This document shows, piece by piece, positions 1 to 64,000 of a stretch of DNA of 64,000 nt (within the stretch, counting starts at the first letter, position 1; every line of letters begins with the position of its first letter). The translations under genes were made by a program, and so were the position numbers. The stretch is from Lytechinus pictus (taxonomy: Eukaryota). Where the stretch lies: contig NC_087251.1 in the NCBI RefSeq assembly GCF_037042905.1, positions 12,526,001 to 12,590,000 on the forward strand, given 5' to 3'. A model generated the notes under the pieces. That model worked only from the letters and a program-made list of their open reading frames with translations, was not told where the DNA came from and searched no databases.

Positions 1-114
1 TATGATGTGGCCAGTCTCTACACCCTTGGTTCTCTGAAGGAGACATGCTATCAGTTCATGGATCGCTATGCCACAGAGGTCATGAACAGTGAGACCTTCC
101 TCACTCTGTCTAAG
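1..114 (+). CDS. BTBD9: BTB/POZ domain-containing protein 9, internal exon (BACK region; cut by the window edge)
   Basis: Frame 1 reads YDVASLYTLGSLKETCYQFMDRYATEVMNSETFLTLSK, resembling vertebrate BTBD9 FDVASLY...FMDRNAQEVL...FLSLSK as recalled; donor GTAAGC at 115, phase 0. Confidence 0.93.
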
Positions 115-144
115 GTAAGCCATAAGTAATTTTAATACATCCAT

Positions 145-419
145 TTTTATAGTTACTATGTGCATATACTCAACTGCGCTTTGACACTTGATATCATATT
201 AATTCTTCAGCCATAGCTGAGCCGCCATATTGGCGCTAAAGCGTCAAGGGTACCCATTCACCTCACCTGGGTTGAGTGCAGCACAATTTTTTGATATCAT
301 ATTAATTCTTCAGCCATAGCTGAGCCGCCATATTGGCGCTAAAGCGTCAAGGGTACCCATTCACCTCACCTGGGTTGAGTGCAGCACAATTTTTTGCTGA
401 AGGAAAACACGCCACGGCT
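145..419 (-). mobile_element. SINE fragment (5'-truncated) with an internal 103 bp tandem duplication
   Basis: Minus strand reads ttccttcagcaa...cactcaacccaggtgaggtgaatgggtacc...caaagcgcagttgag, similar to the body of the SINE at 12192; 188-290 is repeated at 291-393. Confidence 0.6.
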
Positions 420-902
420 AATTTTTTGTACACAGACACTTCATATGAATCTGATCAAATGTACAAAAAAAAAATTCAAAATCACATTTATTTTCTTATG
501 TATTTTATTGTTTTCTAAATTTCTTTGTTTTTCGACTTTGTTTTTTCAATGGAAATTGTCGGGGACTTTATTTTTACCATAAATGAGATGGAATTAATTG
601 ATTTCAATCAGTAAAAGGAAAAATAATGATATATTTATGAATTTTGGCTAAAAACACTATTTGCATTGGATTTGTACACAAATTCACATTTTTGTGCAAT
701 TTTGGGTCTGCATGCACTTACGAAATGTTGTGTAATTTCGGAACCACGTACCCGGGGGTCGCAAATTTGGTCTCAAAATTTGCGCGAGACTTGAATGTAA
801 AAAGTCAGTGAGCCACGCGGTCAAAAAATTTCGCGCGGCGGATTTATCACGAAAAATGTCGAGGGGGGGGGGGCTGAATCAGCCCCCCCAGTCTTCTTAG
901 GG
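420..902. mobile_element. piggyBac-like non-autonomous element, left end missing
   Basis: Ends ...CTTAGGG followed by TTAA; clearly homologous to the right part of 8629-9258. Confidence 0.7.
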
Positions 903-1927
903 TTAAAGCTACTGAGCAATTTTGTCGAAAAGATTATTCAATTTTATTATTGTAGCTTTAAACTTCCTTCAAAGCCGTGCTTTGAATGGCTTTTGTAAGC
1001 CCATCTAAAGCTTTGGTAAAGGGTCAGAAATGTACTGAATAATCATCTAACATTCCAATATTACTAAAGTGTAGTGGTCATTGGATGTTTTTTCAGCCAT
1101 CAGAGTTCTAACTTGGCATTTTTTTTTCACTGTTTGGAATCAAGTGCCCTCAGTCTGTAATGTTTTTTTTTTCATTTAAAATTATCCCTTTGAACACTTA
1201 CTTTACAAATTTAGTTTGGATATTGGAAGCTTCATTAATAGCAGAGCTGATATTGATTGGAAGGTTTGTGTATTAAGTTTAAGTGGGTAAAATTCAACTC
1301 CATTTGTTTTTAGTTCAGATAATCATTCATTCCTATGAGATATATATAATCTTCTTTTATATTTGCTGATGATACTCTTTTGTTTTACAAGTTCATCTGT
1401 ATTCAACTTAAGAATATGTTAACCTTGCAGATTGGATTTCATATAATCCTCTCAAAGACAGATTTTTATAAGTAAATCTTTAATCTTATTATCAAAGATA
1501 GGATTAATGTAAAGACCAATGCATGCAATATGATGTCTTTGTGATTTAAAAAAAAAATGTAATGGCATGAGTACTTTTATTGAAGTTACAGACTATTTGG
1601 AGCCTCCCTGTAGAAACAAAAGTGAAATCAATTCCAAATCATAGATATGTCATAGCCATCTTGTCGTAGGCTTGGATTTGAAGCCAATTTACCCCCACCA
1701 TAAGGCTTGCGGTAAAGCACAATTTTAATTTACTGTTCCTGGGATTATTCTGAACTGTAATTATGTTGATTTTACTGTACAGTTGCAAATTTGATGCAAA
1801 ATGAGATTTGTAGCCTACATAGTCAGGTTGCAATCGGATCATATAGCGAGCTGTGAGCTTAATTCGTCAATCTCACCATGCTATCTTTCTTTCCCCGCAT
1901 CCATGTTTCCACCTATTCTTGATTCAG

Positions 1928-2077
1928 GGTGCCCTGAAGGAGGTGATCTCAAGGAATTCCTTCTATGCTAGTGAGATTGATATCTTCAGAGCTGTTCAGA
2001 ACTGGGTCCAAGCCAACAAAGATGTATCTCACAAGGAGATTGTGGGGGCCATCAGACTACCTCTTATGAGTAGACAG
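1928..2077 (+). CDS. BTBD9: BTBD9 exon (BACK region)
   Basis: Acceptor TTCAG ending 1927, 150 nt GALKEVISRNSFYASEIDIFRAVQNW...IRLPLMSRQ, donor GTAACC; phase 0-0. Confidence 0.93.
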
Positions 2078-2188
2078 GTAACCATTGAAATTCACAAGCG
2101 GTTGTAGAAACAGAAACTAGGGAGTGTTTCACAAAACATTTTGTCACTGATTTGTACCACTAGCTAATTTGTTCTTGGTCACTCATAT

Positions 2189-3029
2189 CATGGACCTATT
2201 ACGAATGGACATTCAACGAATCCCCTCCTTTGGGCCAAAGACCGTCACCGCTAATCCTTTTATAAACAGAGCGCTGGCAGCTGACGCCCATCAAGCCGGT
2301 CGTAAAACACGCTCTCACTGATGGACAGCGGAAATCAATTCTACGCTGCTCCTACCCATTGCGATGTTGTTCGTTCACTTTATCTAAAGCAACGCACAGC
2401 AGCAAACGTTAGCGCTATGAAAATGATAGCAGAAACAAGAAAACAGGCGTGCATAAACATATTTTTTACGTACATCGCAAACAACCGCACATGAAATGCA
2501 TTGACATCACCTTGCAGATCCGTATATCTACGGCAAATAAACAGTTGAAATTCGACGGAGAAATGTGCGGAAAAACGTTAAAAATGCATCTTTTTCGGAC
2601 AGTATTGATGTCGATAGTAGCGCTTACCTTCGGTCAGAAGTTGATTTTCATTTGGGCATGAAATCCCACAGGATTGATGAAATTTAACGAGATTTTTCTT
2701 GATGGTCAGACGACAATCGCACATTATAGACAGCCTAAAATAATGTACTGAAAAACCGGATATGAATTGCGCATTGCATTCTAGGTAATGTAGGGACTTT
2801 CCCTATTGGCAATCGGGGCTAAAACATACCGTCTTCAGTCGAAAGAGGGCCAGCGATCGATCGGTGACGATCAATGGCCGAAAGGAGCTTGTGTAAACAA
2901 TCGCCCCGGGCGGTCGTCATAAAAACCGCGTAAAGAGAGAGTTAAGGGTTAGACAGCGATTTTGACAGCTGGAAACAGGTGGTGGTCATAAAATGCTCTT
3001 GTTGAATGTCCATTCGTAATAGGTCCATG
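2189..3029. mobile_element. Non-autonomous DNA transposon, P-element-like termini
   Basis: Perfect 29 bp terminal inverted repeat (TIR) CATGGACCTATTACGAATGGACATTCAAC; 7 bp TSD CTCATAT at 2182-2188 and 3030-3036; CpG-rich interior. Confidence 0.88.
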
Positions 3030-3404
3030 CTCATATGCATTGATTTAGGAAGCTATTATTAGCAGTCAGTGCAGACCAGTGGTAATATTGCTTCATGAAA
3101 CATTTTCTGTGTTACTGGTTTCAATTTCTGTAGACAGGTAGTCATTGAAATTCACAAGTGGTTGTAGAACAAAAACTAGGAAGTTTTGCACAAAACATTT
3201 TGTCTGAGATTCCTTTCACTGGCTAATATGTTCTGAGACAATCAATTGCAGTTATTTTAGGAGCTGGATATAGCAGTCATTGCAAACCATTGGTAATGTT
3301 GCTCCTTGAAATATTCCCTTGGTTACTGGTTTCAATTCACATTGCGACTCTTAAGATGATGATGATGATCACGGATGTATAGATAGATAGAGAGACAGAA
3401 AGAT

Positions 3405-4254
3405 TTTTGCGTGAAGAAGTTTTCGCGAATCACAGGGGTCCCGACATTTTCGCGGGTCGTTAAATTCGCGATCGGAAGATGTACGAAACACTTCCACAGC
3501 ATTTCAGAGAATCAAAACTAGTGCAAATCATGTGCAAATATATCCTCAAAATCCCTATGCTGATGTGTCTTTTGTACATAAATATGTCCCTTTTAAAAAC
3601 AGTTACAATACAAAGCATGGTAAAAGATGGTTTAAATTTCACTTTTTTAACCTTTGGATCTGAAAATTCATCACGTCACAGTTTGATCTGTAATCCAGAG
3701 GGTTAAGCAATCTTTGGAATTGGTGTTTTGTTAGATTCCTTTTTTCAAAAAGTTGGTTAAAGTGCAAAAATTTTGAATTTTGTGAACAGAATCTAAAATC
3801 TCTAAAAGCTCTGGTCATGTGACTTATGAATATTAATGAGTATGCAAATAGCTGCCAATACGTGAGTATAGAGTCAATCAAATGACAATAAAATCAAATT
3901 ATTTCATGGAAAATACATTTTAATATTACAGTGAGTGAATAAATATTGATAAAATTATGTTAGAAAATAGTTTAGGCTCTGATTTTGTTTGAGAAATAAA
4001 AAAAGTGAAATTCTAGCTGACTTTTTGAATCACTAACTGTACTTTTAAACCTTATTTTTTGTAAATATAGGGGGTGCATATCTCAACTTTATCACTACAC
4101 AGGATGTTTTCAATAGCAAAGTTCTGCTTTTGGGGATATTGGCACTGCCTAATAAATGTGTCAATATTTTAGCGTGTTGTTAAATTCTCGGCCGATTGGC
4201 AATTAGCGAAACCCGCGAAAATAAAACTCCCACGAAAATAACAGCTTGTGCAGT
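3405..4254. mobile_element. Decayed or mosaic DNA element with CGCGAA/TTCGCG subterminal motifs
   Basis: Clusters of TTCGCG at 3405-3475 and GCGAAA at 4205-4240, ending CAGTA; boundaries approximate. Confidence 0.4.
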
Positions 4255-5165
4255 AGATAGATTGAGTAGGAAGGTAATTCTTGAAATTCATAAGTGGTTT
4301 TTAAGTATGAAAATTCACACAATTTGTATTGTGATGGTATGATGTCATACAAGTGATCCCTGTAGATATAATTTAATGCTGTTTCTTTGTGACCAGGCAT
4401 GGCAAAACCAACAGAAAGTCACCAAAAATGATTTTTTTTTTTTTTGTTGTGAATATTCCAACTGGAATAGGAAATTATCAGCTTTAAAATGATGTATAAA
4501 TCACTACCATTGGATGATTCTAACCCTTAAGACATTTAGAAGAACATTAACTACCTTAAGATGTTACTTTTGAAAAAAGAGGGATTGAAGTTAACAAGTC
4601 TATTGAAGCACATTACCTTCACACTGTTATGCAAGGATGACAAAAAGAGGATTAAAATTCATTCAAATTTCTTATAAGGGGTCATCAAATTAGCTTAAAG
4701 TTGTCACACTAATTAGGCACATCCTGTTCATTGTCATGGAGAAGTATTAATACAAGGGCTTATTCCTGTTTTTAATCTATTGAAGTTCAAAATGAGAGGG
4801 ATATTTTGGTTTTCATGAAGAAGAACCGATTGCAATATAAGTTAAAGAAGACAAAATATGGGTCTATTTAAAACTGTTAACAGACAGTGTTGTAATAGAT
4901 ATGTTGATAGATTGATAGAGCTCACAGAGATTGCAAATGTTTAGATTTTTCGGTATTTTACCTAATCATGAGAAAACAAACTTACCCATGATTCCCTGCA
5001 TTTGTCAATGAAAAAACGTGATTCATTAGTTTATGGAAAGACAAGACACACATCCATTGTTGCATGCATGCCTTCAAAATTAACTAACCCCCTCCCCCCG
5101 CCATGAATGGCACAGACAGTATAACAAGCATCAGCCAAATGAAATCATTCTGTGTAATTCTGCAG

Positions 5166-5280
5166 GATCTGCTCTACACAGTGCGACCATCCAACCTGCT
5201 GTGTGCTGACTCTATCCTTGATGCTTTCAAGATCAAAGAAGAATGTAGGAATGCAGACCTCAACTACAGAGGAGTGCTCA
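5166..5280 (+). CDS. BTBD9: BTBD9 exon
   Basis: Acceptor TGCAG, DLLYTVRPSNLLCADSILDAFKIKEECRNADLNYRGVL, donor GTGAGT; phase 0-1. Confidence 0.94.
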
Positions 5281-5397
5281 GTGAGTAGATTACAAGAAAT
5301 AGTTTGTGTTAGTGTTCACAGAGAGCTTTCATTTTGAAAAAAAAAAAAAACTCTACCTGTCAAAAGGGAAATCCACTCTGCCTTCAAGATCTATTAA

Positions 5398-5971
5398 CCG
5401 GCAAGTCCACCCCACCAAAGAGTTGATTTGAATAAGAAGAGAAAAATCCAACATTGAAAATTTCATCAAAATCACATGTGAAATTAAAAAAATATTAAAT
5501 TTTTAAAGATTCACTTGATTTCATAAAACAGTTATATGCACATCCTGGTTGGTATGCAAATGAGGGGACTGATGACATCACCTACTCACTTTTTCCTTTG
5601 TATTTTATGATATGAAATACTTTTATTTTCTCCTCATTGTCATTTGAAACAAACTTTTATTCCACCCTGAACATATAGAATTGCCATCGTTATAGCATTA
5701 TGTGGTTCAGTCAAAATGGTCATTGTAAAATGAGGAAAAAAAAAAAAATTATATAATTCAAACAATAGAAAAACAAAGAAATAGTGATGTCATCGACTCT
5801 CATTTTCATGTATCACTGACTTGCGCAAATAATTGTGTTGTGAAAAATATGTGAAAATATGAGTATTTATAACTTTATTTTGCATCCAATTTTGATGGAA
5901 TTTCAGGGCTAACCTTGTTTGAATTTTCTCTGTTGATTTAAATCTTCTTTCTCCTGGGGTGGCCTTGACCT
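5398..5971 (+). mobile_element. Kolobok-like TTAA MITE, family K copy A (more diverged)
   Basis: TTAA flanks; ends CAAGTCCACCCCA and TGGGGTGGCCTTGACCT; homologous to copies at 42914, 45623 and 58937. Confidence 0.8.
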
Positions 5972-6094
5972 TTAATAGAATTTGCTTTTAACAATAAACC
6001 ATATACTAGTAAAAGAAAACTTGATTAAAATCCCAAAGGATAGCTATTCCTGTGACATCACTTGTGTCATTTACCAGTCCTTCACGTTTATAAT

Positions 6095-6600
6095 TTTGTG
6101 GAGCTCATTAAATCGCTCTCCTTATTTTTTTGAGGAGCTCAATTGAGCTCCTCAGAATCGCTCTCCTGGCTTGAGGAGCTCAAATCAATTCAATACAATA
6201 CATGTATGATAAATTGTAGATTTTTCTTAACATCGTATATGCAATAGCTGTGTAGCTGTTAATTAATCTGTGGTGAAACTAAGCCTGGGTCAATACGTTT
6301 ACAAAATATCGCGCTCCTGCTATAAAAATTTTTGCATCTTTAAATCCATGAAATGGCCATCTATTTTCCATAATTCCTTGAAATTATGTTGATTCAAATC
6401 AGAGTCGGGAGAGAGGTGAATATTCTTCACTTTTCTGATAGTTTACAACTAAATCAAAATAATTTAAAGGAATTGTGGAAAATAGATGGCCATTTCATGG
6501 ATTTAAAGATGCAAAATGTGAAATTTTAGCTTTTTTTTTTAGGAGCGCGATTTTTTGCTCTCCTTATTTCTTTTTAGGAGCGCGATCGCGCTCCTCAAAA
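6095..6600. repeat. Foldback-like element with GGAGCTC/CGCTCTCCT motifs and an internal ~65 bp inverted repeat
   Basis: 6330-6394 is a near-perfect reverse complement of 6452-6516; outer GCGCTCCT (6311) pairs with AGGAGCGC (6541). Confidence 0.7.
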
Positions 6601-6908
6601 ATGAAAGTCTGATTTACTATTATTCTTAAAGATTGATTGAATGTTGTGTTTTTCTATTATTTAAGCCTTAATGCTTTTATCAAATTTGAGGGGGATGCCT
6701 TTTGAATTCAACGCGCAAGACAATGTGATTGGTTTCAATATTTTTTATTGCCAACAAAATTATATGTTCAAAGAATAAAATTTGATTAGTTTCATTTATG
6801 CAAGCTGTCTGATTGAGACCTGATGTGCTGTGTGGAAACTATGGAAATTTAGATTTGAGGAACAAAAATGACCTTAAACATAACCTTTGTATACTTCAAA
6901 TCATTAGA

Positions 6909-7344
6909 GAGCGAAGTTGGCTCAGTCGGTAAAGCGTCTGCCCGTCGAACCAAAGATCGTGGGTTCGAGTCCACCCCGGGCGGATGACTAAAGCCAGTGC
7001 GTTGTGTAAACGTCTCTCCCCTGTTTCATAGATGCAGGCTATGTTACAGTGGAAAACACTCCGTCCCTCGGATGGGACGTTAAATGGAGGCCCCGTGTAG
7101 AGGAGAATCACCACCTTTGCACGTTAAGAACCCACTGCACTATTCGAATAAGAGTAGGGGGAAACCCTGGTGTAGTGGTCCACCTGCATTCCCCAACCAG
7201 TTATCAGGAGGAGAGACCTGCGGGTCACAGTTCTGTGTGCGCGCCCTTCTTGGATACCCAGATTGGCTGGCTCCTCCAATGCGCCTTTGAATGTCTTTGA
7301 CAGATATATGGCGCTATACAAATGCTGTGCATCATCATCATTAT
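6909..7344 (+). mobile_element. Full-length tRNA-derived SINE with a Deu(Nin)-like central domain
   Basis: A box TGGCTCAGTCGG (6918), B box GGTTCGAGTCC (6962), central CGGATGGGACGTTAAA...GCACGTTAAGAACCCACTGCACTATTCGAATAAGAGTAGGGG resembling the Deu domain as recalled, tail GGCGCTATACAAATG plus (CAT)n. Confidence 0.88.
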
Positions 7345-7670
7345 AACTCACAGTTGTTACCTGATAGAGAGGTAGAGAGAGGATGGTGCAATATAACAAC
7401 TGGCAATGGTAACAAGGAAAATAAAATATTATCATGTTTATCAGGTCAATTTTACTATAATATTAATAAGGATTTAAAATTATCTATATGCACGATGAGG
7501 AATACTGTCCTGAACATAAAAAGTTTCAAAACAGAATATAATTCAAGGATGAGTTAATTATTTGCAAGTTCTACAATTAAGCATTACTTTCATTATCTAG
7601 AGCCCATGGGTGAATTAGTGGGTATTTTATGTGTTGATAATTTTTTAATCAAATCTTTTCACACTCACAG

Positions 7671-7890
7671 TTCCAGAGGAAAATGTAGGAACAGCGAAGC
7701 ATGGTGCGTCGGTGGTCAAAGGAGAGATGCGGTCATCTCTTCTTGATGGTGACTGTCAGAACTATGACCTTGACCGCGGCTTCACCAGACATCCCATTGA
7801 AGACGTACACACCGGTGGCATCGTCATCACCCTGGGCAAACCAACCATAATCAACACCATCAGACTCCTCCTTTGGGATAGAGATACCAG
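7671..7890 (+). CDS. BTBD9: BTBD9 exon (start of first F5/8C-like repeat)
   Basis: Acceptor CTCACAG, (I)PEENVGTAKHGASVVKGEMRSSLLDGDCQNYDLDRGFTRHPI...IRLLLWDRDT, donor GTACAG; phase 1-2. Confidence 0.95.
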
Positions 7891-8350
7891 GTACAGATGG
7901 AACGACAGACATCAGTGACTAGGGCTGCACAATATCACATATTTGGTTTTAAATCGTCATTAGCTATAATATGAATTACTTATTGTAAAACATTTTCAAC
8001 AATATTCACATGCCACTGTTTATTTAGTTCTGGCTAACCATGGACCCTTTGAAAGATGGTCACTGATTGGAACTATAATGAATTTATTCACCTGACTCGA
8101 TAACAAAAATCATATTGCTATTCCACATGTTTCCGAGCTACGTGGGAAAAGTATTTCATATTTTGTAAGTGTTTCATTTCATTACCCAATCTTGAAAAAT
8201 GCCTAGACCTTGTTTGAAATTAACTTTTTGTATTTATAATCAATAACAAATTTCATTATGCCACCTTGTGTTATTTTTGTTTTAATTTTAATTGCATATT
8301 CGTAATTTGATGTGTTGATTTGAATATAATTGTTTGTTTTTATTTTTTAG

Positions 8351-8470
8351 GTCGTATTCTTACTTCATTGAAGCTTCTGTCGATGAGAATGATTGGATCA
8401 AGGTAATTGATCATTCAGCATTCTTATGTCGGTCATGGCAGACCTTGCATTTTCCTGCTAGGGTTTGTAG
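8351..8470 (+). CDS. BTBD9: BTBD9 exon
   Basis: Acceptor TTTTTTAG, (R)SYSYFIEASVDENDWIKVIDHSAFLCRSWQTLHFPARVC, donor GTGAGT; phase 2-2; below the ORF-track length cutoff. Confidence 0.95.
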
Positions 8471-8628
8471 GTGAGTACAATTCTACTAGTATATAACACT
8501 TATATTTTCATGAGGTAACTTCAACTGTAATCAGGCTGAGTTTGTAGGCTATACTATACCTTGTGGGAACCAATTCTAGTGATTGGATCAAATAACAATC
8601 TGAAGACTAATTGGTTAGTAGCTTTTAA

Positions 8629-9258
8629 CCCTAAGTAGACTGGGAATTTTCAATGCCTAAGAAGACGGGGGGGGGGGGCTGATTGAGCTCCCTTCTTATG
8701 ATCTCAGTTGTCGATCGCGCGGTCGCGACAAAAATTGGCACTCACATTACACATGGCATAATCTACAAAACTAAGATCAAATTCTGTGTAAAATCTCATT
8801 CTTTGAAAAATCCCATTTATGTTTAAAATCAATAGTTTGCTCTAATTAACTAAATAATGCCCCTAAAATGCTAATTTTTGGTTTACAGACTCTTTATAGG
8901 AATCTGATCAAATGTATTTTTTAAAACATTCAACATCACACTTGTTTTGTTATGTATTTTATTGTTTTCACTGGAAAACGTCAGGGACTTATATGATTGT
9001 TGGCTTAAACACTATTTGCATTGGATTTGTATATGAATTTACGTTTTTGAGCAAATTTGGGTCTGCATGCACGTACAAAATGTTGCGTAATTTCACAAGC
9101 GCTTACCCGGGAGTCGCAATTTTTGTCTCAAAAGTTGTGTGAGACTTGAAAGTAAAAGTCAGCGAGAGACGCGGTCAGAAAAATTTTGCGTGGCGGATTA
9201 ATTACAAAAATGGTCGAGGTGGGGCTGATCAACCCCCCCCCTCCTAATCTAATTAGGG
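8629..9258. mobile_element. piggyBac-like MITE, complete
   Basis: TTAA at 8625-8628 and 9259-9262; termini CCCTAAGTAGAC and ATCTAATTAGGG; subterminal GGGGCTGAT motifs at both ends. Confidence 0.82.
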
Positions 9259-9353
9259 TTAAATCGGTTAGTACCTTTGTATAGGATTAAAAACTAACTC
9301 ATTGATTCAGCTGTTAATTTTATAATTCCAATCCTTACATTTGAGGTGACCAG

Positions 9354-9510
9354 GGGGGCGTTTCATGAAAGGACTTGTCGGACGTTTTATCCGACAAGTA
9401 CCATTTTATCCGACAGTTACCATAGTAACAGTACCTCTCAGCCAATCAACATCAGAGAAAGATGTCAGATCTGACAACTTGTCGGATGAAAATGTTGATG
9501 AAACACTCCC
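9354..9510. mobile_element. Harbinger-like small MITE (CAG target)
   Basis: Termini GGGGGCGTTTCATGAA and GATGAAACACTCCC, CAG on both sides; internal TCCGACAAG/CTTGTCGGA repeats. Confidence 0.7.
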
Positions 9511-9619
9511 CAGAGATGACCAGAGCGATATAAGTGTAGTGGTCATATGTTTATCAATAGTATTGGACACTGTGCTTTTATCATCATATAAAAGCATGCT
9601 AATTTTCCATGTGTATGAG

Positions 9620-9722
9620 AATTGAATTGATTGAATTGAATTAATAGATTGGAACTGAACTGAATTGAATTGAATTGAATTTATTGATTGATTTTAATTG
9701 AATTGAAAAGAGTAGAATTGAT
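9620..9722. repeat. Imperfect (GAATT)n microsatellite
   Basis: Repeated gaatt/aattg pentamers. Confidence 0.8.
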
Positions 9723-9924
9723 TTCATTCCCACGTCTTCATTAAAAACATGTACATAGCATAACAAACTACATTTCAAGATGATATATACAAACAAATTT
9801 ACAAAAGGATTATAATGAAAATGTGGTGGAATCATAAATGGTTTTCAAAAACTTGTACAAATAGTTAGTCCAAATTAACATAAATATAAGATGTACAATT
9901 TTTTTTTTTTTCTCCTTTCTCTAG

Positions 9925-10034
9925 ATACATCCGCATCATTGGAGTTCATAACACCGTCAACAAAGTATTTCATCTTGTCTCATTTGAAGCGTTCCATACG
10001 ACTAGGATATTTCAACTGGAATGTGGATTGATAG
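9925..10034 (+). CDS. BTBD9: BTBD9 exon
   Basis: Long poly-T tract then CTAG, (R)YIRIIGVHNTVNKVFHLVSFEAFHTTRIFQLECGLI, donor GTATTT; phase 2-1. Confidence 0.94.
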
Positions 10035-10661
10035 GTATTTCTCTAACATTTTTGTAATCTGAATGAGAAAATGAATCTGTTTTTCACTATGGTGTACATG
10101 AAGAATATGAAAGAGGCAATATTGTTTGGATTCACTCCTCAAACAGTGGACTCATGAATAAAATAACTGTGACAAAAGCGCACATCAGCGTTGGACATTT
10201 TTTATATAAGCTGTAAATAGGCGTAATTTATACAGGGAATCTGCATAAACCATGGGTTCAACTGATGGCTGTCAAAACTACCTTTGTGAATTCGGGCCAT
10301 AATGTTTATGAGGTTCTCTATGTAGTGGAAAACAACTGACGGAATGGTTTGTGATTCTCATTGAATCAAGCTTATTCTTGCATGCATCAAATTACACTGC
10401 AACAAATGTGAATAAATATGATGTATACGATTGCCCACTCAAGTTGCCTGAAAAGATTCTGACTTGAATAATTTCTTTTCATAATCCCTTTCAGAGGAAT
10501 ATATATATTGATGTTTCACCACAACGAAAACAGAAAAGTCAGATTATATTTCTGTTTTCCAAACTTGATTTTGCTGCAAGTTAAAGTTGTATTTATCAAC
10601 AATTGCTGATTATTGACTTTGTGTGATGTAATATTTTTGTTTCATAAATCTTCCTTTACAG

Positions 10662-10851
10662 TCCCACAGCAGAATGTAGCCACAATCAAAGCCAGTGCCA
10701 GTGTTATTGAAGGGGTCAGTCGCAGTAGAAATGCTCTACTAAATGGTGACACCAAAAACTATGACTGGGACTCTGGGTATACATGCCATCAGCTAGGCAG
10801 TGGTTCGATTGTAGTACAACTCGCACAACCTTATGTTATTGGCAGTATTAG
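10662..10851 (+). CDS. BTBD9: BTBD9 exon (start of second F5/8C-like repeat)
   Basis: Acceptor TTTACAG, (V)PQQNVATIKASASVIEGVSRSRNALLNGDTKNYDWDSGYTCHQLGSGSIVVQLAQPYVIGSI, donor GTAAGT; phase 1-2; near-identical to the BTBD9 signature as recalled. Confidence 0.97.
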
Positions 10852-11255
10852 GTAAGTAAGATGGTAACCAGTGAGACCATGTTATTGGTCTATGATGTTA
10901 CTTGGAAATCCTTTTAATAGTGACACTGAAAACTATAACTTGGATGTAGGATAGGCAGGTCATCAGTTTTTGGGGGCTTTTCACATGAATGTATGTCTTG
11001 TGTAAATGCCATTGTGTATACTGTTTGTAACTCTTGGTCCTATCAAATACCAAAGGACGATCTGTAATTTTAAGAGCTTTTGTATACTGTGTGCTTCTAG
11101 AAATTTGATTGCAAATTGAAGTGGAACTTCACTCTTGCAAAACACCCCACATATGTGAGAATTCATCTTTGACAGTGCACTCTGGGAATTGATTGCTTAT
11201 TGCACTGTAAACATGGAAATGTACCCCGGTGTAATCTTGTCTTCTATCCCTGCAG

Positions 11256-11363
11256 GTTGCTATTATGGGACTGTGATGCAAGAACATACAGCTACTTTGT
11301 AGATGTATCTACTGACCAACAAACATGGACGAGAGTAGCAGATAAAACAAAGGATAATTGCAG
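11256..11363 (+). CDS. BTBD9: BTBD9 exon
   Basis: Acceptor CCTGCAG, (R)LLLWDCDARTYSYFVDVSTDQQTWTRVADKTKDNC, donor GTATAG; phase 2-2. Confidence 0.95.
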
Positions 11364-12191
11364 GTATAGTACCCCCCCCCCATAAAAAAAACCCTATGTA
11401 TTTGCTTCAATCATTAATCTTAATGTGGAATGCTAGCAAGTTTGATTTACATATTGGTGACTTTGTTCCTGAAATAGTTGAATTTAGAATTGCAATTATT
11501 GTCAGTTTTCATAAGATGAAAAGATCTTTTTTGAACACTTCATTTACTCAAAGATTGCTTTGGACAAAAAATATATTAAGATACATTTTCCACCACCATT
11601 GTTTTCATCATATCGTCATTACTATCAGCAGTGGTATTATTAGCAACAGCATCATCACTGTTATCCATTATTATTATCCACACCATTATCACAATCAATA
11701 TCATTTCATTTAATCATGGTAGAATATCACATTTGTTGCTCCCCCAGCAACTTTGCATAGCATGTAATTGCTACTCTTGTCTACTACATTATGCCAAGCA
11801 TAAGAAGACAAAATGTCCCATTTGATGTACCTTGCTACCTCTACGTCAAAGTATTTGTTACCACTCAGCTAATGTTAAATGCGATATAAAGGAAATTAAG
11901 GTCCAAAGACAGGTTAGACATTTGAAGGATGGTGTGGTTCAGAATAGATTAAATGGGGATAGATTGAGATGAAAAGGATGGGCAAGAGAGAGAAATAGTG
12001 ATATTGGAGTTTTCTCTCATGATGAAACCATGAAGAGGATTGTGAAACAGAATCAGAACCCCCTTAATGTTATCAGGGGGTGTTTTGTAATGCTTTCAAA
12101 AGATACCACTACTTAAACATGATTTTATCTCATTGAGATACCTCAGATATTCCCTAGATTTTTATAAAGTAAGACCTAATATCCTTTTTAA

Positions 12192-12406
12192 TGAGTGGAT
12201 AACTCTGAACCAAGAAGTTGCGGGTTTGAATCCCACCATAGCACTCACGTCCTTTGGCAAGGCATTTATATATGCCACTCTCCTTCCAGGTGTAGTAAAT
12301 GGGTAACTAGTAGGAAGAATTTCCTTGAAAGGCTTGAATATGTGAGTGCTTGATCAGGGTAGCTGTGCTAAAGCCGAAGTAATAAAAATAATGAGATTAT
12401 TATTAG
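12192..12406 (+). mobile_element. Degenerate tRNA-derived SINE
   Basis: B-box-like GGTTTGAATCC (12223), body GTCCTTTGGCAAGGCATTT...CCAGGTGTAGTAAATGGGTAAC, short (ATT)n tail. Confidence 0.65.
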
Positions 12407-12571
12407 AAATAAAAATTGGGGTTATCATATTTAGATCTTCAGCTAAAGTTGGAATTCAAAATGATTTTGAATCTGCTTTAGCACCCAAGATCATGGTCCA
12501 ATCATGCATAAAGTCATTTACCCATCTCAATACCAACATTTAAACCATCGATGTTGACTGTTTCCTTGCAG

Positions 12572-12650
12572 ATCTTGGCAGACATTGTATTTTCAGCGCA
12601 GACCAGTCACCTTCATCAAGATCGTTGGAACTAGGAATACAGCTAATGAG
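12572..12650 (+). CDS. BTBD9: BTBD9 exon
   Basis: Acceptor CCTTGCAG, (R)SWQTLYFQRRPVTFIKIVGTRNTANE, donor GTAAAG; phase 2-0. Confidence 0.95.
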
Positions 12651-13271
12651 GTAAAGACATTCATACTTTTGAAACTTGGAAAATTTCCTCTTTTTAGGTG
12701 GTTTTGGGTTTTCTTCTCTGATGATGGCATTTGAGACAAATGTGTACTTTCTGGCTCTGACAATATATGCTGCCTATCTTTGAGAATATGAACCAAGTTA
12801 TAAAAGTTACACCTTTACATTGCATATGATTGAGCAAATGTAAATTTTCTACCATTTACACTTCAATTATTGTTTTGCAGAAAAAATCTGTTGGCAAGAA
12901 GATGACCGCATTTTTTTTTTAATTGGAACCGCCTTTTCTAGCATGTTTTATCTTGGGTTTATGTTTTTATGTCATACTTTTGGTTACGTAATATTTGGAA
13001 AATATCCTCTTTTTGGTGCTCACTTTGGTATATTGATTGGTTCGTCAGTAGGGCCAGGTTATTACTCCTATGCTTTTGAGCGAAGAATAGTATAATTACA
13101 TTGGTTCATTCTATTTGAAAGTGCTCGCCAGGCCCTTTTATTTGTCATGTAATTTTGTTGTGTCAAATAGGTAGTATAAACATTTGAATCTATATGAAGC
13201 CTCTGAAACATATTTTTGTGTGTATTTACAGTATTTTAATTACAGTAATATTTGATTTTCTTTTTATCTAG

Positions 13272-13517
13272 GTTTTCCACTGTGTGCACTTTGAATGCCC
13301 TGCACAGAACACACAGAGCGGCGAGTCTCACTCATCAGATCTTGATGATGACAGCTCATCATCTGGCCATGGCCCAACCCTCCGACTTGCCAATCCCAGT
13401 ACCTCCTCCAGTAGCACTGTACATTGTCCATCAAGGTCAGTCTCTCAGCAGAGCCCTATGTCACCCTCATCAACAAGGAGTTCGCCGACATCGAGTATGG
13501 GTGGACCACCACTCTGA
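13272..13517 (+). CDS. BTBD9: BTBD9 last coding exon (VFHCVHFECP plus Ser/Pro-rich tail, TGA stop)
   Basis: Acceptor TTTATCTAG, VFHCVHFECPAQNTQSGESHSSDLDDD...MGGPPL*, stop at 13515-13517. Confidence 0.95.
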   Translation, partial: VFHCVHFECPAQNTQSGESHSSDLDDDSSSSGHGPTLRLANPSTSSSSTVHCPSRSVSQQSPMSPSSTRSSPTSSMGGPPL

Positions 13518-16500
13518 GAGGATATTGATAACCAAACAAATTGAAACTTGAGTTCTTACAGTTTTGACAAGTTTTCGCTGCAATATTTTCTTGCTTTCTC
13601 CACCATTTCAAAGGATTTGGTAATGACTGCATGGTGTTTGATCACTTGCTTTCCTGCTTCAATTCTGGTTCAGCTGCCTAGAGTTGGTGAAAATAAGGAT
13701 ATGCAACAGAGAGGGTTGCAATCAATCGCGATTGGCATCAACCAATCAAGATCTTTGTTACATGTGCATATTGTTCAACAAACCCACCGTCAAGCAATCA
13801 GAATGGTTGTTTCAAAATAGCAACTGAGCATAAATCCCGAGGTTACAGGATTTGTGTCTGTTCTTAGCTTTGCCTGACATGGCCACAGCTTTTCTTTGAT
13901 TACTATACAGTACAAATGGATATACAGAATTAAGGGATACGTATTTGCCATTGGTCAAAAGGACATGCCAAAGGTCACCATGTTGTCTCTAGCAGAGGTG
14001 CCAATACTTTCTTTTAGTATGTGGCTTTGGAAGAAATTAAAACATGTTGAAGGACCACAGTAATAGTGTCAAAGTTATACTATGGTTCTGCAAGCTCTAT
14101 CAAGTGGAGTTGTCATGTAAAAATTACACTGGTTTAGAATTCAGCCAGTTTGGGGATGTAGATTGAGTATTAAGATGTGTTGCTTTAGCAGTTATTTTGA
14201 TGATATTGTTGTAGCAAACACAGAGCTTCATGATGAAGCTGTGTGGATTCTGAATCAGTATTAAATTGTTCCCTGTCATTTCATAGACATGAAAGGTATC
14301 AAGAATGAAAGGTAATGATAAATATAAAAATTAATTGATATAAGTAGAAGGAGTCTAATAATCATGATGGTATGCCACTGTCACCTTTTAACCATCAATT
14401 CACAGGAAGAAAAATGAAAAGTCTCTTCTGTGTTTTACCAATGCTGCAATGATTCATATTTAAATATACAGTACAGAAGAGCAGAATCTAGCTTGTTGTC
14501 CATTGCTATTTTCATAAAGTAGATTGGCCATGCAATGTAAACCACAAATAATATTATTGAATCAAAGATGCAAAACAAGGAACAGAGCAGCTTGTTTAGG
14601 AAATAAGTAGTGTTCTTTCATCAAAATCATTGTCAAATCATGAAATTTGAATTATTCATGGAAGTAACAATATTTCTGCTACTATGTAAGTACAGATTAA
14701 TTAAAGGCATGTTCAGATATGCATCAAGCTCAGCAGAATACAGTGGTACAAATTGCACCACTTATGCTAATAAATGAGAATTGTTTGCTTCCCAGGTCTT
14801 CAGATTTTTGTGACACAAATAATGTTGCTTGATATCTCATTGACTTTCTACACAAAAATTTTACCAACCTCTGTCGCGCTCCATCTGAACAAGCCTAAGT
14901 AAACTTTTTTTTTTTTTTTGATGTATTCTATTATCATGACCATGGAGTTTGTTCTGACCTCACACTGGGACTGGAGTTAGTCAAAGATGGTACTATGGGG
15001 AAAGCAAGATTTAACATTGCTTTTGTGCATAGGACTAGTATATTGAAGGTTATTAGAATTTCTATTTCATCTCGTTCAATTTTCCATAGCACACATAAAT
15101 GTGTTTTACTATGGTCATACGACATGTATAATGACAGAGGAAAATTCCATGTTACATTTATCTTCGGCATACATAGTGTGTGAAATGTCATTTCGCATTT
15201 TAGTGCATCTTTTGTGGCATCTTAATTCCAAATTAGTTCATTTACAGTCAGAAAGGATTGACTTAATAGCAGTAAATGGTATTATGTTTGATTATCCAGG
15301 TGTTTGATATTTTGATATTCAGTTATAAATTTCTGTCAGTATTATCATGAAAGAATAAGTTGTTATTTAGATGTGGAAAATACATGTAGAAAGGATGTGT
15401 ATTCTTTAATTTTTCTTATTTTTACCTCTTCTCTTCTCTTCGTCCTGCTTCATTTACCTCATTTTTGGGGTGGTTCCTCATCGTCCTCTCCCTGTTTAAC
15501 TTCTTCATCTCTTTTCCCCCCCTTCATCCTGTCTTTTCTCCTCATTTAATCAAACTTTTATTTTTACAACTATTACAAATAAATCTTTATATGAGTTTAT
15601 CCAAGAGTAATTACCTGTCCATGGAAGTTTAATAAATAGATTGAAGTTGTGTTTCGATGAAGAAATTTTGTGTTTACGTTCCTGGATTTCACTTAATGTG
15701 TAGTGCTTATCATAGAAAATTCAGGTTCTACAGGCCTCAAGCCTGACACAAGAATTCTATTGCATGTAAGGCAGGCAGTTATAATGATTAATATTTTAAA
15801 TTTGACATTTTGTTAAAATGCAGCATTTTCCAATTACACTAAGTTTATATAATTTTAACCAATACTAATGCTTCTTTGGTAATTCTACAACACTGATTTA
15901 TCTTCAGCTGGGGATGAGAGGAATCTATGATCTCAGAGAGCTTTAAGGGTAATCTCTTCATCCAATATTTTTAGAGCAGAATAAATTTGAATATTCTGAA
16001 AGGTTTTGATACTGTACAGTGAAAAAAAAATTCTCAGGCATTGTTTATATAGCTATTCCTTCTTATTAATATTTCAGCATTAGCTCATAAAATCCAGCCA
16101 TAGCGAGTACTAAAATACTCCTTATCATTTAGGTATTATCTTTGAAAAGCTCTAGATTTAAGGAATTCCACAGTCAATGCATATGGTCATATATTTGCAA
16201 ATGAAGTAAAATCCACCACAATGAGATTCCTTTAAGGCATGATATTGTTTTAAAAAGTAACCTGCAAAGACATATTGATGTGTGTAAATCTCATGAGCCC
16301 CTGGTGCAGTATAGAAATAAATATAGGATTATTTTGAAATCATTATAAAATGGTGATTATTCATGTAAATGAACTTACTGGAGGTCACAATGTGTTTGAC
16401 AATATTTTGTACTTTTTATATGTCATTGTTGACATCTTTAGACATATTTCAGTGAAAAAAGCTGACGTTTCAATATTGTAATATTGTAAGTCTCCGTTGG

Positions 16501-18985
16501 CTGAATTCATAATGATGCAAAAATTAATGGCAATTAAACTTTTCAAAATGTTTTTTTCTGCATGATTGATGCTTATAATGCTGAAGAAGAAGTCCACCCT
16601 CACATAATGTGAGTTTTTATACAAACAGAAAAGGGAGAGAAACATATTCACAAAGGGTTGATGAAAATCCATCAATGAATAATTCAGTTGTCAATGTTCA
16701 AATATTAAGATATTTTTTCATCACATGGGAGTAGCTATAGCTCAATTAATAGTTTATAATAACAGTAAAATGTTATCATAAAAACATGTTTGTAATAATG
16801 ACTGGGAGTGTCCAGCTTAAACATAAATTCCAGTCCATGGCAATGATCGTGTAATAAATGACTTTGAAGAGAATACAACAGAGTGACCACCAAAATGTTA
16901 GTATAAGGTAAATGGGAAACATTTGAATTTTATGACAGAGACAAATATATTTACCCTGCTACTTCAGAAATTTATTATTTACTTGTTTTGTTATGGTTGA
17001 TGATTAGAGTATGAATTTCCAGTAATTATGCTACAAATGTAGGATTATTGTTTCTTAACAAATTTTACATGCTGACAATTACATAATCCCCCAAATCACT
17101 TTAAAATCTTACAACCTTAATGTGTCCACTGTCTGCCAAATCCATTTAGAAAACATGATGTATTCCATTCAAACTTAGTTGTTCTGATTAATTTAATTGT
17201 TTTACTGATATATGGTGCTATAGATGTTGTGTTTCTTATATTTTATAATATGTAATTATGTTTTATCATAACATCATGATTATTAATGTAATTATGTTAA
17301 AACTTCTGCTTATATGGTTAACTTTCTTAGAGAGATGTAAGAAACACATGTAGTGTGCATAGAAGCCCTGTGCGGTATAAATTGAAAGGTTTGTTCCTTG
17401 TTTTGTAACCAAAAATTAGTACTTTGGATGTGTTCGTGTGTAAATTCAGATTTATATTGCTTTGATAAAAGATTCTGTTCTCAGAGAGGAAATGTGATTT
17501 CCTTGTATATATCACTAAATTATATTGTGTGTACAAATAAAGTCTTTATCAGCTGTAAAAGTTATTTACATGTAGGTTTAAGTTTGATGAAATATCATAT
17601 TTTAGGTGGTGTTTCACTTTTTCAATGTTGTTTCCAGTAGCTTTATGTTGTACAAGAATATGTGAGTATGATTTATACAAGTATCCATAAGTTTATCATT
17701 CAAATTTTCAAACTGCATGATGTCTTTAAGATGATAGAGAAAGCTGCATGCTGCTTGCTTGTTAAAAAAAAATGTTTAGGTATTTACTTTTATTATAAAA
17801 AAAGTACTTATGATTTGTGGTAGAGCGTTGTATGAGATATTATTGTTTAAAAGTGTTAAACTTTGGTGGAATGTACATGTACTATGACAACAAAATATAC
17901 CAAATTTATTAGTATGAATAGATTAGAATCAGAAGATCTAGTTATTTGACTTTCAAGGGGGGGGTGATAATTCTAACAATAAAATTCTCAACATGATTTT
18001 ATGGGGGAAAAGGTTGCATTACAGACCATATGTTAATGTTTTTTATAGGGACAGTGATATTCTAAATATGTTTCTGAACAAAGATTTAACAACCAATTAT
18101 ATCTCCACCTTAGGTTAATGTGTAACACTAGATCCAGCTTAAAGTGAACAAAATATATTGATGGATCCTTGAAATGCCATTTAAAGTGTGTCTATGCCAT
18201 GAGCATATGAAGGATTCTTGAAGGTATGGTTTGAATGGCTATCATCAGAAATAAATTAGTTGCTTCATTATCATTTCACAACACTTTTTCTATGTAATTC
18301 ATTAAATAGATTTTGGAATATCAAATATGGATGATGACAAAATATGAAATTTTGTGGCCGTTATCTGCTACTTTTCAAGGTATTGTTTAAAAGATAAGTG
18401 TGATGTAAATTCTTCATTCATTACTTTCTGAGATTATGTTTTGGTATCTTTTAATCACCCTGTGTTGGTTGCTGAGCAGTTATAATTTCAAATCTACCAA
18501 TTTATTCTTTATATTCTTCCACTCTTAACAGGGCCTCTTCCCACCCATAAAATAACATGAAAGTTTGCAGACATTGAGTAGAAAGATACATGTGTTAATT
18601 ATGTAACACGTTCCTGTGAATTGGCAAATAAAAAGACTTGCAACCAGTTTTGAGCAACCATCCCCAGATAATAATTAAATGTGTCTTGTTTCACCCATGC
18701 TGAGCATGTTCCTCTGTAGCAGCAGGTTTCACAAAAGTATTATGATCTATTCAAAACATGTAGCAGAATGTGAAAGTGATAATATGACATGATCCATTAC
18801 TTACTGGAGATGCAAAGAAATTAGATACTTATATTTTTGTAAGAAAACAAACTGCATGAAAAGAAGTTGTCTTTACTTTACTACCATGTTTTATTACAAA
18901 TACTTCAGGTGTATTCATAAATGATATGTATGTATTGGACTGGAAGTTATCTGGCAAATAAAATGTATGCAGCATTTGTGCATGA
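13518..18985 (+). other. Probable long BTBD9 3'UTR (3' end approximate)
   Basis: T-rich stretch with no transposon I could recognise; AATAAA at 18627 and 18957; transposon-dense DNA begins at 19024. Confidence 0.45.
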
Positions 18986-19023
18986 AATCTAAAACAGCTT
19001 GGCTCTTGAATTCATGATTTATT

Positions 19024-19570
19024 CCCGGGGGGGCCACTTACATTGACGAGCGGATACCATGCGCGACCAAAAAAACACGTAAAAAGGATGTCTTTTTCAA
19101 GATAGGGCATGTTACGTACGTAACGTAATAAGGGTGTCAAAAAACACAAACAATGAAAAAGGGTATCTATTTCGATAGGAAAGCTACGTGTTTAGGGTCA
19201 ATTTTGCGAGGGTATAAAAAATCAAGACTAAAATGTTTTATAAAGGATGTACTTTTTGCCCCAAGTCAACACTACGTGTTTTGAGTACGATTTGCGCGAG
19301 TGTGGCGCTAAACCCAATGATGTAGATAAAGGTAAAACCGACGTCCGTGAATATCGCTATGCTTGTTTAGGGGTTTAATTCAGGGAATACTTGCCAATAG
19401 TATCGTTTTGTTTCCAATACTTGTTAAGGGTAGGGTTTCACACGCCAATACTTGTTAAGGGGTGCATTTTCAGAATATGGAAAATACATGTTTAGGGTGC
19501 TTTTTGAGATCTCATGGTCGCGCATGGTATCCACTCGTCAATGGAAGCGCCCCCCCCCCCCCCCCCCGGG
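19024..19570. mobile_element. MITE with CCCGGG(G)n termini, superfamily unassigned
   Basis: TIR CCCGGGGGGG...CATTGACGAGCGGATACCATGCGCGACCA and its near-perfect reverse complement at the right end; TSD ATTTATT at 19017-19023 and 19571-19577. Confidence 0.87.
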
Positions 19571-19752
19571 ATTTATTGTGTAATATAAGTATTTCTACTA
19601 CATGATCCTTTTAGCATTTGTGATGAAAAATGATGATTCAAAAGAAAGCTTTGAAAGTGTGTGGTGATGGGTGGGTGGGTGTGTGTGTGGGGGTGGATTT
19701 CATGTGTGTGCTTTGGGGAAGTGCATCTATGTGAGGGATGGATTTTGTAGAG

Positions 19753-22700
19753 TAGTCAGGCAGCATATGTCATTTACTTCGACAAATTAGCTAAGTCTGA
19801 TTTTTCACTTTTATGTGATTGGTGACATCACAAGGAACAACTTTCAACTTGGTGACAAATTTCTAATGGTCATCTGGACCATGTTAGTGGTCAAAATGGG
19901 GTCAATTTTTAAATTGCCCCTATTCTGTCGAGTGACACATCAAATTGTTTGTCTTGTTATACTGAACAAAAAGCGTACACAACCATATACTCTTGACCTC
20001 CCATTAAAAAGTTATGACCGGAAATGTCAAAAGGTCAACGAACTTTCGTTAAATGGCAAATTAAACTGATCAAAGGTATGAAGAAAGCTTGTTTTTATGC
20101 ATGTGTGTACTTTTTTATTTTTTATTTTCTTAGGAGCTGGAAGCACTGATCAATCGATGTGTTTATTCTTACATTTCATCCATTTGCTTCGTACATAATA
20201 TTTTAATCAACAGAAAGTATTGTACAGCGCGTCCCAAAAAAAATGTCCCTCTGATATGCGGCTAAATTACTTCCAAAAATAAAAATTATTCTAAATGAAA
20301 TGTATAGAACTAGGAAGCCCATCTCATGTTCTAACTTCTATAAAAATTTCATTGGTCTTGCTTCAGTGGTTTTGAATACACAGCCTATTATGTAACAGTG
20401 GTGCTTTTCAGCCCATTTCAAGTTTGCATGCATGCAGCACTGCTTTGTGTTCTACACTTTCTCGCGTATCAACCCCCTTTGACCATTCTGACCAAGGAGA
20501 TATCTCCTTGTTCTGACCATGGACCTATGTTCTGACCAAGGAATTCCCTGATCCGACATGGGAAATCTCCATGATCTAACCAGGCTTATCAAATCACAAC
20601 CTTGAGCATGTTCAGAAGGGCAAAAACAATATTTGACAGTTCATTGCATGTTTGATAACTGGAGATGCACAATGATTGAGACAACGGGTCATGTCTGTTT
20701 CATGCATAATTCCAACAATACTGCATTTTTGTTTTCATTACTTTTTTTTAGTTAATAACATACTGAGGTCAAGTTAATTCAATGTAACTATTTAAAAGAA
20801 AAAAAAATCAAAATTTCTTTGGTAAAGTTCCTTTTCGCAAAGGGTGATTAACTTTAAGTTGTGGATTCCCCCTTTTTTCAGCTTGTTTTACTCATCCATC
20901 ATTCACATTTTCTTTCAAGTTGTTGCACTGATTCTCCTTATTCATCAACCAATATAATTTTTTATGTTTCTTGTAGTTCTGAACATGCTCAAGTTTGTTT
21001 TGATGAGCCTGGATATGATTCGGGAAATGTCCCTGCTCAGATCCTGGATGTAAAAATGGGGGTTAACATGCCATAGACAATGAAGAAATTATGCATCAAT
21101 GCTGCAAACTTGGAATGGGCTAAAACGCACCACTGTTACGTAACAGAGTGTGTATTCAAAACCGCTCAAGCATGACTAATGAAATTTTCATAGAAGTTAG
21201 ATCATGAAATGAGCTTTCTACTCATAAACATTTATTTGAGAACCCTACCACATTTTCGAATTAATTCAGTCCAATGTCAGAGGGACATTTTTTTTGGGAC
21301 GCGCTGTATAATGTATTGGGGTATATATGTGCACAATGTTAACTAGACACATCGATTGATCAGTGCTCCCAGCTCTTAAGAAAGGTGCCTAACATCTTAT
21401 TTTGATTAACTTACAAATAAGATAATGAGGTTGGGATTGAGGATGATATGATAAGTTGGACTCCAATTGCTCCTTAATTAATTCTGTGTGACGGTTATAT
21501 TATTTCTGACAAAGAGGCAACATCGTGCAAGCATGCTCATTGCAGTCAGTCACGGGTGTCCATCTTGCTGATGTTATATTCTGACTCGATCTCTGGAGCC
21601 AAGAAGGACTACACATTCCTGATTATGTGCTGCCATTAAAATGGCTTGTACTATTTTATCAAGTGTGTTTTTTCCAGAGCATACAATGTGAAACTAAACT
21701 TAATACCAGTTCTCACGATAGTAATGTGCATAGATGCAGATTTTGTTTTTGTTCTTTTGTTATTCTTGTTTTTTCCTACTTGCTGAACTACCTGGATGTT
21801 ACTAGAAAGAATAGTCACATATGTCATTAAAGTAAACCACTGCCATACTGCAGTGGGAAGTGGGGGCAGCTGCCCCCAGAAATTGTGAAAACTTGCATTT
21901 CAGTGTTTTATTTAGGAATTCAATTCAAGTTCAATTCATTTTCAATTTACTAGTCTTTAATTTGTAAAGCATTTCCTTCATTTGCTTTGTATATTTTAAT
22001 TAACAGAAATTATTGTAATGTATTCATGGTACATGGTACATAAGTATATTACTATGTTAACAGAATAGATCAACAGAGATAGACGTCGAATACATTTTTA
22101 CTGAAAAATAAATATAATTGACCAAAAGTATGCACGAAATCCTTAAATTTCACTTTACAAAATGCAAAAGGGTCCCAATGATGAGCTCAGAACAGCACAT
22201 GCACCAGAAATGTGTAGTCCTTCTTGGCTCCAGAGATCGAGTATAATGGTCGGAACATATATCACATCAGCATAATGGAACCCATGACTACAATGAGGAT
22301 GATGATGTTGCCTCTTTGTCAGAAATAATATAACCGTCATACATTATAATTAATTGAGGAGCAATTGGAGTCCAACTTATCACCCTCAATCCTATCCTAA
22401 CCTCATTTTCTTATTCGCCAGATAATCCAAATGAAATGTTAGGCATCTTTCTTAGGAGCTGGAAGCACTGATCAATCGATGTGTTTATTCTGTTAACATA
22501 GTAATATACTTATATACTTATGTACCATGAATACATTACAATAATTTACGTTGATTAGAATATAGAAAGCAAATGAAGGAAATACTTCTTTACAAATTAA
22601 AGACTAGTAAATTGAAAATGAATTGAACTTGAATTGAATTCCTAAAAAAAAAACTCCCTGGTTGCACTTATCACATCATGAAGATAATAAGATTTTAAGG

Positions 22701-23402
22701 GCATAAGGGTTTGTCAAGTCGTTTCAAGGTATTCCTGCAATACCATGATACCACACTGAATGTATTCGACGTCTATCTTTGTTTATCTATTTTGTTCACA
22801 TTTGACCCCTTTATATATAATGTCTTCTTAGATATAGACTTTTCAAAATAAAGAACCCATGAAAAATAAGACTTCTAATAAACTTCTAACCGCTTTTAGA
22901 CGTGTACTTTGGCTTCCAATTAAAGTTTGTTGACCTTTCCCTGACCTTGTCTTGACCCTTTATATCTTCTGGATAAGGACTTCTGACGATGGACTTATCA
23001 AAATCGAAAATAAAAAAGTACACACATGCATAAAAACAAGGAAAAAATGAGCTTTCTTAACACCTTCAGTGTAATTTGCCATTTAACGAAAGTTTGTTGA
23101 CCTTTGACATTTCCGGTCATAACTTTTTAATGGGATGTCAAGAGTATATGGTTGTGTACACTTTTTTGTTCAGTATAACAAGCCAAACAATTTGATGTGT
23201 CACTTGACAGAATTGGGGTAATTAAAAAATTGACCCCTATTGACCTTATTTTGACCCCTAACATGGTCAAGATGACCATTAGAAATTTGTCACCAAGTTG
23301 AAAGTTGTTCCTTGTGATGTCACCAATCACATAAAAGTGAAAAATCAGACTTAGCCAATTTGTCGAAGTAGCCGGTAAATCATGACATATGCTGCCTGAC
23401 TA
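19753..23402. mobile_element. Academ-like non-autonomous DNA transposon, 3.65 kb, ~370-395 bp TIRs
   Basis: Termini TAGTCAGGCAGCATATGTCAT and ATGACATATGCTGCCTGACTA, 3 bp TSD GAG; left arm 19753-20122 mirrors right arm 23007-23402; no transposase ORF. Confidence 0.85.
20225..21306. mobile_element. Tc1/mariner-like non-autonomous element nested in the Academ-like element
   Basis: TA flanks; ~30 bp TIR CAGCGCGTCCCAAAAAAAATGTCCCTCTGA, continuing as imperfect ~200 bp arms. Confidence 0.87.
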
Positions 23403-23788
23403 GAGTACATTGGTTAGGTTATTGTGTATTATCTATATAGTGTTTCAGCGATGCATTAAAAACGTGTATTTCAGTCTGCATCAATCGCCTATGCAGTATC
23501 AGAGCGTATCCCTAAAAGAACCGAAATCCGTAGAGTATCCCATAGGCTCCTGTACAGTGCGCATGTGTGAATGCGCGAAATATACAATGCGTACAACAAT
23601 GAAAGCAATGCGACGCGCAGCAAGAGCACAATGACACTCAATGACGTCATAATTGACTACATGCAAGTCGCATGTCAACGACCAAATTTGATTTTATGAA
23701 GTGATGATGCCATTATGTGATAAGTGATATGACTTGTTCAATCAAATTACTCCCTCCTTTTGATTGGTAGGGGTGGGATAGATGATAA

Positions 23789-23930
23789 TTATATTGGATG
23801 GCTTTATTTCATGGAATACCAGAATTATTCCACTCATTAGGGCCAATAATCCACTTATCTACGATTCGTGGAATATTTGCCCAAACTCTTGGAATATTTC
23901 TGGTATTCCATTCTGAGCCATCCAATATAA
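23789..23930. mobile_element. Small hairpin MITE
   Basis: TTATATTGGATGGCT and AGCCATCCAATATAA termini; inner ATGGAATACCAGAA pairs with TTCTGGTATTCCAT. Confidence 0.7.
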
Positions 23931-23959
23931 TATAAATACCCAATTTTAACGTGCAGGCA

Positions 23960-24785
23960 TTACACAAAACTTAATTTGAACATGTAGGCCCAAATGGCCC
24001 ATCTAAATCTAAAAGTTAATTTTTCTACACCTATTGAACAGGTGCTCCATAGACTCAAATGGGTTTCGATTGAAGAAAGGTGGATATACCATAAATGCAA
24101 AACATTTAACACTATCCTTAACAGGGAAGCACCTAAATATATCTCTGTAAACTCGTAGTAAGATCTAGTAATGTCCACTCATACAGAACTAGAAACTCGG
24201 TTCACAATGGTGTAGTTGTACCGCTTGTACACACGCAGGCTGGAAAAGGGCCTTTTCTCATAGTGCTGCCATTCTCTGGAATCAGCTGGATAGTGGTACC
24301 CGTAGTGCAGTCTCGAGGCAATCCTTCGCTACATCTTATTGTAGAGCGAGAAACTACTAAATTAAAAATAACTACCCCTATCTGACTGATACCAGGGACG
24401 AGCAATCAAGTAAACACAAAATTAATCAATAAACATAATGATCATAGGGAATATATACTTATATGGATTTGCATATGCACAATATATATGCTGACTTTTA
24501 TACTACATTCACACATGTATTTCAGTATGTCTGTGTGTAAGTCCTGCAGGTTGCTTGTCTCTTTGAACATATTTTCTTGTTCTTCCTTGTTTTACTTGTT
24601 CAGTGTTTGTATTTATTATATGTATGTATTTGTTACTTGTATGCAGGGCCCCCAAGAAAAACTGCTTAGTCCACTGATGGGGTTACCCTGGGTAAACAAA
24701 ACGAAATAAACAATCAAACAAATAAATAAATAAGTAAATAAATAAATAAATAAATAGATAAATGAATAAATAAATAAATAAATAT
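23960..24785 (+). mobile_element. 5'-truncated CR1/L2-group LINE (decayed ORF2 C-terminus, 3'UTR and (AAAT)n tail)
   Basis: Broken frames give STPIEQVLHRLKWVSIEERWIYHKCK...REAPKYI, HSYRTRNS...VP...GK and FSHSAAILWNQL, typical of CR1/L2 ORF2 ends; stops and frameshifts present; (AAAT)n at 24720-24784. Confidence 0.82.
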
Positions 24786-25794
24786 ATGTAGGTTAATGCG
24801 CAGTACCCAATTTGTACATTTCTAAGCTTTACCAAAGATTTGAATTATCTTTTTTGTCAAGTTGCCTTGTTGGAGGGATGAATAGTTACGAGTGATATGT
24901 TAGGAAAACAGAAAGTTGAAAGACAAGAGAAATGCAAAGGGAATTTACGGACAGAGACAGATATGAAGAAAGGAAAGTAAATGGATGGGACTTCTTATAA
25001 ACTCTTAAGACAATTGAGTCCCCTAAGGATTTATCTTCGAAGCATTCAGACGAGACAAAAGGTACCATTTTCTTGGATCGTTTTTATCCAGGACATCCTG
25101 TTTTTGGAAACCAGGGGGTCAAGGACGACTAAATGAACCGACTAAAAACAATTACCTATTTCCCTCCTTTCGTTAGTGTCAGGTCTGTGTCATATAATAT
25201 CAATTTAACATTAGTTCTTCTTCCTTAGAAGAAATATAATTTTACTATTATGAAGAGTTTCAAGATCAACAAATTCCTCACAGCTTTACATTTGAGAGAA
25301 AATGTAATTGAAATTATTGATTTCTTATTCATTTATTAAAACAGACCAAACCATTTTTTCATTTTGTGACACTAGCTGGTTAATAATTCATTAATCAGCT
25401 TATGTCAGAGTGAAAATATGGTAAATATTGTTCATTAATTTCAGGAATCAATGCACAATTTATACACTAATATATCTCCCTCTGTTACTTACCTCCCACC
25501 CCCCTTCTACCTCTCTCATTCTTTCTGTCTCTCTCTCACTCCCTCTTTTCGGCTTGCGATCTCTCAATCTCTCTAGCATTCTTTTTCCATCTTGTTTCCC
25601 CTTTACATTTCATCCCCTTCTTCTCTATCCTTTATCCATGTTCATTATTACAAAAGAAAGAAAAGTTATTAATGTATATATTTTACTCTTTCTCCATCAA
25701 CATCTAAATTTTAAAGACAATTTGAACTTTACCCCATTAACTACCCCTCTTCGTCCATGAAGAACACTAAACTAAAATAATGAAATGACACAAT

Positions 25795-28700
25795 TGATTA
25801 AGAATCAAGTTACTTTTTAATGCAAAACAATAATTTAACATCACACATGATGTTCAGCACACAATGATTCAGTGTCGAATGCATAATACAAATGATACCT
25901 ACAGACAAATACGATCAATGTCATTTTTTTTCTCAACTCCTCAATACACCAACCCCTTGCCTCATCTCCCATCCCACTTCCACTCAAATTTTCTCAACAA
26001 TTGTGTAGGAGCAAATAGTTGCTTTTCATTTGTATAATGAAAATTTGATTTAAAAAAACCCAAAAGAACATTGACTATGTATTACAATGACTAAAACAAA
26101 TCATTAAACGTTATCATCGGGAAAAGTGTTTTAGAATACATCCATGTAATAAAAAGTAAATATCAATATCTGCAATTCATTCTCTAAGTTCCAAAATATG
26201 GCAAGAAAAATGTAGATGAGTTGCAGTAGTATAATTCAGCAATGATTGTATGTTTTTATTAATTACCCTACAAAAAAAAACCAAATATTGGGTTTAAATG
26301 GAACATGTATGTGTGTTGGGTAAATAATGCCAAATCTTGAGTAAATTTCAGTGTTGTGTGAAAATTTACCCATGAAACAAATTTTTACCTACTACTTTAC
26401 CCAACAACATGAATGTTTATTTTTTACCTCAAATTGTGTAGATTTGAACTTTAAACTATATTTTAGAATGTGGAATAAATCATATTACGATAAGTATGTC
26501 AGACTTATGAATAATTCCTCTTTAGTTGCAGAGTTCATATTTAAGTTCAGTGGAAAATTTGAAAATCATATACAACTTATACACTTGTCTTCTGAAATGT
26601 AAGGTTGCCTCATACCTGATTTTCATGAATTCAAAAGGAGGAATTCAAATACTTACATTAAGCATTTAAAAGTAGCATTGATGGAAAATACCAAAAAATC
26701 AATTTTATTCAAGACAGTTTGAACATTATAAGATTGAATATAGTGAATATGCAAAACAAGTGATAGAAACATACAGAAAATGTGCAAAACGTGTACAAAT
26801 GTACACAATATCTGTACAACATTATACATGGGTAAAAAAAAATTGATTTCTGTTCATAATTAGAGAGCTCTTAATTTGAAGAAAAAAAAAGAGTTTTATC
26901 CCAATCCTCAACCACAATTGCACCCTACTTTTCTTACAATGTGAGAGAGTATCATTCAGTAATGAACTTTAGTGAAATACTTTGAAATATCTGCCATCCT
27001 TACTAAATATACATCAGTTTAGTAAAAAAATAACTTTTAAAAATCAGACAGTACGCAGCTTATAGCGATTAATATTGCTTATGGTCAGTACAACAATAAA
27101 TAAAAAACAATAAATGGCATCTTAGTACTTTTGTGAAGAAAAAGGGACATCAAACATAACACAAATATAACACATTGAAAACATGAATAGTTAAATATAA
27201 ACATATGAAAACAAAGTGCAAAAAAAAGGTCTTAAAGTGTGGTAAAAGCATGAACACTTACTTAGAAATAATGACAAATAATCAACCATGAACATGTTTT
27301 CAGTGCTTAATCAACTCTGATTTATAGTTGCCAATAATACATTTATATGAAACAAGTATCTCTCTACAAACTCTGAGTGTGACACTGTCAAATACTTTCC
27401 TGAATTTGATTTCAGCATTCACAATTAATACTTCCATAATCTTTTAACATTGTGGAGCATATAGGAGCCAATACTACATCAATTCTTACAATAGTATAAT
27501 AAACAAAGCCTCTCGGTGCCAGCATTATTGGAATTGTGTGATAATTTACCACACATCGACACCACATAACAAATAATAAGCTGCAGAGAAAATATCATAA
27601 ATGATTCATAGACAGAGAGCAGCCAGAAATATATCAGCCAACCCTGGTTTATTGCAGCATCGGTAATTCAACCACTGTCGCCTTTTTAATTCAGTTGCTA
27701 GGTCAATTTAATTCTTAATTTGACCAGAAATGAGTTCATTATTCCACATAGAATACAGCGATATTATTGCAGAGTCAAAAAAAAAATTAATCAGTCCTAA
27801 TTTAAAATGCAGTAATTGAAAGTATGTCAAGAGGAAAATAACATTACATATGTAAATATCTGTACATACACAGTAGGATACAATGCCTTCCTAATAATCA
27901 AGCTAACAGATTCATTCAAAGAATAAATATTGCCATTACAAAATAATTAAGGGGAACAATTATATTCGAATTGATAAAATATTAGATACCTTAAATGAAA
28001 ATTTCATATGTTTTATCTTCTCTTATCCTGTTTAACATTTTCATTAAGGTATCACATTCTGATTGCCCCAATATTGTTTTTATTAACCATTCACCAAATC
28101 AAAATGATTATTATTTGGCAATATGACACTTTCAAAGAGTATCTAAGGGGTGAATTTCCCATCTATGAAAAAATGGTATACATTTAAAAGCCAAAACAAG
28201 AGACAACTGTAGTGTCACAATGTTTAATCAGGTATTTTGATACTTGTACAAGCTCTTGTAATTAACTGGCATTTCCCCCATGCATATCGAGGTGTGAATA
28301 CGCGAAAATGCCAAAAAATATGCTCCTATATCATCGCCATGTATCATTTTCCTATCTTATTGCATAACTCAAGGTAATGTCATTCCCAGACAGCCATCAT
28401 TAAGCTCTTAATTCTCTTAACCGGTCCATGTCTCGAGCATTAGTTAACCCAACCTTCAAATATGATTGGTGATCAGCTATTATTACTACAAGTACAATAT
28501 AGAACTTTCGAAATATGAGCTGACATGAAAGGCCATAATCAAAGTAGCTATCACATTCCATGTTTAGGATAAATAGTTATGATATTTATAAGCTCCTAAA
28601 CTCAAATTAAGAAATACTATTGATTTATAAAATTAATACTGGCGATAATAAGATGCATACTGATCTTAATATGGTCTTAATCCTTTGCATATTATCTCAT

Positions 28701-31700
28701 TTTGATGTTCACAGAACTTCCCAGAATTATCTCCTCAATTATCAGACAATTTAAAATTGGTGTTTTAAATCAGATCATGTGCTCCATAAGTTAACAAGTG
28801 CTGGCTCCTTTGCTTTTGTGCAGGTTATAAAATATGTCACGAGCTCGCTGCCAGGTAAGTGAAAGCTGTTCAACCTTTGCATGCAAAGGTTATTGACATC
28901 ATACCCTTCCATGGATCTGGAATATTTTACAGCTTGCTACCAATTGATATCAATAAAGACATGTGCAGTAAGAAACACTAACTGAGGCGTCGATCTAGTA
29001 ATATGATTGTTTGCACATAACTGAATTGAAGAATGGCAAGAACCTTGCTAAAATGAAATTAACATTTAAAAAATATGAGTGAAGTGGATTGATTTTGATA
29101 GACACTATAAAATGTTAATATACAATATTTGTTCAGAGCAAATATAGGACAATAAATTCATATACATTATCAGTACACTAATTTTTTTTTCCATATGTCA
29201 GTCTTTAAAAATATTTATCACTATTTTGTTCAGACCTCATTCATATCAAAATATATTAGAGCAAAGTAGATTATATATTTATATCTATAATCCCATAAGG
29301 ATGAATAAAAATATTCTAAACACAGCTTTATCATATTCAGTTGCATAAAACTATCATGGCATTGAATTACATATTGCAGAATAATGTTTCATTTATGTTA
29401 TTAAAATTTCAAACTTGTAGATACTTCATTTGCTTGAATTTAATGATTATTTTTGTCTATGATTCTGTAACTTTCCTTGCAATTTATTATAGTTATTCAG
29501 GAGGAGAGAGGGAGAAAGAAAGAGAAAGGGGCAAGGAGAAAACACAGAAAGAGGAAGAAAAATTGACAGAAATAAACAAAGACAGAGACATAGAGAGACA
29601 GAAAACAGTCAAACAAATAGATGATGAAGAACTTGGTAGAAATCAGTAAACACATCCCTAAAAACAATTGACTATACTGTAAAGATTAAAAAGATTTATT
29701 TAATTTTACAAGATTGAAAAGAATTATCACACGAAACACAACAATATATTTTGTTATTTGACATTGCAAACGTATGTGCAACCATGAGCAAACTTTAGAT
29801 TATACAGCTCAACCAGCTACTTTTATTTTAAAGAAAATGTAAAAAAGTGAGACAATTTGTTGTCAAGCTTCAGATAATTTACATGGTATAAGAAAGCCTG
29901 ATTTATTCTCTCAACATAATAAAGTAGGAGGAATATCAAGGTGATTTTATATCTGTCTAGTTAGTAAGAAATCATGGTCTCTTCTTCATATTTCACCCAA
30001 CCCCCACCCCCCACCCCCTCCCCTATCTCATCTAATCACTATCCATTCCTCAGACTTCTTCAAACCACAATTATTTGGTTGGTATGTGCTTTCAAACCCA
30101 TCTGATCACAATTAATACCTTGTCATTTCTGATCGGAATTAGATGCCAACAAGAAAATACCAGGTAATTTACCAATGTGAAAGCAAAGTACTTATAATAT
30201 TCCCAAAATAATATACCAGCAAATCAGAAGGTACTTTTCAAATTAACAAGAATTTTCACAACAATTTCTCTCCAAAGACTTAGGTATAATAGTACACAGC
30301 TCCTATATCAGGCAAAAATCATTTTGCATAATTTGCAACAAGATTGCCAATCATGTTGCAGCAGGCTGATAAATATTTGTCTGGTTTGGAAGGAGCGAAT
30401 GTGAAAAGAATTATTTTGAGTTAATGAAAAAGTTCTTGAAATTTCCAGGTAAATTTGTGGCAAGATGGGTGTGAAAACACCTTGTGGCTTGTGAGAGGGG
30501 TATGTCCTCACATTTTTCAATTTGCCTGAGTCTTCAAGAATATCACTCCGGCATGATTCAGATATTGGGACATTAACACTGAGGATTAAAACCACTATTT
30601 TCTTTTTCATTTTTTTGTGTACATTTCAGAGTTATAGGTAAATCTTTAATTAGCTAGCCACTTAGCTAATAAATATCCTGAAAATTCAAAATCCAAAAGC
30701 CTGTTTAAGAATATGTTGATGGTTAAATGACTTCTGTAGTATAGGTCACGCTCTTGTTTTATCCAAGTAATGTGATTTTACCTGCTTTAACAATCATAAA
30801 CATACCAGTGTCAAGTCAAACATTTTCACTAATCTTCTAAAGACCAGAATATTGAGACAAACACCAACCAATGATTTTATTCAAGTACTTTTTGTAGTAG
30901 GTAGTAAAGAAAAAATTCCATAAATAAATTTGTCAAATATTATTTTCATCCTTTATATCATTTTTACTATTTTGGAGATTTAGAGTTAAGCTTTAGTTTT
31001 CTGTAGTGTAAATGAAACTAATATTCTTGTAGCCGATGAGATTGCAATCAAGGAGCTGAAAATCTTGATTGCATATTGTTGAGATTCCTTGAAGGGTTCT
31101 GTCTGTATCAACAAGAGGATTCTCATGTTACCAAACACCATCTACATAACCAAACACATTCTTATGGGTCAAAGCGACCACTTTGCCTCATGAGGAAAAC
31201 TTCTGAAATTGGACCAAAACATAACAGGTGGTATTCTGATAATCAAACCTAGGTTTAACCCTAGTCTAAACTAGAATTATAAAGCACATTTCTATGGAAT
31301 GCTGGGTTTCATAATATTTCTTCCACATTCACGGCGATTATAATGTATCAACTTATTTCTTAAAATTCATTATATTTTCATATTTTCCTATATTCTTCTC
31401 ATTTCACAGCTCAGCTAATTGTTTGATAACTTTTTTTGCAGCAGTATAGCAATAATTCTTAATTTGGAATAAGTTGACACCTGGCACTTTGTAAAAGTGT
31501 GGTCTAAGTTAACCCATGTTTAACTAAACCATATGGCTATCATTATACCACCCATTTGTCTTTGTACCAATAAGAATAATGAGTTGTTTTTGTTTTGCCC
31601 CACTTTACCACACACAAAAATGTTGTAAGAGTTATGCAACATATTACAAACGGCTTTATGACAACAGATTGGAAAGACAGTGATTTCATGTGTCTAGATG

Positions 31701-33459
31701 TTGAATCAAATGATTCAGCTTTCTGGCGATTCCATTTCTTATCGAATGTCATGATAGGAAAGTATTTCAGAAACACAATATAATCTTATAAAGAATTTCA
31801 ATTATATTGTAAAAGAACCATATACTTTTACGACATGGTGACTGTTAACTCCAAAACCAATAAGAGAGAACTGCACCCTCTATTTTTATACATATGTACC
31901 GGTGATTAGAGTTTAACGGATATAAGTAATATATATGATATGATTCTTCATAACTGGGGACCGAATATTCTTAATAATCTTGAAACCTGGATTCAATCAA
32001 AATTGTTTTATGTCATGGAAGGTATAATAGTCGCAGGACACATACAAGCAATTGTAAATATAGGTTTGCCTAGAAACTCCTGTCCCACATCAAAACACCT
32101 CAACACCCCATCCTTACTAAAGAGTGTATACACATACTCCATCATGGGACCATAACATTGTCCCCATCTATCCCCTGGCTAATAACCCCTTCAGTGGCTT
32201 CCCACCATGACTCACTCCAAGGTGGTGTCATTCCAAGAGCTTAGACGACTAATTAAGGGTGTCTTGTAAGTGTCTGTCGAGCTACATTCCAGGATATTAG
32301 TGCTTTGAGTTCACTCCATGTCAGCACAAGACTTCACAGATCGGTTTACTGCCGATGAGTTAATTAATGCAGCTAGACACCACTGATGTAATGATATACA
32401 TGATGGATGCTTCTTGGTAAATATGAGCAGATTCTGCAATATCCTCATCAATGATACATATCATGTTTACAAGGGATATCATGTTCATGCTCATAATGTG
32501 GAGTTTGGAAACCTTAGATAAGATTCCTTTACCTGGTAATGTCCTGTCACATACTGATGTCTAGCAATGCCATTCTGTAACAATTCACAGCAGACGGTGT
32601 TAGAGTATGTTGAAGCTTCCAAATTACAGACCTAAATCAGGGTGTTAATAGGCAATCATTCTCAAAACATGGTGGCACCATTTGTCAGTTTCATTTTAAC
32701 ACCGCTCCTAAACTAAAAAAATAATGGGCATTTACTTAACATTGAAACATCTATATGTTATTCATATATATCTACATTGTCATTTTTTCCAGTCATGGGG
32801 AAATGGATGTTCAGCTGACATTCATAGAGACAGCATAACAAAATGTAGTTAAAAACACATCTTATATTCCAGTCAAATCAATATAATTCCTTACTGATTG
32901 ATATGGTGTACTCTCAAGGTGGTATGAAGAAAAGGGGCCAAAAAGACATGTTTTTAAAATGTGTGGGAATTTCGGAAAGGAATTTGATAATATGCATTTA
33001 TGTGGATCTTTATTAAAAGAACTTTAAGCAAATGTTCATGCATACCAATTTAACCAATAAGTATGTTTGTGATCCCCCTAAACACAATAATGGAATGTGT
33101 ATGTATCACTCAATGAAATGCTGTATCATCACATCATTGTTTTTAATCAATTTTGTAGATGTGTACAAGAGGGACTGAAAAGATTTAGAGTGAGTTGTAT
33201 GTGAGCACAAATCTTAAAAAAAATGTCTGCATATAGTGTTTCATATACATTTACAAATAAACTTTTAGTATACAAAATTTACTATAAAACAGATCAATAT
33301 TTGCTCAGAAATATTTAGGTAAGGTGATTAAAGGAAAAGTGTCTTATCATTCTCTTGCATGTAATTGCCATCTTGCAGCTGACAATTTTTGTACTAAAAT
33401 AATCATCCAAAAATAATGTTTTTTGGGGTAACTAGGGTGCTAAGTGACCTTTGCCCTCA
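25795..33459 (-). other. Probable long 3'UTR of the kinase-fold gene (3' end approximate)
   Basis: U-rich on the minus strand and nearly transposon-free; ATTAAA on minus at 25816-25821 followed by a GT/T-rich tract. Confidence 0.45.
31226..31553. mobile_element. Degenerate MITE
   Basis: GGTGGTATTCTGATAATC and GCTATCATTATACCACC termini; subterminal GGTTTAAC/GGTCTAA motifs like those of 55925-56244. Confidence 0.5.
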
Positions 33460-33561
33460 TCAAAGTGGAACTTCTGTCACACAATTATCCAGCATGCAGT
33501 GGACGTCATTGGCCTCTGGACATGGCTCTCGGCTCCAACAAGCTTTCAGAATGTTCAGTAA
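33460..33561 (-). CDS. Terminal coding exon of the kinase-fold gene (subdomain XI-like)
   Basis: Acceptor TTCTATTTAACACAG, phase 0, LLNILKACWSREPCPEANDVHCMLDNCVTEVPL then TGA; LxxCW...P pattern of the kinase alphaH-alphaI region; in frame with either upstream donor. Confidence 0.85.
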   Translation of the reverse strand, partial: LLNILKACWSREPCPEANDVHCMLDNCVTEVPL

Positions 33562-34078
33562 CTGTGTTAAATAGAACAAGAATAATACTTGTGTTTAGTC
33601 ATTTCAATTACATTGTTTCAAATCCCACAGCTGACACCAAATATATGAGAGTTGTTAAATTTCTATTGCCTCTTATTATAACACTAACATGCAATAAGCT
33701 ATTACAATTTTCTTCAAAAATAAACATTAAAATAAAACATACATGGGAGGTTTATAAAAACTTTATTTGCAAAGAAGTTCGCGACCAGAAAAAAAAAATT
33801 CTGGGTCAGGCATCTTGTGCTAAACTGAAGGGATGATTTTCTTTTTTAAGAGGCTAAAAATGAGACAAAGGGTTATGGTTATGTACTAGTAATTCATTCA
33901 CTCAATATTAGAGATCTTTTCCCTTAATTGATCTGAATTTTCATGCATTTAGGGTATAAACAGAAAGTAAAATAGCATGAAGAGAGTATCATCTTTGACT
34001 GACCTGTTTATTGAGGCAACTGTCAGAATCCCTGATAACTACCAGCCATTCCATGATGGCTACATGGGTGTCCCCAAC

Positions 34079-36073
34079 CTCTAGGAGTTGATCCTGACCT
34101 GCCCCTACCTTGAGGCAAGGAAGAGCACTCAGAAGCTGCTGACTATAGGCTACATGGTGTTTAGTGACTCCACTGGGAACTGTCCTGATAAAGAAGTGCT
34201 CCCCATTGTGCATCGCTTGTGGTAGCGTACGGACACCGCTGCCGCCAACTACTAAATGGGAGTATCCCCATCCATTGCGCCCCATGACAATCTGATGGTC
34301 TTGAATGTTAGAAGCTCTGGACAAAGTCATTGATCGAACATCCATGGTTCGACATCTGCTTCTAGATGGGTGGTCTTTGGGTAGTGTAGCATGTGAGTAG
34401 CCATAGGCTGAACCACTCGGTAAGGCATATACTTGTCCTTCATGTTTAACAGCACCTAGTGAGAACTTACGTTGTCCCTTGGAGCCTTCATAGTAAGACT
34501 TAGCCCTGCAAGAGTCCTGAGCATCTAGGAGGGAAGCCGCACTGCTGGCCCTACTGACAGGTCGACTGCAGGGTGGGGTCAGCGATTCTGGGATCCCTGC
34601 TGTGAATGGCGTCAATGACTTTTTGCGGACATAGAACTTGGAGAGGGAACTCGTGGAGCGCGTCTCTGCTCCATCTCCACTACCTCTCCTTCTATCACTT
34701 TCATAATCTGTCTCTTTTTCTGTATCACTTTGGTCACATGATTTTACTCTTGACCGATATGATTTTTCAACATCAGATTTGGAGTCATCACTTCCTGTGT
34801 CACTTGGACAAGAGTGTTGCTGTTTGGGTTTTCTCCTATGATTGTTTCTGAAATTCGGTCCATATTCTATCATGGAGTCATCCTCATGGCAAGAATCTCC
34901 ATCAGTAGACCCTTCACTGACCTTCAAATTCTGAGCAGTTGCATCCAACATGCCTCTCAACTTTGAAACCGCTGTACCTCGAGTGGCTTCACTGTCAGAG
35001 AGAGCTGATTCTACCCTGTCATTCAGTTCTATCAAGTGAGCATCTGCTTTTTTACTCTGTCCACACTTATTAGTACTTCTCATAGAGTTTCGAGGTGATG
35101 ATATCCCGCTATCACTGCTACACAAGCTGTGCCGCTTTTCGCTCTTCAGGATTTCAGATGACATCATTGAACGTCGTGGAAATGTTGCCGCTAGTCGCGG
35201 ATTGTCCTTCAAGCAGCTTCCATCTCCTGTTAAATTATTTTTATTGTAATCAGATACCATTCCTCCATGTCTGTTACTATGGTAACCATGAGCATCACCA
35301 TCATCTGGTTTTATCAACCTCTCTGCATCATCTTCCCTGCTACCTCCTTTCTTACCCTTTACATGTCCAACATATGTACTGTCAAGGTTTTCTCTTGAAG
35401 GAACATCAGCAACACCACTTTTGGGTCTTGGAGGGAGGTTTGTTCGGTCCATTCTCTTATTCAAAATCTTACGATAAACTCCAGCATCACTCATTGCCCT
35501 CCTGGCTCGCATATCCTCTACAGCGTAACCCTGATTTGCATAGTAAATCCTCTTTGGACTTGGTGTGCCATTCCTATCATCTGTCCCTTCCTTTCCACTT
35601 CCTGCTCCATCACTCAAGAGTTGACCAGCTTCAATATCCAGTCTCTCCTGACTGACATTAGGGGAGTAAAAAACACTAGGGACACCCCTTACTGATTTGA
35701 CACATCCCTCACCAGCAAGTCTCGCTCCGATGACTGACCCTTGATCAGGTTTATCCCAAAGGATATGGCCTTTGTAGCCAACAGCATTGTCTTGATCCAA
35801 ACCCTGATCAACTTGCTTCTGCTTTAACCAAGCCATCATCTCCATCAGGACAATAGCGAAAGACCGGACATCATTGGAGAACTCTGGTTTCTTGTTCTTC
35901 TCCTCTGTCTCTCCTTCTCTCCCTTTCTTTCCTCCTTTCCTTGGCATCATCAGTTCGGACTTGTCGTCATCCTGCTTCTCATTGCCAGCCCTGTAGACTG
36001 GTGGCTCCTGTCTGGGTGGTTTGGCATAATCAATGGCACTGGTGAAGTTGGAGATCACAGCCTTGACTTTGTT
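34079..36073 (-). CDS. Kinase-fold (probable pseudokinase, TK/TKL-like) protein, ~2 kb penultimate exon
   Basis: Lies within the 704 aa ORF; acceptor TTGTCTTTCAG at 36075/36074; KAVISNFT matches subdomain VII position and DVRSFAIVLMEMM matches subdomain IX; two possible phase-0 donors, AAG|GTAGGG (exon ends 34109) or GAG|GTTGGG (exon ends 34079). Confidence 0.85.
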
Positions 36074-39000
36074 CTGAAAGACAATAAGAGGAAATGGTAA
36101 CACTAACTTTTCAGAATAATTATGAAAGCATCACACTGCAATCTCAGTAAATCAGTCGATAAGAAATATGAATTAATATTGAATTGGTCAATTATCCAGG
36201 CTCCTTATTAATTTGGCAAGTATATACTTTTCTGTTTGTAAACCATGATGATGAAATCTTGAATACAGCCCATGTTCTATAAAGTTGATACCAATGACTA
36301 GTTATTTGAAGAATTACATATCAAGATAAACACAAAACTTTAATTTGACCATGAAATGAAACACAAATTCAAAGTGGTCTGTGCTGTTGGCTTAGCAATT
36401 TGAGTGACCAGAATGTTTCATATAATTGTGCATACTATGTAAGCAGACAACCAAGAATCCTTATAGACATTGCTCCACTGTGATAAGTACAATATAATTC
36501 CAGAATATTATCAGGATAATGATGGATAAGAATCTTTCAACATCTTTCATTACATCATCAAAACATTATGTTTACATATACATGCATCTCTATCAAGCTG
36601 ATGTGTAAGTAATGGTATTTTAAACTGCCTAATATTCTCCATCTTTCCTCCTTTTCCAAATTCCACCCAACGATCAACAGCAATCATACAAAAGGTCATG
36701 AGGCAAAAACACATTAGTCAGCCATAGGCAAATCAGAACTTTGGAGACATTTTCTGATCAATTATTTAGGTATACATCCTATTCATATTCCCTCCAAGCC
36801 CTACTTTCCCTCCTCGTAAATCACTGTAAAATATGCAGATAAAGACCCTACAGTTCAGACTGTTCTCGGAGAGTAGAAGGAAATCCTTGATGCCTTGGAA
36901 AACTGTATGATTCTACATAAAACTCTTATTCTTGTAGTCTGAATGGACGCAGAGAGTTCTCTCCCTTCCTAAGTAGTTTTGGGACAAAATTAGGAGAGAG
37001 TGACGTGGGGTGTTAGAATTGACAAGACAAAGCTGCTCTCACACAGATGGTCGGTCATTAAAAAAATAATATTAAAAAATGAGAGTGATTTGTAGGTTTC
37101 ACGCTTGCTATACTCAACAAATGTAAACCTGTGGGCTGCATTCTGACATCGAAATCAGACTATGGAAAAGGGTTGAAGTTCACATTTGTACTTATAAGTC
37201 GATTAGAAAAATATGTGAATGAGGTCATTAACATGCACATATCCTGCATGGGTATCACTTGTACCCAGTACTACCCACATGCCAAGCAGCATTGAAATTG
37301 GAGTTTGCTTTCTTGGTCAGGTTTACCTTTTTTGTGGTGAAATGGTTGACAGGAGACATACCTCCATCCATTAATGTGTCCAAGTTAACTTGTGCCTTCC
37401 AACGGGCTAGGTGACCCATAAAAAAAAACAAGGTACAATTGGAAGAGGTTCTCCCTCTGCTCTGAGAACAGTCTGAACAAGAAGGCTCATCCCCTCTCCA
37501 TACCCATTACAAGGATTTGACGCTTTAACATAAAATCCACTCTGATATCTAAACCCCAATTAAAAAAATGTAGAGTGGGAGATAGATACTTTGCTAAGTG
37601 GTTCTTAAGATTTATATCTCTCAATGGCTACTTGAGCGATGATTTTAATTCGGCTTAATGGTGAAAATTCTCAGGCAAATATTTTCTTGATAACAATCTT
37701 GAAACTTTTAGAGTTAGAATAACTTAAAGTGAGAAAATGCATTACACAATCAGTATGTTCTTCATTCCCTACTTTTTTTTTTCTCTCTCTCTACCTCTCC
37801 TACTGTCTTCTCTCGTTTCCCCTTAATGACATATCCCTTCGTCATCTCTTTTGCGCACTTACGCTCACTATTTTGGATATGCGCATTTTTATGATGCACT
37901 ATGTTTACTCAATCTAATAAATTTGTCAAAATTTGACAAAGCACTAAGGGCAAATATTCGTTAAAAATTTAGTGTGCATAGAGTTTTAATACTTTCCTTT
38001 GTTTGAACCTACTTATAATCTCCAAGCAGATCATTTGACTTATATATATATATATACATGTTTATATCTGAATCTTTACTAAAAGGCTCAAATACATCAA
38101 ATGCACTTAGAAGCTTAGTCCATAATGCAAGGGATTACTTTCTGTATAACTCCAACACATTCTATTTCTATTAACTTCCATTTTCATTATTCTGCTGAGT
38201 GGCTTTAAAGAAATATAATAATCACCCTTGTTGATTTGCAAACAGAAAGGTCAATGCTATTACACCACAAGACTCCCTATTCATTGTTTTTAGAGCAAAA
38301 CACTTCCTGAAGCTTTTGTAACAAAATATCTTTTCCTGTCATGAGGCAGGTGTTTCAGGATTTTTACTTTTTAAATCAAACTGAAGGAAATATTAAGTAC
38401 TTAAAAGAAATATGGGGCTTTATTCACCATCAGGGCAATACATAATGCATTATAAAGATAAATTATATAAAACCCAAAACAATTTTCCTTCTACCTCACA
38501 AATCCAAACACTATTTCTAAAGATGAATATAGGCAAGAACAAGTGTGTTCAACACAATTGTGTGGAACTGGGGAATATGTGCATAAATAAGTGTATGAGT
38601 ATTCATTTTTGACCAATGACATTCATTTGCGACAAATGGTCATTTTTGTGATTAATTGTTACTAAGCGTGCATTTAGCCTTGCCCCAATAGGTGCTCATG
38701 TATTATGTAGACTGTACTGCATGTTCAAAATACACATGCCAAGAATTCCACATCTTCCTAAGATGAGGCCTCTTAACACGAAACTTAGTGATTGATCACT
38801 AGATTGATTTTCATGACTGCTTAGTGTAAAGGGGTCCGAGGCTATCATCTCCCCCCCCCCCCCCGCATTAAATGAAGGTCTCAAACCATGCCAATGAAAA
38901 CATCACCTAATACCATGCATTGTGTATAATGCAAAATGTCCAAGTGTAACAAATGTAAGTGAACATTTTACTTCTGTTTGTCACAATACGTTTGTGCAAA

Positions 39001-42000
39001 ATGCATTCTAGGCTTAATAATTACTGACGACAGCACTGCTTATGATGTGAGGCAGGTTTAATAAGGGATTTGAACCATAGACTTTATTTCATGAGAGATG
39101 AAATTGAGAGAGCTTTTTTTTCAAGGTCAGTTAAAAACCTGTAATTTCACAGTATTTCCCATAACCCATATTAGAGTCTCTACTCACAGACTACAGAAGA
39201 ACATTATTTGATGCCACTTGAAAAAGTATGTAATCTAAAATGAAGCCAACAAGAAGAAAAGAGTAGCATGGAGACATCATGATCACCCGTGACCTTAAAC
39301 ACAAGGAAATCAGATCTCATGAGTGAGCCTCCCCCTCTATCACTCCTTCGGCCTCTGAATGTCTTGCCCGAGGGCGTAAAGCCGTCTGCAACGACAACAA
39401 CGACGTCAGAGCAAGATGAGCTCGTAAGACAGCGGTTAGGATAGGGAAGCATTCCATTTCCAGCACACTACCTGTAACTTAACAGTTTCTCATTGGGAAG
39501 GAAGTGCGGAGAAGTGGGGGTGCCACGCCCTTGTAAATTGAGATATCCCGCCCCCTCTCAGGTGGCTAATTGGCCTCTAGTGACCCTATTATGAGTTTCT
39601 TCCCCCCAAGCCAAATCTTGGTGTGCAACAAGCAACACAGTGAATATACTTTGATTACATCTGAGAGATTCATAAATAGTAGATGAGCAGAGACAAGCAT
39701 ACCTCTAGGATGTTTTATGAAGCTGTTTGTAAATTACAAACAACTTTACAAATGACTGACTGGTGGCCTGTTCCTGGGCGCTAAATCAAATTCTCAATCA
39801 TTTTCATTCCCATTAGTTAAAGAAGAAATCCAACATTTGTTGGATTAAAATTATTGTTGTAAATGAGGATATGGATGGAAGTTTATGATTTGTCAAATTG
39901 TTATCAGGGTTATAGGAAATTCCCTCCCACTGTGTTAAAAGAAGACAAATGTATCATGATGACAGATCGCTAGTTGTATGTAAGGTAATGTGTAAATTGC
40001 CAACATCAGCATTACCAAGTACCATCCAGGGCTAATAGAGATGACTTGTAATGTAAGAAGCAGTGCTTCTCTCACAAAAACCCATATTCTAATAATGAAC
40101 TTTATTTCTTTAAGGGAATCATCATCTATAATGACTTTGAATTGAGAAGCTGGTCATTGCATTTCAAATTAAAATTCACTTAGCTAAACATATGACAAAA
40201 ATGTAAAATGTTATTGCAAACTGTTATCTTGAAGAGCAATATATATCTTGTCATGCATGCATATGTTCACCATTAATTTTTGTTTTTCACAAGGACATGA
40301 CCCGTTTTACTACATTTGAATTTGATGTGTTATAAAACTCTTTTTTCTAATAGATAAGGAGAGGGCTGTGTTTTTTTTTTTTGGGGGGGGTCAATTTTGG
40401 TAAAAATCCTGGGGATCTGTTGGACAAAAAGTTGTAATCAAATTCAAATCTAAAAATCAAACACAACTTCCTTTTCAACCACTCCGTAGTCCTCATTTCT
40501 GGACTTGCAGTTGATTTATGTAGTGGTGTTTAAACTCATTTCTTTCTGCAAAAGGCCCCTGGATCATTTAGAGGAAGCCTGTAAGGAAATCTGTCCATCG
40601 GTCCTTCCCAATCTTATTTCTAAATGTACATTGGATCATGTAATAGTGGAAATGGGATATTTCCACCCAGTCCTTGTCTTGACCTAACTATGTGAGGTTC
40701 AGCAGGGACCATCAATAACCTAACACAAGTGTCTTTGGGAAGTTTGATTGGATTCATTGATGTCTTCTACTGGTGTGGTTGGCTGAAGCATGGAGACAGA
40801 CAGGTACCATTTCAGGCAAGTTGAATGTGGCATATTGGTGAGAGTCCAAGTTTCATCCAAGTTTACAGATCACAATCATACCTTGGTCAGAAATATTTTC
40901 ATTGGTCTATTGGATTTTTTTTATCTACAAGCTTTGTCACCACCCATTGATGTGGAACGAGGATGACAAATAGAAGCAAAAGGACAGGAGGGAGAAGAAA
41001 ACATCAAGTAAAAGCAGATGTAATGAAAGGGGAGTATAATCAAATACAGCACAGACAGAGGGGTGTGAAATGCTTAGAAAAATTAACAGATAAGAGTCAA
41101 TTTCTAAAAAAATTGAGAGATATAAAGTACACATCATGAGAAAACACACACCTGGCAATATGATAAGGGAAGGTCAGTTATCCAAACTCAACAAGCAAGA
41201 TACAATCACTTTTCTATACAATTGATCTTTATTATTTCAATGCACACTAAATCTTAGGGATGATTGAGAAAAACATGAATTAAGAGGTCCCTTTTGGTGC
41301 TTTCTGACTAGGCAAAGAGGTGTCAAAACCTTTCCTGTTCAGCTTTTCCTGACTTCCTTTTCTCACCTTCAACCCTGCATTAGGATGGATGATGGGGATC
41401 CAGGGATGTTGTTGCATATCCCTGATGGATCCCTGATCAAAGCTCAGGGATGAGGAGACAGAGATGCATGCATTCAGGCGATTTTATACAGCTACAATCA
41501 TTAACATGAATCACAAATGAAACATACAAAGCCAGAAATGTGGCATCTGTAGGAAAGCTTTTAAGTGATATCCATCAAGCAGGATTCCACCTCATTTAAA
41601 GCCCACCCACTATTCTGCCAAGACCCAGAAAGTAAAAGTCAAATTGGATTGTATACAATGATGTCCTAACCTTCTTGCAGAGCACTTCTGTTATGTCATA
41701 AAATCATGAAATAGATCTTTGTTGCATTCAAGCAATTTCTAGCAACCATGCTTCTACAGAAAAATACTTGTCATAAATTTATAACATTCAAATTTTTCAA
41801 GGTAACCCCTCCCCTCTTTCCTTAACCACCTGAGCCATTCATACCTCGAGCATTTCTTAAAATCGTGATTCTCATCTTTACCTTGTTTGAATGGGACTAA
41901 TTATTTTCTTTTCACCAAATAGCCATCTGTAAATTGTTATCAACAGATTTTTCTTTGTGACGCTTCATCCAAGGAGCGATGAGATGGCTAATTCTTTTGA

Positions 42001-42031
42001 TTTTAATGAGTGCTACTTTTCAAACATCATG

Positions 42032-42460
42032 AGGTGGTTTCAAACCACCTCGATCACAAGAATCCCAGTAAAATTACGAGAACATTTTAAGGCCAAAAAT
42101 ACCTGTTAATTATTTCTGCAATAACACTGCCCCAAAACATACCCTTCGGGATGAGTTCCTGAAGTTAAGAGCAAGCGCAGTATGGTCTGATAAGCAAGCA
42201 AGGTGCGAGATTCAAAATCGCTATTTCAGCAGACACCCACCGCACCCTGCGCCCAACTACACGATGAGCTAAAAGCTCTAGTAATTTGCTTTCACACTGC
42301 CAAAATACTTGCAACTGTAATCCCCATGAAAGTTCTTGTAATTTTGAAAAGTACCTACTATTTAGCCGGTATTTTCTTTCGGGGGGATTATGCGTAATTT
42401 GCTTTCACATTGCCAAAATACCTGGAACTGACAAACTTCAAGGCGGGTCTGAAACCACCT
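42032..42460. mobile_element. Harbinger-like MITE
   Basis: Termini AGGTGGTTTCAAACC and GGTCTGAAACCACCT; internal direct repeat GTAATTTGCTTTCACA(C/T)TGCCAAAATAC; TSD not clear. Confidence 0.72.
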
Positions 42461-42913
42461 ATAGTTTCCCTCCAAGACCATGAAAGGTTTTCTTTCTAAA
42501 TAATGGATTAATTGTGGTGAGGAAATTGCTTGAATTTCTATAAGCTTCTTGGGGATAAAAAATATTAGAAATGACACATTTTATTCAAAGATTTTGTTAC
42601 TTAAATGAAAGTTGCTTTGCACAAAACATCCCAGTCAAATTGTATCATTCAAATTATGACATTAAAAAATAAAAAAGGGGGACAACTCTCCCAAGAGTCT
42701 TGAAGCCAGGTTACAGATGAAGAGGTCCCTCCTTTTCCTCCCACTTATCAACATCTGTAAGCTCTTATGAACTCACTCTCTTTGTTTGCAAGTTTGACTT
42801 CAATTAACAAGCAATGACATGGCTAATTCTTTTTGTTATTTTACAATCTTTTACTCTGGATCTTTGATTTTTTATTGTGTATGTTTACACGCCCTCAGTT
42901 ATTTCCTCTTTAA

Positions 42914-43498
42914 AGGTCCAGTCCACCCCAGAAAAATGTTGATTTGAATAAATAGAGAAAAGTCAAAATAGCAAAATGCTGAAGATTTCATAAAAATCGG
43001 ATGTAAACTAAGAAAGTTATGACATTTTAAAGTTTTGCTTATATTTCACAAAACAGTGATATGCACAACTCAAATGAGACAGTAGATGATGTCCCTCACT
43101 CACTACTTCTTTTGTTTTTTATTGTTTGAATTATACAATATTTTATTTTTTACAGATTTGACAATAAGGACCAACTTTACTGAACTATATAATATTACAC
43201 AATAGTAATTCCACATGCTCAGGGAGCAATTAATTGTTTTTTCACTTGACAATGAAGAGAAAATGAGAATATTTCATATTTCACCTAATAAAATACAAAA
43301 GAAATAGTGAGTGGATGACGTCATCAGTTTCCTCATTTGCATATCCACCAGGATGTGCATATGTGAAATTAAGCAAAACTTTAAAATGTCATAACTTTGT
43401 TATTTTACATTCGAGTTTGATGAAATTTTCAGTGTTATGCTAGCTGGATTTTTTTTCTTTTTATTCAAATCAACCCTTTGTTGGGGTGGACTTGTCCT
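42914..43498 (-). mobile_element. Kolobok-like TTAA MITE, family K copy B (inverted relative to A, C, D)
   Basis: TTAA|AGGTCCAGTCCACCCCA ... TGGGGTGGACTTGTCCT|TTGA; interior is the reverse complement of copy C. Confidence 0.87.
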
Positions 43499-45330
43499 TT
43501 GATTACATTTGAATTACATTCAATTATAAATTCTAATTTCATAGTGCCTTTCAAGGCAAGGGCATCAGAAAAGGGAAACAAAGAGATAAAGAAAGTTATG
43601 CAGATTATTTTTGTGCAAAATCTACATTCCTGTAAGACTTTTGCTGCTTTACTAGCTTCAATTTTTAAGAAAAAAAAATCTTTAAAAAAACTATTAATTG
43701 ATTTCCTAAACTCAATGTGAAAAAAAAAAATAAAAAGAACATTAACAGGACATAACTGATTTCAATTATTATTCACTTTACAAAAAAAATCAAGGGACCT
43801 GGAATCTGTATTAAAAAATCCTGTTTTTCTTAAAACGTTTTATTTCATCTCCGGTAATGCATTTCTTATCTTATAAAAGCACAGGAACATATTCTCTCCA
43901 TAAATTCTACAAAACAGCAACACTCGTATTAGCAGAGTGATAAAAAATAAGTGTTTTTACTCCTCTGACTTTTCTCAAACCAATATCATGCCTGATCTGC
44001 CCAATTCAAGAAAAGAAAAGTCTTTGAAGAACCATGTTTCCATTAGCTCATGTTGATGGGTGGTTGGAATATGACTGTGAATCCTGGCATACCATCTTAT
44101 CATATCTGCCAATATCTGTGATTTGAACAGCAAGAAAATAGTTGGATATCATCAACAAATCACCCTTGGCTCCCCCAAAAATGTTTGTCTCGAGTGTGAA
44201 ATCTAGAGAAGGAATGCAAGAAATAACCCTCATAGCATCTTGATTGCAGAAGTTGATCTTGAGCAATTTATGACTGGCTTAATTCCCCTACATAAGAATC
44301 CGTGGGGTATTTCTTAACTCAGGCTAATTGGAACAAGGCCTAAAAGGAAACCCTGATAACACTATCCTGAATCCTAAATCATTAAAAAGCTCCATGATGG
44401 TTATTAATGAATGAATACAAAACTTTTCCTCTTCCGCTGATTGTACGCAAATGAAGAATCAAATGGATGAAGCTGCTTCCTGTCTTAACTGGCAATTTAT
44501 ATTATCTGCTGAGGTGAGAGGCAAATGTCTTTTTCACATAATTAGAATTCTTGATAAGCAGCTCTACATTATTATTTTTTTGGCTGCTTTGGATGCTCAT
44601 TATGCACTTTTGTACAGTAACTGAAAAGAACAATATACAAATCTTGCTTAGCCAACCAATGTATAGCCCTAAATTGTGCAACTTTTTGGTGTAAACATTT
44701 AAGTAAACCATTCAAATACAAACAGGCATGCATGGGGTAAATGGTCCAGACAAATAAATAACTTTTGCACTTGATGAAAAGTGGTGCAATCAATATTCAT
44801 GAAAATTAATCTATTGACCAATAAATTATCCTATTCGCATAAGCCTAAAATTAGGAACTGGCAGTGGGCGGAGGCTAGGGGGCAGAAATGTTATCATTCA
44901 AAACACCTGCTGTAAAAAATAAAATTAAAAGTCGAAAGTGTCATCATATGACAAATTCTGACAATACAACCATCACTGTATTCCCTTCTTGCTCTTCATA
45001 GAGATGATTGACATGATGAAGTTGGAATAGAAGGGGAAACTGGAAATACTGACGGAAGTAAAGGGAAGAAAGGTTGTCAGATTTTGAGGAAATCATCAGA
45101 GAGAAAGATGCTACTGTTATGGTGTGATATGAGGTGACATACATGGTGTTCTGTTCAGCAACATGACAACAAGAGATAGTATAGATTTATTTCACAAATA
45201 TCAACCAATTATCTTGTCTGTATTTGACTCTTTATCTCTTTTATTCTGTATTTATTTCCTTTCTCAGACTCTTTTTAACTTTTTATGTACATTTCAACAT
45301 GCCTTGAACCAGTATCAGTTCATGGACCTG

Positions 45331-45511
45331 GTGGGTGTTTCATAAAGCTGTTCGTAAGTTAAGAGCAACTTTAAGAACGACTGGTGATCCTTTCTTGTGT
45401 TAAATGGTGTACACCAAAATTTTCATTGGCGATGGTTTAGCGTGTAAGAAAGGATCACCAGTCGTTCTTAAAGTCGCTCTTAACTTACGAACAGCTTTAT
45501 GAAACGGCCCC
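45331..45511. mobile_element. Harbinger-like palindromic MITE (CWG target)
   Basis: ~65 bp near-perfect arms GTTTCATAAAGCTGTTCGTAAGTTAAGAGC...GGTGATCCTTTCTT; CTG and CAG flanks. Confidence 0.85.
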
Positions 45512-45622
45512 CAGATTGTGCTTGTTACTTTGTATACTGCTTTTCTTTGAAATAAAGAAATAATTATAAATCACTGAACCACGGAATTATTCCAAACTAT
45601 GCCAACTGAAGTTCTTTCTTAA

Positions 45623-46211
45623 AGGACAAGTCCATCCCAACGAAAAGCTGATTTGAATAAAAAGGGGAAAATCCAACACACATAACACTGAAAATTTTAA
45701 TCAAAATCGGATGTAAAATAAGAAAGTTATGACATTTTAAAGTTTCGCTTAATTTCACAAAACAGTTATATGCACATCCTGGCTGGTATGCAAATAAAGA
45801 GAGTATGACCTCATCGACTCACTATTTCTTTTGTGCTTTATTATATGAAATATGAAATATTCTAATTTTCTCCTCATTGTCAAGTGATACGATTAATTCC
45901 TCCCTGAACATGTGGGATTAGCATTGATTAATACTATATGGTTCAGTCAAGTTGGTCCTTATTGTCAAATCTATACAAAATGAAATATTGTATAATTCAA
46001 ACAATAAAATACAAAAGAAATAGTGAGTGATGGACATCATCGAGTGACTCACCTAGTTGTGCATATCACTGTTTTGTGAAAAATAAGCGAAACTTTAAAA
46101 TGTCATAACTATCTTATTTTACATCCGATTTTGATGAAATTTTCAGCACTATGCTAGTTTGATTTTTCTCTATTTATTCAAGTCAGCATTTTCCTGGGGT
46201 GGACTTGACCT
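45623..46211 (+). mobile_element. Kolobok-like TTAA MITE, family K copy C
   Basis: TTAA|AGGACAAGTCCATCCCA ... TGGGGTGGACTTGACCT|TTAA. Confidence 0.9.
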
Positions 46212-49200
46212 TTAAGACTTTCTCATTCTCCTTCTTCACATACCTGTGATATATCATCAGCACCATGCAGTATCAGAGGTGAATGCATGAATATGAATCT
46301 CATTGAAATATGAAAACCCACTGGAAATAGGTCAGCATGCTTGAATGTGATCAGAACCACCAAGGGGCAGGGAAACTCATAACGTTGGGCATCATTTTTT
46401 TATGTTAGGGTGGGAAATTACCAATGATCGTTATGTCCCAATATGTCTGGCTACTTAATTTGGTGCCCTGGTTACATTTTCCCCATATTCCCACAAGACT
46501 TTTTATGACTTTTTTATGTATTTCATCCAGTCTTGTAACAGGTCAAAAAGCTGCCAAATTTATAATCTACTGTATGTCATGCTATATATGACATTCCAGA
46601 AGTAAATATAAAAAATGTTTACACAAACAAGTGCCTATACAATCAAAATCTAATCACGATTTTGATTGGAGGGCATTGAAAAGACATTGATCTTATCTAA
46701 TTTGTGAACAATTTGTTGTAACTTAAAATGCAATAAATTAAGGGAGTCTGATTGTAAAGACTATAACCTCATTAATTAACAGGGGAAACTGGTGTTCAAT
46801 TTATGAGTGTGAGGATGATTTGATCAGTTAACTTCTAATTGTGTAGCATCCTTCCTGCCAACGATAACATCAGATACGAGAGCATCTAATTTATTAAGGT
46901 TTCAACAAATTGTCACTACTAATAACAGTATTTTAAATCTATAAACCTGTGAAAATAACCAGTGTATAAATAGAGTAGAACAACAACAAAACACCATCTT
47001 CTCCACTTTTCAATTCCAATTCAAATTATTCCTAATTTTTCCTCAGTTTTGCTGTTCTCTGTCTTTCCTTTCTTGTTTTTTCTTTTCCACTTACCACCTT
47101 CAATTCTTCCCTTCTCTCCTTTCTCTCCCATTTCTACTTTATTTTCCCTCCTTCCTTACATTCCTTCTCTGACTTTCCTTTCTCTTTCTTTCTTTGATCT
47201 CTCCCTCAATTATGCATGCCTTGTGATGAGTCATTAAGTATCATTTCCATATGACAATATCAAATCTAAAAATATTCCATAAATATCATGTAATTACATC
47301 TATAGGAAATAAATCAGCCAACTGAAAATAAAAATATCTACAAGTTAATTTCCATTTCTTTACATCAAAGCAATTAAGAATACATTTAATTCCTTTCCAA
47401 ACCATTCTTTGCATCTATAAAATATTACACAATGTTTATTTTGAATAAAATATCAAAGGGCATTGTATCTTTTCAAACTAGGACAGGTTCACTAGAACAG
47501 AATGCTAGTTGAAGACGATGATTCCACCTTCAAATGGGATAAAAATCACTTCATAAGCTCTCACAAAAGGTCAAGAATTCTTTCCCAGATCGAAAAAAGT
47601 CAAAAAGGCCAATCTCCCGAAGAAATCCTCTTGATTTTCATGCAATCAGAAAATAATGCTTTCATCTTTTTGCCTGAATCTTAATGTGGATTTGGTTGGA
47701 TTGCTAATAGCCTAAACTATGAATCAGGATTTTCTCTTCAAATTCAACTTTGGGGTACTCATCAACCCAAAAGGCATAAAGTACAAAGAACAAATGGTTT
47801 ATCTCTTCTTCCTGTCTCCATAAGTTCTATCAATACCAATCATATAAACATGTCTTATCACTATTTTACAAGGTAAAATTATTTTTTTCATTGGGCTTAT
47901 TTTGATAACCTCTATTCATGAAATGGTAAAAGTAAAATAATTATTTGTTACTTAAAGCTGACACGAGCATATACAAATATCCTTTTCCTGTCATAGCAAA
48001 ATTTTGATTTGCACAGATCTATTCAGTCATGTACATGTATGTACTTCCATAGTTGGAATAAAAAGCCCTTGGTTTATAACACTTCATCAAAAAACATCTG
48101 TAAGAAAAAAAATATTAGAACAAATCAGAAAAAATATATAGACTCAAGGTGACCTCTAACTTTCCATACCTGGCCCTACCCATATTTTGTGGTCAAACCA
48201 AAATTAGTCTTTTCCTCTTTGATTATCAAAGCTCAGATTAATTTCAATTGGGAATGTTTTTCTTTAAAATCCATGGCTTATCCAAAACCTTGGAACCAAC
48301 ATGACAGGGTGTTAGTTCATACACATTTGAGGGTAACCTTGTTGCTCTATGGTTATAATTGCTATGTGCAAGCCTTGGAAGGTATATTGATTATTAAACT
48401 AATCTATCAATAATATATTAATATATTTTAAAAAGTACATTTCGTTTTAACACCCAAGTTGAATGAATTAAATAGATCTAAACTTACATGACAAAGTATT
48501 ACTTATTATCATTACAATTAATTTAACTTATAGTTTAATTAGGGGGTTATACTTTTACACTATGGAGAAAAAATGGTCAATCATTAATATGGCAGTGACC
48601 AAAATCGAAAGTTTAGCATGATAAAGCTAATAAAAGGTTGAGGATTAATCTAATCTCTTACTTCAAACAAGTAGCCAATAATGTCCACCCAACTTGGACA
48701 TGAAAGACCTTGCATAAGTTCAAACCTTGACTCTGAATATATTTAGCTTAGTCCTTGATTCTTTCTGTGAAACAGACCCTTCTTATTGAAACCCTCCCAA
48801 ATAACTTTGGAAAATAAAATTCCTTTCCTCAATTCAAAAATATAATTTCTTTATCATAAAGTTTGCTATTGAAGAAAAACTGCTTGTAAAATGTACAAAA
48901 TGCAAAGCATACACAAAAATTACATGATAACACTTTTAGATTATGAAAATATAATCTAAATTCTTTGGCTAAAATTATATGGCAAACCTTAAAAATGGTA
49001 ATTTGTGCAGGAAAATGACTATCATGTTAAATGTTTAGTTACATGAAAACATCTGGTGCTGCTTAAGACAAGGGAAGTGACCTTACTTGACATCATGACC
49101 CATATATGACCTTGATAATGATTGCATGATGTCTACGCTATTTTCATTAGGTTCTTAATGGGTTTTAATCATGCCTAATTGCAGCATAACATTTTACATT

Positions 49201-49866
49201 CAGGATATTGGCAAACTTTGTTTGGTTTAGGATGCTAATAAAAAATAATTTTATGAATAAGCCTTCATTCCCATAATTGCTTTGCTTATTCATGCTCTCC
49301 TTACTTGCTCAATTTCCTCTGAATTGCTGATAAATTATATTATTTTAAAAAAAATTACAAAATGAGCAAATATTCTAATCATATTGCAATTCTTTGTTAA
49401 TCTCATTTTCCTATAGATCCATATTTCTTTAATAATCTCATTTCTTTATAAACAACTATACATATAAGTACAAGATGAATCACTTTACCTATTCCATTCA
49501 TTTAATAACAATCCTTTCATCCGAACTTAAGTGAATACAATCTTGTTTTACTATGATTCATTGAAGAAAAATTTAAAAAGTAACATTTTGAAAATTACTA
49601 CATAGAAATGGGAAATTATTTGAAGAAATTTATCAAATTGACTTTAATTCTTCTTACTAAACATTGAACTTCCTGATAAAAAAAGGAACAAAAATGTAAT
49701 TTGTCAAAAAGGATGTACCTCTATAATCTCATTGTCATAAAAGTATTGTAAAATGATTGGAATATGTCCACAGAGAGATCAGAAGGTAAATGGTTTGGGA
49801 GGTATCATTTTTCATCTAATCATAAACATTTGTGTTGCCAAACATTGAGCATTCAAACTCGATTCA

Positions 49867-50237
49867 TACCCCTTTCATAAACCCAATTATGCGGCTAATA
49901 GCAGCATAATTTGGTCGTAAAATCAGAGGAGGACCAGAGTTATCCGCATTATTTTGATGCTGCAATTATCCGCATAATAGCGGCATCGGGACCAGATTTT
50001 GACTTTATGAACGCATTTCCAAATAATGCGGATAATTGCCATGGTGCGGTCACAAGGTCACATTTTTCCAACACAACCGCATCGGAGGGGGCGTGTGCAG
50101 TTGTCATGACAATTATCCGCCTTTTTCAGGACGGGCGCTCGTAAAAATAGTGCGGATTATTTTCGGAGTTTGTGAAAATTGAATTATCCGCATTACTCTT
50201 AGGCGGCTAATTGGAGGGTGGGTTTATGAAAGGGGTA
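49867..50237 (+). mobile_element. Harbinger-like MITE, family H copy 1
   Basis: TIR TACCCCTTTCATAAACCC / GGGTTTATGAAAGGGGTA; internal ATCCGCAT/TGCGGAT repeats; very similar to 62854-63235. Confidence 0.87.
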
Positions 50238-51386
50238 TTAGAATCATCAAAATATATGGCAGGTAATAATGCTGAATTGGAGATTGCCAAAATTTGATTT
50301 ATTACTTTCAGACAAACTTATCTTCCTGCTCAAGACAGGAAGTTTAACAATAAAATTTCAAATTAATTTGAGGAATCAGAATGAAAGACAGGTATATAAA
50401 ACATATTTCTCACCCTTTTTATGGGGATGGTTGAACTTGAGATACGATTTCTGAAGTTCAGCACACACAAAAATATTTGATCTATAAAACTACAAAAGTT
50501 TGTTCAAACATTTTGAAAATTAGAATAATATTAAAATAATTTTTTTTTGTCAGAAATGTATTATCCCCACAAAGGAATTGCTCCAGGGGCAGCAAAGATG
50601 TTTTTACAGTAGGGGAATTCATATTTCTAAAAATGTCTCTTATTTCAAGAAGGGTGGATAGCCAGACCACATGGCCCGAAACAATCTTGGATACACTTTG
50701 AGTAGAAAACAGAAATTAGAAAATTATCTATATCAATTTTAATTTGCCAAACTGTTTGTTAAATTGATACATTCATGTGACTTTTCGGGTATAATTTGCA
50801 TACCAGCATAATTATTGGCAAATACATCAACTCAATAAATCAAATATTTAACCATTAAAGTCTGTCAGCTATCATTATTTGTGAAAATTAACATTTCAGT
50901 TTACTAGGTATACTGCACTCTCTCAGCGATGATTTGATTTTTCTTTTAAAATGACTTAATTTTCAAATCTGGTGAAGGGTGCCAAAAAAGCTACAAAGAT
51001 TATATCCTTACATTTTTAGACCATGCCATGCTTGAGAAGTGGATTTACATAAAAAAGAAAAGAAAATGTTTTATTTTGATCGGGCAACTGATTAAGGAAA
51101 ATTTCAAAGCAAAATCACAAATCTTATCAAATATAAAACATCTATTACTTCACAGCTTTCACATCACAACTGTTTTATGGCACACACATTCATATAATCT
51201 AGTAATGAATTGCAAGTTTGACATTCATTTTTTTTTTGGGGGGGGAGGGCTTTACCTAAACTTAAATTAGGCTTAACACCTGTCCACAGAACATTTCCCT
51301 ATTGTTTATTTTTCTTGGATGGCTTTTTTCAGGTCTGTGGTGAACTTTACCAAAGAGAATAGAGACTACCCTTTCAACTTTTTAAA

Positions 51387-52188
51387 GGGTGCGTTTATGC
51401 GCCACTTTTTTACCCTAGAATCATGATTCAAATCATGATTCTGCAGAATCACGATTGCGTTTAGTCAATAGTAAAAATAAACTTCTTTCAAATCACAAAC
51501 ATGAAACACGGAAAAAGGGGCGTTTGGAAAGACGTTTCTGTAGAATCACGAACGAAAAAGGTCGTATAAACGCAATCGTGATTTGAATCATGATTCTATG
51601 ACGTCACTGTGTCTGGCTTCTTGAGATTTTACTCTTGCCAAGCTCAAGGCGCGCTATGCTCAGTGTATTTATACATAATTTGATATGCATGCATTTCTTG
51701 TCACATGCATTTAACTGTGTTGGGCATCGCATCGTCCACTTCTTTTCATCTTTTTTTTTTGGGTCATGTCTTCAACTTCAAGTGAACTATAGTAAATGAA
51801 CTAACTGAACAGACAATGATATCAATTGTTGTTGAGTTAACAGTGTCAATATGAAATTGGATCTACCCTAAAATTTACTTCCGAACACCATTTTCGATAA
51901 ACCGACAAGAAAAATAATAAGTAAACAAAATGTGGTATAATAGACTGAATTCGGAAGGTAAAGGATTGATTTTTCGAGAGCCAAAACACGTGCGAAAAAA
52001 GTTTACCTAACTTCCTCTGTCAAACTGTGCACTGTGATGCGCATTATCCAGATCGGCCCGAATCCGAAAAAAAATAGCTTTAAAATGAAGGTCGTCTAAA
52101 CGCTGATTCTGTGGTATTGTGATTCATGTTTGTGTTTTGAATCATGATTCAAATCATGCTTCTGGCTTGAGGTCGCATAAACGCAGCC
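51387..52188. mobile_element. Harbinger-like MITE with AATCATGATT subterminal repeats
   Basis: Termini GGGTGCGTTTATGCG and CGCATAAACGCAGCC, AAA on both sides. Confidence 0.78.
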
Positions 52189-54504
52189 AAAGTAAATTTA
52201 CTCGACCTGTTGAGGAAAGCCAAGATCTCCCTCAGGAAATTAACCTGCCAAGGAAAATTCTTATAAGCTTGATTAGAAACATGATAGCTACAAGGTTTTT
52301 CTCCAGTGAAATTGTCAGTTTTACTATATTACCCCTTTCATACTGTGCCTTTCTCTGGAGAACTTCGCTGGTAAAGTTCACCAGGGGAAAGTGTCCAGTA
52401 TGAAAGGTACACAGGAGAACTTTCCCAGCAAACTTCTCCACCTCGAGAGGTGGAGAACTTACTTCCGCCCGAGCAAATCACCCGTCGACTTTCGCCGAGA
52501 AAGAGATGTCAGTGCGAAAGGGTACATTATTTTCTTCGCTGGAGAAGTGAGGAATGCGTGCAGCAGAAGTTTGCGGGGGGGGGGGGGGGGGAATGAAGAG
52601 GCCAGTTTGAAAGGGGTTAATGTCTTCCAAAGAGATCAGGAAGTGTTGTAAACTTATCAATTACCTTATATTTTTACGCTTCTTCTTTTTTTCATCACAC
52701 TAATAAATTATCATCATCATATCAACCATTACAACTTTATCAAAGAGGTAGGCGTATTTCAATTTGAGACAGGGATACGCTTGGAAGGGCACTTTGATGA
52801 GGTTGTATTTGGTGTTATTTACCATTAAATCAAGATCAAATAAGGAAGGATTCCCGAAGGAATTTACAGAGTCAGAGAAGCAAGTCAAAGAAATTCATAG
52901 GTCACGGTAATGAGATACATTTTGAAATGAAAACCATGAGGAAAAACAGGTAGGAAGCGAAGAAAGGGAAGGAAATAATGAGATGAGAAAAATAATTGTA
53001 TCTTCTTCCCTCTACTCCTTCAATACATTTCTAACTTGAAATTAGCTGTAAAACTACAACTAAACAATTACAACTCAGAAAGCCCCCCCCCCTTCCTCCA
53101 GCACTGATAACTGTTATTAAAACCTTTCAACTATTCTTCGACACTGTGATTTTTCAATGTCAGAGTGGTCTTCCCATTAAACTAATTATGCTACATTTAA
53201 CAAGACAGGTTTCAAACTCATCTTTATAATTTATAAACAAGGTTTGCCCATATTTATGTTCTGGGACCCCTATAGCTAATGTCCTCTTTGAAATAGGGTT
53301 GACTAATGAGTTCTTTCCTCCTGCTCTATCTCCTCCCCATTCTACTAATTTAACCCTCTGACTCTCCCACTTCAATCTATCCCCCCCCCCCCCCCGACAC
53401 ATATCACATAAGCCAAGAGTAATGAAAAATATTTTCAATCAGTGTAAGAAGGTAAAACGTTAACATCTTAAGGTTTGGTTAGGGAATGATTCAAGACCAA
53501 CATGATGCCAAAGTGGACTTCCCTTGTTAACAAATTTTTGAAAACAGGGGTCCTCGGCTCATCTCTCTAACCAAATGTGTCCTCAGCTGTCCTGAGAGAC
53601 CCCTGCAGCTCTTGTCCTCTTTTTGAAATAGGGTCAAATAATGAGTTCTTCCCCCCTTCTCTATCTCCTCCCCATTATGTTTCCCTTCCTTCAATTCATT
53701 TCCCCTGACATACATTTCATGAGATGCCATAGCGCTTTACACAAAGCATTTGACTTTGATAGCATGACTAAATTCTATGACAGATTGGGTTTGTCTAATG
53801 TGAAATTGATAGTTCAAATCGTATGAATGATAAATCTCAAGGCTTTGTGTTATTGGATCCAATGGATAATTATTTTAATCAAACTTTCATTTTCATAACA
53901 GTTTCTGGAAATAGAATAAGAGAGGGACTATTATTAAGATTGACAAGTGATAAAAGAACAAAGTGCACAAAAGACCCAACATCTCATTGAACCCAAGGTC
54001 ATTCTTTAAATCCTGTGGCCTGATCAAAGAACTAAGTGAAAATGATGATTTTATAAAAGCTTATTATTCAAATTAAGGTCTAATGACATCCTCCCCTCCC
54101 CCCTCCCCAACTGCCGGTGAATTTGAAAGCAGCAAAAGGATCTGTTTATGTGCAATATAACCTGCAGTCCCCACTTTGACCACTCACTTCCCTTCCCTAT
54201 GTCCACTCTCATCCTGTCCAGTTTCCTTACAGACTAGACCAGTTTCAAGAGGATATGTCCAGTCTGGTGAGATCTAGAGGCATTATCACTTCTCTTAAAT
54301 CACAAAAAATACCCTCGATAAATCATTCAGGCCTCTAACTATTCTTGCATCACCTAAAAACTATTCCTTTAACACTGGAAATATTCCTGCAACATTTGAG
54401 AAAATCCTTCGGAAATTGCTAGTAGTTTTGACAAATACCTATTTATTTGTCGGGAATCGGGAGATATTAAAATATTTCTTTGCTTTCACACTGCCAAAAG
54501 ACCT

Positions 54505-54657
54505 GGGCGCCATTGCATAAAAGTTACTATTATGGTAACTTTGCCATCCAATAGTAACTTTCATGGAATCCTTGATTTTGATTGGCTGATGAGCATTGTT
54601 ACCATGGTAGTTACCATTGGATGGCAAAGTTACCATAATAGCAACTTTTATGCAATG
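54505..54657. mobile_element. Palindromic MITE (right tip eroded)
   Basis: CATTGCATAAAAGTTACTATTATGGTAACTTTGCCATCCAAT and its near-perfect reverse complement. Confidence 0.8.
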
Positions 54658-55062
54658 TTGTATGTTTTGATTTTTTTATGGACAATAAAGTACCTCAATT
54701 GAGGATAAACAGACAAAAAAACTTGTATCCAGTGGGGCCCAGGTAGGCTTATTATCTTATTGGGCAGGTATAAAAGCTCAAATGGTCCATTTGCAAAAAT
54801 TATCAGCCCCCCCACCCCCCCTACAAACAAATTTCAGATGCAGAGTATAGGGTTCAAGGTAAAAAAAAAAAGCTTGTAAGATCATCTCCATAAATGTTTT
54901 TTTAATTTGTAACAGGTATTATGTATACTAAAACACTACTTATTATCATTAAAAAAAAAAACAATCACAGAAATCAGACATGAAGATAATTTATCTTAAT
55001 AATTAATTAGTCATATCACCATCATTTTTTTATGAGATTGACCTTAAAATCTGAAGAACATA

Positions 55063-55511
55063 GAGGCTGTTCTCACTACGTTCCTAAAACTAGTTTAGTG
55101 GAAACTAGTTTAACGCGTAGTGAGAACGGTCAAAGCGGTCTTGGAAGCGATTTTCCAAACCAGTTTGGAAAACCACCTCGCGATGTAGTTTTCAAGATCA
55201 CTTTGCCTCGTTAAACTGGTTTTAGCGTAAGTGAGGACACAACCATTCTTCGGGAAGCGATCTTCGCACATTTTGAGCGCGCTACTCCACACGACAGGTG
55301 TAGAATGCCTATGCTGCGGTTTCGAATTTCGCGAGAAACGTGTCACCCGACTGAGAGCGTTTCCATAGCAACAAGAGCGCTTTACGTGAAGTGATTTTGA
55401 AAACCACTTTCGTGTGATCAAGTGGGAACGCTAGCAAAGCGATCTTCCAAAGTGGTTTCCTGAATCGGTTTCCAGTAAACTAGTTTTAGAAAGCGTAATG
55501 AGAACGGCCTC
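55063..55511. mobile_element. Harbinger-like MITE
   Basis: ~35 bp imperfect TIR GAGGCTGTTCTCACTACGTTCCTAAAACTAGTTTA / TAAACTAGTTTTAGAAAGCGTAATGAGAACGGCCTC; ATA on both sides; CpG-rich. Confidence 0.85.
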
Positions 55512-55924
55512 ATATACACACTCTAATAACATTTACTGGTCATAAAACTTATTTTTAGTACCAGTCCACTTCAAACAGAATTTCATGTGGCAGCCTAAAC
55601 ACTTTCTCAAGTTCCTTATATACCCAACAAAATATTAATCCCTAGCTTATAAAAGCACTTGACATTAGTAAAACAAGCAACATCAACAAAAACTTCCTCC
55701 TACACATTCTATATTTATAATGCACGCAGTTCATGTTATAAAATCATGAAAATGCAATGACGTCTTTTTGATGTCAAGCTGAAAAAGAGCGTTGCACTTG
55801 AAAAATGATGAAAAGTGCAAAAAACCAGTTTCATCTGCAATCATTCAATATTTTGTATTTCAATTCAATATACAATACTTCATCATTGACAGTCCAGGAA
55901 TTATTGTTATGAATTAGACAATAT

Positions 55925-56244
55925 GGTCCGTATTCTGAAGTCGGGTTTAATTTAAACTCTGGTTTAAAGTTGTGGTTCAACTATGTATAGCCAATAATGG
56001 CATAAATCTGTAACAGTTGAATTTCAATGTTCAATTTCAATCAGCTCATTTTTCTCTCAAATCATTCTTAACTGTTTTGGAGGATAAATAAGATAGCTTT
56101 CTACACCATTCACAGTCTAGAAGAGCACAGTAAACATAAGAAACCTACAAAGTAAGGAAAATTTTTGACACTTTTTGGCTATCTATAATCTTAGCACAGA
56201 GTTAGACCATGGTCTAAATTAAATCTGATTTCAGAATACAAGCC
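55925..56244. mobile_element. Harbinger-like MITE
   Basis: Termini GGTCCGTATTCTGAAGTC and GATTTCAGAATACAAGCC. Confidence 0.7.
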
Positions 56245-57512
56245 CAAGTAAACTTTTTTGTTTTTTTAATTAATTTTATCAATGATATGTAAATATTGTG
56301 ATTATGTCTGTGATTGCAAAACCCATAAAACTCATAATTAGAAAAACCTAATAATTAGTATAAACTAATTTGATGGAGTACAATGATTGCCAATTTATGA
56401 ATTATATATTATTAATTTAGAATAAATATAATTCTTGAATAATACAGCAAATTTTCTTGCCAATTTAAAGAACTTGGGGATCAATCAATCAGAGTTCCAA
56501 AATTCTGTTACCATGGAGCTAAGAGACTACAGAGCATAAAGTCATATGTAACAAATTATTTCAATAGCATTCCAACTGCTAATTGCGGGTGATATTATTA
56601 TATTTAATTTTGAATACTTTTTTTTACCTAACAATTGCTTTGTAGTAAAAATATATATATATATTCAAAATTGAATGAAAAAGAGATATTTGCTTTGCAG
56701 ACATCAGGGTCGATGCCAAACATTATAAAGAAAACATTCTGAATAATGTAAATGTCTTCTTGAGAGTCTAGTAAATCTCCAAACGAAGCAGCAAGACAGA
56801 GATGAAGCGCTTTTCAAGACAGTTCATGATAGGAACAAAATTGGTAACATTAAACTTGTCCCTTGCAATATGTCATCCACTTAATTTCAATAGATATCGT
56901 TCTTACCCACCCCAGGATGATCTATATTGGTTTTATCTGGCTGTATCCCTACACTGGCTCAAAGGTATAGTCTTGATGATTTATCATTCTTTATGGTGTC
57001 TTTCCTGTTTCTTATGTACTGTGCCTACCCATACTCCTCCTTCCCCCACCTCCTACTCTCTCTCCTTTTTCATTTCTTGAGCAAAATATGCAACATACCT
57101 GCAACATATTTTTCTATCTTCCTTCTTTCCCCAAAAAAAATGTGGATCCCCATCCATGAAATAGAATTTTACGATTAATATTTTTCTTACCTGATTTCAA
57201 CAGCGATCAGAAGTGAATGCATCAGGGAGGATAACATGCAAGAAAGAGATAAAAAAGAAACGAAGAAAAAGGTAAAACAATGTTATTTCAAATTCAGTTT
57301 CAAAATGACATGATCTTCATATACAAACTAATTATACACAGAATTTCCCCAAAAAATGTGCAGGCCTTTGTTGAAATATGTAAAACAAATAAGCAAATTT
57401 GTATATCTCAGTAAAATATGTTGATTGACACCTTCACAATTAAATATGACTTATACAATACAGTCAACCTTCCAAAAGGATAACAAAATTATTTAAAAGA
57501 TATAGAAGTCAC

Positions 57513-57744
57513 CAGTGGCAGATTTAGCATTTTGCTAAGAGAGGATTTGACCAGTTGGTTTGACCCAATAACGATGAGCTGTGACATAATGCGTCCTCCC
57601 CCCTCCTAGAAAAGTCACTGTTATGCTTGTGCAACTCTCATAAAAGGGGAAGGGGTGTTGGAGTTTGATCCCACACTCCTTTTTTTTATTATTTTCAAGG
57701 AGCCAGAGGTGTGGGTTTAAACCCCCCCCCCCCTTCCGCCACTG
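57513..57744. mobile_element. Small DNA element with CAGTGGC termini, superfamily unassigned
   Basis: CAGTGGCAGA and TCCGCCACTG termini, 5 bp TSD GTCAC. Confidence 0.75.
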
Positions 57745-58936
57745 GTCACTGATATTACATTCATGTAAAAAATTAAGATAAACGAATATTGATGTAAAAA
57801 TAATGATCCACCTTGAAGAGTATAAGATCATGTCAACTTCAAGGCGATCACAGCATAATTCTTAACTGGATATATTCAGTGACACTTGAACAACTTACAT
57901 TGCAACTAATATGGAATAATAAGTCAAGTCGCGTAATGGACATGGAACTGGCCAAAGCCCATCACAGCTTTAGCATAAGCAGATTGGGTCCACCAATAGC
58001 AGTAACTTTATTCATTTTGTTCGAGTTTGTAAAACTGCATGCTATTCATGTTGACCAGAAAATAACTCAACATCACTATTTCCTACCACTCGCTTGATAA
58101 AAAAGAGGCAAACTATGTTTGATATCTTTTGTCTTAAGTAAAACTTGACTAGACATTAATGTGTCATATGTGTCATTGTACATAGAACTGAATTTATGAG
58201 TTTAATCAACCCTTCAAGTAACATGATAAATCAAAACAAAGAGGATATAAATGACCTCTTTCAAATTTTCAAAGCTACTGCATCATCCTTTTTGATAATG
58301 GATGTGTTAGAGCATGGACCTACAGAGACATAGATGGGACCGATAGAGACTAGGGTATCCAAAGTTACCAGATTGAAGCAATGGTTGATTTTAACTCATA
58401 TATATAAGTCATCTGTGACAGGCAAAAAAGTGATGGTTTCGGATTTGTCTAAATTTCTCAGACCTTGTTTTATTGGCAACATGATCTGTCACAAAGGTTA
58501 CAGGCAAAAGTAACACTAATGTCATTTTTTATTGTGTTAAAGAGGCATTTCCTTTGAACTAGTTGTCACTGTAATAAACAACAACAACAAATCTAAATCT
58601 GGATGGTAGAACCTGAAGAGGTTTGGATGTGACAGACATTCTAAAGTAGTCAAGGGTCTAGAATGTAAGACTTTGCTGGTACCTGGAATCTAATGGGGCA
58701 GCAGTCATTAGAGTTCACTAATTGACTTTTAACATCTGTTGAGATTAATGTGCTCATAAAGAAGAACTGTTTTATTAATGGACATGAGGACATCCTTTCC
58801 CCTCAAGGTATCCAATATGTTCCTCATCTGCCCAAAATAGTCAGTCACTCTTACAAACTGCATCCCATCTCCCTTTTCTTTACACACAGACTTTGATGTG
58901 TCAAAACATGTTACAGTAGTCTGAAGGTACACTTAA

Positions 58937-59517
58937 AGGACAAGTCCACCCCAACAAAAAGTTGATTTGAATAAAAAGAGAAAAATCCAACAAGCATAAC
59001 ACTAAAAATTTGATGTAAAATAAGAAAGTTATGACATTTTAAAGTTTCGCTTAATTTCAGAAAACAGTTATATGCACATCCTGGCTGGTATGCAAATGAG
59101 GAGACTGATGACGTCATCCACTCACTATTTCTTTTGTATTTTATTATATGAAATATGAAATATTCTAATTTTCTCCTCATTGTCAAGTGATACAACGATT
59201 AATTCCTCCCTGAACATATGGAATTAGCATTGTTCAATATTATATGTTTCAGTCAAGTTGGTCCTTATTGTCAAATCTATAAAAAATGAAATATTGTATA
59301 ATTCAAACAATAAAAAACATAAGAAATAGTAAGTGATGGACATCATCAACTGACTCACCTAGTTGTGCATATCATTGTTTTGGGAAAAATAAGCTAAATT
59401 TTAAAATGTCATAACTTTCTTATTTTACATCCGATTTTGATGAAATTTTCAGCACTATGCTAGTTTGATTTTTCTCTATTTATTCAAGTCAGCGTTTTCC
59501 TGGGGTGGACTTGACCT
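58937..59517 (+). mobile_element. Kolobok-like TTAA MITE, family K copy D
   Basis: TTAA|AGGACAAGTCCACCCCA ... TGGGGTGGACTTGACCT|TTAA; very similar to copy C. Confidence 0.9.
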
Positions 59518-60639
59518 TTAAAGAGATAATTTGGTGTTATGTAATCAGCTGCCCTTTCATAAATTCACCCTCAAATAGTCTGGATTGAATGTTGATCAAA
59601 ATAATGCAGCTCGGCAATAAAACTTGCGTTTATGCATTCAGAAATGGTCCGCTTTTATCTTATACCATCTCTCTTTTCCAATAAAAGCATTTCTTTTTCC
59701 TGCTGTTCATTTTTTTACAAGATTTTCAATTATTTTCTCACTGCCAATCCTGAACTTTCCATTGAAAGCGGTAACTCGAGAACTTCTTCACATTTAAGTT
59801 TAATTACTGTAGACCTCTGCATCTCTTGCTTTATCTAATCAAGTCACTTTCATTAGGCGGTCATTCTTCATTTGGTCAGCATGCATGTATGCCCACTTGG
59901 CCTTGCTGGCCTCCAACTGCATCATGGGTAATTAAATTGTCGCAAGGAGGCATTTTCTCTTGGGCATTGAAATGGAAAAGAGCACTTCATCTTTAGAATG
60001 GAATAAAGCATACACTGTTGGTAGGAGTTGCAGTGATCTGGAATCAAATATTTTTTTAGTCAGTGTTGTAGTATTTGATTTGCAGTAAAATTTACCAAAG
60101 GTCACACATACATTATTTCAAGAGCGAAATTTCTAATTACATTCGGTTATGCATGTAGACCTATGCAATAACATTATCTTGCGGAAATGTATCAGAGAAT
60201 TTGTGTCATTTTTCATTGATGAATTGCTGAATAAAAGCATTACAAAACGTTCGCTTAAATAATTATTATTAACCGATTGTCTATAAAAAGGTAAAAATAA
60301 CATTACACTTGTGATCTTTCACCAGGGACCAATGCCTTTATGGCTCTGCAAAAACAATCAAATCTCACTAATTTATCATGAAGATTGTTTGGGGGAATTG
60401 CATAAGGGAAATCTCCCTTCCATCTCCCGATTGAGTGTTTATCACAGCCGCAAGATTATTATGACACAAGTGATTGATGCCTAGCCACACTGAATGCATA
60501 ATGAGAATACCTTGATAAATGGAGGAATTCCTGGTTTAAAACTCAATTGTGAACTGAATTTAATGTTCCATTGTTAGTAGGATGGAAGAAAACAATGTCT
60601 TGAATTTGAATTATGAAGTTTGACTACATGAAGATATAT

Positions 60640-60940
60640 TATGATGCAGATGTTGATGATGCAGCAGGGTGATGGTGGTGAGGGTGATGATGCAGCAGGG
60701 TGGTGGTGGTGATGATGACGATGACCCTGGAGATGATAATGGCAATGAGGATAATGAGGAGGAGGAGGAGGGTAAGATGAGGAGAGGAGGATGATGATGA
60801 TGCAGGGGTGGTAGTGATGGTTGTGATGATGAGGAGGAGGAGGGGGATGAGGATTGATAATATTAATAAAGACAGTAATGACAAAAATGGGTGAAAATGA
60901 TGAGGAGGCTGAAGATAATGATGATCATGGTAACAATGAT
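60640..60940. repeat. Compound (GAT/GAG/GGT)n trinucleotide low-complexity tract
   Basis: Runs of gat, gag and ggt triplets. Confidence 0.85.
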
Positions 60941-62853
60941 TTGGTAAGTCATTGTGACAGCTGAGGATACTGACGAGCTGAAAGAGGGGTGGTGATGGAA
61001 GTGATTGGGATGAACTTAAAACATTTAGTTGACAACTAAAAAGACATTAATACACAGATATTCACCTAAGGTTAATACCCTCTAGCTCTTGATATATGGT
61101 GGACCTGCAGAGTTTCCAAGTGAGGATGATAGTCTCTTCAATCAATAAAGTTTAGTGAAAGTGACTGCTGGCATGAAAGCCTACTATCATGCAAACAAAC
61201 TTACTTACCAAGAACGGAATCCCAAGAATGGTAACTGACCATTAATCAATTCCTAGCATTCCATCAAAAGTTCGACCAATAAAATCCCTTTATTTCCCTG
61301 TTTCCGTTATTTGGTCAAAGAAACGTGCTCATCTTGACAGGTCGAGTGTGTCCAATTTAGATTGATTGATTATAGCTGATAATCATTTTCTCCAATTCAA
61401 TATATTTTGTTTCCAAAAGCAATACATCAAATGAACGAATTCCAGCTGGTTATCATTATTTGCCTGTAACTTGTAGATATGAATGATTATTTCCTTTCAA
61501 GCTGGATATAAGGTCTTATTCCTTTCTTTAAAACATATACTGTCCATCAAACAAATTCTAAACATACTTCACAAATTTTCATGTATTTGCTCTGTCTCTT
61601 GTTTTCCATCTTATATCTATCTTCTATCTTTATTCTCTATTTTTTACTCTGCTCCTGTAAACTATCTTTCTTTTTTTCTATTTCCAACATTCTGTATGTC
61701 TGTGTCTCTCTCTCTCTTTCTATGATTCTCTTCTGTATCCAATTAATTTACCCCTTCCTTTACCTTCTTTATATTCTTTGATCTCTTGCTCACACCCCTC
61801 CCAATGCCTGCTTTCCATCAGGGGCTAGGGAGTGGCTTGTTTTACCGATCCTAAATTCCTTCCCCTTCCCTCTGGATCTCATTAGGACATTTCTGGATGA
61901 ATGACAAAGCAATGTCTTCCAACTTTAGAAAATACACAAAACAGTGCATTTATTGACTGCTTCTGTTTTATATATGTATTTATTTATTTATTTATTTGTT
62001 TGTCTTCCTCACACTTCCATCATGACATCAAGAAATTTTAAACAGATTTTTTAGAGATCATTGTACATCCATGTCCATGGTCCCATAGTACATTATTGTG
62101 AAACTCGCAGAGAAGGCTTTGTATTTACGTGGAAGAAATGTAATATTGTTGAATATGATGTCAAAATCTATCACAAAATTTAGTTTTCCATATCAAAAGG
62201 CAAACATTTTTGCTCAGTTGCTTTGCTAACTCACAACTTTTAGAAATGGCCCCTTCACAATTTTTGGCTCAATGTGCCACTAGAAGACAGGCTATTCCTT
62301 ACGACCATATAGATGCACAGAAACAGGTCTGGTATCAAATTTGAGGAACACATGATCACAAAGACATATTGAATTTAATTATATATTTTCTTTTGTGTGA
62401 ATACCTTGCTTTAGGAGATTCATTAGCAATACAAACAGACAGATTATCAGATAAAAATCAACTTCATCTATCTTTATGATCAGGTTTCCTGAATGAGCGT
62501 TCTTCATCAACCTGTCATTATCTTATCGTCTGGTAGTATCTAAAACTAGTCATTTGCTATTGAGAGGTACATAGATCCCTGAAGACTCCTTCTTACATTT
62601 AAGATGCAGTGTATTTGTAATGATACATAAACACAAAATATCTAAATCACTTTGAAAAATGCAATGTCATTCTCTTCATTGTATTTGGCTAAGGCTGCAT
62701 TCAATAAATTATCTTATTAAGGCTAGAATTGAAAAAATATCATACATCAAAATGTTGTGGCGGAGCATTCAAATGAATCTGACTCGCCTTCATTTTATGA
62801 TGTGCCACCATGCATCATACTATGAAGTTTGACCCATTTATATGAATAACTAA

Positions 62854-63235
62854 TACCCCTTTCATAAACCCAATTATGCTGATAATATCCACATAATTTG
62901 GTTGAAAAATCGGAGCGGGACCAGAGTTATCCGCATTATTTCGATGCTGCAATCATCCGCATAATAGCGGCATCGGGACCAGATTTTTACTTTATGAACG
63001 CATTTCCAAAGTAATGCGGATAATTGCCATGGTGCGGTCACAAGGTCACCCTTTTCCAACACAACCCCATCGGAGGGGGTGTGTGCAGTTGCCATGACAA
63101 TTATTCGCCTTTTTCAGGTCGGGCGCTCGTAAAAAATAGTGCGGATTATTTTCGGAGTTTGTGAATGCAGTTTTTATTGAATTATCTGCATTACTCTTAG
63201 GCGGATAATTGGAGGATGGGTTTATGAAAGGGGTC
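62854..63235 (+). mobile_element. Harbinger-like MITE, family H copy 2
   Basis: TAA flanks; termini TACCCCTTTCATAAACCC and GGGTTTATGAAAGGGGTC; homolog of 49867-50237. Confidence 0.87.
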
Positions 63236-64000
63236 TAAGTTTATATATGTCATATGAGGGGCGAAGGGGGAGGAGGGGAAGAAGGGGGGTAACTGGCAAA
63301 ACCTTACACAGGATTTACAGTTTCATTATGTGTAAAGCTTTTTTTTACAAGTTTGTTGAGTGTATTCATATTCAATCACATGCCTTACTGATATGTTATA
63401 AAATTTTGCCATGGCAACATGTATTGTTTCTCAGCATCAATGCACAGAATAAAAAGATGAATGAAGATATCCTTCTATAATAAAAGATGCCATCTCATAA
63501 CTTCCCTCTTGGCAAACCAGACAATGTATTCATTGTCAGGGAATGCGTGTTTCAAATTTACCTCATTGCCAAGATTTCCTCTTGATTCCAATATTCTTAT
63601 CCCTTCATCCATATACTTTCTTCTATTTTTGTTCTATTTATCAGATTTTGCAACATGTTTCTCTTTTCCACTACATCTTCTCTTTTAATTGTTCATTCTT
63701 TTCCGTCTGTAATTAATTCATGATTTATCCTCTTATTCTTCCATCACGTACATCACTTCGACAGCTATACCAAGCTATATTTGTCATCTTTCTTCCACCC
63801 TCTTCTGCACCGTTATTTTTCTCTGTCTCATTTCCATCTTGTTCCCTTCCTTCTATATTGGCTTATTCTCTTTTTTTCTTCTTTATTCTCTTCATTAATT
63901 CATTCCTTCATTTTCAATCCATTTATCATCTTAAATCTCTATCCTGGAGCAGTTTAGCATGGACCTATCCCAGAAACACATCTGACAAATTGGTGCACAT

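Follow-up and report, generated by a model that had tools for sequence, protein, structure and literature searches.

A putative seven-helix receptor-kinase fusion with a split and apparently dead kinase domain in the sea urchin Lytechinus pictus

Gene organization

The window analyzed here is a 64,000-nucleotide stretch of the 812-Mb Lytechinus pictus genome (C7:12526001-12590000). Its only long open frame runs from 36130 to 33989 on the minus strand, and within it the exon at 36073-34004 (−) stays open through 690 codons. A first-pass annotation had read this region as a probable pseudokinase. When the protein of Acanthaster planci LOC110979617 (1,324 aa), which has a hydrophobic domain and a kinase N-lobe at its start, was aligned to 200 kb of sequence past the window, three collinear exons were found on the same strand, and a fourth was located from splice signals. 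The gene assembled from sequence in this starfish-guided way has six exons over 106 kb, with exons 5 and 6 inside the window and exons 1 to 4 outside it, so that 83-103 kb separate exon 5 from the upstream sequence coding for the seven-helix domain and the kinase N-lobe. Joined in phase at GT-AG ends, the six exons give a single frame of 1,252 aa, and we are confident that this structure of six exons and one protein is correct.

The upstream exons, all on the minus strand and together holding 1,587 nt of coding sequence, encode the seven-helix domain (exon 1, coding part, C7:12664354-12665293), a linker with a degenerate glycine loop (exon 2, C7:12660837-12661054), beta2-beta3 and alphaC (exon 3, C7:12658806-12659041), and the hinge, alphaD-alphaE, and the catalytic loop (exon 4, C7:12644653-12644845). 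Exon 5 (34004..36073, −; 2,070 nt, phase 0/0) carries, in order, beta8 with the tripeptide NFT, the activation segment, alphaF, a long insert, and the first part of a C-terminal block. The coding part of exon 6 (33460..33561, −), a 102-nt exon that had already been proposed, is the last coding exon and supplies alphaH, the CW motif, alphaI, and the stop codon. Introns 1 to 5 measure 3.3, 1.8, 14.0, 82.6, and 0.4 kb; intron 4 is 82,579 nt in full, with its window part at 36074..64000 (−), and over its whole length it holds 15 stop-to-stop frames of 110-194 aa, none of which looks coding by eye.

Downstream of the stop, a probable long 3' untranslated region (UTR) of ~7.7 kb (25800..33459, −) is tiled with holes by contigs of sequencing runs X1 and X15, no single contig covering its full length; it contains 26 ATTTA and several AATAAA sites. 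Extra coding exons considered near 32575-32532 and 32400-32200 were rejected, as both fall past the stop and inside the contig-covered UTR. At the other end, a candidate 518-nt leader in exon 1 (C7:12665294-12665811) has 15 upstream ATGs and an acceptor that is predicted only, and ~106 kb upstream of exon 1 there is a 574-codon Ser/Pro-rich open frame with no Pfam match (L020:1645-3366, −), which probably belongs to another gene. Exons of a neighboring gene occupy 1928-13514 (+), one of them matching a BACK domain, and this gene, which we take to be BTBD9-like, runs toward the receptor-kinase gene so that the two meet tail to tail. Between the two, similar stretches with matching translations lie in opposite orientation at 19791-20069 (+) and 23127-23399 (−).

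Transcript evidence and one versus two units

Four sequencing runs were mapped, on 25500-43500 only (18 kb); the kind of run X15 is unrecorded. Contig 15 of that run (X15/15) covers 33153-33561 and then 34004-36075 with no gap. It therefore joins 33561 to 34004, removing intron 5 (33562..34003, −; 442 nt, GT-AG) and keeping the whole insert, as had been supposed. Because it skips this intron and because depth is near zero upstream of 36075, we consider the contig to be derived from a transcript. The first-pass annotation had placed the splice donor at 34079 or 34109; both are in frame, like 34004, yet they are unsupported in the mapped contigs, and the donor at 34004, together with the acceptor exon at 33561, is also used by RefSeq LOC129264941 (L. 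pictus) and its L. variegatus counterpart. The basis of this junction is thus one contig plus the RefSeq models; the splice-joint listing is dominated by repeats from 42-43.5 kb and has no row for this gene among the joints listed. With the donor corrected, the low-complexity insert comes to 554 aa rather than the ~570 aa first claimed, and a conserved block ends the giant exon.

Exon 5 is covered whole by contigs X1/8 and X15/15. Raw-read depth over it is 0-1.6, with all reads on the strand expected for minus-strand RNA, and upstream of it, as far as the mapped 25500-43500 interval reaches, depth is approximately zero. A separate feature of that interval is a tract of high-copy repeats at 41700-43500, which each of the four runs covers to a very great depth; like elements are seen by eye near 45600-46200 and 58900-59500.

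In public annotation the gene is split. Urchin RefSeq models consist of a 545-aa front half and a 725- to 740-aa back half, and this raises the question of whether the urchin locus is really two units, or makes mainly a short isoform, with a 544-aa seven-helix protein bearing half a kinase while exons 5 and 6 encode a soluble protein of their own. Three urchins and one starfish have half-length models, the length of intron 4 is 82.6 kb, and read-through of exon 4 would add 15 codons before a stop, with an AATAAA ~1.1 kb farther on; the resulting 529+15 aa come close to the 545-aa Strongylocentrotus purpuratus model, making a 544-aa read-through form possible. Against two units, exon 5 has a strong acceptor in phase 0, which is the phase of exon 4, and the first coding exon that RefSeq places at 37845-37795 (−) is almost without RNA depth (zero in its bin in three of the four runs and 0.7 in the fourth) and is probably an annotation artifact. 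Further, contigs X1/8 and X15/15 extend by 1,653 and 2,453 nt past the start of exon 5, these overhangs consisting of sequence from beyond the mapped interval, and both fit the upstream coding exons; the splice of exon 4 to exon 5 across intron 4 in L. pictus is well supported, though no read or contig was seen across it and the agreement is one of lengths. The junctions of exons 1-2, 2-3, and 3-4 are present in RefSeq-derived rows of the supplement of PMC10463195, and models of three starfish are joined. We judge the two-unit reading to be quite unlikely and conclude that the unnamed front-half and back-half models of urchins probably belong to a single gene.

Homologues in urchins and starfish

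A HMMER scan returned seven proteins at E values up to 0.001. Three starfish RefSeq models (A. planci, Patiria miniata, and Asterias amurensis; 1,324-1,359 aa) show the same layout in one chain; the models of A. rubens are split at the same intron as those of the urchins, whereas that of A. amurensis is joined. The uncharacterized loci LOC129264941, LOC121418117, LOC110979617, and LOC119741457 are the same gene, full length in starfish and lacking the front half in urchins. Over the first 620-650 aa the urchin protein is 34-36% identical to those of P. miniata and A. amurensis, over ~1,000 aa it is 29% identical to that of A. planci, and over the last 90 aa urchin and starfish share 37-41% identity. 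In addition, at least one of three distant unnamed homologues has a start and an end like those of exon 5.

The whole-genome search of L. pictus revealed no second full copy. A homologue search of exon 5 against longer proteins, weak by the tool's own note, found no match, and a metagenome scan with the same exon produced 46 pattern matches, of which not one could be confirmed.

A seven-helix domain of LGR/RXFP type

At the same threshold, seven hydrophobic segments were found in the urchin protein and six in that of A. planci; a S. purpuratus model is listed with seven transmembrane segments (TMs) in the supplement of PMC10463195. Searched against solved structures, a five-sequence profile of the domain returned RXFP1 (E = 6.5e-6) and LGR4 first, and the top fold matches of a weak structure model (pLDDT 51) were TSHR and FSHR. 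The ESM Atlas gave GPCR-like clusters of mixed families at 0.93-0.95. Pfam 7tm_1 did not match the urchin sequence, and starfish sequences scored 25.3 and 21 (E = 1e-5) versus a cutoff of 30.5. The next-best loci in the urchin genome are three PF00001 exons of the relaxin-receptor type, and the one tested further gave RXFP1 as its best match. Taken at the level of sequence and fold, the domain is thus assigned to the LGR/RXFP type, without ectodomain and without the DRY motif.

The residues by which such a receptor would switch G proteins are degraded. The species aligned lack both the acidic-basic pair of the DRY position and the TM2 Asp, and the NPxxY motif reads GPxxY or GSxxY, its Asn being gone. 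The protein might still respond to a ligand as a GPCR and couple to G proteins via a noncanonical TM3, with the pseudokinase tail serving only for tuning: all four species keep the seven helices, the cysteines of TM3 and ECL2, the basic stretch at ICL3-TM6, and the TM7 tyrosine, and even RXFP1 does not have DRY, its aligned residues being EKY. We consider this unlikely, as a basic residue at the DRY position is found in none of the four species, no exon for LRR or LDLa turned up when 125 kb of upstream sequence were scanned with simple patterns (the two stray matches lie in frames with stops), and the starfish models begin only 14-35 aa before TM1. With no ectodomain found in that scan or in the starfish models, we do not count the protein among the LGRs.

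The closest seven-helix relatives by sequence and fold remain LGRs of type C (RXFP1/2 and GRL101) and LGR4, with which the urchin protein shares the TM3-ECL2 cysteines and an LCLPL-type loop. It differs from them in having no LRR/LDLa ectodomain or hinge, in the loss of the charges at the DRY position and in TM2, and in its 950-aa cytoplasmic tail.

A degenerate and split kinase

The tail begins with a recognizable kinase. Exon 4 (hinge, alphaE, and catalytic loop) matches PF07714 above the cutoff (E = 3e-11), the E values in three starfish are 1e-10 to 7e-10, and from the N-lobe to beta8 urchin and starfish are 45-46% identical, more than in the seven-helix domain or the C-terminal block. The best solved matches of the kinase part, among the best 60 listed, are Src-family, EGFR, JAK, and LIMK domains; Src/Fyn, JAK3, and LIMK score within a few bits of each other over ~65 aa. 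On these matches we assign a TK/TKL-like kinase fold in which no subfamily can be named. A possible likeness of the N-lobe to TGF-beta receptors and of the catalytic loop to guanylyl-cyclase pseudokinases was not borne out, neither group occurring among the best 60 solved matches listed.

The catalytic residues are lost. The HRD position reads HTR in the urchin and HGL in starfish, and the DFG position reads NFT in the urchin (36041..36049, −), as first reported, and NFS in three starfish. No APE motif occurs in the 56 residues between NFT and alphaF. None of the four species (the catalytic loop of A. planci being read from its model sequence) has the HRD Asp, the DFG Asp, APE, or the subdomain XI Arg; the loss of this Arg had been noted at the outset for the urchin. 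Hence this is not an active kinase; the proposal of a catalytically dead kinase with a split C-lobe is upheld and extended by the PF07714 match and the lost HRD Asp, and from these substitutions we regard catalytic death as almost certain. What did not survive is the free-standing pseudokinase, the dead kinase being attached to seven membrane helices as their cytoplasmic tail.

A dead kinase may nonetheless act as a switch. Receptor guanylyl cyclases have a kinase-homology domain that binds ATP and works as an allosteric switch, and by analogy the urchin domain might bind ATP and relay movement of the seven helices to an effector in trans. In favor of this, the alphaC Glu and the hinge are kept in all four species and the beta3 Lys in starfish, and the stretch from N-lobe to beta8 is the best conserved part compared with the seven-helix domain and the C-terminal block. 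However, the beta3 Lys has, in the urchin alone, become Gln, the urchin has no glycine-rich loop, the best solved matches are those named above, and no cyclase domain follows the kinase. Such an ATP-dependent relay is in our view very unlikely.

The C-lobe is present in order but split. Subdomain IX, the alphaF helix DVRSFAIVLMEMMAWLK (35822..35872, −), was found after the activation segment where it had been placed, aligns to the kinase profile, and keeps 9 to 23 of 23 residues in eight homologues. The distance from the DFG position to subdomain IX is 59 aa versus 39-54 aa in seven of eight parsed kinases of the same genome (the eighth, at 211 aa, is a pattern mismatch). From subdomain IX to the CW motif it is 630 aa, versus 54-58 aa in the three own-genome kinases with a parsable CW. 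Subdomains IX to XI all follow in order, with the conserved helical block that closes exon 5 (34004..34180, −; ~58 aa of the C-terminal block, including an alphaG-like helix) and exon 6 beyond the insert.

Whether the C-terminal block is truly kinase was examined with profiles. Against a TK/TKL C-lobe profile, built from eight C-lobes and picked after a mixed profile had given a weaker result, the last 60 aa scored above 1000, 999, 999, and 1000 of 1000 shuffles in the four species, and none of 217 insert windows reached the score of the block. The mixed profile tried first (16 own-genome kinase pieces) was weak, with 15, 92, 96, and 16 of 500 shuffles reaching that score. In profile-profile alignment the block scored 24.3, and none of 200 column shuffles went above 19.3. 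By the TK/TKL profile, the kinase likeness of the block is more than chance.

Direct searches with the back half named no family. Pfam found no family in the 740-aa model or in two pieces of exons 5 and 6, a back-half alignment profile had no matches among solved structures, and in the ESM Atlas the 740-aa model reached kinase clusters at 0.89, below the bar. An AlphaFold2 model of the starfish kinase and insert region had a mean pLDDT of 38, with the halves apart and the core misfolded, and Foldseek and VIA-align on that model gave chance matches only. The unassembled halves, together with ~30 extra conserved residues before alphaG that are missing in ordinary kinases, could mean that the block is an independent helical module whose kinase likeness is a relic and which does not fold back on the core. 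The same AlphaFold2 model misfolded the core too, however, and the block exceeds shuffles on the TK/TKL profile and in profile-profile alignment and is 37-42% identical between urchin and starfish; an independent module therefore seems to us highly improbable, and we continue to treat the block as the probable rest of a split C-lobe.

The insert and a scaffold model

The insert (34160..35821, −; 554 aa, or 587 aa when counted up to the alphaG-like helix) is rich in Ser/Thr and charged residues. It measures 614-639 aa in starfish, where it is likewise retained, and ~390-430 aa in the three distant unnamed homologues. Its identity to the urchin sequence is 98% in L. variegatus, 65% in another urchin-like sequence, and 21-26% in the rest, and in a weak starfish AlphaFold2 model its pLDDT is ~30-35.

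Short motifs nevertheless recur in it. T[FY]PRR (35171..35185, −) is found in eight of nine sequences, and [KR][RQ]xSxCS followed by DSG[IV]SS (35096..35137, −) is found in all nine; RSxSSLSxFY[VI] (34628..34660, −) is matched by pattern in eight, the ninth having K for the first R. As the nine insert sequences are related and two are near-identical, these counts are not independent events. DSGxxS occurs in 1-7% of shuffled inserts. The consensus of the betaTrCP phosphodegron is given as DSGXXS in the abstract of PMC13097077, which the DSG[IV]SS cluster fits as a pattern match and so as a candidate degron. The extreme C terminus (33460-33477, −) is also conserved, ending in TEVPL in urchins and TEVAL in starfish. 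Such an end could serve as a PDZ-type ligand.

Both folds are kept across urchins and starfish while both sets of switch residues are lost, and we therefore find a scaffold to be the best reading: the protein probably signals as a scaffold and not as an enzyme. The explanation we favor, with somewhat better than an even chance of being right, is a single 1,252-aa membrane protein in which ectodomain-less helices derived from LGR/RXFP are joined to a dead TK/TKL-like kinase whose alphaF and alphaG are set apart by a disordered loop of 554 aa. The seven helices would serve as membrane anchor and may also act in sensing, in dimerization, or in pairing with a second receptor, canonical G-protein coupling playing no part, and the dead kinase would be a folded platform that holds the loop. 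The loop would be the output, its conserved short motifs being phosphorylated by outside kinases and then recruiting partners. The cluster of a basic-x-Ser motif and DSG[IV]SS could then recruit betaTrCP, leading to ubiquitination, removal of the protein, and an end to the signal. For this scaffold-with-degron mechanism, which is read from motifs, we put the odds at about even.

More speculatively, the gene may represent an old animal family that is doubly degenerate, with relaxin-receptor-type helices stripped of ectodomain and G-protein switch and a dead kinase bearing a loop of phospho-motifs, working through neither a G protein nor catalysis. It would perhaps be an obligate partner or decoy of LGR/GRL101 receptors for insulin-like peptides, with a built-in degron as the off switch. 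We offer this broader picture only tentatively.

Relation to known systems

Long inserts in kinase domains are known from Greatwall/MASTL and CDC7, which are active, soluble kinases; the Greatwall insert is ~500 aa and lies in the activation segment. The urchin kinase resembles them in the long insert and differs in being dead and in having the insert between alphaF and alphaG.

Fusions of GPCRs to kinases have been described elsewhere. GPCR-TKLs occur in oomycetes and amoebozoans, and the text available from PMC5784254 calls GPCR-bigrams rare or absent in animals. The portion available of a 2025 survey (PMC12716839) reports GPCR-TKL/K in choanoflagellates and GPCR-TKs limited to choanoflagellates and early-branching animals (sponges), none functionally characterized. 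Compared by their descriptions, the urchin protein is set apart from these GPCR-TK/TKL bigrams by its LGR/RXFP-like helices, its kinase without catalytic residues, and its bilaterian host, and also by the 390-640 aa that interrupt kinases of this type.

Yin et al. (2023; PMC10463195), in the text available, devote one sentence to sea urchins having GPCR-TMKs and do not mention catalytic death. In the accessible part of their supplement, XP_030855453 and XP_041469348 are, by eye, exons 1 to 4 of the gene described here. XP_030855453 is listed there with 545 aa, seven TMs, and PF07714 at 462-527; with this length and a kinase match that ends at 527, the model lacks exon 5, the insert, and the C-lobe. 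The rows run from TM3 to the hinge, so that mostly membrane sequence was aligned as kinase, and the placement in a TK clade is insecure as far as this part of the supplement goes. Elsewhere, the word "kinase" is absent from PMC2246102, and the available parts of PMC4079206 and 10.1101/2021.04.15.440029 contain no such fusion. The full protein has no description in the literature searched, a scope that ended short of subscription journals and bioRxiv supplements, and no paper there cites any of the six model identifiers.

The sequence features indicate a conserved, largely undescribed GPCR-kinase bigram with a split kinase, neither half of which looks functional as a switch. Public annotation would be corrected by joining the split urchin models, the published tree having been built on a truncated half. 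A GPCR-kinase fusion is thereby placed in the sea urchin, an animal in which knockdown and reporter work are standard practice, and two questions are made testable, namely, the role of a seven-helix-kinase fusion and the folding of a C-lobe around a 550-aa loop.

Two further sets of sequences were encountered in these comparisons. XP_045327168 and its relatives look to us like fusions of an olfactory receptor and an ILK-like kinase. In the accessible part of supplement file 1 of PMC10463195, these rows are labelled "GPCR-TMK" and are possibly a merged gene model. In the L. pictus genome, intronless kinase frames occur in pairs with identical scores and lengths (C4:3066033 with C5:27338033 and C14:19492922 with C15:17985258; 357 aa and 1,393 aa), which suggests recent copies or mobile elements.
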